Source: Verrucomicrobiaceae bacterium
Lineage (GTDB): Bacteria > Verrucomicrobiota > Verrucomicrobiia > Verrucomicrobiales > V1-33
Assembly (NCBI GenBank): GCA_027483175.1
Contig: JAIXVE010000214.1
Location: 23,893 to 87,892 of the forward strand
Direction of reading: 5' to 3'
Length of the DNA: 64,000 nt
In this document: positions 1 through 64,000 of the stretch, piece by piece
Position numbering within the stretch: position 1 is the stretch's first letter
How the letters are laid out: each line of letters begins with the position of its first letter
Notes under the pieces: generated by a model
Databases searched by the model: none
What the model was told of the DNA's origin: nothing
Seen by the model: the letters and a program-made list of their open reading frames with translations, nothing else
Position numbers and translations under genes: made by a program

Positions 1-22
1 AAAACCATAAAATCCCTCGCTT

Positions 23-57
23 CCGATTAAGAATGTCTCAAAATAATCCTTAATCGG
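23..57. promoter_or_regulatory. Perfect 9-bp inverted repeat CCGATTAAG-N17-CTTAATCGG inside an AT-rich island (about 1-115) upstream of the haloperoxidase-like genes
   Basis: Read directly: ccgattaag at 23-31 and cttaatcgg at 49-57. The surrounding 115 nt is far more AT-rich than the rest of the window. Function (operator, or terminator of an off-window gene) is not determinable. Confidence 0.3.
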
Positions 58-129
58 CACAAATTATCAAGTAAGAATCTCAGAAGTTTTGAATTTTTCT
101 CAATTCCGAGAATCACCCGTCGCGCCCCA

Positions 130-163
130 CCCCAACTCCCCCAAACTCCCCCCCCAACTCCCT
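130..163 (+). repeat. C-rich triple direct repeat (CCCCAACTCCC / CCAAACTCCCC / CCCCAACTCCC) in the 5' region of the 238..2400 gene
   Basis: Read directly at 130-140, 141-151 and 153-163, about 75-108 nt upstream of the ATG at 238. Confidence 0.4.
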
Positions 164-237
164 CGCGTTTTTCATGGTTTCCCCACGCCCTCCACGCTAT
201 CCTGCTCCCAATCTCCGCCCCCCCAGCCCCGCGCGCC

Positions 238-2400
238 ATGAACTCTCTCCGCCTCCTCCCCCTCGGCACTCTCGCCCTCCTCACCCTCAACCCCTTACCA
301 GCCTCCGCCGCACCCTCCGCCGCTCGCGAATGGAACGAACAAACCCTCGCCGCCATCCGCCTCAACGTCCCTAACCCCCCAGCCCACGCCCGCAATCTCT
401 TCCACACCGCCGTCGCCATGTACAACGCATGGGCCGCCTACGACTCCACCGCCGTCGGCTACGTCACCAACGAAAAAGCATCCCCGCCCGCCGACCTCGC
501 CGCCGCCCGCCGCGAAGCCGTCAGCTACGCCGCCTACCGCGTCCTCCGCAGCCGCTTCGCCTCCGGCGCAGGCTCCACCACCACCCTCGCACGCCTCGAC
601 GCCAAACTCGCAGAAATGGGCTACTCCGTCGCCATCGGCCGCGCCGCCGTCACCACCAACCCCTCACCCGCTGAACTCGGCAAACGCGCCGGCCAGGCCA
701 TCCTCAACTGGGGCAACGCCGACGGCTTCAGCAACTCCGCCTACCCACAACCCTACACCTCCCTCGTCAATCCTAACCTCCTCCGCCCCATCAGCGTCCT
801 CGGCACCAACGGAGCTTTCCAGCCCAACATGGCCCTCGGCTACGGCATCCCCGAAGGCTCCGACCCCAATCTCTGGCAGCCGCTCGACCTCTCCACCAGC
901 ATCTCTCAGAACGGCATCCCCGAACCCGGCGGCACCCAGACCTTCGTCGGGGTCCAAAGCCTCGCCACCACCCCCTTCAGCCTCACCCGCTCCGATCCCC
1001 TCAAACCATGGATCGATCTCTTCGGCGGTCCATCACGCCTCAGCACCAACACGTCCCCCTCCGCCACCGACGCCGCCTACAAGGCCAACGCCATGGACGT
1101 CCTCCGCGCCAGCAGTAAGCTCAACGACCCCACTCTCATCGACATCTCCCCAGGAGCCATCGGCAATAACCCGCTCGGCTCAGACTCCGGCACCGGCTTC
1201 CCCACTAACCCAGTCACCGGCCAGCCCTACGCCCCTAACCGCATCACCCGCAGCGACTACGTCCGCGTCCTAGCCGAACACTGGGCCGATGGCCCTAACT
1301 CCGAAACCCCGCCCGGCCACTGGCACGTCATCGCCAACCGCGTCGCCGACGACCCTGCCTTCTCCAAACGTCTCCACGGCACCGGCCCAGTCCTCGATGA
1401 CCTCGAATGGGACGTCAAAATGTACTTCGCCGTCTCCGCAGCCACCCACGACGCCGCCTGCGCCGCATGGGCACTCAAACGCTACTACTCCGGCGCACGC
1501 CCCATCACCATGATCCGCTACATGGCCTCCCTCGGCCAGTCCAGCAATCCCAACCTCCCCTCCTATCACCCTCAGGGGCTCCCCCTCGAACCCGGCGTCT
1601 CCGAACTCATCACCGACGCCTCCACCGCCCCAGGCGGCAAACACGAGGAAATCTGGGACGTCCGCTTCAACACCTACCTCCCCGGCAACTTCTTCACCGG
1701 CCAGGTCGCCGTCTTCTCATGGCCCGGCGAACACCCGGACAACGCCCCAGCCCCAGCCATCGCCACCAACCTCAGCACCGTCCGCTGGATGCTCGGCCGC
1801 GACTGGCTCCCCTTCCAGCGCAAAACCTTCAACACCCCAGCCTTCCCTGGCTACATCTCCGGCCACAGCACCTTCTCCCGCGCCGCCGCAGAAGCCCTCG
1901 TCCTCCTCACCGGCAGCCCCTACTTCCCCGGCGGCTTCGGACGCTACACCATCCCCGCCGACTCCATGCAGATCGACCTCGGCCCCTCCACCAACGTCGA
2001 ACTCCAATGGTGCACCTACTACGACGCCGCCGACCAGGCCGGCCAATCCCGCCGCTGGGGCGGCATCCACCCCTACGAAGACGACTTCCACGGCCGCATC
2101 ACAGGTTCCCTCGCCGGAAAATCCGCCTTCACTCTCGCCGAGCAATACTGGTCAGGCACCATCGCCCAGGGCCCCATCACCCCACAACTCACCTACTCCC
2201 CAGGCGCTGTCCTCCTCACATGGAATTGCCTCCGCGGCGCATGGTACAAAATCCAGGCCAGCGCCGACCTCGCCTCGTGGTCCGATCTCTCCTCCCTCAC
2301 CCGCACCTACGACACCATGGGCTCCTACACCGACACCAACCCAGCCCCCGCAAAAAAGTACTACCGCGTCATCCGCTCTTTCCCCCAGTCTATGCCGTGA
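238..2400 (+). CDS. Secreted PAP2 / vanadium-dependent haloperoxidase-family protein (720 aa)
   Basis: ATG at 238 with a signal peptide (LLPLGTLALLTLNPLPASA). The full acid-phosphatase/V-haloperoxidase motif set is present in the translation: KRYYSGARP (KX6RP), PGYISGHS (PSGH) and SRRWGGIHPYED (SRX5HX3D). An extra C-terminal tail of about 70 aa reads ...ASADLASWSDL...KKYYRVIRS. Confidence 0.8.
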   Translation: MNSLRLLPLGTLALLTLNPLPASAAPSAAREWNEQTLAAIRLNVPNPPAHARNLFHTAVAMYNAWAAYDSTAVGYVTNEKASPPADLAAARREAVSYAAYRVLRSRFASGAGSTTTLARLDAKLAEMGYSVAIGRAAVTTNPSPAELGKRAGQAILNWGNADGFSNSAYPQPYTSLVNPNLLRPISVLGTNGAFQPNMALGYGIPEGSDPNLWQPLDLSTSISQNGIPEPGGTQTFVGVQSLATTPFSLTRSDPLKPWIDLFGGPSRLSTNTSPSATDAAYKANAMDVLRASSKLNDPTLIDISPGAIGNNPLGSDSGTGFPTNPVTGQPYAPNRITRSDYVRVLAEHWADGPNSETPPGHWHVIANRVADDPAFSKRLHGTGPVLDDLEWDVKMYFAVSAATHDAACAAWALKRYYSGARPITMIRYMASLGQSSNPNLPSYHPQGLPLEPGVSELITDASTAPGGKHEEIWDVRFNTYLPGNFFTGQVAVFSWPGEHPDNAPAPAIATNLSTVRWMLGRDWLPFQRKTFNTPAFPGYISGHSTFSRAAAEALVLLTGSPYFPGGFGRYTIPADSMQIDLGPSTNVELQWCTYYDAADQAGQSRRWGGIHPYEDDFHGRITGSLAGKSAFTLAEQYWSGTIAQGPITPQLTYSPGAVLLTWNCLRGAWYKIQASADLASWSDLSSLTRTYDTMGSYTDTNPAPAKKYYRVIRSFPQSMP

Positions 2401-2419
2401 ATTCGCCCCGCGCCTTCAC

Positions 2420-3937
2420 ATGACCTTAATTCGCCCGCTCGCCCTTCTCCTCTCCCTAGCCGCCCTCGCCGCTCCCCCCTCCCAAGCCGCCGACCCGGAC
2501 GCCGACGAGGGCCGCCCGCTCCACAAGTTCCTCCCCGTCGCCGACAAATCCTCAGTCTCCCTCGCCTACCAGTGGCTCGACATCTGCGAGGAAGCCGCCG
2601 CCCGCGACGTCGACCGCTCCGGCGCTCGCCCCACCATCCTCTCCCGCCAGATGGCCATCTGGGCCACCGCCGTCTACGACGCATGGGCCGCCTACGACGC
2701 CACCGCCGTCGGCACCCGTCTCGGCAATTCCCTCCGCCAACCCGCCGCCGCTCGCTCCAAAGCCAACAAGGAAGCCGCGATCAGCGCCGCCTCCCACCGC
2801 GCCCTCCTCTTCGTCTACCCGGACTCCAAAGCATTCCTCGACGCCGAAATGGTCCGTCTCGGCTTCAACCCTAACACTCCCACCACTCCCTCCGCCGACT
2901 CCCCAGCAGAAATCGGCCGCCGCGCCGCCGACGCCGTCATCGATTACCGCCGCCGCGACGGCTCTAACCAGGACGGCTCGGAAGCCGGCTCCAACGGCCA
3001 ACCCTACAGCGACTACACGTTCTACCAACCCATCAACCCGCCCGACCGCATCATCGACCCGGATCGCTGGCAACCCATCACCTTCACCAAACCAGACGGC
3101 TCCTCCATCACCCCCGGCTTCCTCACACCCCACTGGTACCGCGTCAAACCGTTCGCCCTCGAATCCAGCGCCCAGTTCCGCCCACCTCCCCCTCCCAAAA
3201 CCACCACCGCCCCAGACGAACTCAGAAAACAAACCGACGCAGTTCTCACCTACAACCGTCAGCTCGACCACCGCCAGAAAGCCATCGTCGAATTCATGCG
3301 CGACGGCCCACGCTCCACCGGCCAGAGCGGCCACTGGCTCCGCTTCGCCCAGGATGTCTCCCGCCGCGACCACCACGATCTCGACAAAGACGTCCAACTC
3401 TACTTCTGCGTCGCCAACGCCGCCTTCGACGCCTTCATCTCCTGCTGGGAAACCAAACGGGTCTACGACTCCTCCCGCCCGTGGACGCTCATCCACCACT
3501 TCTACAAGGACCAGCCCATCACCGGCTGGGCCGGCCCCAACGGCGGCACCCGCGAAATGAAAGGCCAGGACTGGCACCCCTATTCACCTCCCTCTTTCGT
3601 CACTCCTCCCTTCCCAGGCTACACCAGCGGCCACGCCACCGTCAGCGGAGCCTGCGCCAAAATCATGGAACTCTTCACCGGCTCCGATACCTACGGATTC
3701 GCCGAACGCCGCCGCCATTGCGAACTCACCGAGAAAATCCCCGGCGACCTCATCACGCTCGACCTCCCCACATGGAGCAGCACCGCAGAAATGGCCGCCC
3801 TCTCCCGCGCCCTCGGCGGCTACCACATCCCCATCGACAACGACGTCGGCCTCAAAGTCGGCCGCGAAATCGCCGTCTGGAGCTTCCCCAGATACAAGGC
3901 CTACTTCAACGGCTCAGCGTCCGTCAGACCCGAATGA
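2420..3937 (+). CDS. Secreted PAP2 / vanadium-dependent haloperoxidase-family protein, paralog of the upstream gene (505 aa)
   Basis: ATG at 2420, 19 nt after the previous stop, with signal peptide LALLLSLAALAAPPSQA. Motifs KRVYDSSRP, PGYTSGHA and SRALGGYHIPID are present. The N-terminal block (AIWATAVYDAWAAYD) is shared with the upstream protein (TAVAMYNAWAAYD). Confidence 0.8.
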   Translation: MTLIRPLALLLSLAALAAPPSQAADPDADEGRPLHKFLPVADKSSVSLAYQWLDICEEAAARDVDRSGARPTILSRQMAIWATAVYDAWAAYDATAVGTRLGNSLRQPAAARSKANKEAAISAASHRALLFVYPDSKAFLDAEMVRLGFNPNTPTTPSADSPAEIGRRAADAVIDYRRRDGSNQDGSEAGSNGQPYSDYTFYQPINPPDRIIDPDRWQPITFTKPDGSSITPGFLTPHWYRVKPFALESSAQFRPPPPPKTTTAPDELRKQTDAVLTYNRQLDHRQKAIVEFMRDGPRSTGQSGHWLRFAQDVSRRDHHDLDKDVQLYFCVANAAFDAFISCWETKRVYDSSRPWTLIHHFYKDQPITGWAGPNGGTREMKGQDWHPYSPPSFVTPPFPGYTSGHATVSGACAKIMELFTGSDTYGFAERRRHCELTEKIPGDLITLDLPTWSSTAEMAALSRALGGYHIPIDNDVGLKVGREIAVWSFPRYKAYFNGSASVRPE

Positions 3938-4019
3938 CGCTATCCCATGCCGGGTAATCGCCGGATTTGAACCACGGCACCCGAAGACCTCTCTCATCTT
4001 TGCGTCATTCACCTCCGAC

Positions 4020-4106
4020 CGGTGTCCCAACGGGACACCGTATACCAGCCCAGAGCAACGCTCTGGGTACCACACCGCCCGAGCCCGGCGTTCTGTAGGA
4101 ACGCTG
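4020..4106. repeat. Cluster of three consecutive short GC-rich stem-loops (REP-like element or terminator cluster) between the haloperoxidase-like genes and gdhA
   Basis: Read directly. Hairpin 1 is CGGTGTCCC-aac-GGGACACCG (4020-4040). Hairpin 2 is CCCAGAG-caacg-CTCTGGG (4049-4067). Hairpin 3 is GCGTTC-tgtag-GAACGC (4088-4104, extendable by a G-U and a C-G pair). None is followed by a T-tract. Confidence 0.4.
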
Positions 4107-4212
4107 CATACCCTTGGCGCCCCAACCGCTTTATCGTGGCACCGCCTCCATCAGACCCTGACTCCCTCGCTTCTCACGCAACCGCGTAACCCATCGGAGG
4201 CGTTCCTCTTGC

Positions 4213-5556
4213 ATGCCATCCCCCGATGCCGCTTCCTTCCTCCGCCACGTCGCCTCCCGTAACCCCGGCGAACCGGAATTCCTCCAGGCCGTCACCGAAG
4301 TCGTCGACTCCCTCTGGCCCTTCCTCGCCTCCCACCCCCAATACCTCGAAGAAGGCCTTCTCGAACGTCTCGTCGAACCAGACCGCGCCATCAGCTTCCG
4401 CGTCACATGGTCCGACGACTCCGGCAAAATCCACGTCAATCGCGGCTACCGCATCCAGCACAGCATGGCCATCGGCCCCTACAAGGGCGGCATCCGCTTC
4501 CACCCCTCCGTAAACCTCTCCATCCTCAAATTCCTCGCCTTCGAACAAACCTTCAAAAACGCCCTCACCACTCTCCCCATGGGCGGCGGTAAAGGCGGCT
4601 CGGACTTCGACCCCAAAGGCCGCTCCCGCGCCGAAATCATGCGCTTCTGCCAGGCCTTCGCCTCCGAACTCTTCCGCCACGTCGGCTCAGACACCGACGT
4701 CCCAGCCGGCGATATCGGCGTCGGCGCTCGCGAGGTCGGCTTCATGGCCGGCATGCACAAAAAACTCTCCAACCGCGCCGACTCCGTCTTCACAGGCAAA
4801 GGCCTCAGCTTCGGCGGCTCCCTCATCCGCCCCGAAGCCACCGGCTTCGGCCTCGTCTACTTCGCCGCCGCCATGCTCAACCACGCCGGCAAATCCCTCG
4901 AAGGCCTCCGCGTCTCCGTCTCCGGCGCAGGCAACGTCGCCCAGCACGCCATCAGCAAAGCCATGGCCCTCGGCGCTCGCGTCATCTCCGTCTCCGACTC
5001 CGGCGGCACCGCCTTCCTCGACTCAGGCTTCTCCCCCGATTCCCTCGCCCTCCTCATGGAAATCAAAAACCACGAGGCCGGCCGCATCAGCGACTTCGCC
5101 TCCCGCGCCGGCGCCCGCTTCCTCGCCAGCACCAACCCATGGTCCCTCCCCACCGACGTCGCCCTCCCCTGCGCCACCCAGAACGAACTCTCCGCCGCCG
5201 ACGCCGCCACCCTCATCCGCAATGGCGTCCTCTGCGTCGCTGAAGGCGCTAACATGCCCTGCACCCCCGACGCCGTTCACGCCTTCGCCGCCGCCCGCGT
5301 CCTCTACGCTCCAGGCAAAGCCAGCAACGCCGGCGGCGTCGCCACCTCCGGCCTCGAAATGAGCCAGAACGCCCTCCGCCTCTCATGGCCACGCGACGAA
5401 GTCGACGCCCGCCTCCACGCCATCATGCAATCCATCCACGCCGCCTGTCTCCTCCACGGCACACGCCCCGACGGCTCCGTCAGCTACTCCGACGGAGCCA
5501 ACATCGCCGGCTTCATCAAAGTCGCCGACGCCATGCTCGCCCAGGGCCTCGTGTAG
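4213..5556 (+). CDS. gdhA: NADP-specific glutamate dehydrogenase
   Basis: 447 aa with end-to-end resemblance to hexameric GDH. It carries the GGGKGGSDFDPKG motif and the Rossmann segment VSVSGAGNVAQHA. Confidence 0.95.
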   Translation: MPSPDAASFLRHVASRNPGEPEFLQAVTEVVDSLWPFLASHPQYLEEGLLERLVEPDRAISFRVTWSDDSGKIHVNRGYRIQHSMAIGPYKGGIRFHPSVNLSILKFLAFEQTFKNALTTLPMGGGKGGSDFDPKGRSRAEIMRFCQAFASELFRHVGSDTDVPAGDIGVGAREVGFMAGMHKKLSNRADSVFTGKGLSFGGSLIRPEATGFGLVYFAAAMLNHAGKSLEGLRVSVSGAGNVAQHAISKAMALGARVISVSDSGGTAFLDSGFSPDSLALLMEIKNHEAGRISDFASRAGARFLASTNPWSLPTDVALPCATQNELSAADAATLIRNGVLCVAEGANMPCTPDAVHAFAAARVLYAPGKASNAGGVATSGLEMSQNALRLSWPRDEVDARLHAIMQSIHAACLLHGTRPDGSVSYSDGANIAGFIKVADAMLAQGLV

Positions 5557-5620
5557 TCCGCCGCACACTTCCCGCTCGGCATTCCCTATCCTTCAGCTGC
5601 ATCCCCGCTAGCAACCCGCC

Positions 5621-8116
5621 TCACTTCGCCGCCAGCGGCGCAGGCCTCAGCAGATACGTCATCAGGTCCCGCAGCTCCTCAGGCGTCAGCACCTTGTCCA
5701 GCCCCGCCGGCATCAGCGACGCCGTCAGCGGCTCCGACTTCACCACCGTCTCCTTCGCAATCTCCACCACCACACCACCCGGCTGCGCAATCTTCAGCAC
5801 CTTCTCCGTCTCCCCCACACGAGTCCCCGTCACCGCCGTGCCGTCCTTGCGCGTCACCGTATAACCAATCGCATCCGGATTGATCGCCGCACTCGGCTCC
5901 ATGATGTCCTTCAGCACACTGGCATAATCCCGGTGCATCACATTGCCGAGATCCGGCCCCACCTGCTGCCCCTCGCCGCGCAACTGATGACACGTCGCAC
6001 ACGCCGCCTTGCCGACAAATAAATCGTGCCCGGCCCGCCAGTTCCCGCCCGCCAGCTCCGGCACCTCGCGCGGCCCGCCCGGCGGCGGCGGCGGAGTCGC
6101 AAACGGCATCAGAAACCTCTGGGTCCCCAGCACGCGGCGATGCCCATCCCGCGTCGTCGTGAACGCCACGTCCAGCCTCTTCGCCGGCGTCGCCAGCGTC
6201 AGCGTCGCCGGTAGCCACCGGTCCTGCGGCGTCGCCGTCACCGTCAGCCGCGATTCCCTCTCACTGACACGTTCCACCTTACCACCCGCCACCGTCAGCT
6301 CCAGCCCCGCATCCGCCGCAAATGTCACCGTCACACTTTCCGGCGCTGGTGTGTAATCCAACGTCGAAATCACCTGCGTCACCGGAATCAGCATCTGCCA
6401 GAGATCCAGCTGCGTCCGCATCGTCAGCACACCCGCCTCACCCGCACGCTTCCACAACTCCCCATGACTAGCAGACCCCGTCGTCAGCGCCCGCGCCGCC
6501 GTCAGATCCGGATGCGGCAGCCAACCCCGCCATTCACCACCATCCGCCCCGCGCCACGTCGTTTCCACCCCGCTCAAATCATGCGCCAGATCCACCGCCC
6601 GCTCACCCTCGCGAAAACTCAGCGCATACCGCACCGCCGCCTGCCGCGGATCCGTCGTCACCACCACACTGTTCCCGTCCACGCCCGGCTTCGCCCCCTT
6701 CACCGCCACCGCCACGTTCGGTTCATCCTGCTGGCGCTTCACCACTTCATACCCCGGCCGGAATTGCTCCAATCGATCCGCCGCATCCGCATGCCGACCC
6801 GCCTCAGCCGTCACCTGCCCCACCAGCGGCCACGCCCCCGCCTCCACCTTCCGGTCAAACACCACCGTCGTCTCCGTCGGACTCGTCGGCCACGCCAACA
6901 CCGGCTGCGGCACGTCGCGCCCCGTATAACTGATCTTGAAAACCCTTCCCTCCCCCTTCGGCCCATTGCCCCAATCCGGCGCGCCACTGTGACAGCAGAC
7001 CACCAGATCACCCTCCGGCGACACCGCCACATCCACCGGCATCATCCCCAATCGCGCAATCAGCTCCGACCGCGCCACATACCCGGCCGCCGTCTTCACT
7101 AACGCCGTACGCCACAGCCTCCCGCGAGCCTCACCAGTCACCAGCGCATCCCCCGCCCAGAACTCCGGCCCGAACCTCCCCCGTCCCGCCGCAGGCCCGT
7201 TGAACCGGAACCCGCACGTGCTCTGATGCTGCGGCGAGTAATTCCACACGCTCGGTTCATCCACCACCTCCGGCAGCCATTTGGGATGATGCGGCGGAAA
7301 TCCATAATGCCGTCCCGTCTCGATGTGCAGCAGTTCATCAAACGGATTCCCGTTAGGCACCCACGTCGCACCCTCCTGATCCGTCCCGAACAGATCGCCC
7401 TGCGCATTCCACTGGAGCGACATGATATAACGCAACCCGGTCGCCAGTTGCTCCACCCGGCCGTCCGCATGAATCTTCAGCAGGCATCCCCTGCGCTTTG
7501 CCGTCCCGTAATGCGCCCCCGCCGCGTCCGTCCAGTACGCATTGGCCGGCGCCGAATTCCCCATCGTGATGTAAATTGATCCCTCCGGCCCGTGCGCAAT
7601 CGCCATCGAGCTGTCCACCCGCCGGTGCACCAGATAGGACGCATTCACCAGCTCCGGATCATCAAACCCCTTCACCACCGTCTCCCGACGCTCGGGAATC
7701 CCGTCCCCATCCATGTCGCGGAACCTCACCACCTCATCCGTCAGCACCGCATACGGCTCACCATCCCTGATCGCCATCCCTAGCGGATAATTCTCACTCG
7801 TCTCCGCCACGAAGGTATCCACCCGTTCCTCAACACCGTCGCGATCCCCGTCGCGCAGCAGATGAAACCGCCCGTCGTAGCCCGCCGCATATAGTCTGCC
7901 ATCCGCCGCATACTCCACGTTGTTCAGATTCGTCAGCCCCACCGGCAACTCCCGCACCCTGAACCCCGGCACCAGCATCGCAATCCCCGCCCCCTGCGGC
8001 GTCACCGGAAACGGCGGCTCCGGTTGCTTGTCAGGCACCGGCGGAATGAACGGCTCGGTCGCCAGCAGCGCACTGGCAGCAGTCAGCATCAGAATCAAGG
8101 TGGTCGGACGGATCAT
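5621..8116 (-). CDS. PVC-type beta-propeller (glucose/sorbosone-dehydrogenase-like) protein with a C-terminal c-type heme-binding domain (831 aa)
   Basis: Signal peptide MIRPTTLILMLTAASALLA. The N-terminal half has propeller-like repeats (DGRLYAA, HGPEGSIYIT, GRHYGFP). The C-terminus has CATCH (CxxCH) followed by GPDLGNV. The architecture matches the PVC-specific membrane-bound-dehydrogenase-domain + heme-binding-domain proteins I know. Confidence 0.75.
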   Translation of the reverse strand: MIRPTTLILMLTAASALLATEPFIPPVPDKQPEPPFPVTPQGAGIAMLVPGFRVRELPVGLTNLNNVEYAADGRLYAAGYDGRFHLLRDGDRDGVEERVDTFVAETSENYPLGMAIRDGEPYAVLTDEVVRFRDMDGDGIPERRETVVKGFDDPELVNASYLVHRRVDSSMAIAHGPEGSIYITMGNSAPANAYWTDAAGAHYGTAKRRGCLLKIHADGRVEQLATGLRYIMSLQWNAQGDLFGTDQEGATWVPNGNPFDELLHIETGRHYGFPPHHPKWLPEVVDEPSVWNYSPQHQSTCGFRFNGPAAGRGRFGPEFWAGDALVTGEARGRLWRTALVKTAAGYVARSELIARLGMMPVDVAVSPEGDLVVCCHSGAPDWGNGPKGEGRVFKISYTGRDVPQPVLAWPTSPTETTVVFDRKVEAGAWPLVGQVTAEAGRHADAADRLEQFRPGYEVVKRQQDEPNVAVAVKGAKPGVDGNSVVVTTDPRQAAVRYALSFREGERAVDLAHDLSGVETTWRGADGGEWRGWLPHPDLTAARALTTGSASHGELWKRAGEAGVLTMRTQLDLWQMLIPVTQVISTLDYTPAPESVTVTFAADAGLELTVAGGKVERVSERESRLTVTATPQDRWLPATLTLATPAKRLDVAFTTTRDGHRRVLGTQRFLMPFATPPPPPGGPREVPELAGGNWRAGHDLFVGKAACATCHQLRGEGQQVGPDLGNVMHRDYASVLKDIMEPSAAINPDAIGYTVTRKDGTAVTGTRVGETEKVLKIAQPGGVVVEIAKETVVKSEPLTASLMPAGLDKVLTPEELRDLMTYLLRPAPLAAK

Positions 8117-8169
8117 GGTTTTATGCCCCCAGCCTTCCGCACAGTTCCGCTCCCGGGAAGGCCTTTTTC

Positions 8170-8207
8170 ACGGTCCCCGAAAACGCGCAGGGGCGCAGTG
8201 CCTCCGC
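8170..8207 (-). terminator. Rho-independent terminator after the anti-sigma/VWA gene
   Basis: A perfect 12-bp stem GGGGCGCAGTGC-ctcc-GCACTGCGCCCC lies at 8180-8207, 31 nt past the stop at 8239. On the minus strand it is followed by tgcgcgTTTT. Confidence 0.7.
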
Positions 8208-8238
8208 ACTGCGCCCCCGAATCATCCTTCTGCCCCGC

Positions 8239-10689
8239 TCAGCGGCGCGACGTCGACGCCGCCCGGTCAATCAGTTGCAGGAACTCTCCCCGGTAACCAT
8301 GAGGGTCTTCACCCTTAGCCGACGCCGCCAGCGACCGAATGTCGTTCCATGTCATCCCCGCAAACTGCGAGTGCCGCAGCATCGACGCAAACCCAGCCAC
8401 CGACAGCGCCCACCTCGTCTCCGGACCAGCCTCGCCAAGTGCCGTCCCCGCATCCTTCACCGGCACCTCCATCAGCTCGCTCACATCCTTGTCAGGGGCC
8501 TTCCACCGCAGCTTCACCGTCATCGTCTCGTCACTCGCCGGACCGGTCACCGCCGCCGCAGGCACCGGACCCGTCACCGGAGCCGCTTCCGCCGCCGGTT
8601 GATACTTCAGCTTGTCAGTCACCACCGGTTCATCAGCAACCCCCGCCGGAATAATCTCGTACAGCGCCGTCACCGTATGCCCCGCCCCGATCTCCCCGGC
8701 GTCCTTCCGGTCGTCGTTGAAATCCTCCTTCGCCAGCATCCGGTTCTCATACCCCAGCAACCGGTAGCGCCCCACCTTCGCAGGATTGAACTCAATCTGA
8801 ATCTTCACATCCTTGGCAATCGTCACCAGCGTGCCGCTGAACTGCTCGCCTAGCGCCTTCCGCGCCTCACTCAGGCTGTCGATGTAGGCATAGTTCCCAT
8901 TCCCCTTGTCCGCCAGCAGCTCCATCGTGTCGTCCTTCGTGTTCCCCATCCCGTAACCAAGGACCGACAGAAACACTCCCGTCTTCGCCTTGTCCGTGAT
9001 CAATTGCTGCAGTTGCTCGTGACTCGTCACCCCTACGTTGAAATCCCCGTCGCTCGCCAGAATCACCCGATTGATCCCTTCCGCACGGAAGTTCCTCGCC
9101 GCTTCCGCATAGGCCGACGTGATCCCGCCCGCCCCGTTCGTGCTGCCACCAGCCCCGAGACTTTCAATCGCCGCCACAATCCGCGGCTTGTCCCCACCGC
9201 TCGTCGCCGGAAGCACCACGCCGCTCTCCCCCGCATACGTCACCAGCGACACCGTGTCTCTCTCCGTCAGCCGATCGACCACAAACCTCAGGCTCTGCTT
9301 CACCAGCGGCAGTTTGTTCTCGTCCTGCATCGACCCACTCACATCGACCAGAAACACCAGATTCGCCGCCGGGCGCTCGCCCGCATGAATCTCCTTCCCC
9401 TTCAGCGCAATCCGCGCAATCCGGTGCCGCGCATTCCACGGTGCCGACGTCATCTCGACATGCACCGCAAACGGCTTCCCATCCACCGGCGCCGCATAGT
9501 TGTAAGGAAAGTAATTCACCAGTTCCTCCAATCGCACCGCTTCCGGCGGCGGCGCACCGCCACGGTTCAGAAACCGCCGCACATTCGCATAACTCGCCGT
9601 GTCCACATCAATGCTGAACGTCGACAGCGGAGCCTGCCCCACCGCCACCCACGGATTCTCCGGCAGCGCTTGATAGGACTCGGATCCCGACGCCGAATCA
9701 GCAGAGCCCACCGGCATCACCAGTCGGCGCCCCACCCCCTGGCCCTCTCCATCGCTGTACTCATTCGACTCCCACCGACGCAGCCCCCCGCGTGTTTCCG
9801 GGTTCTCCACCGCCGCCGCACTCTGCGGCTTCATCGCCAGCGCTCCCCTCATCGACTCATGGCCTGATTCCTTCCAGCGACTCTCGCCATTCGGAGCCGC
9901 ACTCGGCATCGGCGTCGCAGCACTCGCCGCAATCTCCATCGGCCTGCTCTGCTCCTGCTCAGCACCACTCAATCCGTACACCGGCGCTTCCGCAGCAGGA
10001 ACCGCCAGCCCAGCCTGATTCCTGTTCTTCTTCGAGTCATGAACCGCCAGCCCCCCGGTCGGCGCATCCATATCACTCTCCAGAACCCGTGCCGGCGCAG
10101 GCGCCGCTCCCGGCGTCGGATCCGCCGCCACCGCCGAAGCCAATCCACTCATCTCCGCCCCAGCTTCTCCTTCAGCAGGCCCCGTCGTCACCACCGGAGC
10201 AGGCAGCCGCTTGCTCTCGATCCTCGGTGCCCGGGCCCGAGCCACCATATCACCGAACTCATCAGGCGCATTCCCAGCTCCCCCACCGCCCCCAGGCAGC
10301 ATCTCCCCCACCGGCATCCGCGTCGGCGCTACTAACGCGATCTCGGCAACCGGTCGCGTCCGCTGATACCACATCGCCCCCACCGTCCCCGCCGCCACAC
10401 ACGCCGCTAGCGCCGTCAGTCCACGACGCCACGAAAACGGCACCACCACCGGCGCACTCGCCGCCGATAGCAATCGCTCGCGCTCCGCACGCGCCAGCAC
10501 CACCGGTGCCTGCGCCAGATTGCCGTCCAGCACGCCGCAGAACGCCTTCGTCCGCTCCGCTTCCGCCGCCAGCACGGGATCCGCCGCCATCGCCGCCTCA
10601 AAGGCCGCCGCTTCCTCCGCCGGCAGCTCGCCCAGCGCCCATGCCGTCATCCGGCTCTCAATTGTCTCGGAAAATTCTGTAGAGTTCAT
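8239..10689 (-). CDS. Membrane anti-sigma factor fused to a YfbK-like von Willebrand factor A module (816 aa from ATG 10689)
   Basis: The preferred start is MNSTEF at 10689, 7 nt after the sigma-factor stop. The longer track ORF overlaps the sigma gene. Domain order: N-terminal anti-sigma-like segment (MTAWALGELPAEEAAAFEAAM), one TM (GLTALAACVAAGTVGAMWY), a long Ala/Pro/Gly-rich linker, then a YfbK-type region (FSIDVDTASYANVRRFL, VFLVDVSGSM MIDAS motif, and a DUF3520-like tail). Confidence 0.8.
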   Translation of the reverse strand: MNSTEFSETIESRMTAWALGELPAEEAAAFEAAMAADPVLAAEAERTKAFCGVLDGNLAQAPVVLARAERERLLSAASAPVVVPFSWRRGLTALAACVAAGTVGAMWYQRTRPVAEIALVAPTRMPVGEMLPGGGGGAGNAPDEFGDMVARARAPRIESKRLPAPVVTTGPAEGEAGAEMSGLASAVAADPTPGAAPAPARVLESDMDAPTGGLAVHDSKKNRNQAGLAVPAAEAPVYGLSGAEQEQSRPMEIAASAATPMPSAAPNGESRWKESGHESMRGALAMKPQSAAAVENPETRGGLRRWESNEYSDGEGQGVGRRLVMPVGSADSASGSESYQALPENPWVAVGQAPLSTFSIDVDTASYANVRRFLNRGGAPPPEAVRLEELVNYFPYNYAAPVDGKPFAVHVEMTSAPWNARHRIARIALKGKEIHAGERPAANLVFLVDVSGSMQDENKLPLVKQSLRFVVDRLTERDTVSLVTYAGESGVVLPATSGGDKPRIVAAIESLGAGGSTNGAGGITSAYAEAARNFRAEGINRVILASDGDFNVGVTSHEQLQQLITDKAKTGVFLSVLGYGMGNTKDDTMELLADKGNGNYAYIDSLSEARKALGEQFSGTLVTIAKDVKIQIEFNPAKVGRYRLLGYENRMLAKEDFNDDRKDAGEIGAGHTVTALYEIIPAGVADEPVVTDKLKYQPAAEAAPVTGPVPAAAVTGPASDETMTVKLRWKAPDKDVSELMEVPVKDAGTALGEAGPETRWALSVAGFASMLRHSQFAGMTWNDIRSLAASAKGEDPHGYRGEFLQLIDRAASTSRR

Positions 10690-10696
10690 CAATGTG

Positions 10697-11209
10697 TCAG
10701 GAAAGAGGTTGTGCAGGCGCGTGAAACTGCCCGCGGAGGGTCTGCACCGCATGGTGCAGCAGGTAACCGACATTGCTCACCGACAGCCCGGTGGCCGCCG
10801 CAATGTCCTTGTAGCTCAGCCCGCCTTCGAACTTCAGGCGGACCAGCTCGCGTTCGCGTTCCGGCAGGCTGCCAATCAGGCCGCGCAGTCTGCCAGCGTC
10901 GTCCTTGCGGACTAGCGCAGTATCCGGCCCCGCCGATTCATCGGGGGCAGCCGCTAGTGTCAGTGTTGTATCCATGGGTATCAGGCGCGAGGTCTTGCGC
11001 CGGATGTCGATCAGACACCGGCGGCAAACCGTGAACAGCCACGGGGCCAGCGATTCCCCCTCCCCTTCCGGCGCGTCACGTATGAAGCGCAGAAAGGTCT
11101 CCTGTACCGCGTCGCGCGCCGTCTCCTGATCCGCCCCCTGATGCCGCGCATACGCCAGCAACGGGCGCTCGTAGCGTTCAAGGACAGTTTGGAATTCGGC
11201 GGCAGACAC
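10697..11209 (-). CDS. ECF-type (sigma-70 family) RNA polymerase sigma factor
   Basis: 170 aa. Region 2 (ARDAVQETFLRF...PWLFTVCRR) and region 4 HTH (LSYKDIAAATGLSVSNVGYLLHHA) are recognisable. The start codon at 11209 is GTG. Confidence 0.9.
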   Translation of the reverse strand: MSAAEFQTVLERYERPLLAYARHQGADQETARDAVQETFLRFIRDAPEGEGESLAPWLFTVCRRCLIDIRRKTSRLIPMDTTLTLAAAPDESAGPDTALVRKDDAGRLRGLIGSLPERERELVRLKFEGGLSYKDIAAATGLSVSNVGYLLHHAVQTLRGQFHAPAQPLS

Positions 11210-11289
11210 AGGAGCGGCAGGGGTTCAGTTCAGCGGATGCACTCAGCATCACGGCCCCGCAGAAACTTCCCTGGAAACTTTCTCCGGCC

Positions 11290-11904
11290 CTACTGCCTCC
11301 GGTACTGCAGAATCCCATTCCCAATCGCCTCCGCCAGCCGCTGCCGGTACCGGGGATCAAGGATCTTCGACCGCTCCTTCGCCGTCGAAATAAACCCGCC
11401 CTCCACCAGCGCCGCAGGCACCGTCGCACTCCGGATCACTTTGTACCGCGCAAACTTCACCCCGCGGTTCGGTGTCCCCAGCGCCGTCGCAATACTCGTC
11501 TGCACCGCCGTCGCCAGCGGCGCACTCGCCGGACTGAAATAAAACGTCTCCGTCCCGCTCGGCCCGCCATAACTCACCCAATTGAAATGGATACTGACAA
11601 AGATACTCCCCTTGATCTTGTTCGCGATCGCCGACCGATCCTCCAGCGGCAGAAAATTATCCCGGGACCGCGTCATCACCGACTTCACCCCCTTCTTCGC
11701 AAGATACTCCTTCAGCCGGAAGGAAACATCCAGCGCTAGGTGCTTCTCATAAAGCACCCCGATCATCCCGCCGTTGTCATACCCGCCATGCCCAGGGTCA
11801 ATCACCACCCGCGTGAACTTCCCCGCCATCGCCGCAGGCACCACCACCCACGACGCCAGCAGCAGGCACCACAACAGCCATCGGGAACGGGAGAATCTGG
11901 ACAT
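11290..11904 (-). CDS. N-acetylmuramoyl-L-alanine amidase (Amidase_3 type), secreted (204 aa from ATG 11904)
   Basis: Motifs VVIDPGHGGYDNGG, TRSRDNFLPLEDRSAIAN and FVSIHFN are present. The preferred start is MSRFSRSRWLLWCLLLASWVV (signal peptide) at 11904, which removes the overlap with the upstream gene. Confidence 0.85.
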   Translation of the reverse strand: MSRFSRSRWLLWCLLLASWVVVPAAMAGKFTRVVIDPGHGGYDNGGMIGVLYEKHLALDVSFRLKEYLAKKGVKSVMTRSRDNFLPLEDRSAIANKIKGSIFVSIHFNWVSYGGPSGTETFYFSPASAPLATAVQTSIATALGTPNRGVKFARYKVIRSATVPAALVEGGFISTAKERSKILDPRYRQRLAEAIGNGILQYRRQ

Positions 11905-11932
11905 TCCGCAATCAGGATTCACGGCCAGCACC

Positions 11933-12823
11933 TCACTCCAGCGGCAGCCCGTCCGGACGGTCGCCCGTCCCGCGGAACTTGTCCCGCTTCGGCTCTTCCG
12001 GCGCATACGGCCGCGCCCCGCTGATCGTCACCACCCCGGACTCACTCAGATCCAGTCTCGGCGTCCCCCGCTTCACTTGATAGAAATCCTGCTTCAGCAC
12101 CTTCCCGTCCAGATTCACCACCTGATAAACCCAGATCGTCGGACTCCCCATCGACAGCAGATGCAGGCTCCGGTCGCCCCCCACCTGAATCTGCACGTCC
12201 CGGTCCGGAATCAGCGTGTTCAGCGGCAGCGTCACCAGAAACGCCCCCGTCGATTCATCAATGATCCGCACATACAGATACGACTTGTCAGTGTCATGGA
12301 AATTGAACAACTGATACCGCCGGTACTTGCCCGCCATCCGGTGATCCTTCGGCAATGCCAGCGACTTCTCCCACCGCGGCTTCTGCGCCTGCTGAATCGT
12401 AAACCGAATCGGCCGGGAATTGATCCAGCGCTGCAGATCCGAATGATACGCACTCGCCTTGATCACATACCCGCCCGACCCCGTGATGTGAAAATACCTC
12501 GGAATGTTGAACTTCCGCTGCAGCGCCTGCCCCGCTCGGAACATCATCGGCTCAGCCACCGGACTCGAAATCGCCGTGACCGGCTCGCCACGCTCGCTCA
12601 TCACCGAAAAATTGATCCACGACGCCCCGCCCGGCGCCCCTAACACCAGATCCTGTCCACCCGTGTTTGTCACCGTCACGGTCACATACAGCGGCTCATA
12701 CGAAATGTAGTTCGTGCGTTCCGCAGTGATCGTCACCGCAAGCTGCGCCGAAACAGGCACCGCAAACAAGGCGGCTGCCGCCAGAATGATGAATCGGATG
12801 AGGGATCGGGCGCTCGCAGTCAT
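11933..12823 (-). CDS. Secreted hypothetical protein (296 aa), no family recognised
   Basis: ATG at 12823 with signal peptide LIRFIILAAAALFAVPVSAQ. Codon usage is like the neighbouring genes. It is tightly spaced in the operon, 17 nt after the upstream stop and 28 nt before the amidase start. Confidence 0.6.
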   Translation of the reverse strand: MTASARSLIRFIILAAAALFAVPVSAQLAVTITAERTNYISYEPLYVTVTVTNTGGQDLVLGAPGGASWINFSVMSERGEPVTAISSPVAEPMMFRAGQALQRKFNIPRYFHITGSGGYVIKASAYHSDLQRWINSRPIRFTIQQAQKPRWEKSLALPKDHRMAGKYRRYQLFNFHDTDKSYLYVRIIDESTGAFLVTLPLNTLIPDRDVQIQVGGDRSLHLLSMGSPTIWVYQVVNLDGKVLKQDFYQVKRGTPRLDLSESGVVTISGARPYAPEEPKRDKFRGTGDRPDGLPLE

Positions 12824-12840
12824 GGGTCAAAGGGGACGGG

Positions 12841-14706
12841 TCAGGGTGATGGTGGGACAGATGTCGCCGTTCGGAAACCGAGAAATGCCTGGGCGTATGA
12901 CGCGTCGTCCGCCAGCCACGGGGTGTTCATCGGCACCGCCTTCGGCTGCCGGAAATCCCCGCCGCGGAACACCGGCACCGTCTCGTCGGGAAGTTCCGGA
13001 TGCGGGGCCCACGAATCCGTCCACTCGGCCACGTTGCCCGCCAAACCATGCACTCCGTCCGGACTCAGATCCCCTTCCACCGCATCCACATCGCACCACA
13101 ACGCATGCCCATCGCTTCCGCCCGGCATCGCTCCACTCGTGCCAGGATAATCCACACCCGTGTTCGCCAGCGCCGGATCCGGTTTCTCTCCCCACGGATA
13201 AAATCGCCCATCCGTCCCCCGCGCCGCCCGCTCCCATTCCTGCTCGGTCGGCAGTCTCCTCCCCAGCCACCGCGCACAGGCCCACGCATCCCACCAATCC
13301 ACATGAAACACCGGCGACTGCAGGGTCAGCACCGCCCCGTGCCACGGCTGACCCGCACGCGCCGCCTCAAGAATCCCCTGCCAGTCCTTCGGCTCGTGCC
13401 CAGCCTTCGCCATCGGCTGGTCCTTGTGGTCAAAACGCTTCGGATCACCCGCCGCCACCGCCTCCAGAAACGCCCCATACGTCCCGATCGTCACCTCATG
13501 CCGGTCAATCCAGAACTCCGCAAGACTCAGCCGCCGCCCATCCCCAAACAGAAACTCCCCAGCCGGAATCTTCACCATCCCGGAAACATCCCGCGACGCA
13601 AACTGCTGCTGCTGCTTCCGCTTCTGAAAATGCATCACCGCCGCCACCGTCCCAGCCACCAGCGCCAGCACCACCACCGCCGCAGGCCACACACGCTTCC
13701 TCCCCGGCGATTCCCCGCCCCGCCCCCCGTCCGCTATCCTCCTCAGCGCCGCCCCCGATTCCGACGCCACCGCACGCCACGTCCCCAACCCCTGCGCCCC
13801 CGCCGCCTTCATCAGCGCCAGCAGATGCGACAACTCCCGCGCTCCCGCCGACCGGAAATCCGCCGTCGCCATCAATGCCGTCGCCAGCGCCCGAATCTCC
13901 CCCGCTTCACTCGCCGTCGCCACCGGCCCGGACGCCGCCAGATTCGCCACCCGCACCGTCCCATCCTCACCATGAAACACATGCGCCGGCGTGAACGCTT
14001 CCCGCGGAATCCGCCGCAACCCCAGCCACCCTAATGCATCCGCCGCCCCATGCAGCACCTGCAGCGCATTCACCGCCGGAATCCGCTGCCCCGCCGCCCG
14101 GATCTCCGCAAGACTCCGCCCGTTCACTAACTCCCTCGTGTAGAAAACCGCCCCGTCCCTCTCCTGCACCTCATACACCGCTGCAATCACCGGACAATCC
14201 ACCGCCGCCCGCGCCCGCACCAGCGCCCGGAAATCCCGCACCGCTTCCCCATCCGCCGCAAATTCCGGCTTCAGTCGCTCCAATACCACCTCCCGGTTCA
14301 CCGACCGCTGCACCGCTCGAAACGTGTCCGTCTTCGGCAGGCTCCGCCGCTTCTCCCGCAGTTCATAATCTCCTAGCACCACCGGGACGCCCGCAGGCAC
14401 CGTCGCCGCACGCGCCGCCGCCAGCTCTCCCAGCCACGCCGCCACCTTCGACGGTGCCGCCCCATCCATCTGCACCGCCTCCAATCCCGGAAACTCCCGC
14501 CGCAACTGCTCCCGCATCGCCTTGCCCTCCGCCGTCGCAAACCGCCCCGAAAACAGAAACACATCCAGCCCGCTCAATCCCGCCGCAAGGCTCTGCAACT
14601 CCGCCGGCTCGCTCGCCGTCAGCACTCGATAGTCAGGCATTGCCCCTAGCTCCCCCACGAGCGCCTCCCGGCTCGCCGCATGGTCCGTGGCAATCAGCAC
14701 GATCAT
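12841..14706 (-). CDS. Bitopic signalling-type protein: receiver-like N-terminus + degenerate Ser/Thr-kinase-like domain + TM + periplasmic FGE/SUMF1-type domain (621 aa from ATG 14706)
   Basis: The preferred start MIVLIATDH at 14706 lies 4 nt after the upstream stop. The kinase-like region (YELREK...VVLERL...VFYTRELVNGRSLAEI...) lacks a GxGxxG loop, has PREAFTPAHVF where HRDxKPxN is expected, and has VANL where DFG is expected. The TM is VWPAAVVVLALVAGTVAAVMHF. The C-terminal FGE-sulfatase fold motifs are IPAGEFLFG, FWIDRHEVT, ARWLGRRLPTEQEWERAARG, YPWG, GNVAEWT and FRGG. Confidence 0.75.
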   Translation of the reverse strand: MIVLIATDHAASREALVGELGAMPDYRVLTASEPAELQSLAAGLSGLDVFLFSGRFATAEGKAMREQLRREFPGLEAVQMDGAAPSKVAAWLGELAAARAATVPAGVPVVLGDYELREKRRSLPKTDTFRAVQRSVNREVVLERLKPEFAADGEAVRDFRALVRARAAVDCPVIAAVYEVQERDGAVFYTRELVNGRSLAEIRAAGQRIPAVNALQVLHGAADALGWLGLRRIPREAFTPAHVFHGEDGTVRVANLAASGPVATASEAGEIRALATALMATADFRSAGARELSHLLALMKAAGAQGLGTWRAVASESGAALRRIADGGRGGESPGRKRVWPAAVVVLALVAGTVAAVMHFQKRKQQQQFASRDVSGMVKIPAGEFLFGDGRRLSLAEFWIDRHEVTIGTYGAFLEAVAAGDPKRFDHKDQPMAKAGHEPKDWQGILEAARAGQPWHGAVLTLQSPVFHVDWWDAWACARWLGRRLPTEQEWERAARGTDGRFYPWGEKPDPALANTGVDYPGTSGAMPGGSDGHALWCDVDAVEGDLSPDGVHGLAGNVAEWTDSWAPHPELPDETVPVFRGGDFRQPKAVPMNTPWLADDASYAQAFLGFRTATSVPPSP

Positions 14707-14710
14707 GACT

Positions 14711-15985
14711 TCAGCGGGGTGCTGTCGGCGCAGCCCGCGGCGACGCAGCCGGCGGGAATAGCAGGTTCTCCGGGCTGCCCGGGATCGTCGGCACCAGCGG
14801 CGACGGCTGCGGCCCGGTGTCCAGCAGCGCATCCGGCGCCGTCCGGTCCGGCAACGGCAGCTCCCTCGCCATCTGCAGCAGCTCCCCGGTCGTCGCCGTC
14901 GCATCCTGCAGCTTGTCCTCGTAAATCACTTCCAGCGCACACCCGTAATACCGGCACCTCCCTAGCCGCTGCAGCTCGTCCGGTGTCATCGCCGGCTGCC
15001 AGTAATCAAACACAAAGGTCTCCCCGCCATCCGCCCAGTCCGCCGGCTCACTCTCACAACTCAACACCGGCTCCATCGCACCCGACCTCGCAATGCTCCG
15101 CCCGTTCACCGAATCAAAGAAGTGAATCGCCAGGGTCATCTTCTCCATGTCCACCGGCTGGTCCGACTTCTTCCGGATCACCGTCGTGAACCGCACCCGC
15201 TCGCCACCCGCGTCCACCACGCGTTCTTCATCCAGCGACCCTATCGTAAATTTCCCTTCCCTGTCTTCTTCCGGCTCCGCCGACGCCTCGACGCCGTCCC
15301 TCAGGCGGTCCCGCGCCAGCACAAAGAAATCCCCCGCCCCCTCCCCCAAGGCCCGCAGGCTCTCCCAGACCGGCTGTGCCTTCCGCACCAACCCCATTGT
15401 GTCCAGCGTCAGCGCCAGATGATAGAGCACTTTCGGATGATCCGGCAGCACCGCCGCCGCCGCCCGCAGATGCGCCAGCGCCCCATTCGTGTCCCCCGAT
15501 GACCGGAGGTTCAACCCTTCGTCCAAATGCGCCAGCACCGCCTCGTCAGTGATCGCCACATCCAGCGGCGCCTGCACTTTCGCCGCCGGAGCCCGCGGCC
15601 CCGTCGACACCCCCGGCAGCGACACGCCACCCTTCTCCAGCAACTCCTTCTCCTTCGCCTCCATCAGCAGCGCCATCCCCGGATCCTCACGCTCCGCCGC
15701 ATCCGGATCCACCACCACCTGCGGCCTCGGATCCGCAAACGGATCATCCTTCACCGGCACCGCCATCGCCACCACCGGCTCCGCCACCGGAATCGCCGGA
15801 ACCTCCACATCCTTCACCCCACCAACCGCCGCCACCGGCTCCCCGCCACCCACCACCGCCACCGGCATCCGATACGACACCGCCAGCGCCGCCACCTGCC
15901 CCACCGCCAGCAATCCAAGGCATACCCACACGTTCCGCAACACGCGGCTGCCGCTCGTGGCTGTTGTGCTGGACTCAGGTCTCAT
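14711..15985 (-). CDS. N-terminally membrane-anchored hypothetical protein with one TPR-like segment (424 aa)
   Basis: ATG at 15985 with TM VWVCLGLLAVGQVAALAVSY. A TPR-like stretch reads GDTNGALAHLRAAAAVLPDHPKVLYHLALTLDTMG. The start is 43 nt downstream of the blaR1-like stop on the same strand. Confidence 0.6.
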   Translation of the reverse strand: MRPESSTTATSGSRVLRNVWVCLGLLAVGQVAALAVSYRMPVAVVGGGEPVAAVGGVKDVEVPAIPVAEPVVAMAVPVKDDPFADPRPQVVVDPDAAEREDPGMALLMEAKEKELLEKGGVSLPGVSTGPRAPAAKVQAPLDVAITDEAVLAHLDEGLNLRSSGDTNGALAHLRAAAAVLPDHPKVLYHLALTLDTMGLVRKAQPVWESLRALGEGAGDFFVLARDRLRDGVEASAEPEEDREGKFTIGSLDEERVVDAGGERVRFTTVIRKKSDQPVDMEKMTLAIHFFDSVNGRSIARSGAMEPVLSCESEPADWADGGETFVFDYWQPAMTPDELQRLGRCRYYGCALEVIYEDKLQDATATTGELLQMARELPLPDRTAPDALLDTGPQPSPLVPTIPGSPENLLFPPAASPRAAPTAPR

Positions 15986-16028
15986 GATGCAAAATCGGCC
16001 CTGAGTTTAGGGATTTCCCCGATGCCTG

Positions 16029-19000
16029 TCAATCCCCTCCCACCCTTTTTCCCTCTACCCCATCCGGAATCTTCGCCAAAACCGCCTCCAGCTCCGCTCG
16101 CAAAGCCGCCCCAATCGGCGCACCCGCCAGCTCCACTCCCTTGTACCGCGTCTCCACCGGCCGCCGCGGATCGGAAAAATCATAGCGCCGCAAGGTGCAG
16201 TACTCCCCAATCCACAACTCCCTCGCCCCCTTCGTCATCGTCGCCGCCCACGTCCCCTCACCATCCGGCAGCGCAATCTTGTGCACGACATTGTCCTTCC
16301 CCTCCTCAAAACCAATCAGGCTCGCCTCATTGCTCACCCGTCCCTTCTCCAGCCGTCGGCTCACCGAGAGTCGGACCGCTCCGGATAATTGGTAAGTCCC
16401 CGGGCCACTCACCACCCGCTGACGCAACGCCGCCTCAGGAACATCAGGAAGCACACGGAACTTCGTGCGTCCGGCATAAATGAAATCAGCCTCGACCTTG
16501 CCGTGAGGACGCCTCGATAGCAGGGTCGCGAGATTCTGTAGCGCCTCCGGCGATCGGTCCGCCGCAAAGGCCTCTCCCTCGGCCGCACTCGGCGCAGTGC
16601 CGTAAAGATCACTAACCACACGGTACAGCAGCACCTCGCGCTCCTTCACGTCGGACGGCAATGGCAACTCGCGGTTTAGCCGCTCTGTGATGCAATCCAA
16701 CCACCACTCAGGCTCCGGAGCGGTTCCAGAAAATAGACAGAGCCCCGAGTGATGGAGTGTGACTTCATCCCCCGGACTGCAGTGCATCCAGGCAAGCGGG
16801 CGGCCTCCCATCCAATCATCCCGCTCCTTGTCCTGCCTGCCAATCACAATTCCTAGCCCCCCAGTGCTGTGTTCAATGAACTCACCCGGTTCGAGACGCC
16901 AGATCTGTGCCCGGCTCAAGTTGCTGCACCCCACATGATCAACCCGGACCTTGCTCCCGTCGGAAAGCGTCGCAGCAGGCGGCCACTGCTCATAACTGTC
17001 TTCGCTGAAGCCCTCAAAAACCACCGGCTCGCTGCCGGAATTGTGAATCAGGATCCGGGCCGACACCACAGTGCCCGGCCGATACTCCGCAACACCCGGC
17101 TCCAGCACATAGGCCATGCGCAGGCCGCTCGCCAGCGGTGCGCCCCATGCAACCTTCTCAAGGGACGCAGGCAACGGTGCACCGGAACGCGGTGTCCGCG
17201 CGCCAAGTTGTCGCCATGCATTCTTCAGCGGAATCTCACTAACTTCCGCGATGTCATCCATCAGCGCCATCGCATCCACCGCCTTCCAGTCGCGCAACTC
17301 CCCAAACCGCTGCACCAGCACCTTCAGCTTCTCCGCCACAACCTTGCCCGCAGCATCGTCCCCATTGGCCTGGATGAACTCCTGCACCTTGTCAGAAAGC
17401 ATTGCCATCAGCCCGCCGGGAACGTCGCCGTTTCGCCGCAAGCTGTCATTCCACATTTTGAAAAGCGCCCGCGACGTCTTGTTCCTCAGCGGCGGCCCGC
17501 CCTCACGCACCGCTCCGCGTGTCTCCCCCGTCGTCAGCTTACCCTTCCACGCGCCTTCCGGAACATCCCGCAGCTCCAGCGCCGCACGCCAGCTCTCCAG
17601 CGAATCCTTCCGGATGCCTTGAATCAAGTCCGCCGCCGCATCGGCACCACCCCGGTTCAGCATCGGTAGATACACCACCGCCCGAGGCTTCAGTGCCACA
17701 TCGGTCATCGTTGGCTCGTCATCGGTCACCGCTGACAGCAGCTTTCCCGAAGCACTCAGAAACAAGGTTCGCAGGCGCTCGCCTTTCCTGACATCCGCCA
17801 CCCGCAGCGGCGCATCCGAAACATTCTGCAGCACAAGGGTAATCCACTCCGGCTTCCCCGCACCCGGCGCCCGAATCATGATCGCCCCCCTCAACCCATC
17901 CACCGGCTCGCCCCAGTCCAATTGCGCCTCCGTGGCTTCATCCAGCGTTTCACCCCACACCATCGGCTCCGCAGAAACCCGGTTCAGCCACGCCGGATCA
18001 CGCCCTCCGCAATCAGGATGCGCACTGTAGTACTGCACATAGTGCTCCGGAAAGAGGCAGGCTCTCGTCAGCCAGAACTCATGCCAGAATTCATAACCCT
18101 CGCCATCACCACCGACGTGCTTTTCCATCAGCGGGATCGACCGCTCCCACTCATCAACATACGCTAGAACATCACCGATCCGCATTCCTGCCGCGTCTCC
18201 CTTTTCCGTCGCTGCCAGCCGCTCCAGCAGCGCATCCAGAGCCATCGTGTTTCCATTCACCCCATAATCATAGGCCTTCAGCGCCGCCTCGGTTATGGCA
18301 TGCGTCCTCAGCGTGGCATCCTCCAGCAGATGGCGGAATCCCGTGTCCTTCGCCGCTCCAGCCAGCTTCAGCAGAAAGGCAATCCGCTGCAGCACTTCAT
18401 CCCGGTCTCTCTGTTCAGGCCTCGTTCCCGCTAGCAGGGCCAGCTCCGCTCGATCAAATGGCAGCGACTGTGGATAGCTGTCCGGCGTGCCTCCAAACTC
18501 CGCCGCAAACACCTTCCGGCTGTCAAAAGCAGGCCCCACCGGCTGCGCCGCCGCCACCATCACCAGCGGTGCAGTGCTCAGCGTCCCCTTCCACGCATTC
18601 GCCGGACCATGCCCGAACGACAGGGACGCCGTCAACCCAGCCACCACCGCCCCATCCGCCAGCTTCCCGCTCGAATAACCCACCGCCCGATTCGGGTCCG
18701 CACTGCGGCTGTCCGGCCCCAACTCTCCGATCAACACAGACATCAGCGTCATCACCACCGCATGCCTCGGCGGCAGCACGAGGTCGTTAACCGCACTCAG
18801 GATGTCCACAATATTCTGTCCCACATCCTTCTCCGTCCCATCGGCAAAGACAATCTTCGGCGCCGCTCCCGCCACGGGACTCTCGCCGCGGAATGTCACC
18901 GGCTGCTCACTCACGTTCTGCACCACCACGTTCAAATCAATCACCGTCCCCGGCTTCGCATCCCCTCCCGGCGAAACCCTCACCAATGCCGCGCGCACCC

Positions 19001-22000
19001 CATTCACCGGCTCACCCCACGCCAGGCGACCCTCAACGTCACTATCAAGCAGCACCGCCTCACGCGAAACCCCCGGGACCTCCGACGGCCGCTTCGTCAG
19101 CTCCAACCCGCTGATTCTCGGCAGAAACGGTGCCGCACTCGTGTGCGGCCAGATCTCCACCTGCAACCCGCCCCCGGCCCCGCGCGACACCCTCCCGCAT
19201 GGCACCCACTTTTCAATCCCGTGCAGCATCATCACATCCAGATGCGTCGCCATCACCCCGGGCGAAACCTTCAGCGTCGCCGTGGCGAAACCCTCACCAT
19301 TCCTGATCACCCAGCTCACATCGTCACCAAAACGCAACGCCACACTGACCCCATCCTTGCTCCCGGTCCACACACCGCGGCGCGACTCCGGATCCAGTCC
19401 CGACGCCTTCGTCGCCTTCTCCTGATACCGCGCGAACTGCTCCGGATACAGCACACTCCGCTGCTCCCAGAACAATCCATACGATTCCCCCGCCGCCCCG
19501 TCCGCTCCCCTCGCAAAATGCTTCTCGTGCGCCGCCAGCGTCAGCTCCCATTCATCAATGAACCCAAACGGCACCGCCGCCTGCACGTCCCCCGCAGGCC
19601 CGTTCGCCAGCTCGTCCAGCAGAAACTGCAGCGCCTCCCGATTCCCGTTCAGCGAATAATCATACGCCGCCAGCGCCAGCGCTAGGCTGTGATACTCGTC
19701 ATCCTTCCGCTTCAACTGATCATCCTTCAGCAGCGACTGCAACTCGCCCGTCTTCTCCACCGAGGCCTGCAGAATCATGAACATCAGGCGACGCACCTCA
19801 TCGCTCTCCAGCTTGGCCTTCGCCGCCAGCTCCAGAGCCTTCTCAGGCACAAACGGATCATCAAGCTCATCGTACGCCGGGAACTTGCCCCAATCGACCA
19901 CACGCCGCGCTCCGGCCCCAGATGCCCGCTGCTGCTGCCCGGTCGCCGCAAGCTCACCGAATGCCTGCTTCATCGCCCCACGCAATGGCTCCGGAATATC
20001 ACCAATGCTCCCAGACTCAATCCGCACTTCCTTCACCGCCCCCGGATCCGTGAACTCATAACGTCTCACCAGACCGTTCTCAATAACCCACAACTCTCCC
20101 ACTCCTGGAATCCAGCCCATCCCGTAAACCCGCGCTCCCTCCGGCAGCGTGATAACGTAAGGCTTGTGCACCGATTCCTTCTTCGGATCCGGCCCGAAAA
20201 AGAGGATCTCCGCCGAGTTCACCCGCCGATCACCTTCAGTCACCTGACGCACCTGCAGATGCACACCGTCACCTAGCACATAACGTCCCGGCGCACTCGC
20301 CACCCGCGGCCGCTTCGGCGCTTCCGGATCCGCAGCAACCACGCGGAACTTCGTCTCGCCCGTCGGCAGCTTGCCAGACCATGGCTTCACACTGCCATCA
20401 CGCTCGGCTCGCTGCTTCACCAACCGTCCCGCAAGTTTCTCCAGCGCATTCGATGCATCGTCAGCCACAAACGCCGCGATCTCTTCCGCCGTCGGAAGCA
20501 CGCCGAGAATCTCAGGCGTCGTGCGACGGATGATCAACTCTCGATCCACCCTCCCTTCGGGCATCGGCGCAAACTGCAGAATCCGCCCGCGAACGTATTG
20601 ATCAATCAACTGCCCCGGGTCCTTCGGATCACCAGGCTTCGTCCAGCCTCCCTCAGCCGTGTCCACGCTGTGCGTCAGTATCACCGCATCCCCGTCCTTG
20701 GCCTCAATAATCGCTCCAACCGCTCCAGTGCTGTGCTCGTCCTTGTATTCGCCCGCACCGATCGCAATGCCATGCCCGCTCACCTCACAGTATTCGCCCG
20801 GCTCGAGGCGAAACTCCGACGTTGGCGTAATACCAGTAAACCACGTCGTCTTCACCGTAATCTCCGCGCCCTTCTCATCGCGCGCCGTGTGCCCATCGTC
20901 CTGATGCCATGTCGCCGTCTCAAAAACCATCGGCACCTTCCCCGCGTTGTGGAAAAGCACTCGCGCCTTCAGCACCGATCCTAGCGGGTATTGCTCCGCA
21001 CGCGGCTCCAGCAGCCACGCCGCCCTCAACCCATTCGCCGCAGGCGCACCCCACGCCGCACCCTCCAATTCCTTCGGCAGCGGCTCGCCCTGCCGAACCA
21101 CGCGCTCCAAAGAAGACTGCATCGCGTCGTCCGCCCAACTCACCGGTGCCGTCGCAATCGCCGCGATCTCATCCAGCAGCGCGACTGCCTCCGCCTGCGT
21201 CCAGTCCCGCGAAGCATCCAATCTCGGACGCAACGCCGCGAGCTTCGCAGAAACCTCGGCGTCGGTGATTTGCTTCACCGCCTCATCCGTCGTCCGCGCC
21301 AATCCTCCAATCAGCCCACCAGGTATCTTACCATCCGTCCGCGCACCCGCCTGCCACTTCCTGAAAAGCGACTTCGCCGACTCGTGCTGCGGCTTCACCG
21401 GCGCGGCACCCGCTGGCGCTTCCGGAGTTGGCTCCACCGCCGCCGTCGCAACCGTCAACGGCAACGACTTGGCAGTGACTTTCCCCGTCCATTCAGCGCC
21501 CGCGTCCTTCGCCACCGGTGTCTCCTGATAATTCCGGTACTCCAAATGAATCCCATACGACCCCGCGGGCACCGCTAGCCGCGGGTTGTGCTCCTTGCCT
21601 TCCTTGTGCGCCGCGCGACTCGCTTCCTCCGGCGTAGCATGCGCTTCCAGATCGAACGCCGCCACTTTCACAGCGGTCCCGACCGCCAGCTCATAATGAC
21701 GGTAGCCGGTCACCCCCGGACTGAATGGATAAATGGCGCGGTATACCTTTCCCGCCGCATCGCTCAGGGAAATCTGCACCACGGGATTATGCACGTCAGG
21801 CGCGCTCAGCTTAACCGGCGCACCACTGTCATTCCGCAGATAGACGGCCACGGGCACCGACTTCCCGATCTCAAGGCTCGCCCCCCCGGACAGGCCTGAG
21901 ATACCAAGGCTCAGCCCATCCGGCCCCGCCGTCCAGACGACCCCCACATCCGCGCTCACCGTTTCTCCCGGCTGATACCTTTTTTCCACCAGCAACGGCC

Positions 22001-25000
22001 GCGTGCGCTCCCATTCAAGTCGGGTGGAATGGAAAAGCCCGTGCATCCATGCGTAACCCATGCGCGCCTCTGGCGTAAGCTCCTTCGGTCCATTCTCATC
22101 CTCGATCGACGCACCAATCATCGCGTGAAACACCGCGTCATAGTCAAACGGCGACTGCGGAGCCTTCAAGTCAGTGAGCAGACGAAAAGCACAGTCACGA
22201 ATGCTGCCCCGCCCATCGGCAATCATGTGACGCAGCATCTCCAGACCTTCAGTGTTCGGCATCTCCGCCAGCCTCGCCCGAAGCAACTCCGCCAGGCCAA
22301 GCTCGATCACCGGATTACCGTCCGCCGGACCGTACGCCCTGCCACCGCTCTCGATGAAGAAGCCGCCACCTTTGTGCGGAACCTTCAGGACCGCGCCTTG
22401 TGACAGGGCCATCTCAAAAAACCCACCATCAATCACGGCCGCACCTACCTCGTTAGGCAGCCTGCGGAAATCAAAGGGCTCCATCGTTGCCGGAGGCAAC
22501 TGCAGCACCGCACGCACCCCCGCCGGAATGTCCCCCCGGCCTCCTGCCGCCTGCTCCAGCGTCCACTTCCCGTTCTCCGTCAGGTTCTCCTTCACGATCA
22601 GATGGGTGATCCCGGACGCATCCTTGACCCACAGTCCCTTCCCTCCCACCGCCCATGCCGCCACGTACTCGCCATCGGCCGCAGGAATCTTCCAATCGCG
22701 GCTCCCATCCTCCCAAGGCCCACCTGTCTGCGACATGTTGGGATACCCTTTGTAATGACGCAGCCTGATGACGCCTTTGTCGAAGGCGATCATGTACTGG
22801 CTTCCGAACGCCTCGCTATCTCCCGGATTCGCCGTTTTCACCTGCTCATCCGCCAGCCGCAGCGGCACCGCAGCAGACGTCAGCACACCGGTCCATTCGC
22901 CCAGCCCCGGCGCTCCGCGGGGATCGCCGAAGTGAAAGTTCATCGGGCGGCCCAGAAACTGCCCGATGCCGTGGGTAAGTTGCAGCGTGTACTCACCCGG
23001 CAGCACGGTAAACCCGTGAGCCAACATGTCCATGCCTCCCGGACTGGAGCCGTCTTTCTCCGCCATGGTCGTGCGCATCGGGCCGGACCCCAGCTCAATG
23101 TAGTGGCCAGCCGCGAGTCTCACGCGATCGAAGAACCCCTGCCACGGATAGCCCCTCTGGTGAGGGAACTTCTTTCCATCGGCCTTGCGCACGAGTTCGC
23201 CGCCCACTCCTTCATTGAAAACCTGAGTCGTGCTGAAGGCCATCGTTTTGCCACTGTCGTTGCGGATATACTGTTTCACTGGCAGCGTCTGCCCCACCGG
23301 ATACGCAACACCCGGCTCCAATCCGCCGATCCCCAGCCGCAACCCGGCTTCGTTCGCCTCGCCCCACACAATCTTGTCAGCAGCGGCATCCAGCGGCTTG
23401 CCCGATTTGAACTCGCTGTCAGGCACCACCACGCGACTGGATTCCCAACGCGCCCGGTCGTCACACGACGCATACCATGCCGTCACGGCCGCCGCCGCCT
23501 CAGTCAGCGCCGCGGGCGAATCAATCGCCGGCACCTTGATCCCCGCAGGCACCTGGAAGACATCGGCAGAGAACTCAAGCTTTTCGAAATGCACAAAGAA
23601 CACGCGCCCCCGGCTGAGATCAAAGCGGGAGACGGGATAGCCGCCGGCTTTGAGATCGAGGAAGCCGGGCGCGTCTTCCGGCCATGTGTAGCGAATCGTA
23701 ATCGTCTTGTCCGATGTCGCCACATCCATCGTCAGACCTCCCTCACGGCTGGTCGAATCCGGCAACACCGTGAGCGCCCGGCCTGTTAGTATAACAATCG
23801 GCTCATGCCCATCCTCCCGCAACACCAGAGCCGCGGACTTGCCGTCCGTCACAGGCTGGACTGCCGCCGCCGACTTCGGCTCAGGTGCCTTCCCTTGTCG
23901 CGCCCGCTTTACCTCATCCATCGCCATGTCCCCAATCTTCACCAGGTCCTCCTTGGTCCGCATCACCATCGAACGCCCTGTCTGGAAAGGCTCGCCAGCA
24001 TCACCCAGGACGAAGACGCGCCCGGTGCTCAACGCGTATGCTTTGCCGTCGAGATACAGCGCCCCCGGCTCGTCGGACGTGTGCTTCACCGCGATGACGC
24101 GCTTATCCACGTTCTTACCCGCCGCCGCCGTCAGCTTCGAGTCCACTAGGTGAATGTTCCCCTCAATGCTCCACGTTCCGCTCATCGGCGAAAAACTCTC
24201 ACCGATCCCCGTCGAAATGAAGCCCTCATGGACAAGGACAAACCTCACATCCTTCTCCGTCTGGTAGGCCACTGCCGCATACTTGTCGTTCCACAGATGC
24301 GTCCGATCCGGCGGCCCCGCCTCGCCTGTCTCAGAAGCAGGAGGCGCAGCCCTTCCTAGAATCTCTGCCAGCGACTCGGCAGCGACCCCAGCAATGTCCA
24401 ACTGCCGCTTCACTTCGTCACGGAACTCGACAGGCACAACGGTCGCGGGCAAGTCGGTGACTTTAGCAGGATCATTGTAATCTATCTTCCGTGCGCCGCC
24501 TTTATGAAGTAGATAGAAGAATCCCTCCCCCGGTCGGCAGACGATGGCCCATGTACCCCAGCCATCGGGGATCTCGATTTTGTGAGGTTTCGGCGGAAAC
24601 CTTCCAGTCGCCACAGCAGCTTCGAACAGGATCTGCGCATCATTTGCCCGCCGATCTCCAACGGGCCGCCCAACAATCTTCAGCGTCACCGCGCCGCGCG
24701 CCACCGTCCCTCCACTCAACGGATACTCGCCAGGTCCGAGCACAACCCGCGGGGTTTTGTCAGCAGTGCCCGGATCAGCCGGAAGCACGCGGAACTTCAC
24801 CGGCACAGTGGGCAGCGAGCCTGAAAACTCGACCCGATCCACTCTCGCGGCTAGGCGCTGCACAAGGGCATCGAACGCGCCATCACTCTGGTCAGCGGCA
24901 AAGGCGGCAATCTCGTCAGCCGTAGGCGTTGTCGCGAACAGATCGCGCACAGCCCGGTCGAGGAGGTGAGTGCGCTTGGCACCACTGGAAGGCAGCGGCA

Positions 25001-27398
25001 GTTCGCGGCTCAGCCGTTCCTTGATATGCGCCTGCCACCAACCCGGACCGATGAGATGCGGCGCATCCTCCCTCATACCGACACCGCTGCCATCCAACGG
25101 AATCGGTCCATGCGTCAGGATAAGTTCAGCGCCGTCCTTCCCAAGCACATTGGAACCAACACGTGGCCCCGCCCACGGTCCGCGCCCCGCATCTTTACCA
25201 AGTCCAACACCTGGCGCGTTGATCTCAACATACTCGCCAGGCGCAAGGCAAACCGGAACAAGCCTCGCAATGGTCGTCCAATCGATCCCGGAAACCTCGA
25301 TTTCCCCGCCAGCCGCATCGCGTGCAGAAACCCCTCCCTGATGCCATGTCGGCACTCGCGCCATCACGGGAATCGTCCCCGCATTCTGCACCAGCAATCG
25401 CGCCTTCAGCGCCGTTCCCATGCGATGCTCCGCAGCCCCCGGCTCCAGCACCCACGCCGCACGCAAACCGTTCGGCTGCGTTTCGCCCCAGGCCACGCCG
25501 GCGAAGCGCTCCGGCCGCACCTCACCCTGACGGATCGCCGCCGCAGTCATCTTCTCCGCCGCCGTCTGCAGCGGCGAATCCTGCACCGCCGCCAATTCAT
25601 CCAGCAGCGCGATGGCGTCAGCGGCTTTCCAGTCACGGGTCGCGTCCAGCCTCGGGAGGATCTCGTTGAGCTTCGGTACCGTCTCCCATGTCGGATTGTA
25701 GCCGATGAACACCTTCACCGCCGCCGCCAGTTCCCCAATCAGCGCTCCGGGAATGTCGCCGCTGAGACGGGCGTACGATTGCCAGAGTTTATAGAGGGCG
25801 CGTGCGTCCTTGTGCTTTGGCATGGCCATGTCCGTGTTTTCTAACGGAAGCTTGGCGGCGATGAGCTGCGCCAGCTTATCCGCGTTTTCCCGGCTCGTGA
25901 CCAGCGGAGTCGGCAGGTCGAGTTGACGGACGGTAGCGTCGTCGCTCAGCAGAAACACGCGTCCCTTCGCGAGGTCGTATTCCTTTTGCCCGAAGTTACC
26001 AACCGGTGGCGCGGCCTTATCGGATTCCCGTCCTTCGGAGGGACCAGTCGTGAGGCTCAGTTTGCCCGGAGCGGTGTGCACGCGGTGATAGCTGAGCACC
26101 ACGCCCGGCCGCTTCAACGTGATCGTGCCGGAATTCGTCCAAGTCCGCGCCTTCGCGTTAGAGCCCCCATTGCTCATTGAGTCGAAGTCGCCCCGATAAG
26201 CGATTACAAACGACGATTCCTTTCCGTCGTGAACGCAGACGGCGGAGAAATCATTGCCTCCGATGTGCGCCCCGTGCGGAGGATCCCATTTCTCATCCGC
26301 CGCACGGAGCATCGCGAGCGGAACGGCAATGATCGCACCCAGCATCAGCGCCGCCGCCGTGAGCGCGCGGGTCACACTGCGCCTGTTGAGCTTGTCGCTG
26401 AGGACGGCATGCAGGCGCCCTTCAATCGATGACTTGCGGGCCATCGCGAGTCCACAGGCCTGTGTCCATCGCGCCGGAGAAAGCTGCGTCGCGATCTGCA
26501 GCAGGTGCTCGGCATAGGCCGATGGCTTGACGCCCCGGGCCAGCACAAGGTCGTCGCAGGCACGCTCGCGCTCGACGTGCAGTCGCCACGCCGCCAGCCA
26601 GACAAGGGGATTGAACCAATGCAGCGCGCAGGCCAGCTGGGTGAGGAATTGCGTTAGCGGATCCCGTCGCCGCAGGTGCGCGAGTTCGTGCAGCAGCACC
26701 GAACGAAGCTGCGTCGCGTTCCATTGTTCCGCTTCCGCTGGCAGCAGGAGCTGCGGCCGGAAAATCCCCCACACCACCGGAATGGTCCGGCCCTTGTCCA
26801 TCAGCAGCCGCACCGGCTGACGAACGCCACACTCGACTCGCGCCGCCTCAAGCGCGGCCACGAGCGCACCATTAGCGGGTTCACAGCGCCGGGTGCTGCG
26901 GCGCAGCAGCACATGGGCCGCCGTAAGCCTCAGCACCAGCACCACACAACCGGCTGCCCAGATTGGCAGCAGCCAACCGTGGCGCGGGAACGGCTTCGGC
27001 GATTCGGACGCCACCAACACCGGGACACTCGGCCGCACCACGGCAGCCGCCTCGGGCACCGGCACCTGAACCGCAGCAGGAAACACCGTCGGTCGTTCCG
27101 TCGGCAATGGCGGCAGAGCAGGCTTCTCGGTCGCTCGGGGCATCGCAACATCAGCCACCACCGCCTCCCGCACCGTCCACCGCGGCAGCACCCGCCAGCC
27201 CGGCAGCACCACGCTCAGCACCGGAACAATCAGCAACGCCACCATCGCCGCCAGCCAGACCATGTGCCGCGCAGACGCTGACGCCCGTCGCATCACTAAC
27301 ACACACCCGCCAGCCAGCACCAGCAGCGCCGCACCCTTGAGCGACGCATCCGCCAGCAACGGAACCGCAGCCGCCGCAAACATCAGGATCCGGTTCAT
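16029..27398 (-). CDS. Giant BlaR1/MecR1-family M56 peptidase-type membrane sensor (3,789 aa from ATG 27398)
   Basis: One uninterrupted 11.4-kb ORF. The preferred start is MNRILMF at 27398, one nt after the blaI stop (TGAgATG). The N-terminal 4-TM M56 domain has HELAH (HExxH) and ERERACDD. The last TM is ALTAAALMLGAIIAVPLAML. Everything after it (about 3,400 aa) is predicted extracytoplasmic and built of internal repeats. I could not recognise a penicillin-binding or transpeptidase-like sensor domain. Confidence 0.85.
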   Translation of the reverse strand: MNRILMFAAAAVPLLADASLKGAALLVLAGGCVLVMRRASASARHMVWLAAMVALLIVPVLSVVLPGWRVLPRWTVREAVVADVAMPRATEKPALPPLPTERPTVFPAAVQVPVPEAAAVVRPSVPVLVASESPKPFPRHGWLLPIWAAGCVVLVLRLTAAHVLLRRSTRRCEPANGALVAALEAARVECGVRQPVRLLMDKGRTIPVVWGIFRPQLLLPAEAEQWNATQLRSVLLHELAHLRRRDPLTQFLTQLACALHWFNPLVWLAAWRLHVERERACDDLVLARGVKPSAYAEHLLQIATQLSPARWTQACGLAMARKSSIEGRLHAVLSDKLNRRSVTRALTAAALMLGAIIAVPLAMLRAADEKWDPPHGAHIGGNDFSAVCVHDGKESSFVIAYRGDFDSMSNGGSNAKARTWTNSGTITLKRPGVVLSYHRVHTAPGKLSLTTGPSEGRESDKAAPPVGNFGQKEYDLAKGRVFLLSDDATVRQLDLPTPLVTSRENADKLAQLIAAKLPLENTDMAMPKHKDARALYKLWQSYARLSGDIPGALIGELAAAVKVFIGYNPTWETVPKLNEILPRLDATRDWKAADAIALLDELAAVQDSPLQTAAEKMTAAAIRQGEVRPERFAGVAWGETQPNGLRAAWVLEPGAAEHRMGTALKARLLVQNAGTIPVMARVPTWHQGGVSARDAAGGEIEVSGIDWTTIARLVPVCLAPGEYVEINAPGVGLGKDAGRGPWAGPRVGSNVLGKDGAELILTHGPIPLDGSGVGMREDAPHLIGPGWWQAHIKERLSRELPLPSSGAKRTHLLDRAVRDLFATTPTADEIAAFAADQSDGAFDALVQRLAARVDRVEFSGSLPTVPVKFRVLPADPGTADKTPRVVLGPGEYPLSGGTVARGAVTLKIVGRPVGDRRANDAQILFEAAVATGRFPPKPHKIEIPDGWGTWAIVCRPGEGFFYLLHKGGARKIDYNDPAKVTDLPATVVPVEFRDEVKRQLDIAGVAAESLAEILGRAAPPASETGEAGPPDRTHLWNDKYAAVAYQTEKDVRFVLVHEGFISTGIGESFSPMSGTWSIEGNIHLVDSKLTAAAGKNVDKRVIAVKHTSDEPGALYLDGKAYALSTGRVFVLGDAGEPFQTGRSMVMRTKEDLVKIGDMAMDEVKRARQGKAPEPKSAAAVQPVTDGKSAALVLREDGHEPIVILTGRALTVLPDSTSREGGLTMDVATSDKTITIRYTWPEDAPGFLDLKAGGYPVSRFDLSRGRVFFVHFEKLEFSADVFQVPAGIKVPAIDSPAALTEAAAAVTAWYASCDDRARWESSRVVVPDSEFKSGKPLDAAADKIVWGEANEAGLRLGIGGLEPGVAYPVGQTLPVKQYIRNDSGKTMAFSTTQVFNEGVGGELVRKADGKKFPHQRGYPWQGFFDRVRLAAGHYIELGSGPMRTTMAEKDGSSPGGMDMLAHGFTVLPGEYTLQLTHGIGQFLGRPMNFHFGDPRGAPGLGEWTGVLTSAAVPLRLADEQVKTANPGDSEAFGSQYMIAFDKGVIRLRHYKGYPNMSQTGGPWEDGSRDWKIPAADGEYVAAWAVGGKGLWVKDASGITHLIVKENLTENGKWTLEQAAGGRGDIPAGVRAVLQLPPATMEPFDFRRLPNEVGAAVIDGGFFEMALSQGAVLKVPHKGGGFFIESGGRAYGPADGNPVIELGLAELLRARLAEMPNTEGLEMLRHMIADGRGSIRDCAFRLLTDLKAPQSPFDYDAVFHAMIGASIEDENGPKELTPEARMGYAWMHGLFHSTRLEWERTRPLLVEKRYQPGETVSADVGVVWTAGPDGLSLGISGLSGGASLEIGKSVPVAVYLRNDSGAPVKLSAPDVHNPVVQISLSDAAGKVYRAIYPFSPGVTGYRHYELAVGTAVKVAAFDLEAHATPEEASRAAHKEGKEHNPRLAVPAGSYGIHLEYRNYQETPVAKDAGAEWTGKVTAKSLPLTVATAAVEPTPEAPAGAAPVKPQHESAKSLFRKWQAGARTDGKIPGGLIGGLARTTDEAVKQITDAEVSAKLAALRPRLDASRDWTQAEAVALLDEIAAIATAPVSWADDAMQSSLERVVRQGEPLPKELEGAAWGAPAANGLRAAWLLEPRAEQYPLGSVLKARVLFHNAGKVPMVFETATWHQDDGHTARDEKGAEITVKTTWFTGITPTSEFRLEPGEYCEVSGHGIAIGAGEYKDEHSTGAVGAIIEAKDGDAVILTHSVDTAEGGWTKPGDPKDPGQLIDQYVRGRILQFAPMPEGRVDRELIIRRTTPEILGVLPTAEEIAAFVADDASNALEKLAGRLVKQRAERDGSVKPWSGKLPTGETKFRVVAADPEAPKRPRVASAPGRYVLGDGVHLQVRQVTEGDRRVNSAEILFFGPDPKKESVHKPYVITLPEGARVYGMGWIPGVGELWVIENGLVRRYEFTDPGAVKEVRIESGSIGDIPEPLRGAMKQAFGELAATGQQQRASGAGARRVVDWGKFPAYDELDDPFVPEKALELAAKAKLESDEVRRLMFMILQASVEKTGELQSLLKDDQLKRKDDEYHSLALALAAYDYSLNGNREALQFLLDELANGPAGDVQAAVPFGFIDEWELTLAAHEKHFARGADGAAGESYGLFWEQRSVLYPEQFARYQEKATKASGLDPESRRGVWTGSKDGVSVALRFGDDVSWVIRNGEGFATATLKVSPGVMATHLDVMMLHGIEKWVPCGRVSRGAGGGLQVEIWPHTSAAPFLPRISGLELTKRPSEVPGVSREAVLLDSDVEGRLAWGEPVNGVRAALVRVSPGGDAKPGTVIDLNVVVQNVSEQPVTFRGESPVAGAAPKIVFADGTEKDVGQNIVDILSAVNDLVLPPRHAVVMTLMSVLIGELGPDSRSADPNRAVGYSSGKLADGAVVAGLTASLSFGHGPANAWKGTLSTAPLVMVAAAQPVGPAFDSRKVFAAEFGGTPDSYPQSLPFDRAELALLAGTRPEQRDRDEVLQRIAFLLKLAGAAKDTGFRHLLEDATLRTHAITEAALKAYDYGVNGNTMALDALLERLAATEKGDAAGMRIGDVLAYVDEWERSIPLMEKHVGGDGEGYEFWHEFWLTRACLFPEHYVQYYSAHPDCGGRDPAWLNRVSAEPMVWGETLDEATEAQLDWGEPVDGLRGAIMIRAPGAGKPEWITLVLQNVSDAPLRVADVRKGERLRTLFLSASGKLLSAVTDDEPTMTDVALKPRAVVYLPMLNRGGADAAADLIQGIRKDSLESWRAALELRDVPEGAWKGKLTTGETRGAVREGGPPLRNKTSRALFKMWNDSLRRNGDVPGGLMAMLSDKVQEFIQANGDDAAGKVVAEKLKVLVQRFGELRDWKAVDAMALMDDIAEVSEIPLKNAWRQLGARTPRSGAPLPASLEKVAWGAPLASGLRMAYVLEPGVAEYRPGTVVSARILIHNSGSEPVVFEGFSEDSYEQWPPAATLSDGSKVRVDHVGCSNLSRAQIWRLEPGEFIEHSTGGLGIVIGRQDKERDDWMGGRPLAWMHCSPGDEVTLHHSGLCLFSGTAPEPEWWLDCITERLNRELPLPSDVKEREVLLYRVVSDLYGTAPSAAEGEAFAADRSPEALQNLATLLSRRPHGKVEADFIYAGRTKFRVLPDVPEAALRQRVVSGPGTYQLSGAVRLSVSRRLEKGRVSNEASLIGFEEGKDNVVHKIALPDGEGTWAATMTKGARELWIGEYCTLRRYDFSDPRRPVETRYKGVELAGAPIGAALRAELEAVLAKIPDGVEGKRVGGD
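16032..17490 (-). repeat. Protein-level repeat module A, copy 3, forming the C-terminus (approximate start)
   Basis: Landmarks are SRALFKMWNDSLRRNGDVPGGLMA...RFGELRDWKAVDAMALMDDIAEV, then AWGAPLASGLRMAYVLEPG about 330 nt in, then AAEGEAFAADRS...KFRVLPDVPE...LRRYDFSDP. Confidence 0.7.
19900..21395 (-). repeat. Protein-level repeat module A, copy 2 (approximate borders)
   Basis: Landmarks are AKSLFRKWQAGARTDGKIPGGLIG...RLDASRDWTQAEAVALLDEIAAI, then AWGAPAANGLRAAWLLEPR about 330 nt in, then AEEIAAFVADDA...KFRVVAADPE...VRRYEFTDP. It is colinear with copies 1 and 3. Confidence 0.7.
24330..25830 (-). repeat. Protein-level repeat module A, copy 1 (about 500 aa) inside the giant BlaR1-like gene (approximate borders)
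   Basis: Begins ARALYKLWQSYARLSGDIPGALIG...RLDATRDWKAADAIALLDELAAV. Its AWGETQPNGLRAAWVLEPG block lies about 330 nt after the module start. Later landmarks are ADEIAAFAADQS...KFRVLPADPG... and the end ...RKIDYNDP.... Confidence 0.7.
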
Positions 27399-27399
27399 C

Positions 27400-27783
27400 T
27401 CAGCGGCCCTCCTTCTTCGCTTGTTCAATCAGCGCCACCAACCGGTCCCTTTCCTCCTCCGTCACTCCATCCTTCCGCGACAGCAGATGCGACGAAAGCG
27501 CCTCCTCCAGCGATCCGCCAAAAAACGTCTCCAGCACCTTTTCAAACGCCGTCCGCCCAGCCCGCGACCGCGACTCCTTCGGCGCATACACCACTTCCCT
27601 CCCCTGCTCCCGCCGCCGCAAATGCCCCTTCTCCTCCAGGATGTGCAGCATCCTCCGCACCGCCATCGGCGTCGGTGGATCCGGCAACGCCTCCACCACC
27701 TGATTCACCGTCGCCTCCCCCCGCGCATACAGCGCATCCATGATCTGTCGTTCGCGGCGCGTCAGTTGGGCACTGTCAGTCAT
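27400..27783 (-). CDS. blaI: BlaI/MecI/CopY-family winged-helix transcriptional repressor
   Basis: 127 aa. The sequence LTRRERQIMDALYARGEATVNQVVEAL...AVRRMLHILEEKGHLRR is typical of the Penicillinase_R fold. The stop is 1 nt before the M56 gene start. Confidence 0.9.
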   Translation of the reverse strand: MTDSAQLTRRERQIMDALYARGEATVNQVVEALPDPPTPMAVRRMLHILEEKGHLRRREQGREVVYAPKESRSRAGRTAFEKVLETFFGGSLEEALSSHLLSRKDGVTEEERDRLVALIEQAKKEGR

Positions 27784-27796
27784 GGTATTCGTGTCG

Positions 27797-27824
27797 GTTA
27801 AAGATTTAGCGTTGCTTCTTTAAC
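27797..27824. promoter_or_regulatory. Candidate BlaI operator: GTTAAAGA-N12-TCTTTAAC palindrome 14 nt upstream of the blaI start
   Basis: Read directly: arms at 27797-27804 and 27817-27824, in an AT-rich patch between the rpoC terminator and blaI. A second small palindrome, CGTTA-N6-TAACG, lies at 27853-27868. Confidence 0.35.
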
Positions 27825-27879
27825 GGACAAATCGCCATCCGCAAGTTCGATTCGTTACATTTTTAACGCCGCCCCCGCC

Positions 27880-27915
27880 AAGCAGAAGGCCGCGCCCCGT
27901 TTCCGGAGCGCGGCC
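27880..27915 (-). terminator. Stem-loop terminator after rpoC
   Basis: The arms GGCCGCGCCCC (27888-27898) and GGAGCGCGGCC (27905-27915) form an 11-bp stem with one G-U pair. On the minus strand it is followed by ttctgctt, and it lies 29 nt past the rpoC stop. Confidence 0.6.
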
Positions 27916-27943
27916 CATGCTGGAATCAATTCCTAACCTCCGC

Positions 27944-32083
<4,140 letters not shown>

Positions 32084-32166
32084 GAATGGGAAAAAGTAAA
32101 GTTAGTGAAGTGAAAAGGTGAGGAGTTGCGGGCCGGTGCAACGCACACCGGCCCGCGGAATAACCG

Positions 32167-35100
32167 TCAGGCGCTCAGCATGCCAAGCCCCTGCCCGTCC
32201 GGACCGGCCTTGGAATTCCCGACTTTGACGTCGAGGCCCAGCGACTGCATTTCCTTGATGAGGACGTTGAATGATTCCGGCGTGCCGGCCTCGAGCGTGT
32301 TGTCCCCCTTGACGATCGCTTCATAGATCCTCGTACGGCCCTGGACGTCGTCCGATTTGACCGTGAGAAGTTCCTGCAGCGTGTAGGCAGCACCGTAGGC
32401 CTCAAGGGCCCAGACTTCCATTTCACCGAAGCGCTGGCCACCATACTGCGCCTTACCACCCAGCGGCTGCTGCGTGACGAGACTGTACGGACCAACCGCC
32501 CGGGCGTGGATCTTGTCAGCAACAAGGTGACCGAGCTTCATCATGTAGATGACCCCTACAACGACTTCCTGGTGGAATGGATCACCGGTACGTCCGTCGA
32601 ACAGACGGGACTTGCCGTTGAGGCCGATCCAGGAGTGCTCCGTGGTGTCACGGGCTTCCTTGAGATACCCCATGATCTTTTCCTCGGGAATCCCGTCGAA
32701 CACCGGTGTCGCAATCGTCATCCCAAGCGCCCGAGCCGCCACCCCAAGGTGCGTCTCAAGAACCTGACCAACGTTCATCCGGGAAGGCACGCCGAGCGGA
32801 TTCAGAACGATGTCCACCGGACGTCCGTCTTCGAGGAACGGCATGTCCTCTTCCGGAACGATCTTGGCGACAACCCCCTTGTTCCCGTGGCGGCCAGCCA
32901 TCTTGTCACCCACGGAGAGTTTCCGCTTCGACGCAATGTAGACCTTCACCTGCTTCACGATGCCGCTGTCCGGCTCGTCACCGGTTTCGACCTTATCAAG
33001 GGCCGCTTCCCGCTCTTCTTCAAGTTCCGCGAACTTCTGTTCAAGCCCCGCAATGATGTCGAAGATCTTGTTACGGATCGGGCTCGCGTCCATGTCGATA
33101 TGGTCGTGAGCCTCTGCCACCTTGGCGAGAAGCGCCTTGGTGATCTTCTTGTTCGCCGGAATCAGGATCTCGCCGGTCTGAGCGTTGACGACGTCCAGCG
33201 GGCTCTTCTCGTTGAGGAGAATGTCCGCAAGGCGGTCCGTGAGTTGATTGACCAGCTCAAGGTGCTTGGCTTTGAACTCCTCTTCAATCTGCTTGAGCTG
33301 CTTCTTGCTGTCAGCAGCAGAGAGCTTCTCGCGAGCATTCTGATTCCGTGAGGAAACGCGGACATCCATGACGATCCCCGTGCAACCCGAAGGAACGCGC
33401 AGCGACGTATCCTTAACGTCAGCAGCCTTCTCACCGAAGATGGCGCGGAGCAGCCGTTCTTCAGGCGCCAGTTCGGTCTCCGACTTCGGCGTGATCTTGC
33501 CGACGAGAATGTCGCCAGGCTTCACTTCTGCACCGATGCGGACCACCCCGTCCTGACCAAGGTTCTTGAGCGCCTCTTCACCGACGTTCGGAATGTCACG
33601 GGTGATTTCCTCGGGGCCCAGCTTGGTGTCACGGGCACTGACTTCGAATTCCTCAATGTGGATCGACGTGTAGATGTCCTCCTTCACCACCCTCTGGGAA
33701 ATGGTGATGGCGTCCTCGAAGTTATAGCCGTTCCATGGCATGAACGCCACGAGCACGTTCCGGCCAAGGGCGAGTTCGCCGCCCTGCGTACAGGGACCGT
33801 CAGCGAGCACGTCTCCGGGCTTAACCTTCTCACCCTTGCGGATGATCGGCCGCTGATTGATGCAGGTCCCGGCGTTGGAACGCATGAACTTCCGCAGCGG
33901 CATCACCCAGATGCCTTTGTCAGGGTTGTGCTTCACGCAGAACGGATCCGCGAGGAATTCCGCCTCCGTGCAGGGCAGCTTACCATCCTTGGTCACAATG
34001 ATGACCTCAGCACTGGCTGCAGCGACGACTCCCTTACAATCCTTGTCGGCCACGAGGACCGCTTTGGAATCCCGCGCCGCCTTGCCTTCCATCCCGGTAC
34101 CCACAATCGGAGCCTCCGGAACCAGCAAAGGCACACCCTGGCGCTGCATGTTGGAACCCATCAGCGCCCGGTTGGCATCGTCATGCTCAAGGAACGGAAT
34201 CAGACCGGCCGCAATCGACACGAGCTGCTTCGGACTCACGTCCATGTACGTCGCCTCGGTCGGGTCAACTTCGAGGAAGTCGCCGCGGAAACGAACCGTG
34301 ATCCGCTTGTTCACAAAGTGGCCGTCATCCAGCGTCGGATTGTTGGCCTGCGCAATCATGTGGGCCTCTTCCTGGTCCGCCGTGAGATACTCGATCTTGT
34401 CGTGCACCACACCATTCACGATCTTGCGGTAAGGCGTTTCGATGAAGCCGAACTCGTTGATCCGGGCAAACGTCGACATCGAGTTGATCAGACCGATGTT
34501 CGGACCTTCCGGCGTCTCAATCGGACAGATCCGGCCGTAGTGGGACTGGTGAACGTCGCGGACTTCAAAGCCGGCGCGGTCGCGGTTCAGACCACCAGGC
34601 CCAAGCGCAGAAAGACGACGCTTGTGGGTCAGTTCCGCCAGCGGATTCGTCTGGTCCATGAACTGACTGAGCTGGCTGCGGCCGAAGAAGTCCCGCACCA
34701 CCGCCGAGAGCGCCTTCGGATTGATCAGCTTGGCCGGCGTCATGCCCTCCATGTTGACATCGAAGAGCGTCATGCGCTCCTTCACGAGACGTTCCGTCCG
34801 GGAAAGGCCCACCCGGCACTGGTTGGCGAGCAATTCGCCCACAGCCCGAACACGGCGGCTGCCCAAGTGGTCAATGTCATCCAGAATCCCCTCACCGCTG
34901 CGCAGCTTGAGCAGGTAGCGGATCGCGGCAATGAAGTCCTGCGCCACGAGAATCCGCGTGTCATCAGACTGCTTCAGACCGAGCTTCTGGTTGATCTTGT
35001 ATCGGCCGACGCGGGTGAGGTCATACTTCTTCGGGTCGAAGAAGAGACGCTTCAGCAGGGCGCGGGCGTTCGGCACCGTGGGTGGATCCCCAGGGCGGAG

Positions 35101-36003
35101 GCGACGGTAGATGTCCTTGAGGGCCTCATCTTCATCGCGCGCTGGGTCCTTCTTGAGGGACTTCAGGAGAAGGTCATCCGCGGAAACCGAGATAACCTTG
35201 ACCGTCTTGTGCCCGAGATCCAGCAACTGACGCACCATCCCAGGAGTCAGCGGCTCGAACGACTTCGCAATGATCGTCTCACCGTCAACGACGTCCGCGA
35301 TCAGCACGCGGTTGCTGAGTTCAGCCTCATCCAGAGACATCTTCAGCTTGAGATCCTCAATCTGATAGAACTCACGGATGATCTGCTCGTCCGTCCCGTA
35401 GCCGATCGCACGGAGGAATGTGGTCGCAAGGAACTTGCGGCGGCGGCGGCGGCGGTCAAGATACACGTACAGAAGGTCGTTCGTGTCGAACTGCACTTCC
35501 AGCCACGAACCACGGTCCGGAATGATCCGGAATCCAAACAATTCCTTCCCGTTCAGGTGAAGGTTCTTCTCAAAACAGACACCCGGCGAACGGTGCAACT
35601 GGGAAACCACCACCCGCTCAGCGCCGTTGATAACGAACGTACCACGCTCCGTCATCAGGGGCAATTCGCCCATGTAGACTCGTTCTTCCTTGGTCCCCGT
35701 CTCGTCCTTCAAAGTGAAGGTCACATAGAGCGGCGCCGAAAACGTCTCGCCGTCCCGCTGCGCCTGGTGGGCAGTGAGCTTCGGTTCGCCCACCTCATAG
35801 TGCGCAAAGTCCAGGACAGTCTTGTTGTCGTAACTCTCAATCGGGAAGACTTCCTTGAAGACACTCTGCAGACCAACGACGATGCGCCGAGACGCCGCCA
35901 GTTCCTTCTGCAGAAACTCTTTGTAGCTGTTGAGCTGAACCTCAATGAGGTTGGGAGGATCAATGACTTCCGTAAGCTTGCCGAAATGGAGGCGGTCTGA
36001 CAT
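32167..36003 (-). CDS. rpoB: DNA-directed RNA polymerase subunit beta
   Basis: 1,278 aa with conserved blocks such as [25 protein letters not shown] and [13 protein letters not shown]. Confidence 0.99.
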
Positions 36004-36189
36004 GGGCGGGGTGCGGTGGAAAGTGTGGGATGGGATCGGAAAGGCTGGCCTGAATCAGGACAACTCACGGCGGGAACAGGGCCCCTTCTTCAATCACGAA
36101 GGGTATGGTCAATCGGGCGGCCGGAACTTCCGGACCTATGGAGGTGGCTGGCTCCCGTCTCTCGCTCCCCTACACCTCAAAAAGGCGTC

Positions 36190-36247
36190 AGGAAACAAAA
36201 AACGGAAAACGCCCGGCCCGCGCTTCCCGGAAACCCGGGAAGCGCGG
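36190..36247 (-). terminator. Strong stem-loop + T-tract between rplL and rpoB (attenuator-type terminator)
   Basis: A perfect 13-bp stem CCGCGCTTCCCGG-(4 nt)-CCGGGAAGCGCGG lies at 36218-36247. On the minus strand it is followed by gccgggcGTTTTccGTTTTTTg. It starts 41 nt past the rplL stop. Confidence 0.75.
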
Positions 36248-36287
36248 AAACGGGTTGAATAACTGGTGTGTGTTTCGGGTCAAATCA

Positions 36288-36656
36288 TTACTTGATCTCA
36301 ACCTTGGCACCGGCGGCTTCAAGCTTCTTCTTGATTTCCTCGGCTTCAGCCTTCGGAATGCCCGACTTGATGGCCTTCGGCGCACCTTCAACAAGTGCCT
36401 TGGCTTCCGCGAGACCGAGACCGGCCACCGCACCACGGACTTCCTTAATGACGGCAATCTTGTTGCCGCCGCCTTCAACGAGAATCACGTCGAATTCCGT
36501 CTTCTCTTCAACGGGTGCTGCAGGTCCGCCACCGGCCGGAGCGGCCGTCGCTGCGGCGCTGACGCCCCACTTTTCTTCAAGGGTCTTCACGAGTTCGGAA
36601 GCCTCAAGGATAGTGAGTCCGGAGAGGTCGTCGACGAGTTTGTTAATGTCTGCCAT
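36288..36656 (-). CDS. rplL: 50S ribosomal protein L7/L12
   Basis: 122 aa. [32 protein letters not shown]...[12 protein letters not shown]. Confidence 0.98.
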
Positions 36657-36796
36657 ATGTTTGGGTCAGTATCACCGTTTTCCGGAGCCCCGGAGTGATT
36701 GAGTGCGGCGGCCGCTGCACCGGTGAGGAACTGGGTTGGTTTTTCTGTCTGTTAGTTCTGGGTTTGGAAGTCCGGGCGAAAACGTCCGGAAATGGT

Positions 36797-37324
36797 TCAC
36801 GCGGCGGTTTCCGCAGGAGCTTCTTCGGCGGCCGGCGGGCCACCACCGTCCTTCTCGATCTTCGCGGCGATCGCACGGGCGATGGAAGCCGCGGGAGCGT
36901 TGAGGACACCGAGGAGCTTGGCGAGAAGGTTCTCACGGCTGCCGACTTCGGCAAGCCCCTTGACTTCGTCCGCAGTGAGGAACGAGCCGTCAAGCACACC
37001 GCTCTTGATCACGGGGCGCTGGAACTCCTTGTGCGCACCAGCGATGACCTTCGCCGCAGCACAGACGTCCTTCTGTCCGAAGACAATGGCAGTCTGGCCG
37101 ACGAGATCCTTCTGGAGTTCGACAGGGTAATTCTTGGCGTCACCGGCAGCCTTGATGTAGCTGTTCTTGGAGACGTGGAAGGTGGCATCCACTTCGCGCA
37201 GGTTCTTGCGGATGTTGTTGAACTGCTTCATCGTCAACCCCGTGTAGTCCACGAGGAAGAGGAATGGCGCAGTTTCAAGCCGCTGGAGCAGCTGGGCGAC
37301 GATGGGTTTCTTGTCAGGATTCAT
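36797..37324 (-). CDS. rplJ: 50S ribosomal protein L10
   Basis: 175 aa. Supported by position between rplA and rplL and an L10-like N-terminus (FLFLVDYTGLTMKQFNNIRKNLR). Confidence 0.95.
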   Translation of the reverse strand: MNPDKKPIVAQLLQRLETAPFLFLVDYTGLTMKQFNNIRKNLREVDATFHVSKNSYIKAAGDAKNYPVELQKDLVGQTAIVFGQKDVCAAAKVIAGAHKEFQRPVIKSGVLDGSFLTADEVKGLAEVGSRENLLAKLLGVLNAPAASIARAIAAKIEKDGGGPPAAEEAPAETAA

Positions 37325-37360
37325 GATCCGTTGAAAATAGGGTGAAGTTGGCGGCTGAGA

Positions 37361-38065
37361 TCAGTTGCGGGCGTATTTCGCCGCGTCGATCTTGACCGAC
37401 GGCGTCATCGTCGCGGTGACGTGGATGGTTTCAATGTACTTGCCGCGAGCCGTCGCCGGCTTCGCACGATAGACGGCCTCAATCACAGCCTCGGCATTCT
37501 CGGCCAGTTGCTGGGTCGTAAAGGACGCCTTGCCAACGGGGACGGAAATGTTCCCATTCTTGTCCAGCTTGAAGTCAACCCGACCAGCCTTCACCGCCTT
37601 CACAGCAGCAGCCGTATCGTCAGTCACCGTACCCGTCTTCGGGTTCGGCATCAAACCGCGAGGCCCGAGCTGACGACCGAGCTTCCGGACTTCCGACATC
37701 GCTTCAGTCGTGGCAATCGCGACATCAAAGTCGAGGAAGCCTTCCGTGACCTTCTTGATGAGGTCTTCGTAGCCCACAAACTCAGCACCAGCCGCCTTGG
37801 CAGCCTCGGCGGCATTGCCCTTGGCAAACACCAGCACCGTCACCTTCTTACCCGTACCGTGCGGCAGCGGACAAGTCGAACGGATCATCTGATCGCCCTT
37901 CCGGGGATCGACTCCCATGTGCATCGAGATAGTGACCGATTGGTCGAACTTGGGGGCGGGGAACTTCTTGAGCGCCTCCATGGCTTCCTCGAAGAGGTGA
38001 GTCTTGCCTTCCGTCACGAGTTTGGCGGCGGCCTTGTAGCGTTTGCTGCGTTTAGTTGCGGGCAT
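37361..38065 (-). CDS. rplA: 50S ribosomal protein L1 (234 aa from ATG 38065)
   Basis: The preferred start is [16 protein letters not shown], a typical L1 N-terminus. The 13 extra upstream codons in the track ORF are unlikely to be real. Confidence 0.95.
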
Positions 38066-38237
38066 TGGTTTGTGGCAGTGTTGACGGAGAAGCGGGGCAA
38101 TCAATAGTCCGGTGCAGGCGTCTGTAAAGGCGCTGTCCAGTCTGGAAATTTCTCTGCTGTCTCCTCCTGCGGTTGGTGTTGTTCAGTTCCCGGAGCAGTT
38201 TCGGACAACTCGTCCGCCTCAGCATCCGGAAGGGAGA

Positions 38238-38663
38238 TTATTCGACAATATCGATGCCCATCTGGCGGGCAGTACCAGCGATGATGCGGAATGCCGCCTC
38301 ATCACTGTTGGCGTTCAGGTCAGGCATCTTCTGCTTCGCGACCGCCATGACTTGCGCCTTGGTCAGCTTGGCAACCTTCTCCTTATGCGGCACCTTCGAT
38401 CCGGAGGCAATGTTCGCAGCCTTCTTCAACAGATTGCCAGCAGGTGGCTGCTTGGTGATGAAGGTGAACGATTTGTCCTTATAGACGGTGATGACCACCG
38501 GGAGGACATCGCCAGCCTGCTTCTGGGTGTTCGCATTGAACTCCTTGCAGAACTGCATGATGTTGACACCCGCTTGACCGAGTGCCGGACCGACAGGGGG
38601 CGCCGGATTCGCCGCCCCGGCGGGAATCTGGAGCTTGATGACTTTGACGATTTCTTTGGCCAT
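38238..38663 (-). CDS. rplK: 50S ribosomal protein L11
   Basis: 141 aa. [35 protein letters not shown]. Confidence 0.98.
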
Positions 38664-38743
38664 TGATGGATCAGACTGGAAGTTTGCCCTTAGGAAGTTC
38701 CCTCGCGGACGGCGGGCGGCGGCCGCGAAAATGGTTCACTAGG

Positions 38744-39340
38744 TCAGGAGGACTCCTCCGCCTTCTCGACCTGCCAGAACTCGAGATCTACAGGCGTCGC
38801 TCGGCCGAAAATACTGACCGACACCCGCAGCTTGCCGCGTTCCGGGTCGATTTCCTCGACCAGCCCGATCTGAGCTTCAAACGGTCCGTCATTCACCCGG
38901 ACCGAATCCCCAACCTCGAAGGAAATCTTCGGCTTCACGTGATCGGTGGCTTCGCGGATCTGATTGAGCATCTGCTCAACCTCTTTGGGCCGCATCGGAG
39001 TCGGCTTGTCACGAGTCCCGGCAAAATTAATCACCCCCGGCGTATCCTTGATGAAATACCAACTGCGGTCGACGATCCCACCATGCTCATTGAGCATGTG
39101 CATGTTGATCAGCAGGTAACCCGGGAAAAACTTCCGGCGGCTCTCACTGCGGCGCCCCTTCCCTTTCGTATCCTTCTTGACCTCCGAAACCCGCTCCATC
39201 GGAAGCAACACCTCGTAAACCAAGTCGGTCATCTCTTCCGTGATCATCCGACGGGTCAGGTTGTCCTTGACCTTCTGTTCCTGACCGGACAGGACGTGCA
39301 CGACGAACCACTGGTCTTTAGCGTCAGGAATGGCACCCAT
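38744..39340 (-). CDS. nusG: Transcription termination/antitermination factor NusG
   Basis: 198 aa. NGN domain (WFVVHVLSGQEQKV) and KOW motif (VGDSVRVNDGPFEAQIGLVEEI), with canonical position after secE. Confidence 0.95.
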   Translation of the reverse strand: MGAIPDAKDQWFVVHVLSGQEQKVKDNLTRRMITEEMTDLVYEVLLPMERVSEVKKDTKGKGRRSESRRKFFPGYLLINMHMLNEHGGIVDRSWYFIKDTPGVINFAGTRDKPTPMRPKEVEQMLNQIREATDHVKPKISFEVGDSVRVNDGPFEAQIGLVEEIDPERGKLRVSVSIFGRATPVDLEFWQVEKAEESS

Positions 39341-39415
39341 GAGGAATTGAAGAAAGTCGGATTGGAAAAGTGGTGTGAGTGACCCACGCCGTACGGCGCT
39401 CGGCCAAGGGGCGCT

Positions 39416-39634
39416 TCAGAGGACCTTGGTGAAAAATCCCATGACGTAGGCCATGATGAAATCCCAGAACGCAACCCATGCGCCAAGGAGAACAACCGCC
39501 ACAATCACAACCACAGTGGAATCAGTGAGTTCCTTGAACTTCTTGAAGCCCTTCTCCCGCGCGTCCCATGGCCACGAGGTTTTCTTCAGCTCAAGGCCGA
39601 CGTCGGAAAAGAATTTGCGGATGGAGCCGAACAT
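39416..39634 (-). CDS. secE: Preprotein translocase subunit SecE
   Basis: 72 aa with a single C-terminal TM (VVVIVAVVLLGAWVAFWDFIM), the KKTSWP motif, and a position between tRNA-Trp and nusG. Confidence 0.9.
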   Translation of the reverse strand: MFGSIRKFFSDVGLELKKTSWPWDAREKGFKKFKELTDSTVVVIVAVVLLGAWVAFWDFIMAYVMGFFTKVL

Positions 39635-39676
39635 GGTTCAGAAAGGGGACCGGGGAAAGAGCAAGGAGAACGAAAA

Positions 39677-39752
39677 TGGCACGCGAGGGGGGACTCGAAC
39701 CCACAACCAACGGTTTTGGAGACCGCTACTCTACCAATTGAGCTACTCGCGT
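39677..39752 (-). tRNA. trnW: tRNA-Trp (anticodon CCA), 3' CCA encoded
   Basis: The minus-strand sequence ACGCGAGTAGCTCAATTGGTAGAGTAGCGGTCTCCAAAACCGTTGGTTGTGGGTTCGAGTCCCCCCTCGCGTGCCA folds by eye into a cloverleaf. Anticodon loop is CT-CCA-AA. It sits in the classic tuf / tRNA-Trp / secE position. Confidence 0.9.
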
Positions 39753-39962
39753 AAATTTTTCCGCTTTTCGCGGGATGGCAGCGTGGACGCCGCATTGTAT
39801 CCTGTCAAGCGCACTGCTTCAGGATAATTGTCTTTATTTTGATCCCTGCATCCTTTCAGCGTACGGCGGATGTCCGCCAAAAGGAGCCGGGGTGAGACGG
39901 GGAAAGCAGGGAGGCGTGTGCCGCCCCCCTGCTTCCCTGACCGGTTGCCCGGATTTGATGAA

Positions 39963-41147
39963 TCAGGCGATGATTTCGCCAACCCGACCAGCGCCAACCG
40001 TACGGCCACCCTCACGGATAGCGAAACGCATCGTCTTTTCGAGGGCGATTGGGGTGATCAGTTCGACTTCCATCTGAATGTTGTCGCCAGGCATCACCAT
40101 TTCAACGCCTTCCGGGAGCTTGATGCTGCCGGTCACGTCCGTCGTCCGAACGTAGAACTGCGGACGGTAGTTGTTGAAGAACGGAGTGTGGCGGCCGCCT
40201 TCTTCCTTGGAGAGGACATAGACCTCAGCCTTGAAGTGCCTGTGCGGCTTCACCGAACCCGGCTTCGCGAGCACCTGACCACGCTCAATGTCGTCCTTCT
40301 TCACGCCGCGGAGGAGCAGACCGCAGTTGTCGCCGGCGCGCCCTTCGTCGAGAAGCTTGCGGAACATTTCAATGTCGGTCACCGTCGTCTTGACGGTGTC
40401 CTTGAAGCCGATGATTTCGACTTCTTCCATCTTCTTAATGATCCCACGCTCGATACGGCCAGTCACCACGGTTCCGCGACCTTCGATCGCGAACACGTCT
40501 TCCACCGGCATCAGGAACGGCTGATCAATCGGGCGCTCAGGAAGCGGAATGTACGTGTCAACGCTTTCCATCAGCTTGAGGATGTTCGCCTTGTGCGTGG
40601 CGTCACCCTCGAGGGCCTTCAGCGCGGAACCCTTCGTGATTGGGATTTCATCACCAGGGAAGTCGTACTGGTTGAGCAGGTCGCGGATTTCCATCTCAAC
40701 GAGATCAAGCAGCTCTTGGTCGTCCACCATGTCCACTTTGTTCATGAACACGACGAGCGCAGGAACACCCACCTGACGGGCGAGCAGGATGTGCTCACGG
40801 GTCTGGGGCATCGGACCGTCCGCGGCAGACACCACGAGGATCCCGCCGTCCATCTGGGCGGCACCGGTGATCATGTTTTTCACGTAGTCAGCGTGTCCGG
40901 GACAGTCGACGTGCGCATAGTGCCGGTTTTCGGTTTCGTACTCAACGTGCGCAGTGTTGATCGTGATCCCGCGAGCTTTCTCTTCCGGGGCAGCGTCAAT
41001 GTCCGCGTAGCCCTTCGCTTGGGCAAAGCCCTTTTCGGAGAGGGTCGTGGTGATGGCGGCAGTCAGAGTCGTCTTGCCGTGGTCGACGTGACCGATGGTC
41101 CCGACGTTGACGTGGGGTTTATTCCGCTGAAAGGTGTCCTTGGCCAT
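39963..41147 (-). CDS. tuf: Elongation factor Tu
   Basis: 394 aa with [18 protein letters not shown] and NKVD motifs. Confidence 0.99.
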
Positions 41148-41219
41148 GGTAGGATGTGGTTGGTTGGTTTGATGTCAGGTTGGGAGGGTGCAGAGAGGCA
41201 TTCGCGCAGGCGAAACTGA

Positions 41220-41294
<75 letters not shown>

Positions 41295-41609
41295 ACGCAG
41301 TCTGCCGGGATGAGGGGACAAAAAACCGTTTCACGCGTGGGCGCCCCATAGGAGCGGACTACATGAAACGGTGAAATTCCGTCACACAACACCCCTGGAG
41401 AAACAGCTTTAACCTGATTCAGCCGCATCCCCCGAACTTTCCCAAGAAAGATCCGAAGTTGCCATCTGAAGCAGATTGAAAGGCCGCTTTCCGCAGGGCG
41501 TGGGGGATGTTAAAGAGCACCCCCAGAGTGTCAATGGCCATTTTTCCATTTTCGAAGATGGCGCTCCGCGGAATCAGGCCACCCCCCACCCGGAAATCGG
41601 AATCCTCAT

Positions 41610-43160
41610 TCAGCGGCGGCCCTTCTTCTTCCCGCCGCCACCCGGGAACCGGAAACCGCCCGGCATCCCTCCTCCCATCCCGGGAAATCCTCCCCGACCC
41701 ATGCCGGGCGGGAGCCCCCCTCCCATCCCCGGCGGCATGCCACCACCCCCACCAAGCAGCCCTCCAAGCCCCCCTCCCGCACCGCCTCCCATTCCTCCCA
41801 TTCCTCCCATTCCTCCCATTCCTCCCATTCCAGCCATCAGCGACCCCATTTTCCCCTTATCTTTCATCATCTTCCGCATTTCGCTGAACTGCTTCAGAAA
41901 CTGATTCAACTCACTGAGCGTGTTGCCGCTCCCGGCAGCAATGCGCGTCCGGCGCCGCCCGTTGATGATCTCAGGTCTGCTCCTCTCTTTCGGGGTCATC
42001 GAAAGGATCATGGCCTCAATGCGGCGGATCTTGTCATCCCCCGCGGCCGCCTTCATCTGCTCCTTCACCTGCTTGAGCTGCTTTCCAACCCCGGGCAGCA
42101 GGCCAAGAAGCCCCATGAGGCCTCCACTGCTCTCCGTCAGCTTCTTCATCATCTTCAATTGATCAAGGAAGTCGTTGAAATTGAACTCGGAAGACATCAT
42201 CCGCTCCATCGTCTTCATCGCCTGCTCCTCGTCGATGACTTCCGCTGCCCGCTCGACCAGACCAACAATGTCCCCCATGCCCAGAATGCGCTGTGCCATC
42301 CGATCAGGCACAAAGGCATCAAGGTGATCCAGCTTCTCTCCCGTACCCGAAAACTTGACCGGTTTGCGCGTCACCGCCCGCATCGAAAGCGCCGCCCCAC
42401 CCCGGGCGTCCCCGTCAAGCTTGGTCAGCACGATCCCCGTAATCCCAACCGCTTCATCAAAAGTCCGCGCGACACTCACCGCCTGCTGACCCGTCGCGGC
42501 ATCCGCAACCAGCAGCACCTCACCCGGATTCAGAAAATCCCGGACGCTCTTCAACTCGGCAATCAGCGCATCATCCACCTCCTGCCGACCCGCGGTGTCG
42601 AAAATCACAGCATTGACGTTCTGAGTCTCAAGCCACTTAAGGCTGTCCTTCACGCACTGAAGCACGTTGGTGCTGCCGGGCGCAGGCTGGTAAACTGGCA
42701 CCCCGATCTCCCGGGCAAGCGTCGCAAGCTGTTCCACCGCAGCAGGCCGGTAAAGATCGCAGGCAACCAGCGCCGGCCGACGCCCGTCCTTCTTCAGCCG
42801 GAGCGCAAGCTTCGCTGATGTCGTCGTCTTCCCCGCCCCGTTGAGCCCAACCATCAGAATCCGAGCCGGCGGGTCGAGCACCAACGGCGCCGCATCCCCA
42901 CCGAGCAGCGCGGTCAGCTCGTCATGGAAGATTTTGACAATCTGCTCACCGGGCTTGATCCCCTTCAGAACATCCTGCCCAAGCGCGCGTTCCTTGACCG
43001 TCGCAATGAAGTCGCGGGCGACCGAAAAATCGACATCCGCCTCAAGCAGCGCCATGCGGACCTCGCGGAGGGCATCGGAGACATTGCTTTCGCTAATCGC
43101 GCCAAGACCGCGCAGTTTCCGGAAGACGTCGTCTAGTTTGTCAGTGAGCGTGCCGAACAT
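41610..43160 (-). CDS. ffh: Signal recognition particle protein Ffh with an extended Gly/Met/Pro-rich C-terminal tail (516 aa from ATG 43160)
   Basis: The preferred start is MFGTLTDKLDDVFRKLRG, a canonical Ffh N-terminus. GTPase motifs are GLNGAGKTTT, DTAGR and TKLD. The tail ...MAGMGGMGGMGGMGGMGGGAGGGLGG...GGGGKKKGRR extends about 60 aa beyond an E. coli-sized Ffh. Confidence 0.95.
   Translation of the reverse strand: MFGTLTDKLDDVFRKLRGLGAISESNVSDALREVRMALLEADVDFSVARDFIATVKERALGQDVLKGIKPGEQIVKIFHDELTALLGGDAAPLVLDPPARILMVGLNGAGKTTTSAKLALRLKKDGRRPALVACDLYRPAAVEQLATLAREIGVPVYQPAPGSTNVLQCVKDSLKWLETQNVNAVIFDTAGRQEVDDALIAELKSVRDFLNPGEVLLVADAATGQQAVSVARTFDEAVGITGIVLTKLDGDARGGAALSMRAVTRKPVKFSGTGEKLDHLDAFVPDRMAQRILGMGDIVGLVERAAEVIDEEQAMKTMERMMSSEFNFNDFLDQLKMMKKLTESSGGLMGLLGLLPGVGKQLKQVKEQMKAAAGDDKIRRIEAMILSMTPKERSRPEIINGRRRTRIAAGSGNTLSELNQFLKQFSEMRKMMKDKGKMGSLMAGMGGMGGMGGMGGMGGGAGGGLGGLLGGGGGMPPGMGGGLPPGMGRGGFPGMGGGMPGGFRFPGGGGKKKGRR
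41782..41835 (-). repeat. In-frame 9-bp tandem repeat (ATTCCTCCC x4 perfect, plus degenerate flanking copies) encoding (GMG)n in the Ffh tail
   Basis: Read directly. The perfect units are at 41791-41826, and 41827-41835 is a degenerate copy (attccagcc). Confidence 0.9.
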
Positions 43161-43336
43161 GGGTGGTGAAATAGGTGTGTGAACGGGTCCCGGGGACGCG
43201 CCACGAATCCATGATGCGGCATGGGCGCTCATGCAAACAAGGAAAGCACCCCGCCAGGTCCCCATTTTCATTGCGTTTCGGAGACCAGTTGTTCACCATC
43301 AGGACGCCCCCTTTTCCCCACACGAATTCTCACGCC

Positions 43337-46300
43337 ATGCGCAATACCCCGATGCCCCTGCTGCTGCGATTTGCAGCAGCCCTCAGCCTGACCGCCGGAC
43401 CGCTGGCCGCCCAGGACGCTGTCATCAGCGAATTCATGGCAGACAACGTCACCGAACTCGCCGATGTCGATGGCCAGTTCGCCGACTGGATCGAGGTCGA
43501 AAACCCCGGCGCCCTGCCCCTGAATCTCGAAAACTGGAGCCTCACCGACGACCCGCTCGTTCCCGGCAAGTGGCGCTTCCCCGCTGTTGTCCTCCAGGGC
43601 GGCGGACGACTCGTGGTCTTTGCCTCCGGGAAGAACCGCCGCGACCCGACTAAACAGCTCCATACCAATTTCGCGCTCGAATCCAGCGGCGGATACCTCG
43701 CCATCGTGCGCCCTGACGGGAGTCTTCGCCCCAGCGAATGGAACCCCTACCCGCCACAGCGCGAAGACATCAGCTTCGGAGCGGCTCAGGATGTCGTCAG
43801 TCAGCCTCTCTTGAACACCAGCGCCGGCCGCGCCTTCGTCCCGACCTCCGGTCAGGCACCACCTCAGGGCTGGAACGAACAAGGGTTCAGCCCCGACGCA
43901 TCCTGGAACGCAACCACCTTCCCCCCAGGCATCGGCTTCGACACCACCGCCCCGGCCCCGCCGCCCGCCAATCTCGCACGCTCAGGAGTCGCCGTGCAGA
44001 GCACCACACAGGCAACCTTCAACGCAAGCCTCGCCAACGACGGGCTCCTCAATAACTTCTCCCACACCGCCACCGCCGACGCAGCCCCATTCTGGAACGT
44101 CGACCTCGGCAGCGGCGCAGTCATCAGCACCATCACCGTGCGGAACCGCGGCGACAACTGCTGCGGCAGCCGCCTGCGCGACATCACCATCGAGGTGCTC
44201 GACGACGCCCTCAATCCAGTCTTCACCTCGGCTCTCCTCAATCCCGAAAACACTGGGTTCGTCTACCCGGCAGGCCCTGTCTCTCTCTCCGTGGACCTCG
44301 TTGCCCTCACCGGCGGTGCCGTCTCCGGACGCCATGTGCGCGTCTCCCGGAAAGCGGACCCTGACCTCTCCGGCACAGGAGGCCAGGGAGACACCAACGA
44401 ACAGAACGTCCTCTCCATGGGCGAAGTCGAAGTCATGGGGACCGCGCCCGGCGCCGTCGTGAACCTCGCCCGAACCGGCAGCCCCGCGCCGGTGGCCACT
44501 CAGACGACCACCCTGAGCACCTACACCGCCTCGCTCGGCATCAATGGCAACAACGCGGACTTCACTCACACCGTCAACACAGACACCACTCCAGCGTGGA
44601 CCCTGAACCTGAACCGCAGGGCGGCCATTTCGTCTGTCAACATTCGCAACCGGGAGGGCTGCTGCCCGGAACGGTTGCGCAATATCACCGTCCAGATCCT
44701 CGACACCAACGGCACCACCATCCTCCACACCTCGCCCGTCCTGAATCCTGACAACGTGCTCGGCGGCCCCGCCGAACTCATCTACGACACCGCAGCCGCC
44801 AACGGCGGCAATCCGATCTTCGGTCAATTCGTCAGGATCCGCCGCACCACCGAAGCCGCCGCCACGGACGACGCCCGCGTCCTCTCCATGGCGGAAGTCC
44901 AGGTCCGCGGCACCGAACTCAACGGCTACCGCCCTTACATCCGCACAGACCTCCAGAGCGCCATGCTCAACAGGTCTTCCACCGCTTACTGGCGGATTCC
45001 CTTCTCCTCACCCAATGCCGCCGTCTTCAATTCCCTGAGACTCCGGCTCCGCTACGACGACGGTTTCACCGCATGGCTCAACGGCACGAAAATCGCCGAA
45101 CGCAACGCCCCCACCAACCCCGGGCCTTCCAGCACCGCCACCACCGACCGCCCATTCAGCGAAGGCTACCTCGCAGAAACCATCGACTTCGCCGCCGCCC
45201 TGCCCCTCCTCAGTACCGCCGGACCTAACGTGCTCGCCATCCACGGCCTCAACTCGTCCGCCGCCGATGACAATTTCCTCCTCCAGCCGGAACTGACCGC
45301 CACCTACGTCAATACCACTCCCAACGTCTTCCTCAGCAACGCCACCCCAGGCGCACCCAACGAAAGCCCGTGGTACATCGGCGAGGTCGCCGACACCAAC
45401 TTCAGCCACAAACGCGGCTTCTACGACACTGCCTTCCAGCTCACCATCAGCTCCGCAACACCCGGAGCCCAGATCTACTACACCACCAACACCAGCGATC
45501 CAACCCCGCAAACCGGCACGCTCTACACCGGCCCGATCACCATCAGCAGCACACCCAACACCTCCACCAGCGGTGCCCGCGTCATCAGAGCCCGCGCCTA
45601 CCTGCCAAACTGGAAACCGACCAACATCGACACCCACACCTACATCTTCACCGCCGATGTCACCGGCCCGCCACGGGTTTCCCTTTCCACCGCCGGAGCA
45701 GTGTCCGGCTCCGCTGCCAACATCCCCCCCGGCTGGCCCACCAACGCCGCCACCAATGGCGGCCAGGCCTTCATCTGGGGCTTCGACGCCGGCGTCAAAG
45801 CAACCTACACCGCCGCCCAGGTCCGCGAAGCACTCGCTCAGATCCCCGTCATCTCCGTCGTCACCCAGCAGAATAACCTCACCGACCCGCTCACCGGAAT
45901 CTATGTCAACGGCATCCAGCGCGGCCAGGCATGGGAACGGCCAGGCAGCATCGAAATGCTCGACCTCACCAAACCCGGCGCAACCCCCACAGAAGGTCAC
46001 GGCCAATTCAAAAGCGGCTGCGGCCTTCGCATCCGCGGCGGTGCCAGCCGCGCTGATTCCAGCACCAAACACAGCTTCCGCGTCTTCTTCCGCAGCGAAT
46101 ACGGCGACGGTAAACTCAACTACCGTCTCTACGGCCCCGACGGTGCCGCAGAATTCGACACCTTCGACCTCCGCGGCAGCCAGAACTACTCATGGAGCCA
46201 GAACGCCACCGACGCCAACGAAACCATGGTCCGTGACCCGTTCTGCCGCATGACCCTGGCCGCCATGGGCCAGCCCAGCACCCGCACCCGCTACTGCCAC

Positions 46301-49300
46301 CTCTTCCTCAACGGTCTCTACTGGGGTATCTACGACATCCATGAACGCGCCGAAAACTCCTTCGGCGAAACCTACCTTGGCGGCAACAAGGACAACTACG
46401 ATGTCGTCAAATGCGGTGATCGCTACACCATGGACTTCAAAACCGAAGCCACCGACGGTTACCTCAACACCAACCCGGACGGCAGCAAGGCCGCATGGCG
46501 CGACCTCTGGGACCGTTCCGTCGCCCACCGCACCGCCCCGACCAATGCCAACTACTTCCGCATGCTCGGGCGGAATCCCGACGGCTCCCGCAACCCCGCC
46601 TTCCCAGTCCTCGTCGACATCGATGACCTCATCGACTACATGATGGTCATCTTCTACACCGGAGACGGCGACGCGGTCCTCTCCAGCTTCCTCTCCAATA
46701 ACAAACCCAACAACTGGCACTCGATGCGCGACCGGAATGGCGATCGCGGCTTCACCTTCTACCTCCAGGACGGCGAACACACGCTGCTAGCCCCTAACTG
46801 GGGCGCAGACCGCACCGGCCCCTTCCTCACCCAGTCCAACAGCACCCTCCCAGACTGGGGCAACCCCCAATGGGTCCACGACAGCCTCGCGCTCAATCCA
46901 GAATACCGGCTCCGCTTCGCCGACAGGGTCCGCAGACACTTCTTCAACAATGGCGCCATGTCCGCCGCAGTCGCCAAACAGCGCTGGCTAGACAAAGCCG
47001 CCACCATCAACCGCGCCATCCGCGTCTACGCCGCTCGCTACAGCACCACCGCCGCCGGCGAATCCGCATGGAATACCCGCATCAACTTCATCCGCGACAA
47101 CTTCTTCGACTCCCGCCCGCCCGTCGTGCTCGCCCAGTTCACCGCCGACGGGCTCTGGCCAACCACCGCCGCCCCGGACTTCTCCAGACACGGCGGCCAG
47201 GTCCCCGGCGGCTTCCAACTCAGCATGTCCGTCCCGCCCGGAGCTCAGGTGTTCTACACCACCGACGGCTCCGATCCACGCCGCATCCTCGAAACCCGGC
47301 CAACCCCCTTCACCTTCCAGACACGCACCGCTCCAGTCTCATGGCGCATCGCCACCAGCGCCAATGACGGCTTCACCATCGGGCCCGCCCCAGCCCCGAC
47401 CTCCAACGGTCTCGTCGGCCGCTGGCGCTTCGAAGGCACCCCCGACGACAGCGCCGGAACCACCAACGGCACGCCCATCGGCGCACCCGTCTACACCACC
47501 GGCATCAACGGCCAATCTCTCTTCCTCAACGGCAGCTCGCAGTACATCGGCCTCGGCAATCCAGACGCCCTCAAAATCACCGGCCAGATCACCATGTCCG
47601 CATGGATCCGCCCAACCGCCAACACCAACATCCGCAACATCATCAGCAAAGGCTTCAATACCAGCCCCGCCGGTGAAGTCTCCCTCCGCATCAACGCCGG
47701 TGCCATCGAAGCCGGCACCGCCGACAGCAGCAGCTACTTCGTCTCCGCACCCGCCTCCGCAACCCTCAGCACATGGCAGCACGTCTGCGGCGTCTACGAC
47801 GGCACCGCATGGAGGCTCTACCGCAACGGCGAGGAAGTCGCCAGCCTCGTCACCACAAAGGGAGCCCTCCCCGTCGCCGGCGTCCTCGAAGCCAATAACG
47901 CATGGTCCATCGGTTCCCGCGGCGGCTCCACCGAACGCGCCTTCGCCGGTCAGATCGATGAGGTCTATCTCTACAACCGGGGCCTCACTCCCACGGAAAT
48001 CCGCGCCCTCTACAACGGCACGCAACCCAGTGTCACCATCGCCGACTGGAAAGAACCTGACTTCCCCGCAACTGACGGATGGCAGTCCGGAGCAGGCGGC
48101 CTCGGCTACGATACAGACCCCGCCGTGTCCTTCACTCCATTCATCGGCACCAGCACCGAATCCATGCGCTCCGTCTCGCCTTCCCTCCTGACACGCCGGA
48201 CGTTCACTCTGTCGGCCGCCGACCGCGCCCAGACCGCTCTATTGCAGCTCAACGTCCGCTATGACGACGGCTTCGTGGCCTTCCTGAACGGCACCAAAAT
48301 CGCCGAGCGCAACGCCCCGGTCATCCCTAACGGCGCATCGACCGCCACCGCCGTGCGCGCGGACGCTCTCGCCATCGTTCAGGAAAGAATCGATGTCAGC
48401 AACTTCCTCTCCAGCCTCCGCTCCGGATCCAACGTGCTCGCCATCCACGCCCTCAACGCCACCGCCGCCGACAATGACCTCCTCTGCGACGCGGAACTCG
48501 TCGGTGCCGACGCCGCCTCGTTCACCGGCGACACCGCACGGCTCTACACCGGCCCGCTCACACTCCAGCAGCCTGGCACCATCCGCGCCCGGGTCTACTC
48601 TAATGGATCATGGAGCGCCGTGACCGAGGCCTTCTTCAGCGTCGCCACAGAAGCTGCCTCCGCCTCCAATCTCGTCATCAGCGAGATGCACTACAACCCG
48701 CTCGCCCCCGTCTCCCCGACCGAACTGGCAGCATCGGCAGATCCCGACGACTTCGAATTCATCGAAGTCATGAACATCCTCCCTTCCACCGCCGTGGATC
48801 TCACTGCTGTCCGCTTCACCGGCGGCATCACCACTTCGCCCCTCGGCAATCTCATCCTGCAACCCGGCGAACGCGCTGTCTTCGTACGCCATCCCGCCGC
48901 ATTCGCCGCCCGCTACGGATCAGCCTTCCCCGGCACCCGGGTCCTCGGAACCTACAGCGGAGCCCTCTCCAACCAGGGCGAGCAACTCATCCTCAATGCC
49001 GCCACCGGCACCGTCATCCGCGACTTCGTTTACGACGACAACCCGCCATGGCCCGACGCCGCCGACGGAACCGGCCCATCCCTTGTGCTCGCCGCCCCTC
49101 TCACCAATCCGGATCATGCCCTCCCCTCCAACTGGCGCTCCGGCAGCCTCCCCGGCGGCAATCCCGGAACCACCGCATGGCTCGTCTGGGCCGCTTCCGC
49201 GGGCGTCAGCGATCCAAATGACGACGTCGACGGCGACGGCATCAGCGCACTCCTCGAATACGCCACCGGCAATGACCCGCGCATCCCTGGCAATATCTCA

Positions 49301-49537
49301 CTGTCCGCGGAAATCGCCCCCGATGGATTCCTCAGAGTCAGCCTGACTCATGCCGCCGCCGAAGACGTTCTCCTCGAACCAGTGCAGAGCACCGACCTAA
49401 CAGCATGGAACGGCGGACTGATCCCCGTCGGCGAATCCCCCGCCGCAGGCGGACGCGTCACCACCACATGGCGCACCCCGGCTCCAGTCGCCGCCGGACC
49501 CAGATTGTACGTTCGGGTCCGCGCCTCGCTCCAATGA
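43337..49537 (+). CDS. Giant secreted multidomain protein: LTD + 2x fucolectin/discoidin-like + jelly-roll + CHB_HEX_C-like + CotH kinase-family + CHB_HEX_C-like + LamG (Laminin_G_3-like) + jelly-roll + LTD + C-terminal tail (2,066 aa from ATG 43337)
   Basis: The preferred start is MRNTPMPLLLRFAAALSLTAGPLAA (signal peptide). LTD signatures are ISEFMADN...WIEVENPG and ISEMHYNP...EFIEVMNI. There are two discoidin-like copies (RNRGDNCCGSRLRDITIEV and RNREGCCPERLRNITVQI). The CotH block is KHSFRVFF...YCHLFLNGLYWGIYDIHER. The LamG block is LVGRWRFEG...MSAWIRP...FAGQIDEVYLYNRGLT. A DVDGDGISALLEYATGNDP motif is also present. Confidence 0.85.
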   Translation: MRNTPMPLLLRFAAALSLTAGPLAAQDAVISEFMADNVTELADVDGQFADWIEVENPGALPLNLENWSLTDDPLVPGKWRFPAVVLQGGGRLVVFASGKNRRDPTKQLHTNFALESSGGYLAIVRPDGSLRPSEWNPYPPQREDISFGAAQDVVSQPLLNTSAGRAFVPTSGQAPPQGWNEQGFSPDASWNATTFPPGIGFDTTAPAPPPANLARSGVAVQSTTQATFNASLANDGLLNNFSHTATADAAPFWNVDLGSGAVISTITVRNRGDNCCGSRLRDITIEVLDDALNPVFTSALLNPENTGFVYPAGPVSLSVDLVALTGGAVSGRHVRVSRKADPDLSGTGGQGDTNEQNVLSMGEVEVMGTAPGAVVNLARTGSPAPVATQTTTLSTYTASLGINGNNADFTHTVNTDTTPAWTLNLNRRAAISSVNIRNREGCCPERLRNITVQILDTNGTTILHTSPVLNPDNVLGGPAELIYDTAAANGGNPIFGQFVRIRRTTEAAATDDARVLSMAEVQVRGTELNGYRPYIRTDLQSAMLNRSSTAYWRIPFSSPNAAVFNSLRLRLRYDDGFTAWLNGTKIAERNAPTNPGPSSTATTDRPFSEGYLAETIDFAAALPLLSTAGPNVLAIHGLNSSAADDNFLLQPELTATYVNTTPNVFLSNATPGAPNESPWYIGEVADTNFSHKRGFYDTAFQLTISSATPGAQIYYTTNTSDPTPQTGTLYTGPITISSTPNTSTSGARVIRARAYLPNWKPTNIDTHTYIFTADVTGPPRVSLSTAGAVSGSAANIPPGWPTNAATNGGQAFIWGFDAGVKATYTAAQVREALAQIPVISVVTQQNNLTDPLTGIYVNGIQRGQAWERPGSIEMLDLTKPGATPTEGHGQFKSGCGLRIRGGASRADSSTKHSFRVFFRSEYGDGKLNYRLYGPDGAAEFDTFDLRGSQNYSWSQNATDANETMVRDPFCRMTLAAMGQPSTRTRYCHLFLNGLYWGIYDIHERAENSFGETYLGGNKDNYDVVKCGDRYTMDFKTEATDGYLNTNPDGSKAAWRDLWDRSVAHRTAPTNANYFRMLGRNPDGSRNPAFPVLVDIDDLIDYMMVIFYTGDGDAVLSSFLSNNKPNNWHSMRDRNGDRGFTFYLQDGEHTLLAPNWGADRTGPFLTQSNSTLPDWGNPQWVHDSLALNPEYRLRFADRVRRHFFNNGAMSAAVAKQRWLDKAATINRAIRVYAARYSTTAAGESAWNTRINFIRDNFFDSRPPVVLAQFTADGLWPTTAAPDFSRHGGQVPGGFQLSMSVPPGAQVFYTTDGSDPRRILETRPTPFTFQTRTAPVSWRIATSANDGFTIGPAPAPTSNGLVGRWRFEGTPDDSAGTTNGTPIGAPVYTTGINGQSLFLNGSSQYIGLGNPDALKITGQITMSAWIRPTANTNIRNIISKGFNTSPAGEVSLRINAGAIEAGTADSSSYFVSAPASATLSTWQHVCGVYDGTAWRLYRNGEEVASLVTTKGALPVAGVLEANNAWSIGSRGGSTERAFAGQIDEVYLYNRGLTPTEIRALYNGTQPSVTIADWKEPDFPATDGWQSGAGGLGYDTDPAVSFTPFIGTSTESMRSVSPSLLTRRTFTLSAADRAQTALLQLNVRYDDGFVAFLNGTKIAERNAPVIPNGASTATAVRADALAIVQERIDVSNFLSSLRSGSNVLAIHALNATAADNDLLCDAELVGADAASFTGDTARLYTGPLTLQQPGTIRARVYSNGSWSAVTEAFFSVATEAASASNLVISEMHYNPLAPVSPTELAASADPDDFEFIEVMNILPSTAVDLTAVRFTGGITTSPLGNLILQPGERAVFVRHPAAFAARYGSAFPGTRVLGTYSGALSNQGEQLILNAATGTVIRDFVYDDNPPWPDAADGTGPSLVLAAPLTNPDHALPSNWRSGSLPGGNPGTTAWLVWAASAGVSDPNDDVDGDGISALLEYATGNDPRIPGNISLSAEIAPDGFLRVSLTHAAAEDVLLEPVQSTDLTAWNGGLIPVGESPAAGGRVTTTWRTPAPVAAGPRLYVRVRASLQ

Positions 49538-49549
49538 TACCACATGGCC

Positions 49550-49580
49550 GCGGGGGCGGATCCTTCTACTCCGCCCCCGC
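49550..49580. terminator. Perfect 11-bp GC stem-loop between the convergent LTD/CotH and pabB genes (possible bidirectional terminator, no T-tract)
   Basis: GCGGGGGCGGA (49550-49560), loop tccttctac, TCCGCCCCCGC (49570-49580). It sits in the 54-nt convergent intergenic gap. Confidence 0.45.
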
Positions 49581-49591
49581 CAACCCCGCCG

Positions 49592-50824
49592 TCACCGCGA
49601 TCGCCCCGCCGCCAGCATGCCCGACGCCTTCTGCAGCGTTTCCTCCCATTCCGCCGCCGGCGATGAATCCGCCACGATCCCAGCCCCCGCATGGCAGCTG
49701 ATCACGCCGTGTTCCAGCACCATCGTCCGGATCGCGATGCTGAAATGGCTATCACCATTCGCCCCGAGATAGCCGATCGCTCCAGTGTATAGTCCCCGCG
49801 GAACGGGCTCCAGCTCGCGGATGATCTCCATAGCCCGCTTCTTCGGCGCTCCACTAATCGACCCGCCGGGAAAACAAGCCTTCAACGCAGCCGCATGCGA
49901 CACCTCAGGCCGAAGCGTGCCCTCCACCGTCGACACAAGGTGGTGCACCTGCTCATAAGCCTCCGGCTGCAGCAACCCAGTCACCCTGACACTCCCGTAC
50001 TCGCAGACCATACCCAGGTCATTGCGCAGCAGATCCGTGATCATCACCAGTTCCGCACGCTCCTTCGGACTGCTCAGCAGTTCGCCACGCGACCGCTCAT
50101 CCCTCTCAGGATCCGTAAAACGCGGCCGGGTTCCTTTGATCGGACGCGTCCGGATGCCGCGGCCACTCATGCGCAAAAAGGACTCCGGCGATGACGAAAG
50201 CACCGTCCGCCCCTCACTCACCATGTAAGCAGCACAGGGAGCCGGACTCACTTCCCTGAGCTTCAGATACAACCCAAACGGATCCCCACCCGTCGGCCAC
50301 AACGCACTGAACCGATGCGCCAGATTCACCTGATAAATGTCCCCCGCCCCGATGTACTCCTGCGCCCGGCTCACCAACCGGCAGTACTCCTCCTCCCCAA
50401 TCCCCGACTCCCACACCAGACGCGGCACTTCCACTAACACAGCTTCCCGCCGCTGCGAAAGCAGATCCCCGCGCTCCAGCCATTCCCCAGTCGCATGCCG
50501 GTAAACCACCACCTGCTCGTACCACCCGAATTCCCAACCGCCCTCGTAATCCACCCACCCGAACCATCCACCCCACTCCCCCGCAGTCGCCACGCCTTCC
50601 CTACCCACCATCGGCTCCTCAAGCAGCGACACATCCTCAATGTGTCCGCGCAGCACCCGCGTCGGACACGCCGCCAGGATGCTCACCGCCCCATCGCGGT
50701 CAGGCTCAGGACAGCGCCCCGCCGTATCCAGCCACACAAACCCCGGAAGATGCCGCAACGAAGCCGCCACTTCCTCGGGACTCTCGTCAAGGAAGCGGGG
50801 CTCGGATCGAAAACGCCTCAGCAT
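49592..50824 (-). CDS. pabB: Aminodeoxychorismate synthase component I (chorismate-binding enzyme)
   Basis: 410 aa. RPIKGTRPR contains the PIKGT lysine characteristic of PabB, whereas TrpE has PIAGT. PGGSISGAPKKRAMEII is also present. No trp genes are adjacent. Confidence 0.8.
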   Translation of the reverse strand: MLRRFRSEPRFLDESPEEVAASLRHLPGFVWLDTAGRCPEPDRDGAVSILAACPTRVLRGHIEDVSLLEEPMVGREGVATAGEWGGWFGWVDYEGGWEFGWYEQVVVYRHATGEWLERGDLLSQRREAVLVEVPRLVWESGIGEEEYCRLVSRAQEYIGAGDIYQVNLAHRFSALWPTGGDPFGLYLKLREVSPAPCAAYMVSEGRTVLSSSPESFLRMSGRGIRTRPIKGTRPRFTDPERDERSRGELLSSPKERAELVMITDLLRNDLGMVCEYGSVRVTGLLQPEAYEQVHHLVSTVEGTLRPEVSHAAALKACFPGGSISGAPKKRAMEIIRELEPVPRGLYTGAIGYLGANGDSHFSIAIRTMVLEHGVISCHAGAGIVADSSPAAEWEETLQKASGMLAAGRSR

Positions 50825-50915
50825 AGCCTCAACTCAACCCAAGCACGCTCCCACGCCACTGCGCAACAGAAGGCACCGCGCCCCCACACACCTTTCCCAA
50901 CCGGCAACTCCCCCC

Positions 50916-53900
50916 TCAGTTCACATACGCCATCTCGTTCGTCATCAGCAGCGCATGCGCAAACTTCTCCCACGCGTCGAGCGGGCTCCGGTCAACCTTC
51001 TCCGCCGCCGGATCCCGCACCGCTTCCTTGATCCCAGCCGTCCCCCGACGGTTCTGCGCCGCCGCAATCGCCTTCGCACGGATCTCCTCCCGCAGCCGTT
51101 GCTTCAACCGCTGCGCCACCTGCTGCCTCGTTAGCGGAACGCCGTCCGCACGCGTTGCCGAAGCAGCCTCTTTCCCCGCCACCGCCGGCGCGGCATCGCC
51201 ACCGCCCTCCGCACTCATGCGCTCATCCGCAGGCAGCGCCGTAATGAAAGCCAGCGCCATCTTCAGCTCCGCAGGCTTCGGCCAGCGTTGATAGATGATC
51301 TCATAAAGGGCCCGCACCCGCGCCTCGTCACTGTCCGCAGCACGGAACTCCTCCCGATCCACAATGTTCCGCGCCTGCTCAATCACTAGCAGGCTGTTCA
51401 TCCGGAACAGCGCCTGCTGCGGCACAATCGTTTCGTGACGCCGACCCGTCGGCAGCGATGGATTGGCCACATCAAAATGCCTCAGAAACTCCGCCATCTC
51501 ATTGCGGTCAATGAATCCATACACACTCCGCCGCTGACTGTAGGGCTCACTCTCGATGTTCACCGGATGCCCGCCCATCGTCAGATCAAGCTGACCACCC
51601 ATCGACAGCACACTGTCGCGCAGCGCTTCAAAATCCAGCTTCCTCACATTCTGCCGCCACAGCTGCCGGTTGAACGGATCAATCTGCGCCATCGCCGGAT
51701 CCGGCTCACTCGCCTGCTGCCACGTCTTCGAAAGCAGAATCTCACGGTGCAGCTTCTTCAGACTCCATCCATTCCGCATGAACTGAACCGCTAACGCATC
51801 CAGCAGCTCCGGATGCGACGGCGGCTCGCTCTGCACCCCAAGGTCGTCAGGAGACGCCACAAACCCGCTCCCGAAATGATGCTGCCAGACCCGGTTCACA
51901 ATCACCCTCGGCGTCAGCGGATTGTCCCCGCTCGCCACCGCCTCCGCAAGCTCCAGCCGGCCACTCCCCTTCGTGAACGGCTTCACCGCTCCTTTGCTGA
52001 GCACCTCAAGAAACGAACGCGGCACTTCCGGCCCAGGACTCTGCACCTGCCCGCGGAGCAACACGCGGGCATTCGCCGGTCGGCTGTCATCATAAAGCAC
52101 ATTCGCACGCCCCGGTGCCCCGGGATGACTCACGTCAAACTTGGCCAGATCCCCGGTAATCCTCGCCGCCAGATCCTGAACCTCACGCGGCACCGCCCGC
52201 GGCACCGCATCCAGCGGTCGCTCAAGGAACATCCCGGGATCCAGCACCGCCGTCCGCACTTCCTCAAGCGCAGCATCCGATACCCCGGGAAATGGCTTGC
52301 CCGGATGATCCTTCCGGAATGCCGCCGATTCCGTCTGGTACATCGCATCAGCCTGTAGAAAAATCCCCTCATAGATCGCCCGCGCCTCGACCAGTGATGC
52401 CGGTCGCTTGCCGCGAAACGCCTCGCGGACCGCTCGGTTCGAAACCACCCCTGCCGCATCCTCAACCGTCCGCGCCACCACCGCCGCCGCTCGCTCCGGC
52501 CACGCTCCCGACGGCAACGCCGACAGCTCAGCCCAGAGGTCGATCGTCGGATTTAAATCAAGGCTCGCCCGCCGATTCTTTCGCAACTGCGTGCGGCGTT
52601 GCAGGCCCTGCGAAAGCTCAGCCACCAGTCGCCCGTCAATCTTCGCCGCTCTCGCCGCATTCAGAAACTCAGGCGAGCGCCGGTCAATCCCCGTCAGCCC
52701 GAGAAACAGCCCGGCGTTCCGGTTGAAGACCGACGCAATGCGATCCATCTCCCCTATCAGCTTTGTGCGCCCGGCCTTTTCAGTCTCGCGGCGCTTCTGC
52801 TGGTACTCCGCAACCGCCGCCGCATCCGCAGGACTCATCGCCACTGGCTTCGTCTCCGGCTCGAAACACGACGCAAATACTCCGGCCAGCGCATAGTAAT
52901 CCCGCTGAGTCACTGGATCGAAAAAGTGATCGTGACAACGCGCACAACTCACCGTGAGCCCCAGAAACCCCTTGGTCACCACGTCAATCTGATCATTGAT
53001 AATGTCAGGACGCTGCCCGTTGAACTGATCCCCCTGCGTGATAAAGCCAAGCGCAGCCAAGGTGGACTTGTTCTCCTCCCCTCCCGGAAGCAGGTCAGCC
53101 GCAATCTGCTCGCGGATGAACTGATCAAACGGCTTGTCGGCATTCAGCGCCGCTATCACATAATCACGATAGGTCCACGCATTCGGATTCAATGGCGTCT
53201 GCTCCCGGCGCACCTGACCACGCGTGTCCGCATACCGGGACACATCCAGCCAGTAACGCCCCCACCGCTCCCCATACTGCGGACTCGCCAGCAGTCGATC
53301 CACCACCTTCGCAAACGCGTCCGGCGCATCATCATTCACAAACGCCAGCACTTCCTCCGGCGACGGCGGAAGCCCCGTCAGATCCAGCGAAACTCGCCGG
53401 ATCAGCGTCCGCTTATCAGCACCCGGCGATGGCTTCAGCCCCTTCGCCTCAAGCCCCGCAAGCACCCACGTATCAATAACCTTGCCATCCGACCATCCCC
53501 CGTCCCGGACCGCAGGCAGCGGCTTCTCCGCCAGCGGCTGAAACGCCCAGTGCGCCATCGCCTTCGCCCGCATCGCCTCACTCAGACCCGCCCCAGCCCC
53601 GCCAACCGCCTTCGCCTCGCCAGTCCTCGGATCCGGCGCACCCATCCGCACCCACTCCTCCAGTACCGCAACCTCCGCCGCCTCAAGCTTCTCTCCTCTC
53701 GGCGGCATCTGCATGTCGTCATCCGTGTACCGCACCGCCCGAATCACCAGGCTCTTGTCAGGATCCCCCGGCACAATCGCCGCCCCCGATTCCCCACCCT
53801 TCTCCCACCCAGCCTTCGTATCAAGCGTCAGCCCGCCCTTCGCCTTCCCACCCGCAGCACTGTGACACTGGTAGCAATGCTCCGAAAGCAGCGGGCGCAC

Positions 53901-53990
53901 CTTCGTCTCGAAATACTCAATATGTTCCTTCGGAAGATCGGCCGCCGCAGCAGGCAGGACCGCCAGAGTCAAAAGAAAGGAAAAGCGCAT
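50916..53990 (-). CDS. PSCyt1/PSCyt2(DUF1549)/PSD1(DUF1553)-type planctomycete-style cytochrome-domain protein (1,024 aa from ATG 53990)
   Basis: The track ORF starts at GTG 53996. ATG 53990 gives a clean signal peptide, MRFSFLLTLAVLPAAAA. The N-terminal CYQCHS heme-like motif, CARCHDHFFDP, and a long DUF1553-like C-terminus match this PVC family. Confidence 0.85.
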   Translation of the reverse strand: MRFSFLLTLAVLPAAAADLPKEHIEYFETKVRPLLSEHCYQCHSAAGGKAKGGLTLDTKAGWEKGGESGAAIVPGDPDKSLVIRAVRYTDDDMQMPPRGEKLEAAEVAVLEEWVRMGAPDPRTGEAKAVGGAGAGLSEAMRAKAMAHWAFQPLAEKPLPAVRDGGWSDGKVIDTWVLAGLEAKGLKPSPGADKRTLIRRVSLDLTGLPPSPEEVLAFVNDDAPDAFAKVVDRLLASPQYGERWGRYWLDVSRYADTRGQVRREQTPLNPNAWTYRDYVIAALNADKPFDQFIREQIAADLLPGGEENKSTLAALGFITQGDQFNGQRPDIINDQIDVVTKGFLGLTVSCARCHDHFFDPVTQRDYYALAGVFASCFEPETKPVAMSPADAAAVAEYQQKRRETEKAGRTKLIGEMDRIASVFNRNAGLFLGLTGIDRRSPEFLNAARAAKIDGRLVAELSQGLQRRTQLRKNRRASLDLNPTIDLWAELSALPSGAWPERAAAVVARTVEDAAGVVSNRAVREAFRGKRPASLVEARAIYEGIFLQADAMYQTESAAFRKDHPGKPFPGVSDAALEEVRTAVLDPGMFLERPLDAVPRAVPREVQDLAARITGDLAKFDVSHPGAPGRANVLYDDSRPANARVLLRGQVQSPGPEVPRSFLEVLSKGAVKPFTKGSGRLELAEAVASGDNPLTPRVIVNRVWQHHFGSGFVASPDDLGVQSEPPSHPELLDALAVQFMRNGWSLKKLHREILLSKTWQQASEPDPAMAQIDPFNRQLWRQNVRKLDFEALRDSVLSMGGQLDLTMGGHPVNIESEPYSQRRSVYGFIDRNEMAEFLRHFDVANPSLPTGRRHETIVPQQALFRMNSLLVIEQARNIVDREEFRAADSDEARVRALYEIIYQRWPKPAELKMALAFITALPADERMSAEGGGDAAPAVAGKEAASATRADGVPLTRQQVAQRLKQRLREEIRAKAIAAAQNRRGTAGIKEAVRDPAAEKVDRSPLDAWEKFAHALLMTNEMAYVN

Positions 53991-54049
53991 GGTCACACAG
54001 CAGGAGATTCACCCCCCACTGACACTCCCCGCCGTCTCCTGGTTTCAGG

Positions 54050-54092
54050 AAAACAAAAAAGGGGCGCACCACCGTCTCCGGTCGTGCGCCCC
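54050..54092 (-). terminator. Classic rho-independent terminator after the 4xLTD gene
   Basis: The stem is GGGGCGCAC (54061-54069) / GTGCGCCCC (54084-54092). On the minus strand it is followed by TTTTTTGTTTT (54050-54060). It lies 21 nt past the stop at 54113. Confidence 0.85.
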
Positions 54093-54112
54093 CGCCAACT
54101 CAATCAGACGCC

Positions 54113-57100
54113 TCAGCGCCGGCCAATCCGCAGCCGGAAATACCCTCGCGTTCCTGCCCCAGTCGCCGGATTCACCATCCGGAAGGTCACGTTCTCCGTG
54201 ACCCCGTCAGCATTCGCCACCGGACTGCCCACCTGCTCAATCGTCGCCCCGCTGCTCGTCCACGCCGTGAGATTCGGCGACGTCTCCACCGTGTACGTAT
54301 AGGCTTCCGCAGCGTATGACTTGTCCGCATTCACCACTCCCCCGCGAATCCGCCGGTACGTGAAACTCCCGTAAGGTTGGTTCGTCACCACCACCGCCCC
54401 AGCCGCCGGCGACGGATAAGGCGCTTCAGCGACGCTCGGATTCGTCGCCAGCGCCAGCTCCACCAGCGCAGGCGCTCCATCCCCGTCCGCATCGTCACTC
54501 GTCCCCCGCGTCAGATTCGGCTGCCCAGGTGTCGCCCGCCCAGTGAACCCAACCGGGAACGGCGGATGCGTCGGATCCTGCACCGTCGTCTTGTACTTCG
54601 TAATCGTCCCGTCATTCGCCGACACAGTGTTGTCAAAATCACCTCCGTACCACGAACCCGGAGAATTCAGCGCATTGTCACCATTGAAGCGCGCAAACGA
54701 CTCCGGATGATAGAATGGGCGCGTCGGCGGACTCAGATACAGCCCGGAAAGATCAGCAAGTCCATAACCCCAGCCATTCCACGGATAAGCCAAAGGCAGC
54801 GGATTCGGAGCCGGCGTCGTCGCCACATAGCTCCGGATCATGATGCTGTCGTGCACCCCGGAGGCACCTCCGTTCCACGGGAAGAAATCAAACGAACCAT
54901 CACCGTCACTGTCCAGCCCTAGCGAATCCTTCGTGTCCGTGTCAAACCCGATGAACCGATTGAATCCGCGCACCAGCAGCAGCATCACATTCGTATTGTC
55001 AGTCTCCGCTCCCAGCACCGCATCGCTGAAGCTGCTCGAAAGCCCCTCACGCCCCGGCGGATCCCCAACCCCAGTCTGCGGCCGCATCACCGCCGCCCAC
55101 GGATTGTTCGCCCCGCCAAGCGGATACCGGTTGCCCATCACAAACAACCCATTCGACCCGGTCGCCATGCCGTCAAGGCTCCAGTAATGACGAACACTCC
55201 CCGTGTTGTTCACAACGTTGTCGATCATCACAAGGTAATACCCGTTGAGGCTGCGCGCCCGGGCACTCGTATCGAGAAACTCCACAAACTCATAATTCTG
55301 ATCCGCTCCCGGTGGATTCAGATGCACTTCGTTGATCACCACACTGCCCGCAGTGATCGGTCCAGGCGCAGCCGCATGATTCGGCCGCCCCGGCGATCCC
55401 GCACTGCGGAACGGTCCGCTGAAAACACTCGTGTAGTTCAGCAGCGGATCAATACCCCCACCCGCATTCGGCGTCCCAGCCTGATCAATCTGCCCGTAAT
55501 GCCACGCCGCAGCACTGTTCGCCGTGAAATTCCCCGCCGCACGCGACACATGGTGCACCTTGAAGACATTGTTATCCAGCCACGCATACGGCGCACCAGG
55601 ATTGATGTTGCTCGTAACAATGCTGTCCACCAGTTCGTCGCAGTAAACCGACGGATTCAGCAGCAGGGTGCCGCCCGCCAGATTGCCCTCCACCTTCTGC
55701 CCATCCGCAGAAACCACCAGCGGCCCCTTCGGCCCGCGCAGCAGTAGCAGCGCCATCCCGTCATTCGGAAAGTCATTCCCCCCGATCGCCACCGGAGGGT
55801 CAAACGCCGTCGTGTACGGCGTGATCGGCCCATCCGTGTTCCGGTACGGATAGGCATTCGCCGCATCGTAGTTGTCACCCACCAGCGCCGTTCCATTCAA
55901 TCCAGTCGTGTACCCCGACAGCGAAAAACTGCTGCGCACCAACCCGACCGTGCCCTCCAGATCAACCACCACAACCCAGAGCTGATCCATGTAAGCAAGC
56001 GCTCCATTGTCACTCGCCAGCTCAATGTATTCATTGGTATCGTCACGCCCAGTTTCCGTGTTCGACGGGTTGATCATCACCTCACTGATGCGGATGTTGC
56101 CAGGCACCGGCGGCGAAACCGGATTGATCTGCGCACTCAGGTTCGGCAACCCTGGCGTTCCCGCTCCCCGGAATCCACCGAACCACGTCGCCCCGTAAGT
56201 CTGACCGGCCACCTGATTCGACAGCGCAAAACCAATCGTGAACCCAGGGCTGTCCTGAGGATAATTGCCTCCATACCACGCCGCCGCACTCACCGTGTCA
56301 TTGCCCGGCTTCCTCGAAAAGTTGTCCGGAATCATGTCCGTCGGCATCACCGTGCGCAGATCCACCGTGCTGTAAGTCTTGCCGATCGTCGTCTTGCCAA
56401 TCTGCGTGAAGCCGATCTGATCAACAATCGTCCCCGTGAAAAACGCGTCCTGTACACCATCGTTATTGCCATCGAGGTCCTTGTTCACCGGCGGCACGTA
56501 CCCCTGAACAAGGAAGACCGTGCACCCATCCTTGAATCGCAGATCGCCCTGTCCCCATCCCGTCGCAACAGGACTGCTCGTCCTCGCAACCGGGTCCCCG
56601 TAGGACGATGACGCCGAAGGCAGGTCCTTGTACGGATTGAACGCCGGAGTGATGTTGTCTCCCAGCAGCAGCAACCCGTTGGTTCCAGTCGCCATGTCCG
56701 TCAGATCCCATTCCTCAAGGATCCTCCCTGCTCCCGGCTCGTCATCATTCGCACTAGCGCTCCCATCAAAACTATCGACCACCACAAGCCAGTACCCGGA
56801 AAGACTCCGCGCCGTATTGCTGATGTTTCGAATCTCAAGATACTGATAGAGATCATTCTCCCCAGGCCCGCTCGGATTCAACCCCACCTCGTTGATCCTG
56901 AAACTGGTCGCGGCCAGCGAAGCCGCCAGATTCGCCCGCCCCGGCGTCACCTCACCCAGCATCGCAGGAAAACCAGGCCCGAACGTGCGCCCCACCTCAT
57001 AAACAATGCTCGTCGAGGACGTGCCCGCCATCTTCCCCCCATACCACGATCCCGCATTGTTCACCGTGTTGTTCCCCGCCTGACGCGCAAACGTGTCAGG

Positions 57101-57808
57101 ATCACGCGTCCCCAGCGATGAACTCGACCACACCGAATTGATGATCGCCGCGGCCACCACATACGGATTCGCCGGCAGCGGACTCGTGGACTCCGTATCC
57201 CGGTCGCGCGTCCCAATGCTGTCAATGATCGCCGTCCAAGGAGCCGCCGTAAAGTTAGCCCCCGCAGGAATCGTCGCTTCGCTCCAGTCGAAGATCCCAT
57301 TGTTGTTCACATCCACATCAGGCCACTTCCCCGTCGTCTCATTCCGCACACCCGTGAAGCCCGACACCAGCAGGATCGTCAACCCGTCATTCGACGCAAT
57401 GTCGCTGCTCCCCATCCCCGCAGGATCGCCCACCGCCGTATTCGCATCAATCGCCCCAGACCACGCCCCCCCACGCGGCACCCCGGCATACCCATTGCCA
57501 AGCAGCAGCAGCCCGTTCGGCCCAGTCGCAAAATCATTCAGACTCCATGCCTCCCGGATCTCCCCAAGATTCTGCGGACGCAGCGGATCACCCACAAGAT
57601 AATCCTGATCATTCCGGTCATTGTTGATGATCACCACCCAGAGGTTGGCGCAGGACTCCACCCCCCCAGTCGTGCTCCGCAGCTCCATGAACTCGAAGTC
57701 GACGTCCGGATTCGGAGGATTCAAATGCACTTCGTTCAGCAGGATGGCACCCGGAACAAAGGAAACCGCGGTCAGCATCGCGGCGGCTGTGGAAAGAAGC
57801 GCTTTCAT
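54113..57808 (-). CDS. Secreted protein made of four tandem lamin-tail-domain (LTD) modules plus a C-terminal tail (1,231 aa from ATG 57808)
   Basis: The preferred start is MKALLSTAAAMLTAVSFVPGA (signal peptide). Four modules of about 270-300 aa each open with an LTD signature: LLNEVHLNPP..FEFMELRS, FRINEVGLNPS..YQYLEIRN, IRISEVMINPS..NEYIELAS, VVINEVHLNPP..YEFVEFLD. Each continues with ...ATG.NGLLLLG.... Near the C-terminus come DDADGDGAPALVELALATNP and the tail SPNLTAW...GYFRLRIGRR. Confidence 0.85.
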   Translation of the reverse strand: MKALLSTAAAMLTAVSFVPGAILLNEVHLNPPNPDVDFEFMELRSTTGGVESCANLWVVIINNDRNDQDYLVGDPLRPQNLGEIREAWSLNDFATGPNGLLLLGNGYAGVPRGGAWSGAIDANTAVGDPAGMGSSDIASNDGLTILLVSGFTGVRNETTGKWPDVDVNNNGIFDWSEATIPAGANFTAAPWTAIIDSIGTRDRDTESTSPLPANPYVVAAAIINSVWSSSSLGTRDPDTFARQAGNNTVNNAGSWYGGKMAGTSSTSIVYEVGRTFGPGFPAMLGEVTPGRANLAASLAATSFRINEVGLNPSGPGENDLYQYLEIRNISNTARSLSGYWLVVVDSFDGSASANDDEPGAGRILEEWDLTDMATGTNGLLLLGDNITPAFNPYKDLPSASSSYGDPVARTSSPVATGWGQGDLRFKDGCTVFLVQGYVPPVNKDLDGNNDGVQDAFFTGTIVDQIGFTQIGKTTIGKTYSTVDLRTVMPTDMIPDNFSRKPGNDTVSAAAWYGGNYPQDSPGFTIGFALSNQVAGQTYGATWFGGFRGAGTPGLPNLSAQINPVSPPVPGNIRISEVMINPSNTETGRDDTNEYIELASDNGALAYMDQLWVVVVDLEGTVGLVRSSFSLSGYTTGLNGTALVGDNYDAANAYPYRNTDGPITPYTTAFDPPVAIGGNDFPNDGMALLLLRGPKGPLVVSADGQKVEGNLAGGTLLLNPSVYCDELVDSIVTSNINPGAPYAWLDNNVFKVHHVSRAAGNFTANSAAAWHYGQIDQAGTPNAGGGIDPLLNYTSVFSGPFRSAGSPGRPNHAAAPGPITAGSVVINEVHLNPPGADQNYEFVEFLDTSARARSLNGYYLVMIDNVVNNTGSVRHYWSLDGMATGSNGLFVMGNRYPLGGANNPWAAVMRPQTGVGDPPGREGLSSSFSDAVLGAETDNTNVMLLLVRGFNRFIGFDTDTKDSLGLDSDGDGSFDFFPWNGGASGVHDSIMIRSYVATTPAPNPLPLAYPWNGWGYGLADLSGLYLSPPTRPFYHPESFARFNGDNALNSPGSWYGGDFDNTVSANDGTITKYKTTVQDPTHPPFPVGFTGRATPGQPNLTRGTSDDADGDGAPALVELALATNPSVAEAPYPSPAAGAVVVTNQPYGSFTYRRIRGGVVNADKSYAAEAYTYTVETSPNLTAWTSSGATIEQVGSPVANADGVTENVTFRMVNPATGAGTRGYFRLRIGRR

Positions 57809-58067
57809 GGAATGGGGAAGGTATCTGATGAGTAGGCTACGCACCGGCGTAGGGGTTGACAAGATAAAGGGGGCGGAACCGTCACAATTTAGTCCGAAGG
57901 GAAGGCATGGATTTAAGTCTGGTTTAAATGGACGGTTGGACGCGCACCCGCAGAAAATTATTCAGCCGGGCCATTCTCCACGGAAAATGAAGCGCACCGC
58001 TCAGGAACACAGAGCCCCGCCCAAAGAAAATCAATCCGGAACACCACTCTATTCATGACTCAGGCCG

Positions 58068-59000
58068 TCAGTGCATCTCTACCGCACACGTGCCCAGCCC
58101 GCCGCGGAAATAATTGAACTGAACGTTCGGATGGTCCGCCAGCAGCGACATCGGCACCGCACTGTCCGCAATCCCCTTCGATATCATCAATGCCGTCAAT
58201 CGCTGCCCCAGCGGATTGTCATGCGCCCCAGCATGCCAGATCGAAACCTTCTCCGCCAGCCACGTCTCCACAGGCCCCACCGTGATCGCGCGCGATGGCA
58301 CCATCGTCACGTTGCCTCCCCCTGACGTCCGCGCATTCTGCATCAGCGTCACCGGATGCAACTCCACCTCCCGCGTCGCCAGCTTCCGGTACTCCGCAAC
58401 CGGCGGCGGCTCGTCCTTCCATAACCCCGTCCGGCGCAGCGGATCGTTAAACGCCCAATGCTTGATGTCCCCCTGCCCGCCCTGCATCACCGCACACCGC
58501 ACCCCAGCTTCCCACGACGCCCGGTACCCACTCGTGTCCGCCTTCGGAAAATGCAGCTGGCTGTCAGGCATCCGCAACTCGGGACGAATCCGGTCAAAAC
58601 AAAGTTCCCGGTCCGCCTTCTCAAACGACAACGGATGCGTCGCCGGAACCTCCCGCTCGCCGTCATGCCATTCATCCATCCCCCAGAAATGCCCGGCCCC
58701 CAGCTGCAACCCCAGCGAATTCACCAACCGCGCCACCAGCGGCAATTGCTCCGTCGGTCCAATCGGCCCGCAAATCCCCACAGGATTGTCCGGCGTCGCC
58801 TGCCTCCACGCCTCAATGTACTCCAAAGCCTCCGCCAGATAGAAATCCTCCAGCGTATCGTAAAACACCACCCGGAATCCCGGACGCGCCAGCTGCGCAA
58901 GATCCCTCTCCGTCAGCCCGGCGGCCGCGGCAATAAGATCCGGTTCCAGTGTGGTGTAATCCCACCAGTCCGGGGCGATGGAGCTGAGTCGTCGTGGCAT
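58068..59000 (-). CDS. Glucosamine-6-phosphate deaminase / 6-phosphogluconolactonase (NagB-fold) family protein, specificity unknown
   Basis: 310 aa. It is alignable by eye to NagB: [11 protein letters not shown] vs LGLPTGGTP, WGMDEW vs [20 protein letters not shown] vs GGVGNDGHIAFNEP, and AITVGPVE vs ALTVGVGT. Confidence 0.6.
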
Positions 59001-59058
59001 GAAAATGAGCGGAAGGCAGCCTGCGTCTTACCTCAGCGCCCGTTCAGCGCCAGCATTT

Positions 59059-60048
59059 TCATTCCGGAATGAATTCCGCACCCGCGGGCTCACCGCTGCA
59101 CTTCGCCGCCAACCGCCCAAAAACCACCCCCACCTCTCCCGCCCGCGCCAGCACCTCCCGCCATTCCCCGGGCACCGCACCCAAACCGTAAAACACCCCC
59201 GCCAGCCCCCCAGCCACACACCCCGTCGTATCAGTATCTTCCCCCAGATTCACCGCCCGCAACACTGTCTCCGCAAACCCCTCCCCCTTCAAGAGGCACC
59301 ACACCGCCGCCTCCAAGGTGTCAATCACATACCCACTGCTCCGGATCTCACTCTCCACCAGCCCCGCAAACCCCGCACCCAGCAGTCGGCCAAACGCCCC
59401 GCGCTCACCTCCGCACGACTCCCCGTACTCAATCCCGAATTCCCGCTGCGCCACATCCAGCGCCTCCTCCGGCCCCGCCCCATCCAGCAGCGCCCGCACC
59501 AGGAACGCATAAAACACACACGCCATCACCGAACGCCGGTGCCCATGCGTCACCCTCGAAGCATCGCCCACACTCTGCACCAATCGCTCCGTACCCGCCC
59601 CCGCAAAGCGCAGACACACCGGCAGCACACGCATCAGCGATCCATTCCCATTGTCATACTCCCCCATCCCGCCCGCCTCCACCGCAGGCGTCCCGCCCGC
59701 CACCCGCCACAACGCCCGACTCGTCGCCATCCCAATGTCAAACACTGTCCCATGCGGGGTCCAGTAACCCTCACACTGCCACCTCACAAACCTCTCCCCC
59801 AGATCCTCCACCGAAAACTCCTCCGCCACAAGGCTCTCCGCCGTGCACAGCAGCAGCGACGAATCATCACTCCACGTCCCCGCCGGCTGCCCATGCGTTC
59901 CGTACCCCCGCATCCCCGTCACCGGATCTGCCTGCACGCTCGCCCGGCTCCGGAACTCCACCGGAACACCTAGCGCATCGCCACACAAGGCACCCCACAA
60001 GCCTCCAAGGATCCGCTCCGCATTTGTCATCTTATTTGTTAGCATCAT
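59059..60048 (-). CDS. ADP-ribosylglycohydrolase (ARH/DraG) family protein
   Basis: Motifs are GGLWGALCGDALGVPVEF, GTWSDDSSL and GEDTDTTGCVAGGLAGVFYG. The start is uncertain. The track ORF begins at GTG 60081, and ATG candidates are 60048, 60045 and 60030. I chose 60048 because a GAGAG lies 5 nt upstream. Confidence 0.85.
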   Translation of the reverse strand: MMLTNKMTNAERILGGLWGALCGDALGVPVEFRSRASVQADPVTGMRGYGTHGQPAGTWSDDSSLLLCTAESLVAEEFSVEDLGERFVRWQCEGYWTPHGTVFDIGMATSRALWRVAGGTPAVEAGGMGEYDNGNGSLMRVLPVCLRFAGAGTERLVQSVGDASRVTHGHRRSVMACVFYAFLVRALLDGAGPEEALDVAQREFGIEYGESCGGERGAFGRLLGAGFAGLVESEIRSSGYVIDTLEAAVWCLLKGEGFAETVLRAVNLGEDTDTTGCVAGGLAGVFYGLGAVPGEWREVLARAGEVGVVFGRLAAKCSGEPAGAEFIPE

Positions 60049-60094
60049 AAAAACTCTCGCGCCCGCCCCGCCTCTCCACACCGCATCAGCAACC

Positions 60095-60691
60095 TCACAC
60101 GATCACCGCCCCCGCCGCCGCCATCTCACCAATCGCTCGCTCACAGTCGCCCGCACTCAGTTCAACCCCGCGACACGCCTCCGCAAGCAACCGCACCTCA
60201 AACCCAAGCCGCAGCCCGTCAAGGACCGTGAACTTCACGCAGAACTCCGTCGCAAGCCCGCAGACATCCACCTCGGTCACTCCTCTCTCCCGCAGCCACG
60301 CCGCAAGTCCCGTGTCCCCCCGCCCCCCATTGTCCGCAAACCCACTGTAGCTGTCCACCTCCCGATGCTCACCCTTCGGAAACACTCTTGTCAGCCGCCT
60401 GCTCTCCAGCCCGGATGCCAGCATCGCCCCTCCCGTCCACTGCACGCAATGCACCGGCCACAGCGTCTGCGGCAGACCGCCTAGCAACACCTGCTCATAC
60501 ACCTCCCGCCCCGCGTGATTCGCCGCAAAACTCCCGTGATCCGCAGGATGCCAGTCCATCGTCGCCACCACCACCTCATACCCCGCCATCAACCGGTTCA
60601 CCATCGGCACAATCCGGTCGCCGTCCCTCACACCAAGCGCTCCCCCCGGCAGAAAGTCATTCTGCAGATCGACAATCACCAGCGCTCTCAT
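60095..60691 (-). CDS. pncA: Nicotinamidase/pyrazinamidase (isochorismatase family)
   Basis: 198 aa. [29 protein letters not shown] and the catalytic-Cys context [12 protein letters not shown] are present. The start overlaps the pncB stop (ATGA). Confidence 0.9.
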
Positions 60692-62151
60692 AACACTTCC
60701 TTCCCCCTTCCTGCCTCCCCCACCAGCCGCGACTTCCTCTCAGCCAGGGTCCACTCAATCCCCGCCGGATACGTCTGCGGATTCAGCAGCCGCCGCACCG
60801 CAGGCGTCAGCATCGCCAACTGATCCCTCCCCCTTGCCTGCACCTCCTGAATCGTCGGAATCTCATACACCAGTTCCCCTCCCCGGAACACCGGCACCAG
60901 CAGATCCTCACCAACCGCACCCTCCGGCACCCGCGAGCAGCGCCCGGGATGCCCAGGCAGTTCAACCCCAACCTCCTCACCGCACCCGTGCAGCTCATCA
61001 TAAACCGCATCACCACAGAACTCCCCGCCACTCGTGAATCGCCGCACATTCAGAATCCCCGGCGTCGAAACCTTCGCCGTCTGCTCGCTCAGCTTCACCT
61101 TCGGCACCCATTCCCCATCCATCCCGCGGATCGCTCCTAACTTGTAAACCCCGCCCAGCGCCCCCTGCCCTCCTCCCGTCACCAGCTTAGTCCCCACACC
61201 CCACACCCCGATCGCCGCCCCCTGCTGCCTCAGGCTCATGATGATCTCCTCGTCCAGATCATTGCTCGCCACAATCACCGCATCACCAAACCCCGCCGCA
61301 TCCAGCATCCGCCGCGCCTCAATGCTCAGCACCGCTAGATCCCCGGAATCCAGACGAATCCCCGCCAGCCGATGCCCCGCCGCCCGCAGCTCTTCCCCCG
61401 CCGCAATCGCATGCCGCACGCCTCCTATCGTATCATACGTATCCACCAGCAGGGTCGCATTCTCCGGCATCGCCCTCACATATGCCAGAAACGCCTCGCG
61501 CTCACTGTCAAAAGACATCACCCACGAATGGGCATGCGTCCCCCGCACCGGTATCCCTAGCCGCTTTCCCGCCAGCACATTCGATGTCGCCCCACACCCA
61601 CCCACAAACGCCGCACGACTCGCCATCACCGCCCCATCCGGCCCCTGCGCACGCCGCAGCCCGAACTCCAGCACCGGAGCACCACCCGCCGCCTCACAGA
61701 TCCTCGCCGCCTTCGTCGCGATCAATGTCTGGAAATTCACCAGATTCAGCAGCGCCGTCTCCAGCAGCTGCGCCTGTACCATCGGCCCCCTCACCCGAAT
61801 CAGCGGCTCCCCCGGAAACACCACCGTGCCCTCCGGAATCGCATCAATGTCGCAACTCATCCGCAATCCCCCGAGATATTCCAGAAACCCCGGCTCGAAC
61901 AACCGCCCCCCGCCATTCCCCTTCAGCGTCGCCAGATACTCCAGATCATCCCTCTCAAACCGAAACGCCCGCAACCACCCGATCACATCCTCCAGCCCCG
62001 CCGCCATCGCATACCCGCCCCCGAACGGCAGTGTCCGGAAAGTCAGATGAAACACCGCCTCCGTCTCCGCCCGGCCGCCATGCCAGTAGCCAGCCGCCAT
62101 CGTCAGTTGATAAAGATCCGTCAGCAGCGGACTCAGATAATCAGTTCTCAT
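60688..62151 (-). CDS. pncB: Nicotinate phosphoribosyltransferase
   Basis: 487 aa. The N-terminus [26 protein letters not shown] and GIRLDSGD are present. The start overlaps the nrtR stop (ATGA). Confidence 0.9.
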
Positions 62152-62849
62152 AACTCAAAATGAAACCCGCGCCGCTCCAGCCGCGCATATTTGTCAGGAT
62201 CAAACCGGTATAGCTGCGCCGGTCGGTGCGCCCCCTCCCTCCGCTCCTCTGGCAACGCCGTCAGCAGATCCAGCGCCAGCACCCGCTTCCGGAAATTCCG
62301 CTTGTCCAACCCCTCCCCGAGAATCGCCTCGTACAACCCCTGCAACTCCGTCAGCGTGAACTTCTCCGGCAGCAGATTGAACCCCACCGGCTGATGCCGC
62401 ACCCGCGCCCTCAACCGCTCCACCGCCACCCCCACAATCTCCCCGTGATCAAACGCCAGCCTCGGCAACGCCCCCACCCCATGCCACCGCGCCGCCACCG
62501 CATCCGTCGCCGCAGCCAACCGGTAATCCCCAGGCCTCACCAGCGCCCAGTACGCCACACTCACCACATGCTCCCGCGGATCCCGCCCCGGAGCCCCGAA
62601 CGCCCCCAATTGCTCAAGGTACCCAGCATCGATTCCCGCCTCCTCCGACAACTCCCGCCCAGCCGCCGCCCCAAGATCCTCTCCAACCCTCACAAACCCT
62701 CCAGGCAACGCCCACCAGCCCTCATACGGTGCCAACCCACGCTCAATCAGCAGCACCTCCAACTCCCCTCCCCCAAACCCAAACACCACACAGTCCACCG
62801 TCAGCGCCGGCCGCGCATACTCATAAGTATATCCCTTCTTCCCTCTCAT
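62148..62849 (-). CDS. nrtR: NrtR-type Nudix-related transcriptional regulator (Nudix domain + C-terminal winged helix)
   Basis: 233 aa. The Nudix box [23 protein letters not shown] is intact (GX5EX7REUXEEXGU). The C-terminal segment [31 protein letters not shown] is typical of the NrtR wHTH. It is first in an NAD-salvage operon. Confidence 0.8.
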
Positions 62850-62863
62850 GATTCACCTTTTCG

Positions 62864-62885
62864 TGTGGAAATGACACTAAGTCAA
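62864..62885. promoter_or_regulatory. Overlapping short palindromes (GTGT-N6-ACAC, TGAC-N5-GTCA) and a TTGACT -35-like hexamer (minus strand) in the nrtR / FAD-oxidoreductase divergent region
   Basis: Read directly: gtgt 62864-67 with acac 62874-77, tgac 62872-75 with gtca 62881-84, and agtcaa 62880-85 (TTGACT on the minus strand). This is only a candidate NrtR operator or promoter. Confidence 0.25.
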
Positions 62886-62962
62886 GGCTTTTCTCCCCCC
62901 GCCGTGTTCCCGTCCAGCTTTTTCCTTTTGCCCACCCTCCTCCCCGCGCCTCTCATCCTCCC

Positions 62963-64000
62963 ATGAAACCTTCGCTCCCACTCGTTATCCTGACTTTCTG
63001 GAACGGTCTCGCCGCCGCCCGCGAGACCCACTCCGATGTCTGCATCTTCGGCGCCACCTCCGCAGGCATCGCCGCCGCCCTACAATCCGTCCGCATGGGC
63101 AAATCCGTCTCCCTCATCGAACCATCCAACCACGTCGGCGGCCTAACCACCGGCGGCCTCGGAGCCACCGACATCGGCAACAAAGCCGCCATCGGCGGCA
63201 TCGCCCGCGAATTCTACGAGCGCGTCTTCAAGTTCTACGAATCCCCGGACGCATGGCGCCTCGAAGAACGCGCCGCCTACCTCAAAGCCCATCGCGGCGG
63301 CCCAGACCCGCTCTCCGCCGCCACCGGCCGCGAAACACTCTGGTTCTTCGAACCCCACGCCGCCTCCGCCATCTACTCCTCCATGCTCAAGGACGCCGGC
63401 ATCCCCGTCCATCGCAACGAACCCCTCGTCTCCGTCACCATGGACGGCCAGCGCCTCGTCTCCCTCAAAACCTCCACAGGCAACGTCTGGAACGCCTCCA
63501 TCTTCCTCGACTGCACCTACGAAGGCGATCTCATGGCCAAAGCCGGCGTCTCCTCTCACATCGGCCGCGAAGCCAACGCCGTCTACTCGGAAAAACTCAA
63601 CGGCATCCGCCCCGAAACCGCCAAACACCAGTTCACCGTCCCAGTCGATCCTTTCCTCCGCCCCGGCGACGCCTCCAGCGGGCTCCTCCCCTTCATCGAA
63701 TCCGGCGAACTCGGCGAACCCGGCGCAGGCGACGCCTCCGTCCAGGCCTACAACTTCCGCCTCTGCATGACCCGCGACCCTCGCAACCGCCGCCCATGGG
63801 AAGCCCCGGAAAACTACAACCCAGCCCAGTTCGAACTCCTCGCACGCTACATCGAAGCCCGCGCCGCCTCCCCCAAACCACTCGACGCCGGCCAGCTCTT
63901 CCACCCGCTGCCGATGCCCAATCACAAAACCGACACCAACAACAACGGCGGCTTCTCCACTGACTTCATCGGCGGCAGCGACCGCTGGCCAGAAGCCTCC
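62963..64000 (+). CDS. FAD-dependent oxidoreductase (PVC/Bacteroidota FAD_oxidored-type), 5' part only; runs off the window end
   Basis: Absent from the ORF track because no stop is reached. My own translation from ATG 62963 is MKPSLPLVILTFWNGLAAARETHSDVCIFGATSAGIAAALQSVRMGKSVSLIEPSNHVGGLTTGGLGATDIGN...YNFRLCMT...KTDTNNNGGFSTDFIGG. It has a dinucleotide-binding GxxxAG motif and strong C3 codon bias. The 260-aa minus-strand ORF 63143..63925 is its shadow. Confidence 0.8.
   Translation, partial: MKPSLPLVILTFWNGLAAARETHSDVCIFGATSAGIAAALQSVRMGKSVSLIEPSNHVGGLTTGGLGATDIGNKAAIGGIAREFYERVFKFYESPDAWRLEERAAYLKAHRGGPDPLSAATGRETLWFFEPHAASAIYSSMLKDAGIPVHRNEPLVSVTMDGQRLVSLKTSTGNVWNASIFLDCTYEGDLMAKAGVSSHIGREANAVYSEKLNGIRPETAKHQFTVPVDPFLRPGDASSGLLPFIESGELGEPGAGDASVQAYNFRLCMTRDPRNRRPWEAPENYNPAQFELLARYIEARAASPKPLDAGQLFHPLPMPNHKTDTNNNGGFSTDFIGGSDRWPEAS

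Follow-up and report, generated by a model that had tools for sequence, protein, structure and literature searches.

The window analyzed here, a 64,000-nucleotide stretch of DNA, carries on its minus strand a giant gene whose product begins with an M56 zinc-metalloprotease membrane domain and continues, past this part, as ~3,400 residues of repeated modules (Table 1). Upstream of the giant gene lie a gene encoding a BlaI/MecI-type repressor, in the same orientation, and then rpoC. The uninterrupted open reading frame (ORF) spans 16029..27428 on the minus strand (11.4 kb), with a TTG at 27428 as the mechanical start. Given that the homologue P0003 begins (MNRF...) at the ATG at 27398 as well, we have instead assigned this ATG as the likely start of the giant gene, which places it 1 nt after the stop codon of the BlaI gene.

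Table 1. Features of the BlaI-giant gene locus, in the order of transcription; independent profiles were built from other genomes.
Feature	Position (nt)	Strand	Details
Operator-like palindrome 1	27853..27868		CGTTAAAAATGTAACG, perfect CGTTA-N6-TAACG
Operator-like palindrome 2	27810..27825		One mismatch; 43 nt from palindrome 1
BlaI/MecI-type repressor gene	27400..27783	minus	127 aa; Pfam Penicillinase_R (PF03965), E 2.5e-24
Giant M56 gene (putative sensor-protease)	16029..27398	minus	3,789 aa from ATG at 27398
M56 zinc-metalloprotease membrane domain	26295..27389	minus	aa 14-378; four TM segments, HELAH, ERACD
GRVF domain copy 1	25929..26282	minus	aa 383-500; directly after TM4; independent profile E 7e-45
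Module A copy 1 (A1 subtype)	24348..25823	minus	aa 536-1027
Copy 1 subdomain: helix bundle	25509-25823	minus	
Copy 1 subdomain: WG sandwich	25059-25505	minus	
Copy 1 subdomain: PSCyt2-like helices	24813-25043	minus	
Copy 1 subdomain: beta domain	24348-24803	minus	
GRVF domain copy 2	23988..24314	minus	aa 1039-1147; independent profile E 3e-39
GRVF domain copy 3	23574..23879	minus	aa 1184-1285; divergent, marginal
Free-standing WG beta-sandwich	22866..23381	minus	aa 1350-1521; closing strand EWTGVLT
Partial module A (C-terminal beta domain)	22479..22736	minus	aa 1565-1650; weak, E 3e-8; independent profile 8e-5
Free-standing WG beta-sandwich	21462..21947	minus	aa 1828-1989
Module A copy 2 (A2 subtype)	19905..21395	minus	aa 2012-2508
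Helical module copy 1	19368..19802	minus	aa 2543-2687; conserved AYDYxxNGN, DEWE, EKH, DG
X, small eight-stranded beta domain	19059..19367	minus	aa 2688-2790
Free-standing WG beta-sandwich	18564..19034	minus	aa 2799-2955; closing strand AWKGTLS
Helical module copy 2	17955..18401	minus	aa 3010-3158
Free-standing WG beta-sandwich	17520..17930	minus	aa 3167-3303; closing strand AWKGKLT
Module A copy 3 (A3 subtype)	16041..17492	minus	aa 3313-3796; protein end

The N-terminal part of the giant protein matched Pfam Peptidase_M56 (PF05569; E 7e-38, 130.8 bits, cutoff 31) over residues 26–331 as numbered from the ATG, equivalent to 36–341 in ORF numbering. The gluzincin zinc site is present, with HELAH at residue 247 and the ExxxD motif ERACD at 288, and the 41 residues between them equal the spacing of H201 and E242 in the BlaR1 of S. 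aureus (PMC9834060). Four hydropathy peaks were located at residues ~27–48, 52–83, 151–177, and 351–379, with none after 380; TM3 and TM4 would flank the protease, with the sensor array following TM4, in an orientation that we infer, and by analogy to S. aureus BlaR1 the active site is expected to face the cytoplasm. The M56 match, the BlaR1-like HELAH/ERACD spacing, the four TM segments before residue 380, and the upstream BlaI gene together bear out the BlaR1-like identity proposed in a preliminary description of this DNA. The NCBIfam blaR1_generic model reached 86.9 bits, short of its cutoff of 400, and matched the protease part alone, while Pfam returned neither a transpeptidase or beta-lactamase match anywhere in the giant protein nor an ECF anti-sigma domain (e.g., zf-HC2).

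A BlaI gene is present in 43 related loci, and paired CGTTA-N6-TAACG dyads, 43–44 nt apart, occur upstream of blaI in ~40 related loci, with few occurrences of the dyad outside the blaI upstream regions in 900 kb scanned. This conserved pair constitutes the candidate operators of the blaI-giant operon. A 13-nt inverted repeat at 27792-27829, which palindrome 2 overlaps, was also considered as an operator and was dropped after the cross-locus comparison revealed the overlapping dyad to be the conserved element. No further operator site was found within the 64-kb window, the only pair being that at the blaI-giant promoter, and no conserved downstream gene, as a candidate effector, was found among 32 loci. 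A comparison of the BlaI-like repressor to PDB sequences gave no match, hence no cleavage-site alignment to a solved BlaI or MecI.

To compare the giant protein with itself, BLASTP was run with each fragment against the masked rest of the chain. Module A was recovered in three colinear copies (aa 537–993, 2013–2479, and 3315–3771; 33–45% identity, E-values down to 2e-43), and a MAFFT alignment of the three gave 36–37% identity to copy 1 and a mean column identity of 58%, with the order unchanged. Hidden Markov models (HMMs) built from other genomes only, leaving out the window, L001, and L002, recovered the four subdomains of all three copies (E 2e-21 to 9e-55). These three approaches agree on the colinear mosaic of at least four repeat families that the preliminary description had drawn by eye, as well as on the three copies of module A and their positions, and significant internal similarity was found where it had placed the repeats. 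A scan with regular expressions located the KFRV motif three times and the R(R/K)(Y/I)(E/D)(F/Y)xDP motif three times. Each module A also has its WG block at a fixed offset, as had been noted; the offset itself measured ~340 nt, as opposed to the "almost exactly 330 nt" first given.

Module A is predicted to fold as one compact unit of four subdomains, comprising a helix bundle, a WG sandwich, PSCyt2-like helices, and a beta domain (AlphaFold; pLDDT 80.6, pTM 0.72). The middle helices are matched by positions 2–67 (of 209) of Pfam PSCyt2, once per module A. Foldseek comparisons of module A with the PDB and with viral models returned only generic beta-sandwich matches above E 1e-3, and a module A profile searched against PDB sequences had no match.

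The repeat families are nested, as the WG core is both a subdomain of module A and a free-standing domain. Seven WG cores occur in the giant protein, three of them inside module A, with their motifs at nt 25490, 23366, 21935, 21053, 19019, 17915, and 17147. All seven lie within ~30 nt of the positions first listed, in agreement with the earlier count of at least seven, and all were recovered by the HMMs from other genomes (E 9e-15 to 6e-54). The GRVF motif, previously reported as a short motif occurring three times, proved to form the final strand of a larger unit, a domain of ~110 aa. All three motif sites were found within ~30 nt (nt 25979, 24038, and 23624), and as a domain, copies 1 and 2 are secure by independent profile (Table 1) and resemble each other (E 8e-5 by self-BLASTP; alignment z = 11.5). 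Copy 3 is marginal; it was missed by the independent profile and is colinear with copy 1 (z = 4.7, 1/500 shuffles) and with copy 2 (z = 3.4, 5/500) in weak alignments.

The helical module had likewise been described as occurring twice, which held true, with AYDY.xNGN motifs at nt 19667 and 18275 (within ~30 nt of the earlier sites) and E-values of 4e-54 and 7e-31 against the independent HMM. It is followed by the X domain in HEL1-type modules only. Word-indexed searches for homologues retrieved three proteins for the helical region and four for the GRVF profile, and the second AlphaFold model (helical/X/WG5) was therefore built on a 7-row alignment; it is reliable for the helical module only and in part for the X domain, with WG5 at a pLDDT below 50. 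Against the PDB, Foldseek returned nothing below E 1e-3 for the helical/X model, and the lipocalin-like matches to the X domain were weak and not significant. Pfam searches of ten individual modules, at E-values of up to 10, gave no match. With the exception of the short PSCyt2-like piece, neither Pfam nor NCBIfam contains the domains of the array.

Each module A copy in the window belongs to a separate subtype, and the copies are 33–37% identical to one another, compared to 55–90% identity with modules of the same subtype in other Verrucomicrobiota and Planctomycetota genomes. Across 37 proteins with multiple A modules, identity within a protein ranged from 26 to 45% and never exceeded 45%, with a median of 73% for the best match in another protein. 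The duplications are much older than the giant gene and are not local, and, given that its three A copies represent three widespread subtypes, the giant protein was assembled by module shuffling instead of internal duplication. A recent in-place tandem duplication (repeat expansion) would account for the occurrence, within one ORF, of the ~490-aa module in three colinear copies and of smaller modules in several; however, it is very improbable considering the identities above, the fact that in no family member do two A modules exceed 45% identity, and the confinement of DNA similarity between copies to short patches of 67–86%. It is extremely improbable that the repeats were created during assembly by chimeric joins of paralogous genes. 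While the relatives are all metagenome-assembled genomes (MAGs), some with different module content, the gene is a single uninterrupted 11.4-kb reading frame, and no exact 20-mer is repeated within it, i.e., there is no exact repeat of ≥20 nt able to mislead an assembler. Furthermore, L001, from a separate MAG, aligns colinearly with residues 1–2959 at 90% identity, and the WG5-HEL2-WG6-A3 junctions, which are absent from L001, are bridged by P0165, a protein from an independent metagenome with 94% identity. The low protein identity, the lack of long DNA repeats, and the colinearity of L001 and P0165 uphold the earlier view that the copies are old and do not derive from assembly.

Among close relatives (~90% identity), the differences amount to entire modules, with products of 3,799, 3,121, and 2,573 aa, and ancient module subtypes combined with rapid gain and loss of modules are apparent from these comparisons. 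Module A is linked almost only to M56, behind which it sits: M56 is carried by 96 of 142 module A cluster representatives, whereas 45 are fragments without room for it and only in a single representative is the long N-terminus of another kind. Across the family, TM4 is followed by varying domains (GRVF, WG, or module A), and no conserved coupling element is obvious given that this position is not fixed. The GRVF, module A, WG, helical, and small beta barrel families are specific to Planctomycetota and Verrucomicrobiota. A metagenome scan for WG used a five-sequence alignment as the query. It had also been asked whether the WG core occurs in ECF-type transducers; at least one example exists, L086, an ECF sigma-TM-WG fusion with WG on the extracytoplasmic side. 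Our literature searches returned no description of the array modules, nor of M56 systems in PVC bacteria.

The closest known systems are BlaR1/MecR1 with BlaI/MecI of Staphylococcus aureus and Bacillus licheniformis. The locus shares with them an M56 gluzincin in which HExxH...ExxxD are equally spaced and TM4, the last of four TM segments, precedes the sensor; a neighbouring gene for a winged-helix Penicillinase_R repressor; and two palindromic operators at the promoter (candidates in the window). In contrast to these systems, the giant protein lacks the penicillin-binding sensor (SxxK, class D beta-lactamase-like), its ectodomain comprises ~3,400 aa compared to ~250 aa, the operator sequence in the window is CGTTA-N6-TAACG, and no beta-lactamase or PBP gene is linked to the locus. 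An atypical pair with no known beta-lactam role is BlaI/BlaR of Mycobacterium tuberculosis, whose BlaR is not known to carry a sensor domain. PvmSR of Pseudomonas aeruginosa is an atypical BlaIR system without a role in beta-lactam response (bioRxiv 10.64898/2026.08.03.742534), and as in the present locus, the M56 partner of its BlaI-type repressor is not a beta-lactam sensor. Such atypical systems show that the BlaI/M56 switch has been re-used for other inputs; however, the proteins involved are small and are not known to carry module A, WG, GRVF, or helical domains. The PSCyt1-PSCyt2-PSD1 (DUF1549/DUF1553) proteins of Planctomycetota and Verrucomicrobiota resemble module A in its middle helices, and the window's own PSCyt protein (50916-53996) is matched by the A_mid profile (E 1.5e-16). 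However, module A has only the first third of PSCyt2, and Pfam found neither the PSCyt1 haem-binding domain nor PSD1 in the giant protein. Finally, among the membrane-tethered ECF sigma/anti-sigma transducers of PVC bacteria, L086 has the free-standing WG sandwich in common with the giant protein, but the latter contains neither a sigma nor an anti-sigma domain and is partnered by a BlaI repressor instead of a sigma factor.

On balance, we consider it probable that the giant gene supplies the sensor-protease to a proteolytic switch of the BlaI/BlaR1 (MecI/MecR1) type, in which a combinatorial array replaces the penicillin-binding sensor. For such a switch we infer ligand binding, repressor cleavage, and output as follows. 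A ligand or stress, probably macromolecular or envelope-associated, would act on the extracytoplasmic array, and the signal would pass the membrane to the M56 domain, which would cleave the BlaI-like repressor. The repressor would then leave the two CGTTA-N6-TAACG operators straddling the blaI-giant promoter, derepressing this operon and any unlinked genes with the operator. Counting against such a receptor are the unusually large periplasmic chain of ~3,400 residues and the outcome of the Foldseek and PDB profile searches, which pointed to neither a ligand nor an enzymatic site nor a known binding fold in the array. The variable domain after TM4, and the failure to find a conserved downstream gene or, in the window, a second operator site, also weigh against it. 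Alternatively, the ectodomain may serve chiefly in envelope structure or adhesion (as a scaffold in the periplasm or at the surface, or as a binding "sponge") and be no more than anchored by M56, with the BlaI/M56 circuit autoregulating only its amount and the protein itself being the output. This would suit the very large size and beads-on-a-string domain content, the gain and loss of whole modules between close relatives as in surface proteins, the failure to find a conserved downstream effector gene in 32 loci, and the restriction of operator sites in the window to the operon's own promoter; giant genes in PVC bacteria are also thought to serve cell surface structure or signalling (2025 review, PMC12673574). 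Nevertheless, we regard an envelope role as unlikely, given the intact M56 catalytic motifs and the presence of WG on a transducer of the ECF sigma type. The strict association of module A with M56, together with the conserved repressor and operators, speaks for an ectodomain that feeds the protease.

A more speculative extension of the proteolytic switch, which we hold to be unlikely, is that module A, with its three or more ancient subtypes, forms an undescribed combinatorial receptor toolkit of PVC bacteria together with free WG and the helical module. Each subtype would recognise its own extracytoplasmic cue, one M56 protease would integrate the cues into a single proteolytic response, and strains would re-programme their inputs by gain, loss, or swap of whole modules. 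If so, the absence of two similar A modules in any one protein would reflect non-redundant specificities.

BlaI/BlaR1 is a textbook one-step proteolytic signalling switch, which to our knowledge is known almost only as a beta-lactam sensor. While the present value of the finding is descriptive, the module boundaries, subtype assignments, and conserved operator motif make the BlaI-giant system testable, and thousands of residues per protein, now labelled only as "M56 family metallopeptidase", could be properly annotated. In the window locus and ~300 related sequence clusters of Verrucomicrobiota and Planctomycetota, the switch, complete with catalytic motifs that are intact, a repressor, and operator pairs, appears to be wired to very large modular ectodomains, and the arrangement is best read as a replacement of its beta-lactam sensor by an array of domains new to Pfam and NCBIfam.

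The giant gene occupies a single frame (see table). Translation probably begins at the ATG at 27398, since the homologous protein P0003 opens with MNRF at the equivalent position. Searched whole against Pfam, the protein returned a Peptidase_M56 match at residues 26–331 of the ATG-start protein (36–341 in ORF numbering; E 7e-38) and three short PSCyt2/DUF1549 matches, each to the first third of that family, and nothing else; the generic NCBIfam BlaR1 model reached 86.9 bits (cutoff 400) over the protease part only. The protease motifs are intact, with HELAH at 247 and ERACD at 288, and their 41-residue spacing equals that of H201 and E242 in S. aureus BlaR1 (PMC9834060). All four hydrophobic segments lie N-terminal of residue 380, and therefore ~3,400 residues follow the last membrane span. 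The TM2–TM3 loop (aa 84–150; ~65 residues) is proline-rich and of low complexity, and occupies the position of an extracellular loop that takes part in signalling in S. aureus BlaR1 (PMC9834060).

Paired dyads of the form CG(T/C)TA-N6-TA(A/G)CG, spaced by 43–44 nt, lie immediately 5′ of blaI in about 40 related loci; elsewhere the dyad is almost absent across 900 kb, and the 64-kb window holds no further site. Among the loci compared, no gene was conserved downstream of the M56 gene and no regulated effector was found. Given a good sigma-70-like match at the end of the giant gene, the TPR gene downstream of it may have its own promoter.

Coordinates of the giant gene, its control region and other features of the window
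Feature	Position	Strand	Remarks
vWA/YfbK_C protein	8239-10773	minus	weak N-terminal zf-HC2 (anti-sigma-like) match
TPR gene	14711-15985		
Sigma-70-like match	16004-16032	minus	TTGACA-17-TAAACT, 10 of 12; covers the stop codon of the giant gene and the spacer ahead of the TPR gene
Giant gene ORF	16029..27428	minus	single unbroken frame; 3,799 codons counted from first TTG
TM2–TM3 loop	26970-27180	minus	
Penicillinase_R (BlaI) gene	27400-27783		127 aa; ends 1 nt ahead of the giant gene's ATG
Dyad 2	27810-27825		one-mismatch copy of dyad 1, 43 nt apart from it
Dyad 1	27853-27868		operator-like; CGTTAAAAATGTAACG
rpoC terminator hairpin	27888-27915		upstream of blaI and the dyads
Second very large gene	43175-49537	plus	2,120 aa; LTD, F5/8 type C, Fn3-associated, CotH and Laminin_G_3 domains
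PSCyt1-PSCyt2-PSD1 protein	50916-53996	minus	complete; 1,026 aa

Strand composition is extremely asymmetric over 1–28000 and 42000–64000 of the window (plus-strand GC skew −0.15 to −0.43), in contrast to 28000–42000. Third codon positions of minus-strand genes hold 48–68% G and 14–22% C, and those of the second very large gene, a genuine plus-strand gene whose product bears no relation to the M56 modules, 66% C and 14% G; the bias therefore tracks the DNA strand rather than the sense of coding. Both rpoB and rpoC are free of it (G3 about equal to C3).

The preliminary description had read internal repeats in the array by eye, and all motifs it cited were found within ~30 nt of their assigned positions. 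As plain self-BLAST returned the identity hit only, it was replaced by a comparison of 200-aa fragments with the rest of the protein, which bore out the repeats as colinear pairs. The three copies of module A (537–993, 2013–2479 and 3315–3771) are colinear at 33–45% identity (E down to 2e-43), as are the pairs 383–496 and 1039–1143, 1290–1405 and 1766–1881, 2541–2680 and 3008–3145, and 2794–2952 and 3162–3300; the seven WG cores are alignable. Using one profile HMM per module, iterated over related loci, we mapped the order M56 - GRVF - [A1] - GRVF - GRVF - WG - partial A_C (the C-terminal beta domain of A) - WG - [A2] - HEL - X - WG - HEL - WG - [A3]. Independent profiles, for which the window and the two relatives nearest to it were left out, recovered every copy (E 1e-14 to 1e-55) save the third GRVF; two of the three proposed GRVF copies thus stand, and the third is marginal, with weak pairwise similarity only (z = 4.7 and 3.4).

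An AlphaFold2 model of the first module A copy, a check proposed earlier (alignment of 14 rows; pLDDT 80.6, pTM 0.72), comprises, from N to C, a five-helix bundle, a beta-sandwich corresponding to the WG core, a four-helix PSCyt2-like piece, and a second beta domain with two helices after it. The pTM, in agreement with the invariable order of these four parts, suggests a single compact unit. The WG core thus occurs in two settings, as a subdomain within module A and as a domain on its own; in the free-standing form the closing strand is (E/A)W(K/T)Gx(L/V)(T/S). The helical module is predicted to be all-helical (pLDDT about 65–90), with the invariant polar residues YDY..N.N, DEW, KH and DG, and X, found C-terminal to the first helical copy only, to be a small eight-stranded beta domain. 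Searched individually, the modules matched no Pfam family at E up to 10 and no PDB sequence, and Foldseek gave nothing below E 1e-3, only generic sandwich or lipocalin-like resemblances. In the window's PSCyt1-PSCyt2-PSD1 protein, the N-terminus of PSCyt2 shares homology with the central helices of module A (E 1.5e-16 with the A_mid profile).

An exhaustive profile search (E up to 1e-30) placed 294 clusters at 50% identity in the family. Among the 142 new representatives listed, 96 carry M56, 45 are fragments too short to hold it, and one has a different long N-terminus. Complete A modules number one in 64 of the listed M56 carriers, two in 12, three in 3 and none in 17; none has more than three, which puts the window protein among those with the most copies. 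Among the 68 loci that a genome scan gave, located in MAGs of Verrucomicrobiota and Planctomycetota, module order varied strongly. In a scan for free-standing WG, M56 proteins were again the majority, and WG was also seen beside DUF1800, HEAT repeats or cytochrome c domains. The question raised earlier of WG domains on ECF-type transducers found at least one example in the same scan: a single frame of related locus L086 (4621–6930) encodes regions 2 and 4 of an ECF sigma factor, one TM and an extracytoplasmic WG, and is a fused sigma-sensor employing this domain.

The window's three A copies belong to three different subtypes. A modules elsewhere are 55–90% identical to A1, 47–87% to A2, or 38–47% to A3, but only about 35% to the two non-matching subtypes. 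In 37 proteins that carry more than one A module, identity within a protein was 26–45%, whereas 96% of the modules had a counterpart >50% identical in another protein (median best match 73%); the copies are therefore old, and a rule that A modules of one protein are never alike is suggestive. Recent in-place duplication is effectively excluded, given that the window copies are closer to same-subtype modules elsewhere than to each other, and the protein was instead put together from pre-existing subtypes. Effectively excluded, too, is an assembly artefact: P0165, an independent metagenome protein (94% identical), covers the WG5-HEL2-WG6-A3 junctions, which counts against chimeric assembly. DNA similarity among copies is confined to short 67–86% patches, and no 20-mer is repeated within the giant gene, so that the earlier claim of old, non-artefactual repeats holds.

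The copy-number comparison among relatives, also proposed earlier, revealed differences by whole modules. The 3,121-aa protein of L001 (a Verrucomicrobiaceae MAG) is colinear with the window protein over residues 1–2959 at 90% identity and is without HEL2 and A3. In L002, where the neighbourhood is as in the window (rpoB-rpoC-blaI-giant-TPR-FGE), the 2,573-aa giant (8858–16576) is missing residues 385–616 and 1651–1998, two whole-module deletions; its A2-HEL-X-WG block is 67% identical to the window's, against 89–93% in the flanks, and looks like a cassette replaced by recombination. A1-type modules are 66–74% identical between MAGs labelled Planctomycetota and Verrucomicrobiota (L005–L025 and others), and the associated BlaI proteins look similarly well conserved, judged by eye; this likeness suggests cassette transfer between phyla, or binning or label errors. 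Implausible labels among related MAGs include Akkermansia muciniphila, Chitinophaga and Hyphomicrobiaceae.

With M56, repressor and operators in common, the giant/BlaI system probably works like BlaR1/MecR1-BlaI/MecI. Unlike BlaR1/MecR1, however, the giant protein does not carry the defining sensor domain, and so does not sense beta-lactams. Atypical BlaIR pairs that serve other roles are already known, such as PvmSR of P. aeruginosa (bioRxiv 10.64898/2026.08.03.742534). In the literature searched, a 2025 Planctomycetota review included, neither M56 systems nor these modules were found described for PVC bacteria; the array domains are absent from Pfam/NCBIfam as well.

The main rival reading, in which the cell makes the ectodomain for its own sake, as a scaffold of the envelope or a surface for binding, and the circuit merely tunes its amount, seems unlikely to us. 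The best-supported reading is a proteolytic switch of the BlaI/BlaR1 type whose sensor has been replaced. The sequence itself shows the domain anatomy, the catalytic motifs, the gene pair, the operators and the tie between module A and M56; a weak point of the switch is that the juxtamembrane domain is variable within the family. The array would lie outside the membrane, where an extracytoplasmic cue, perhaps a bound ligand, would act on it; the M56 protease would then become active and cleave the repressor, which would be released from the paired operators, derepressing the operon.
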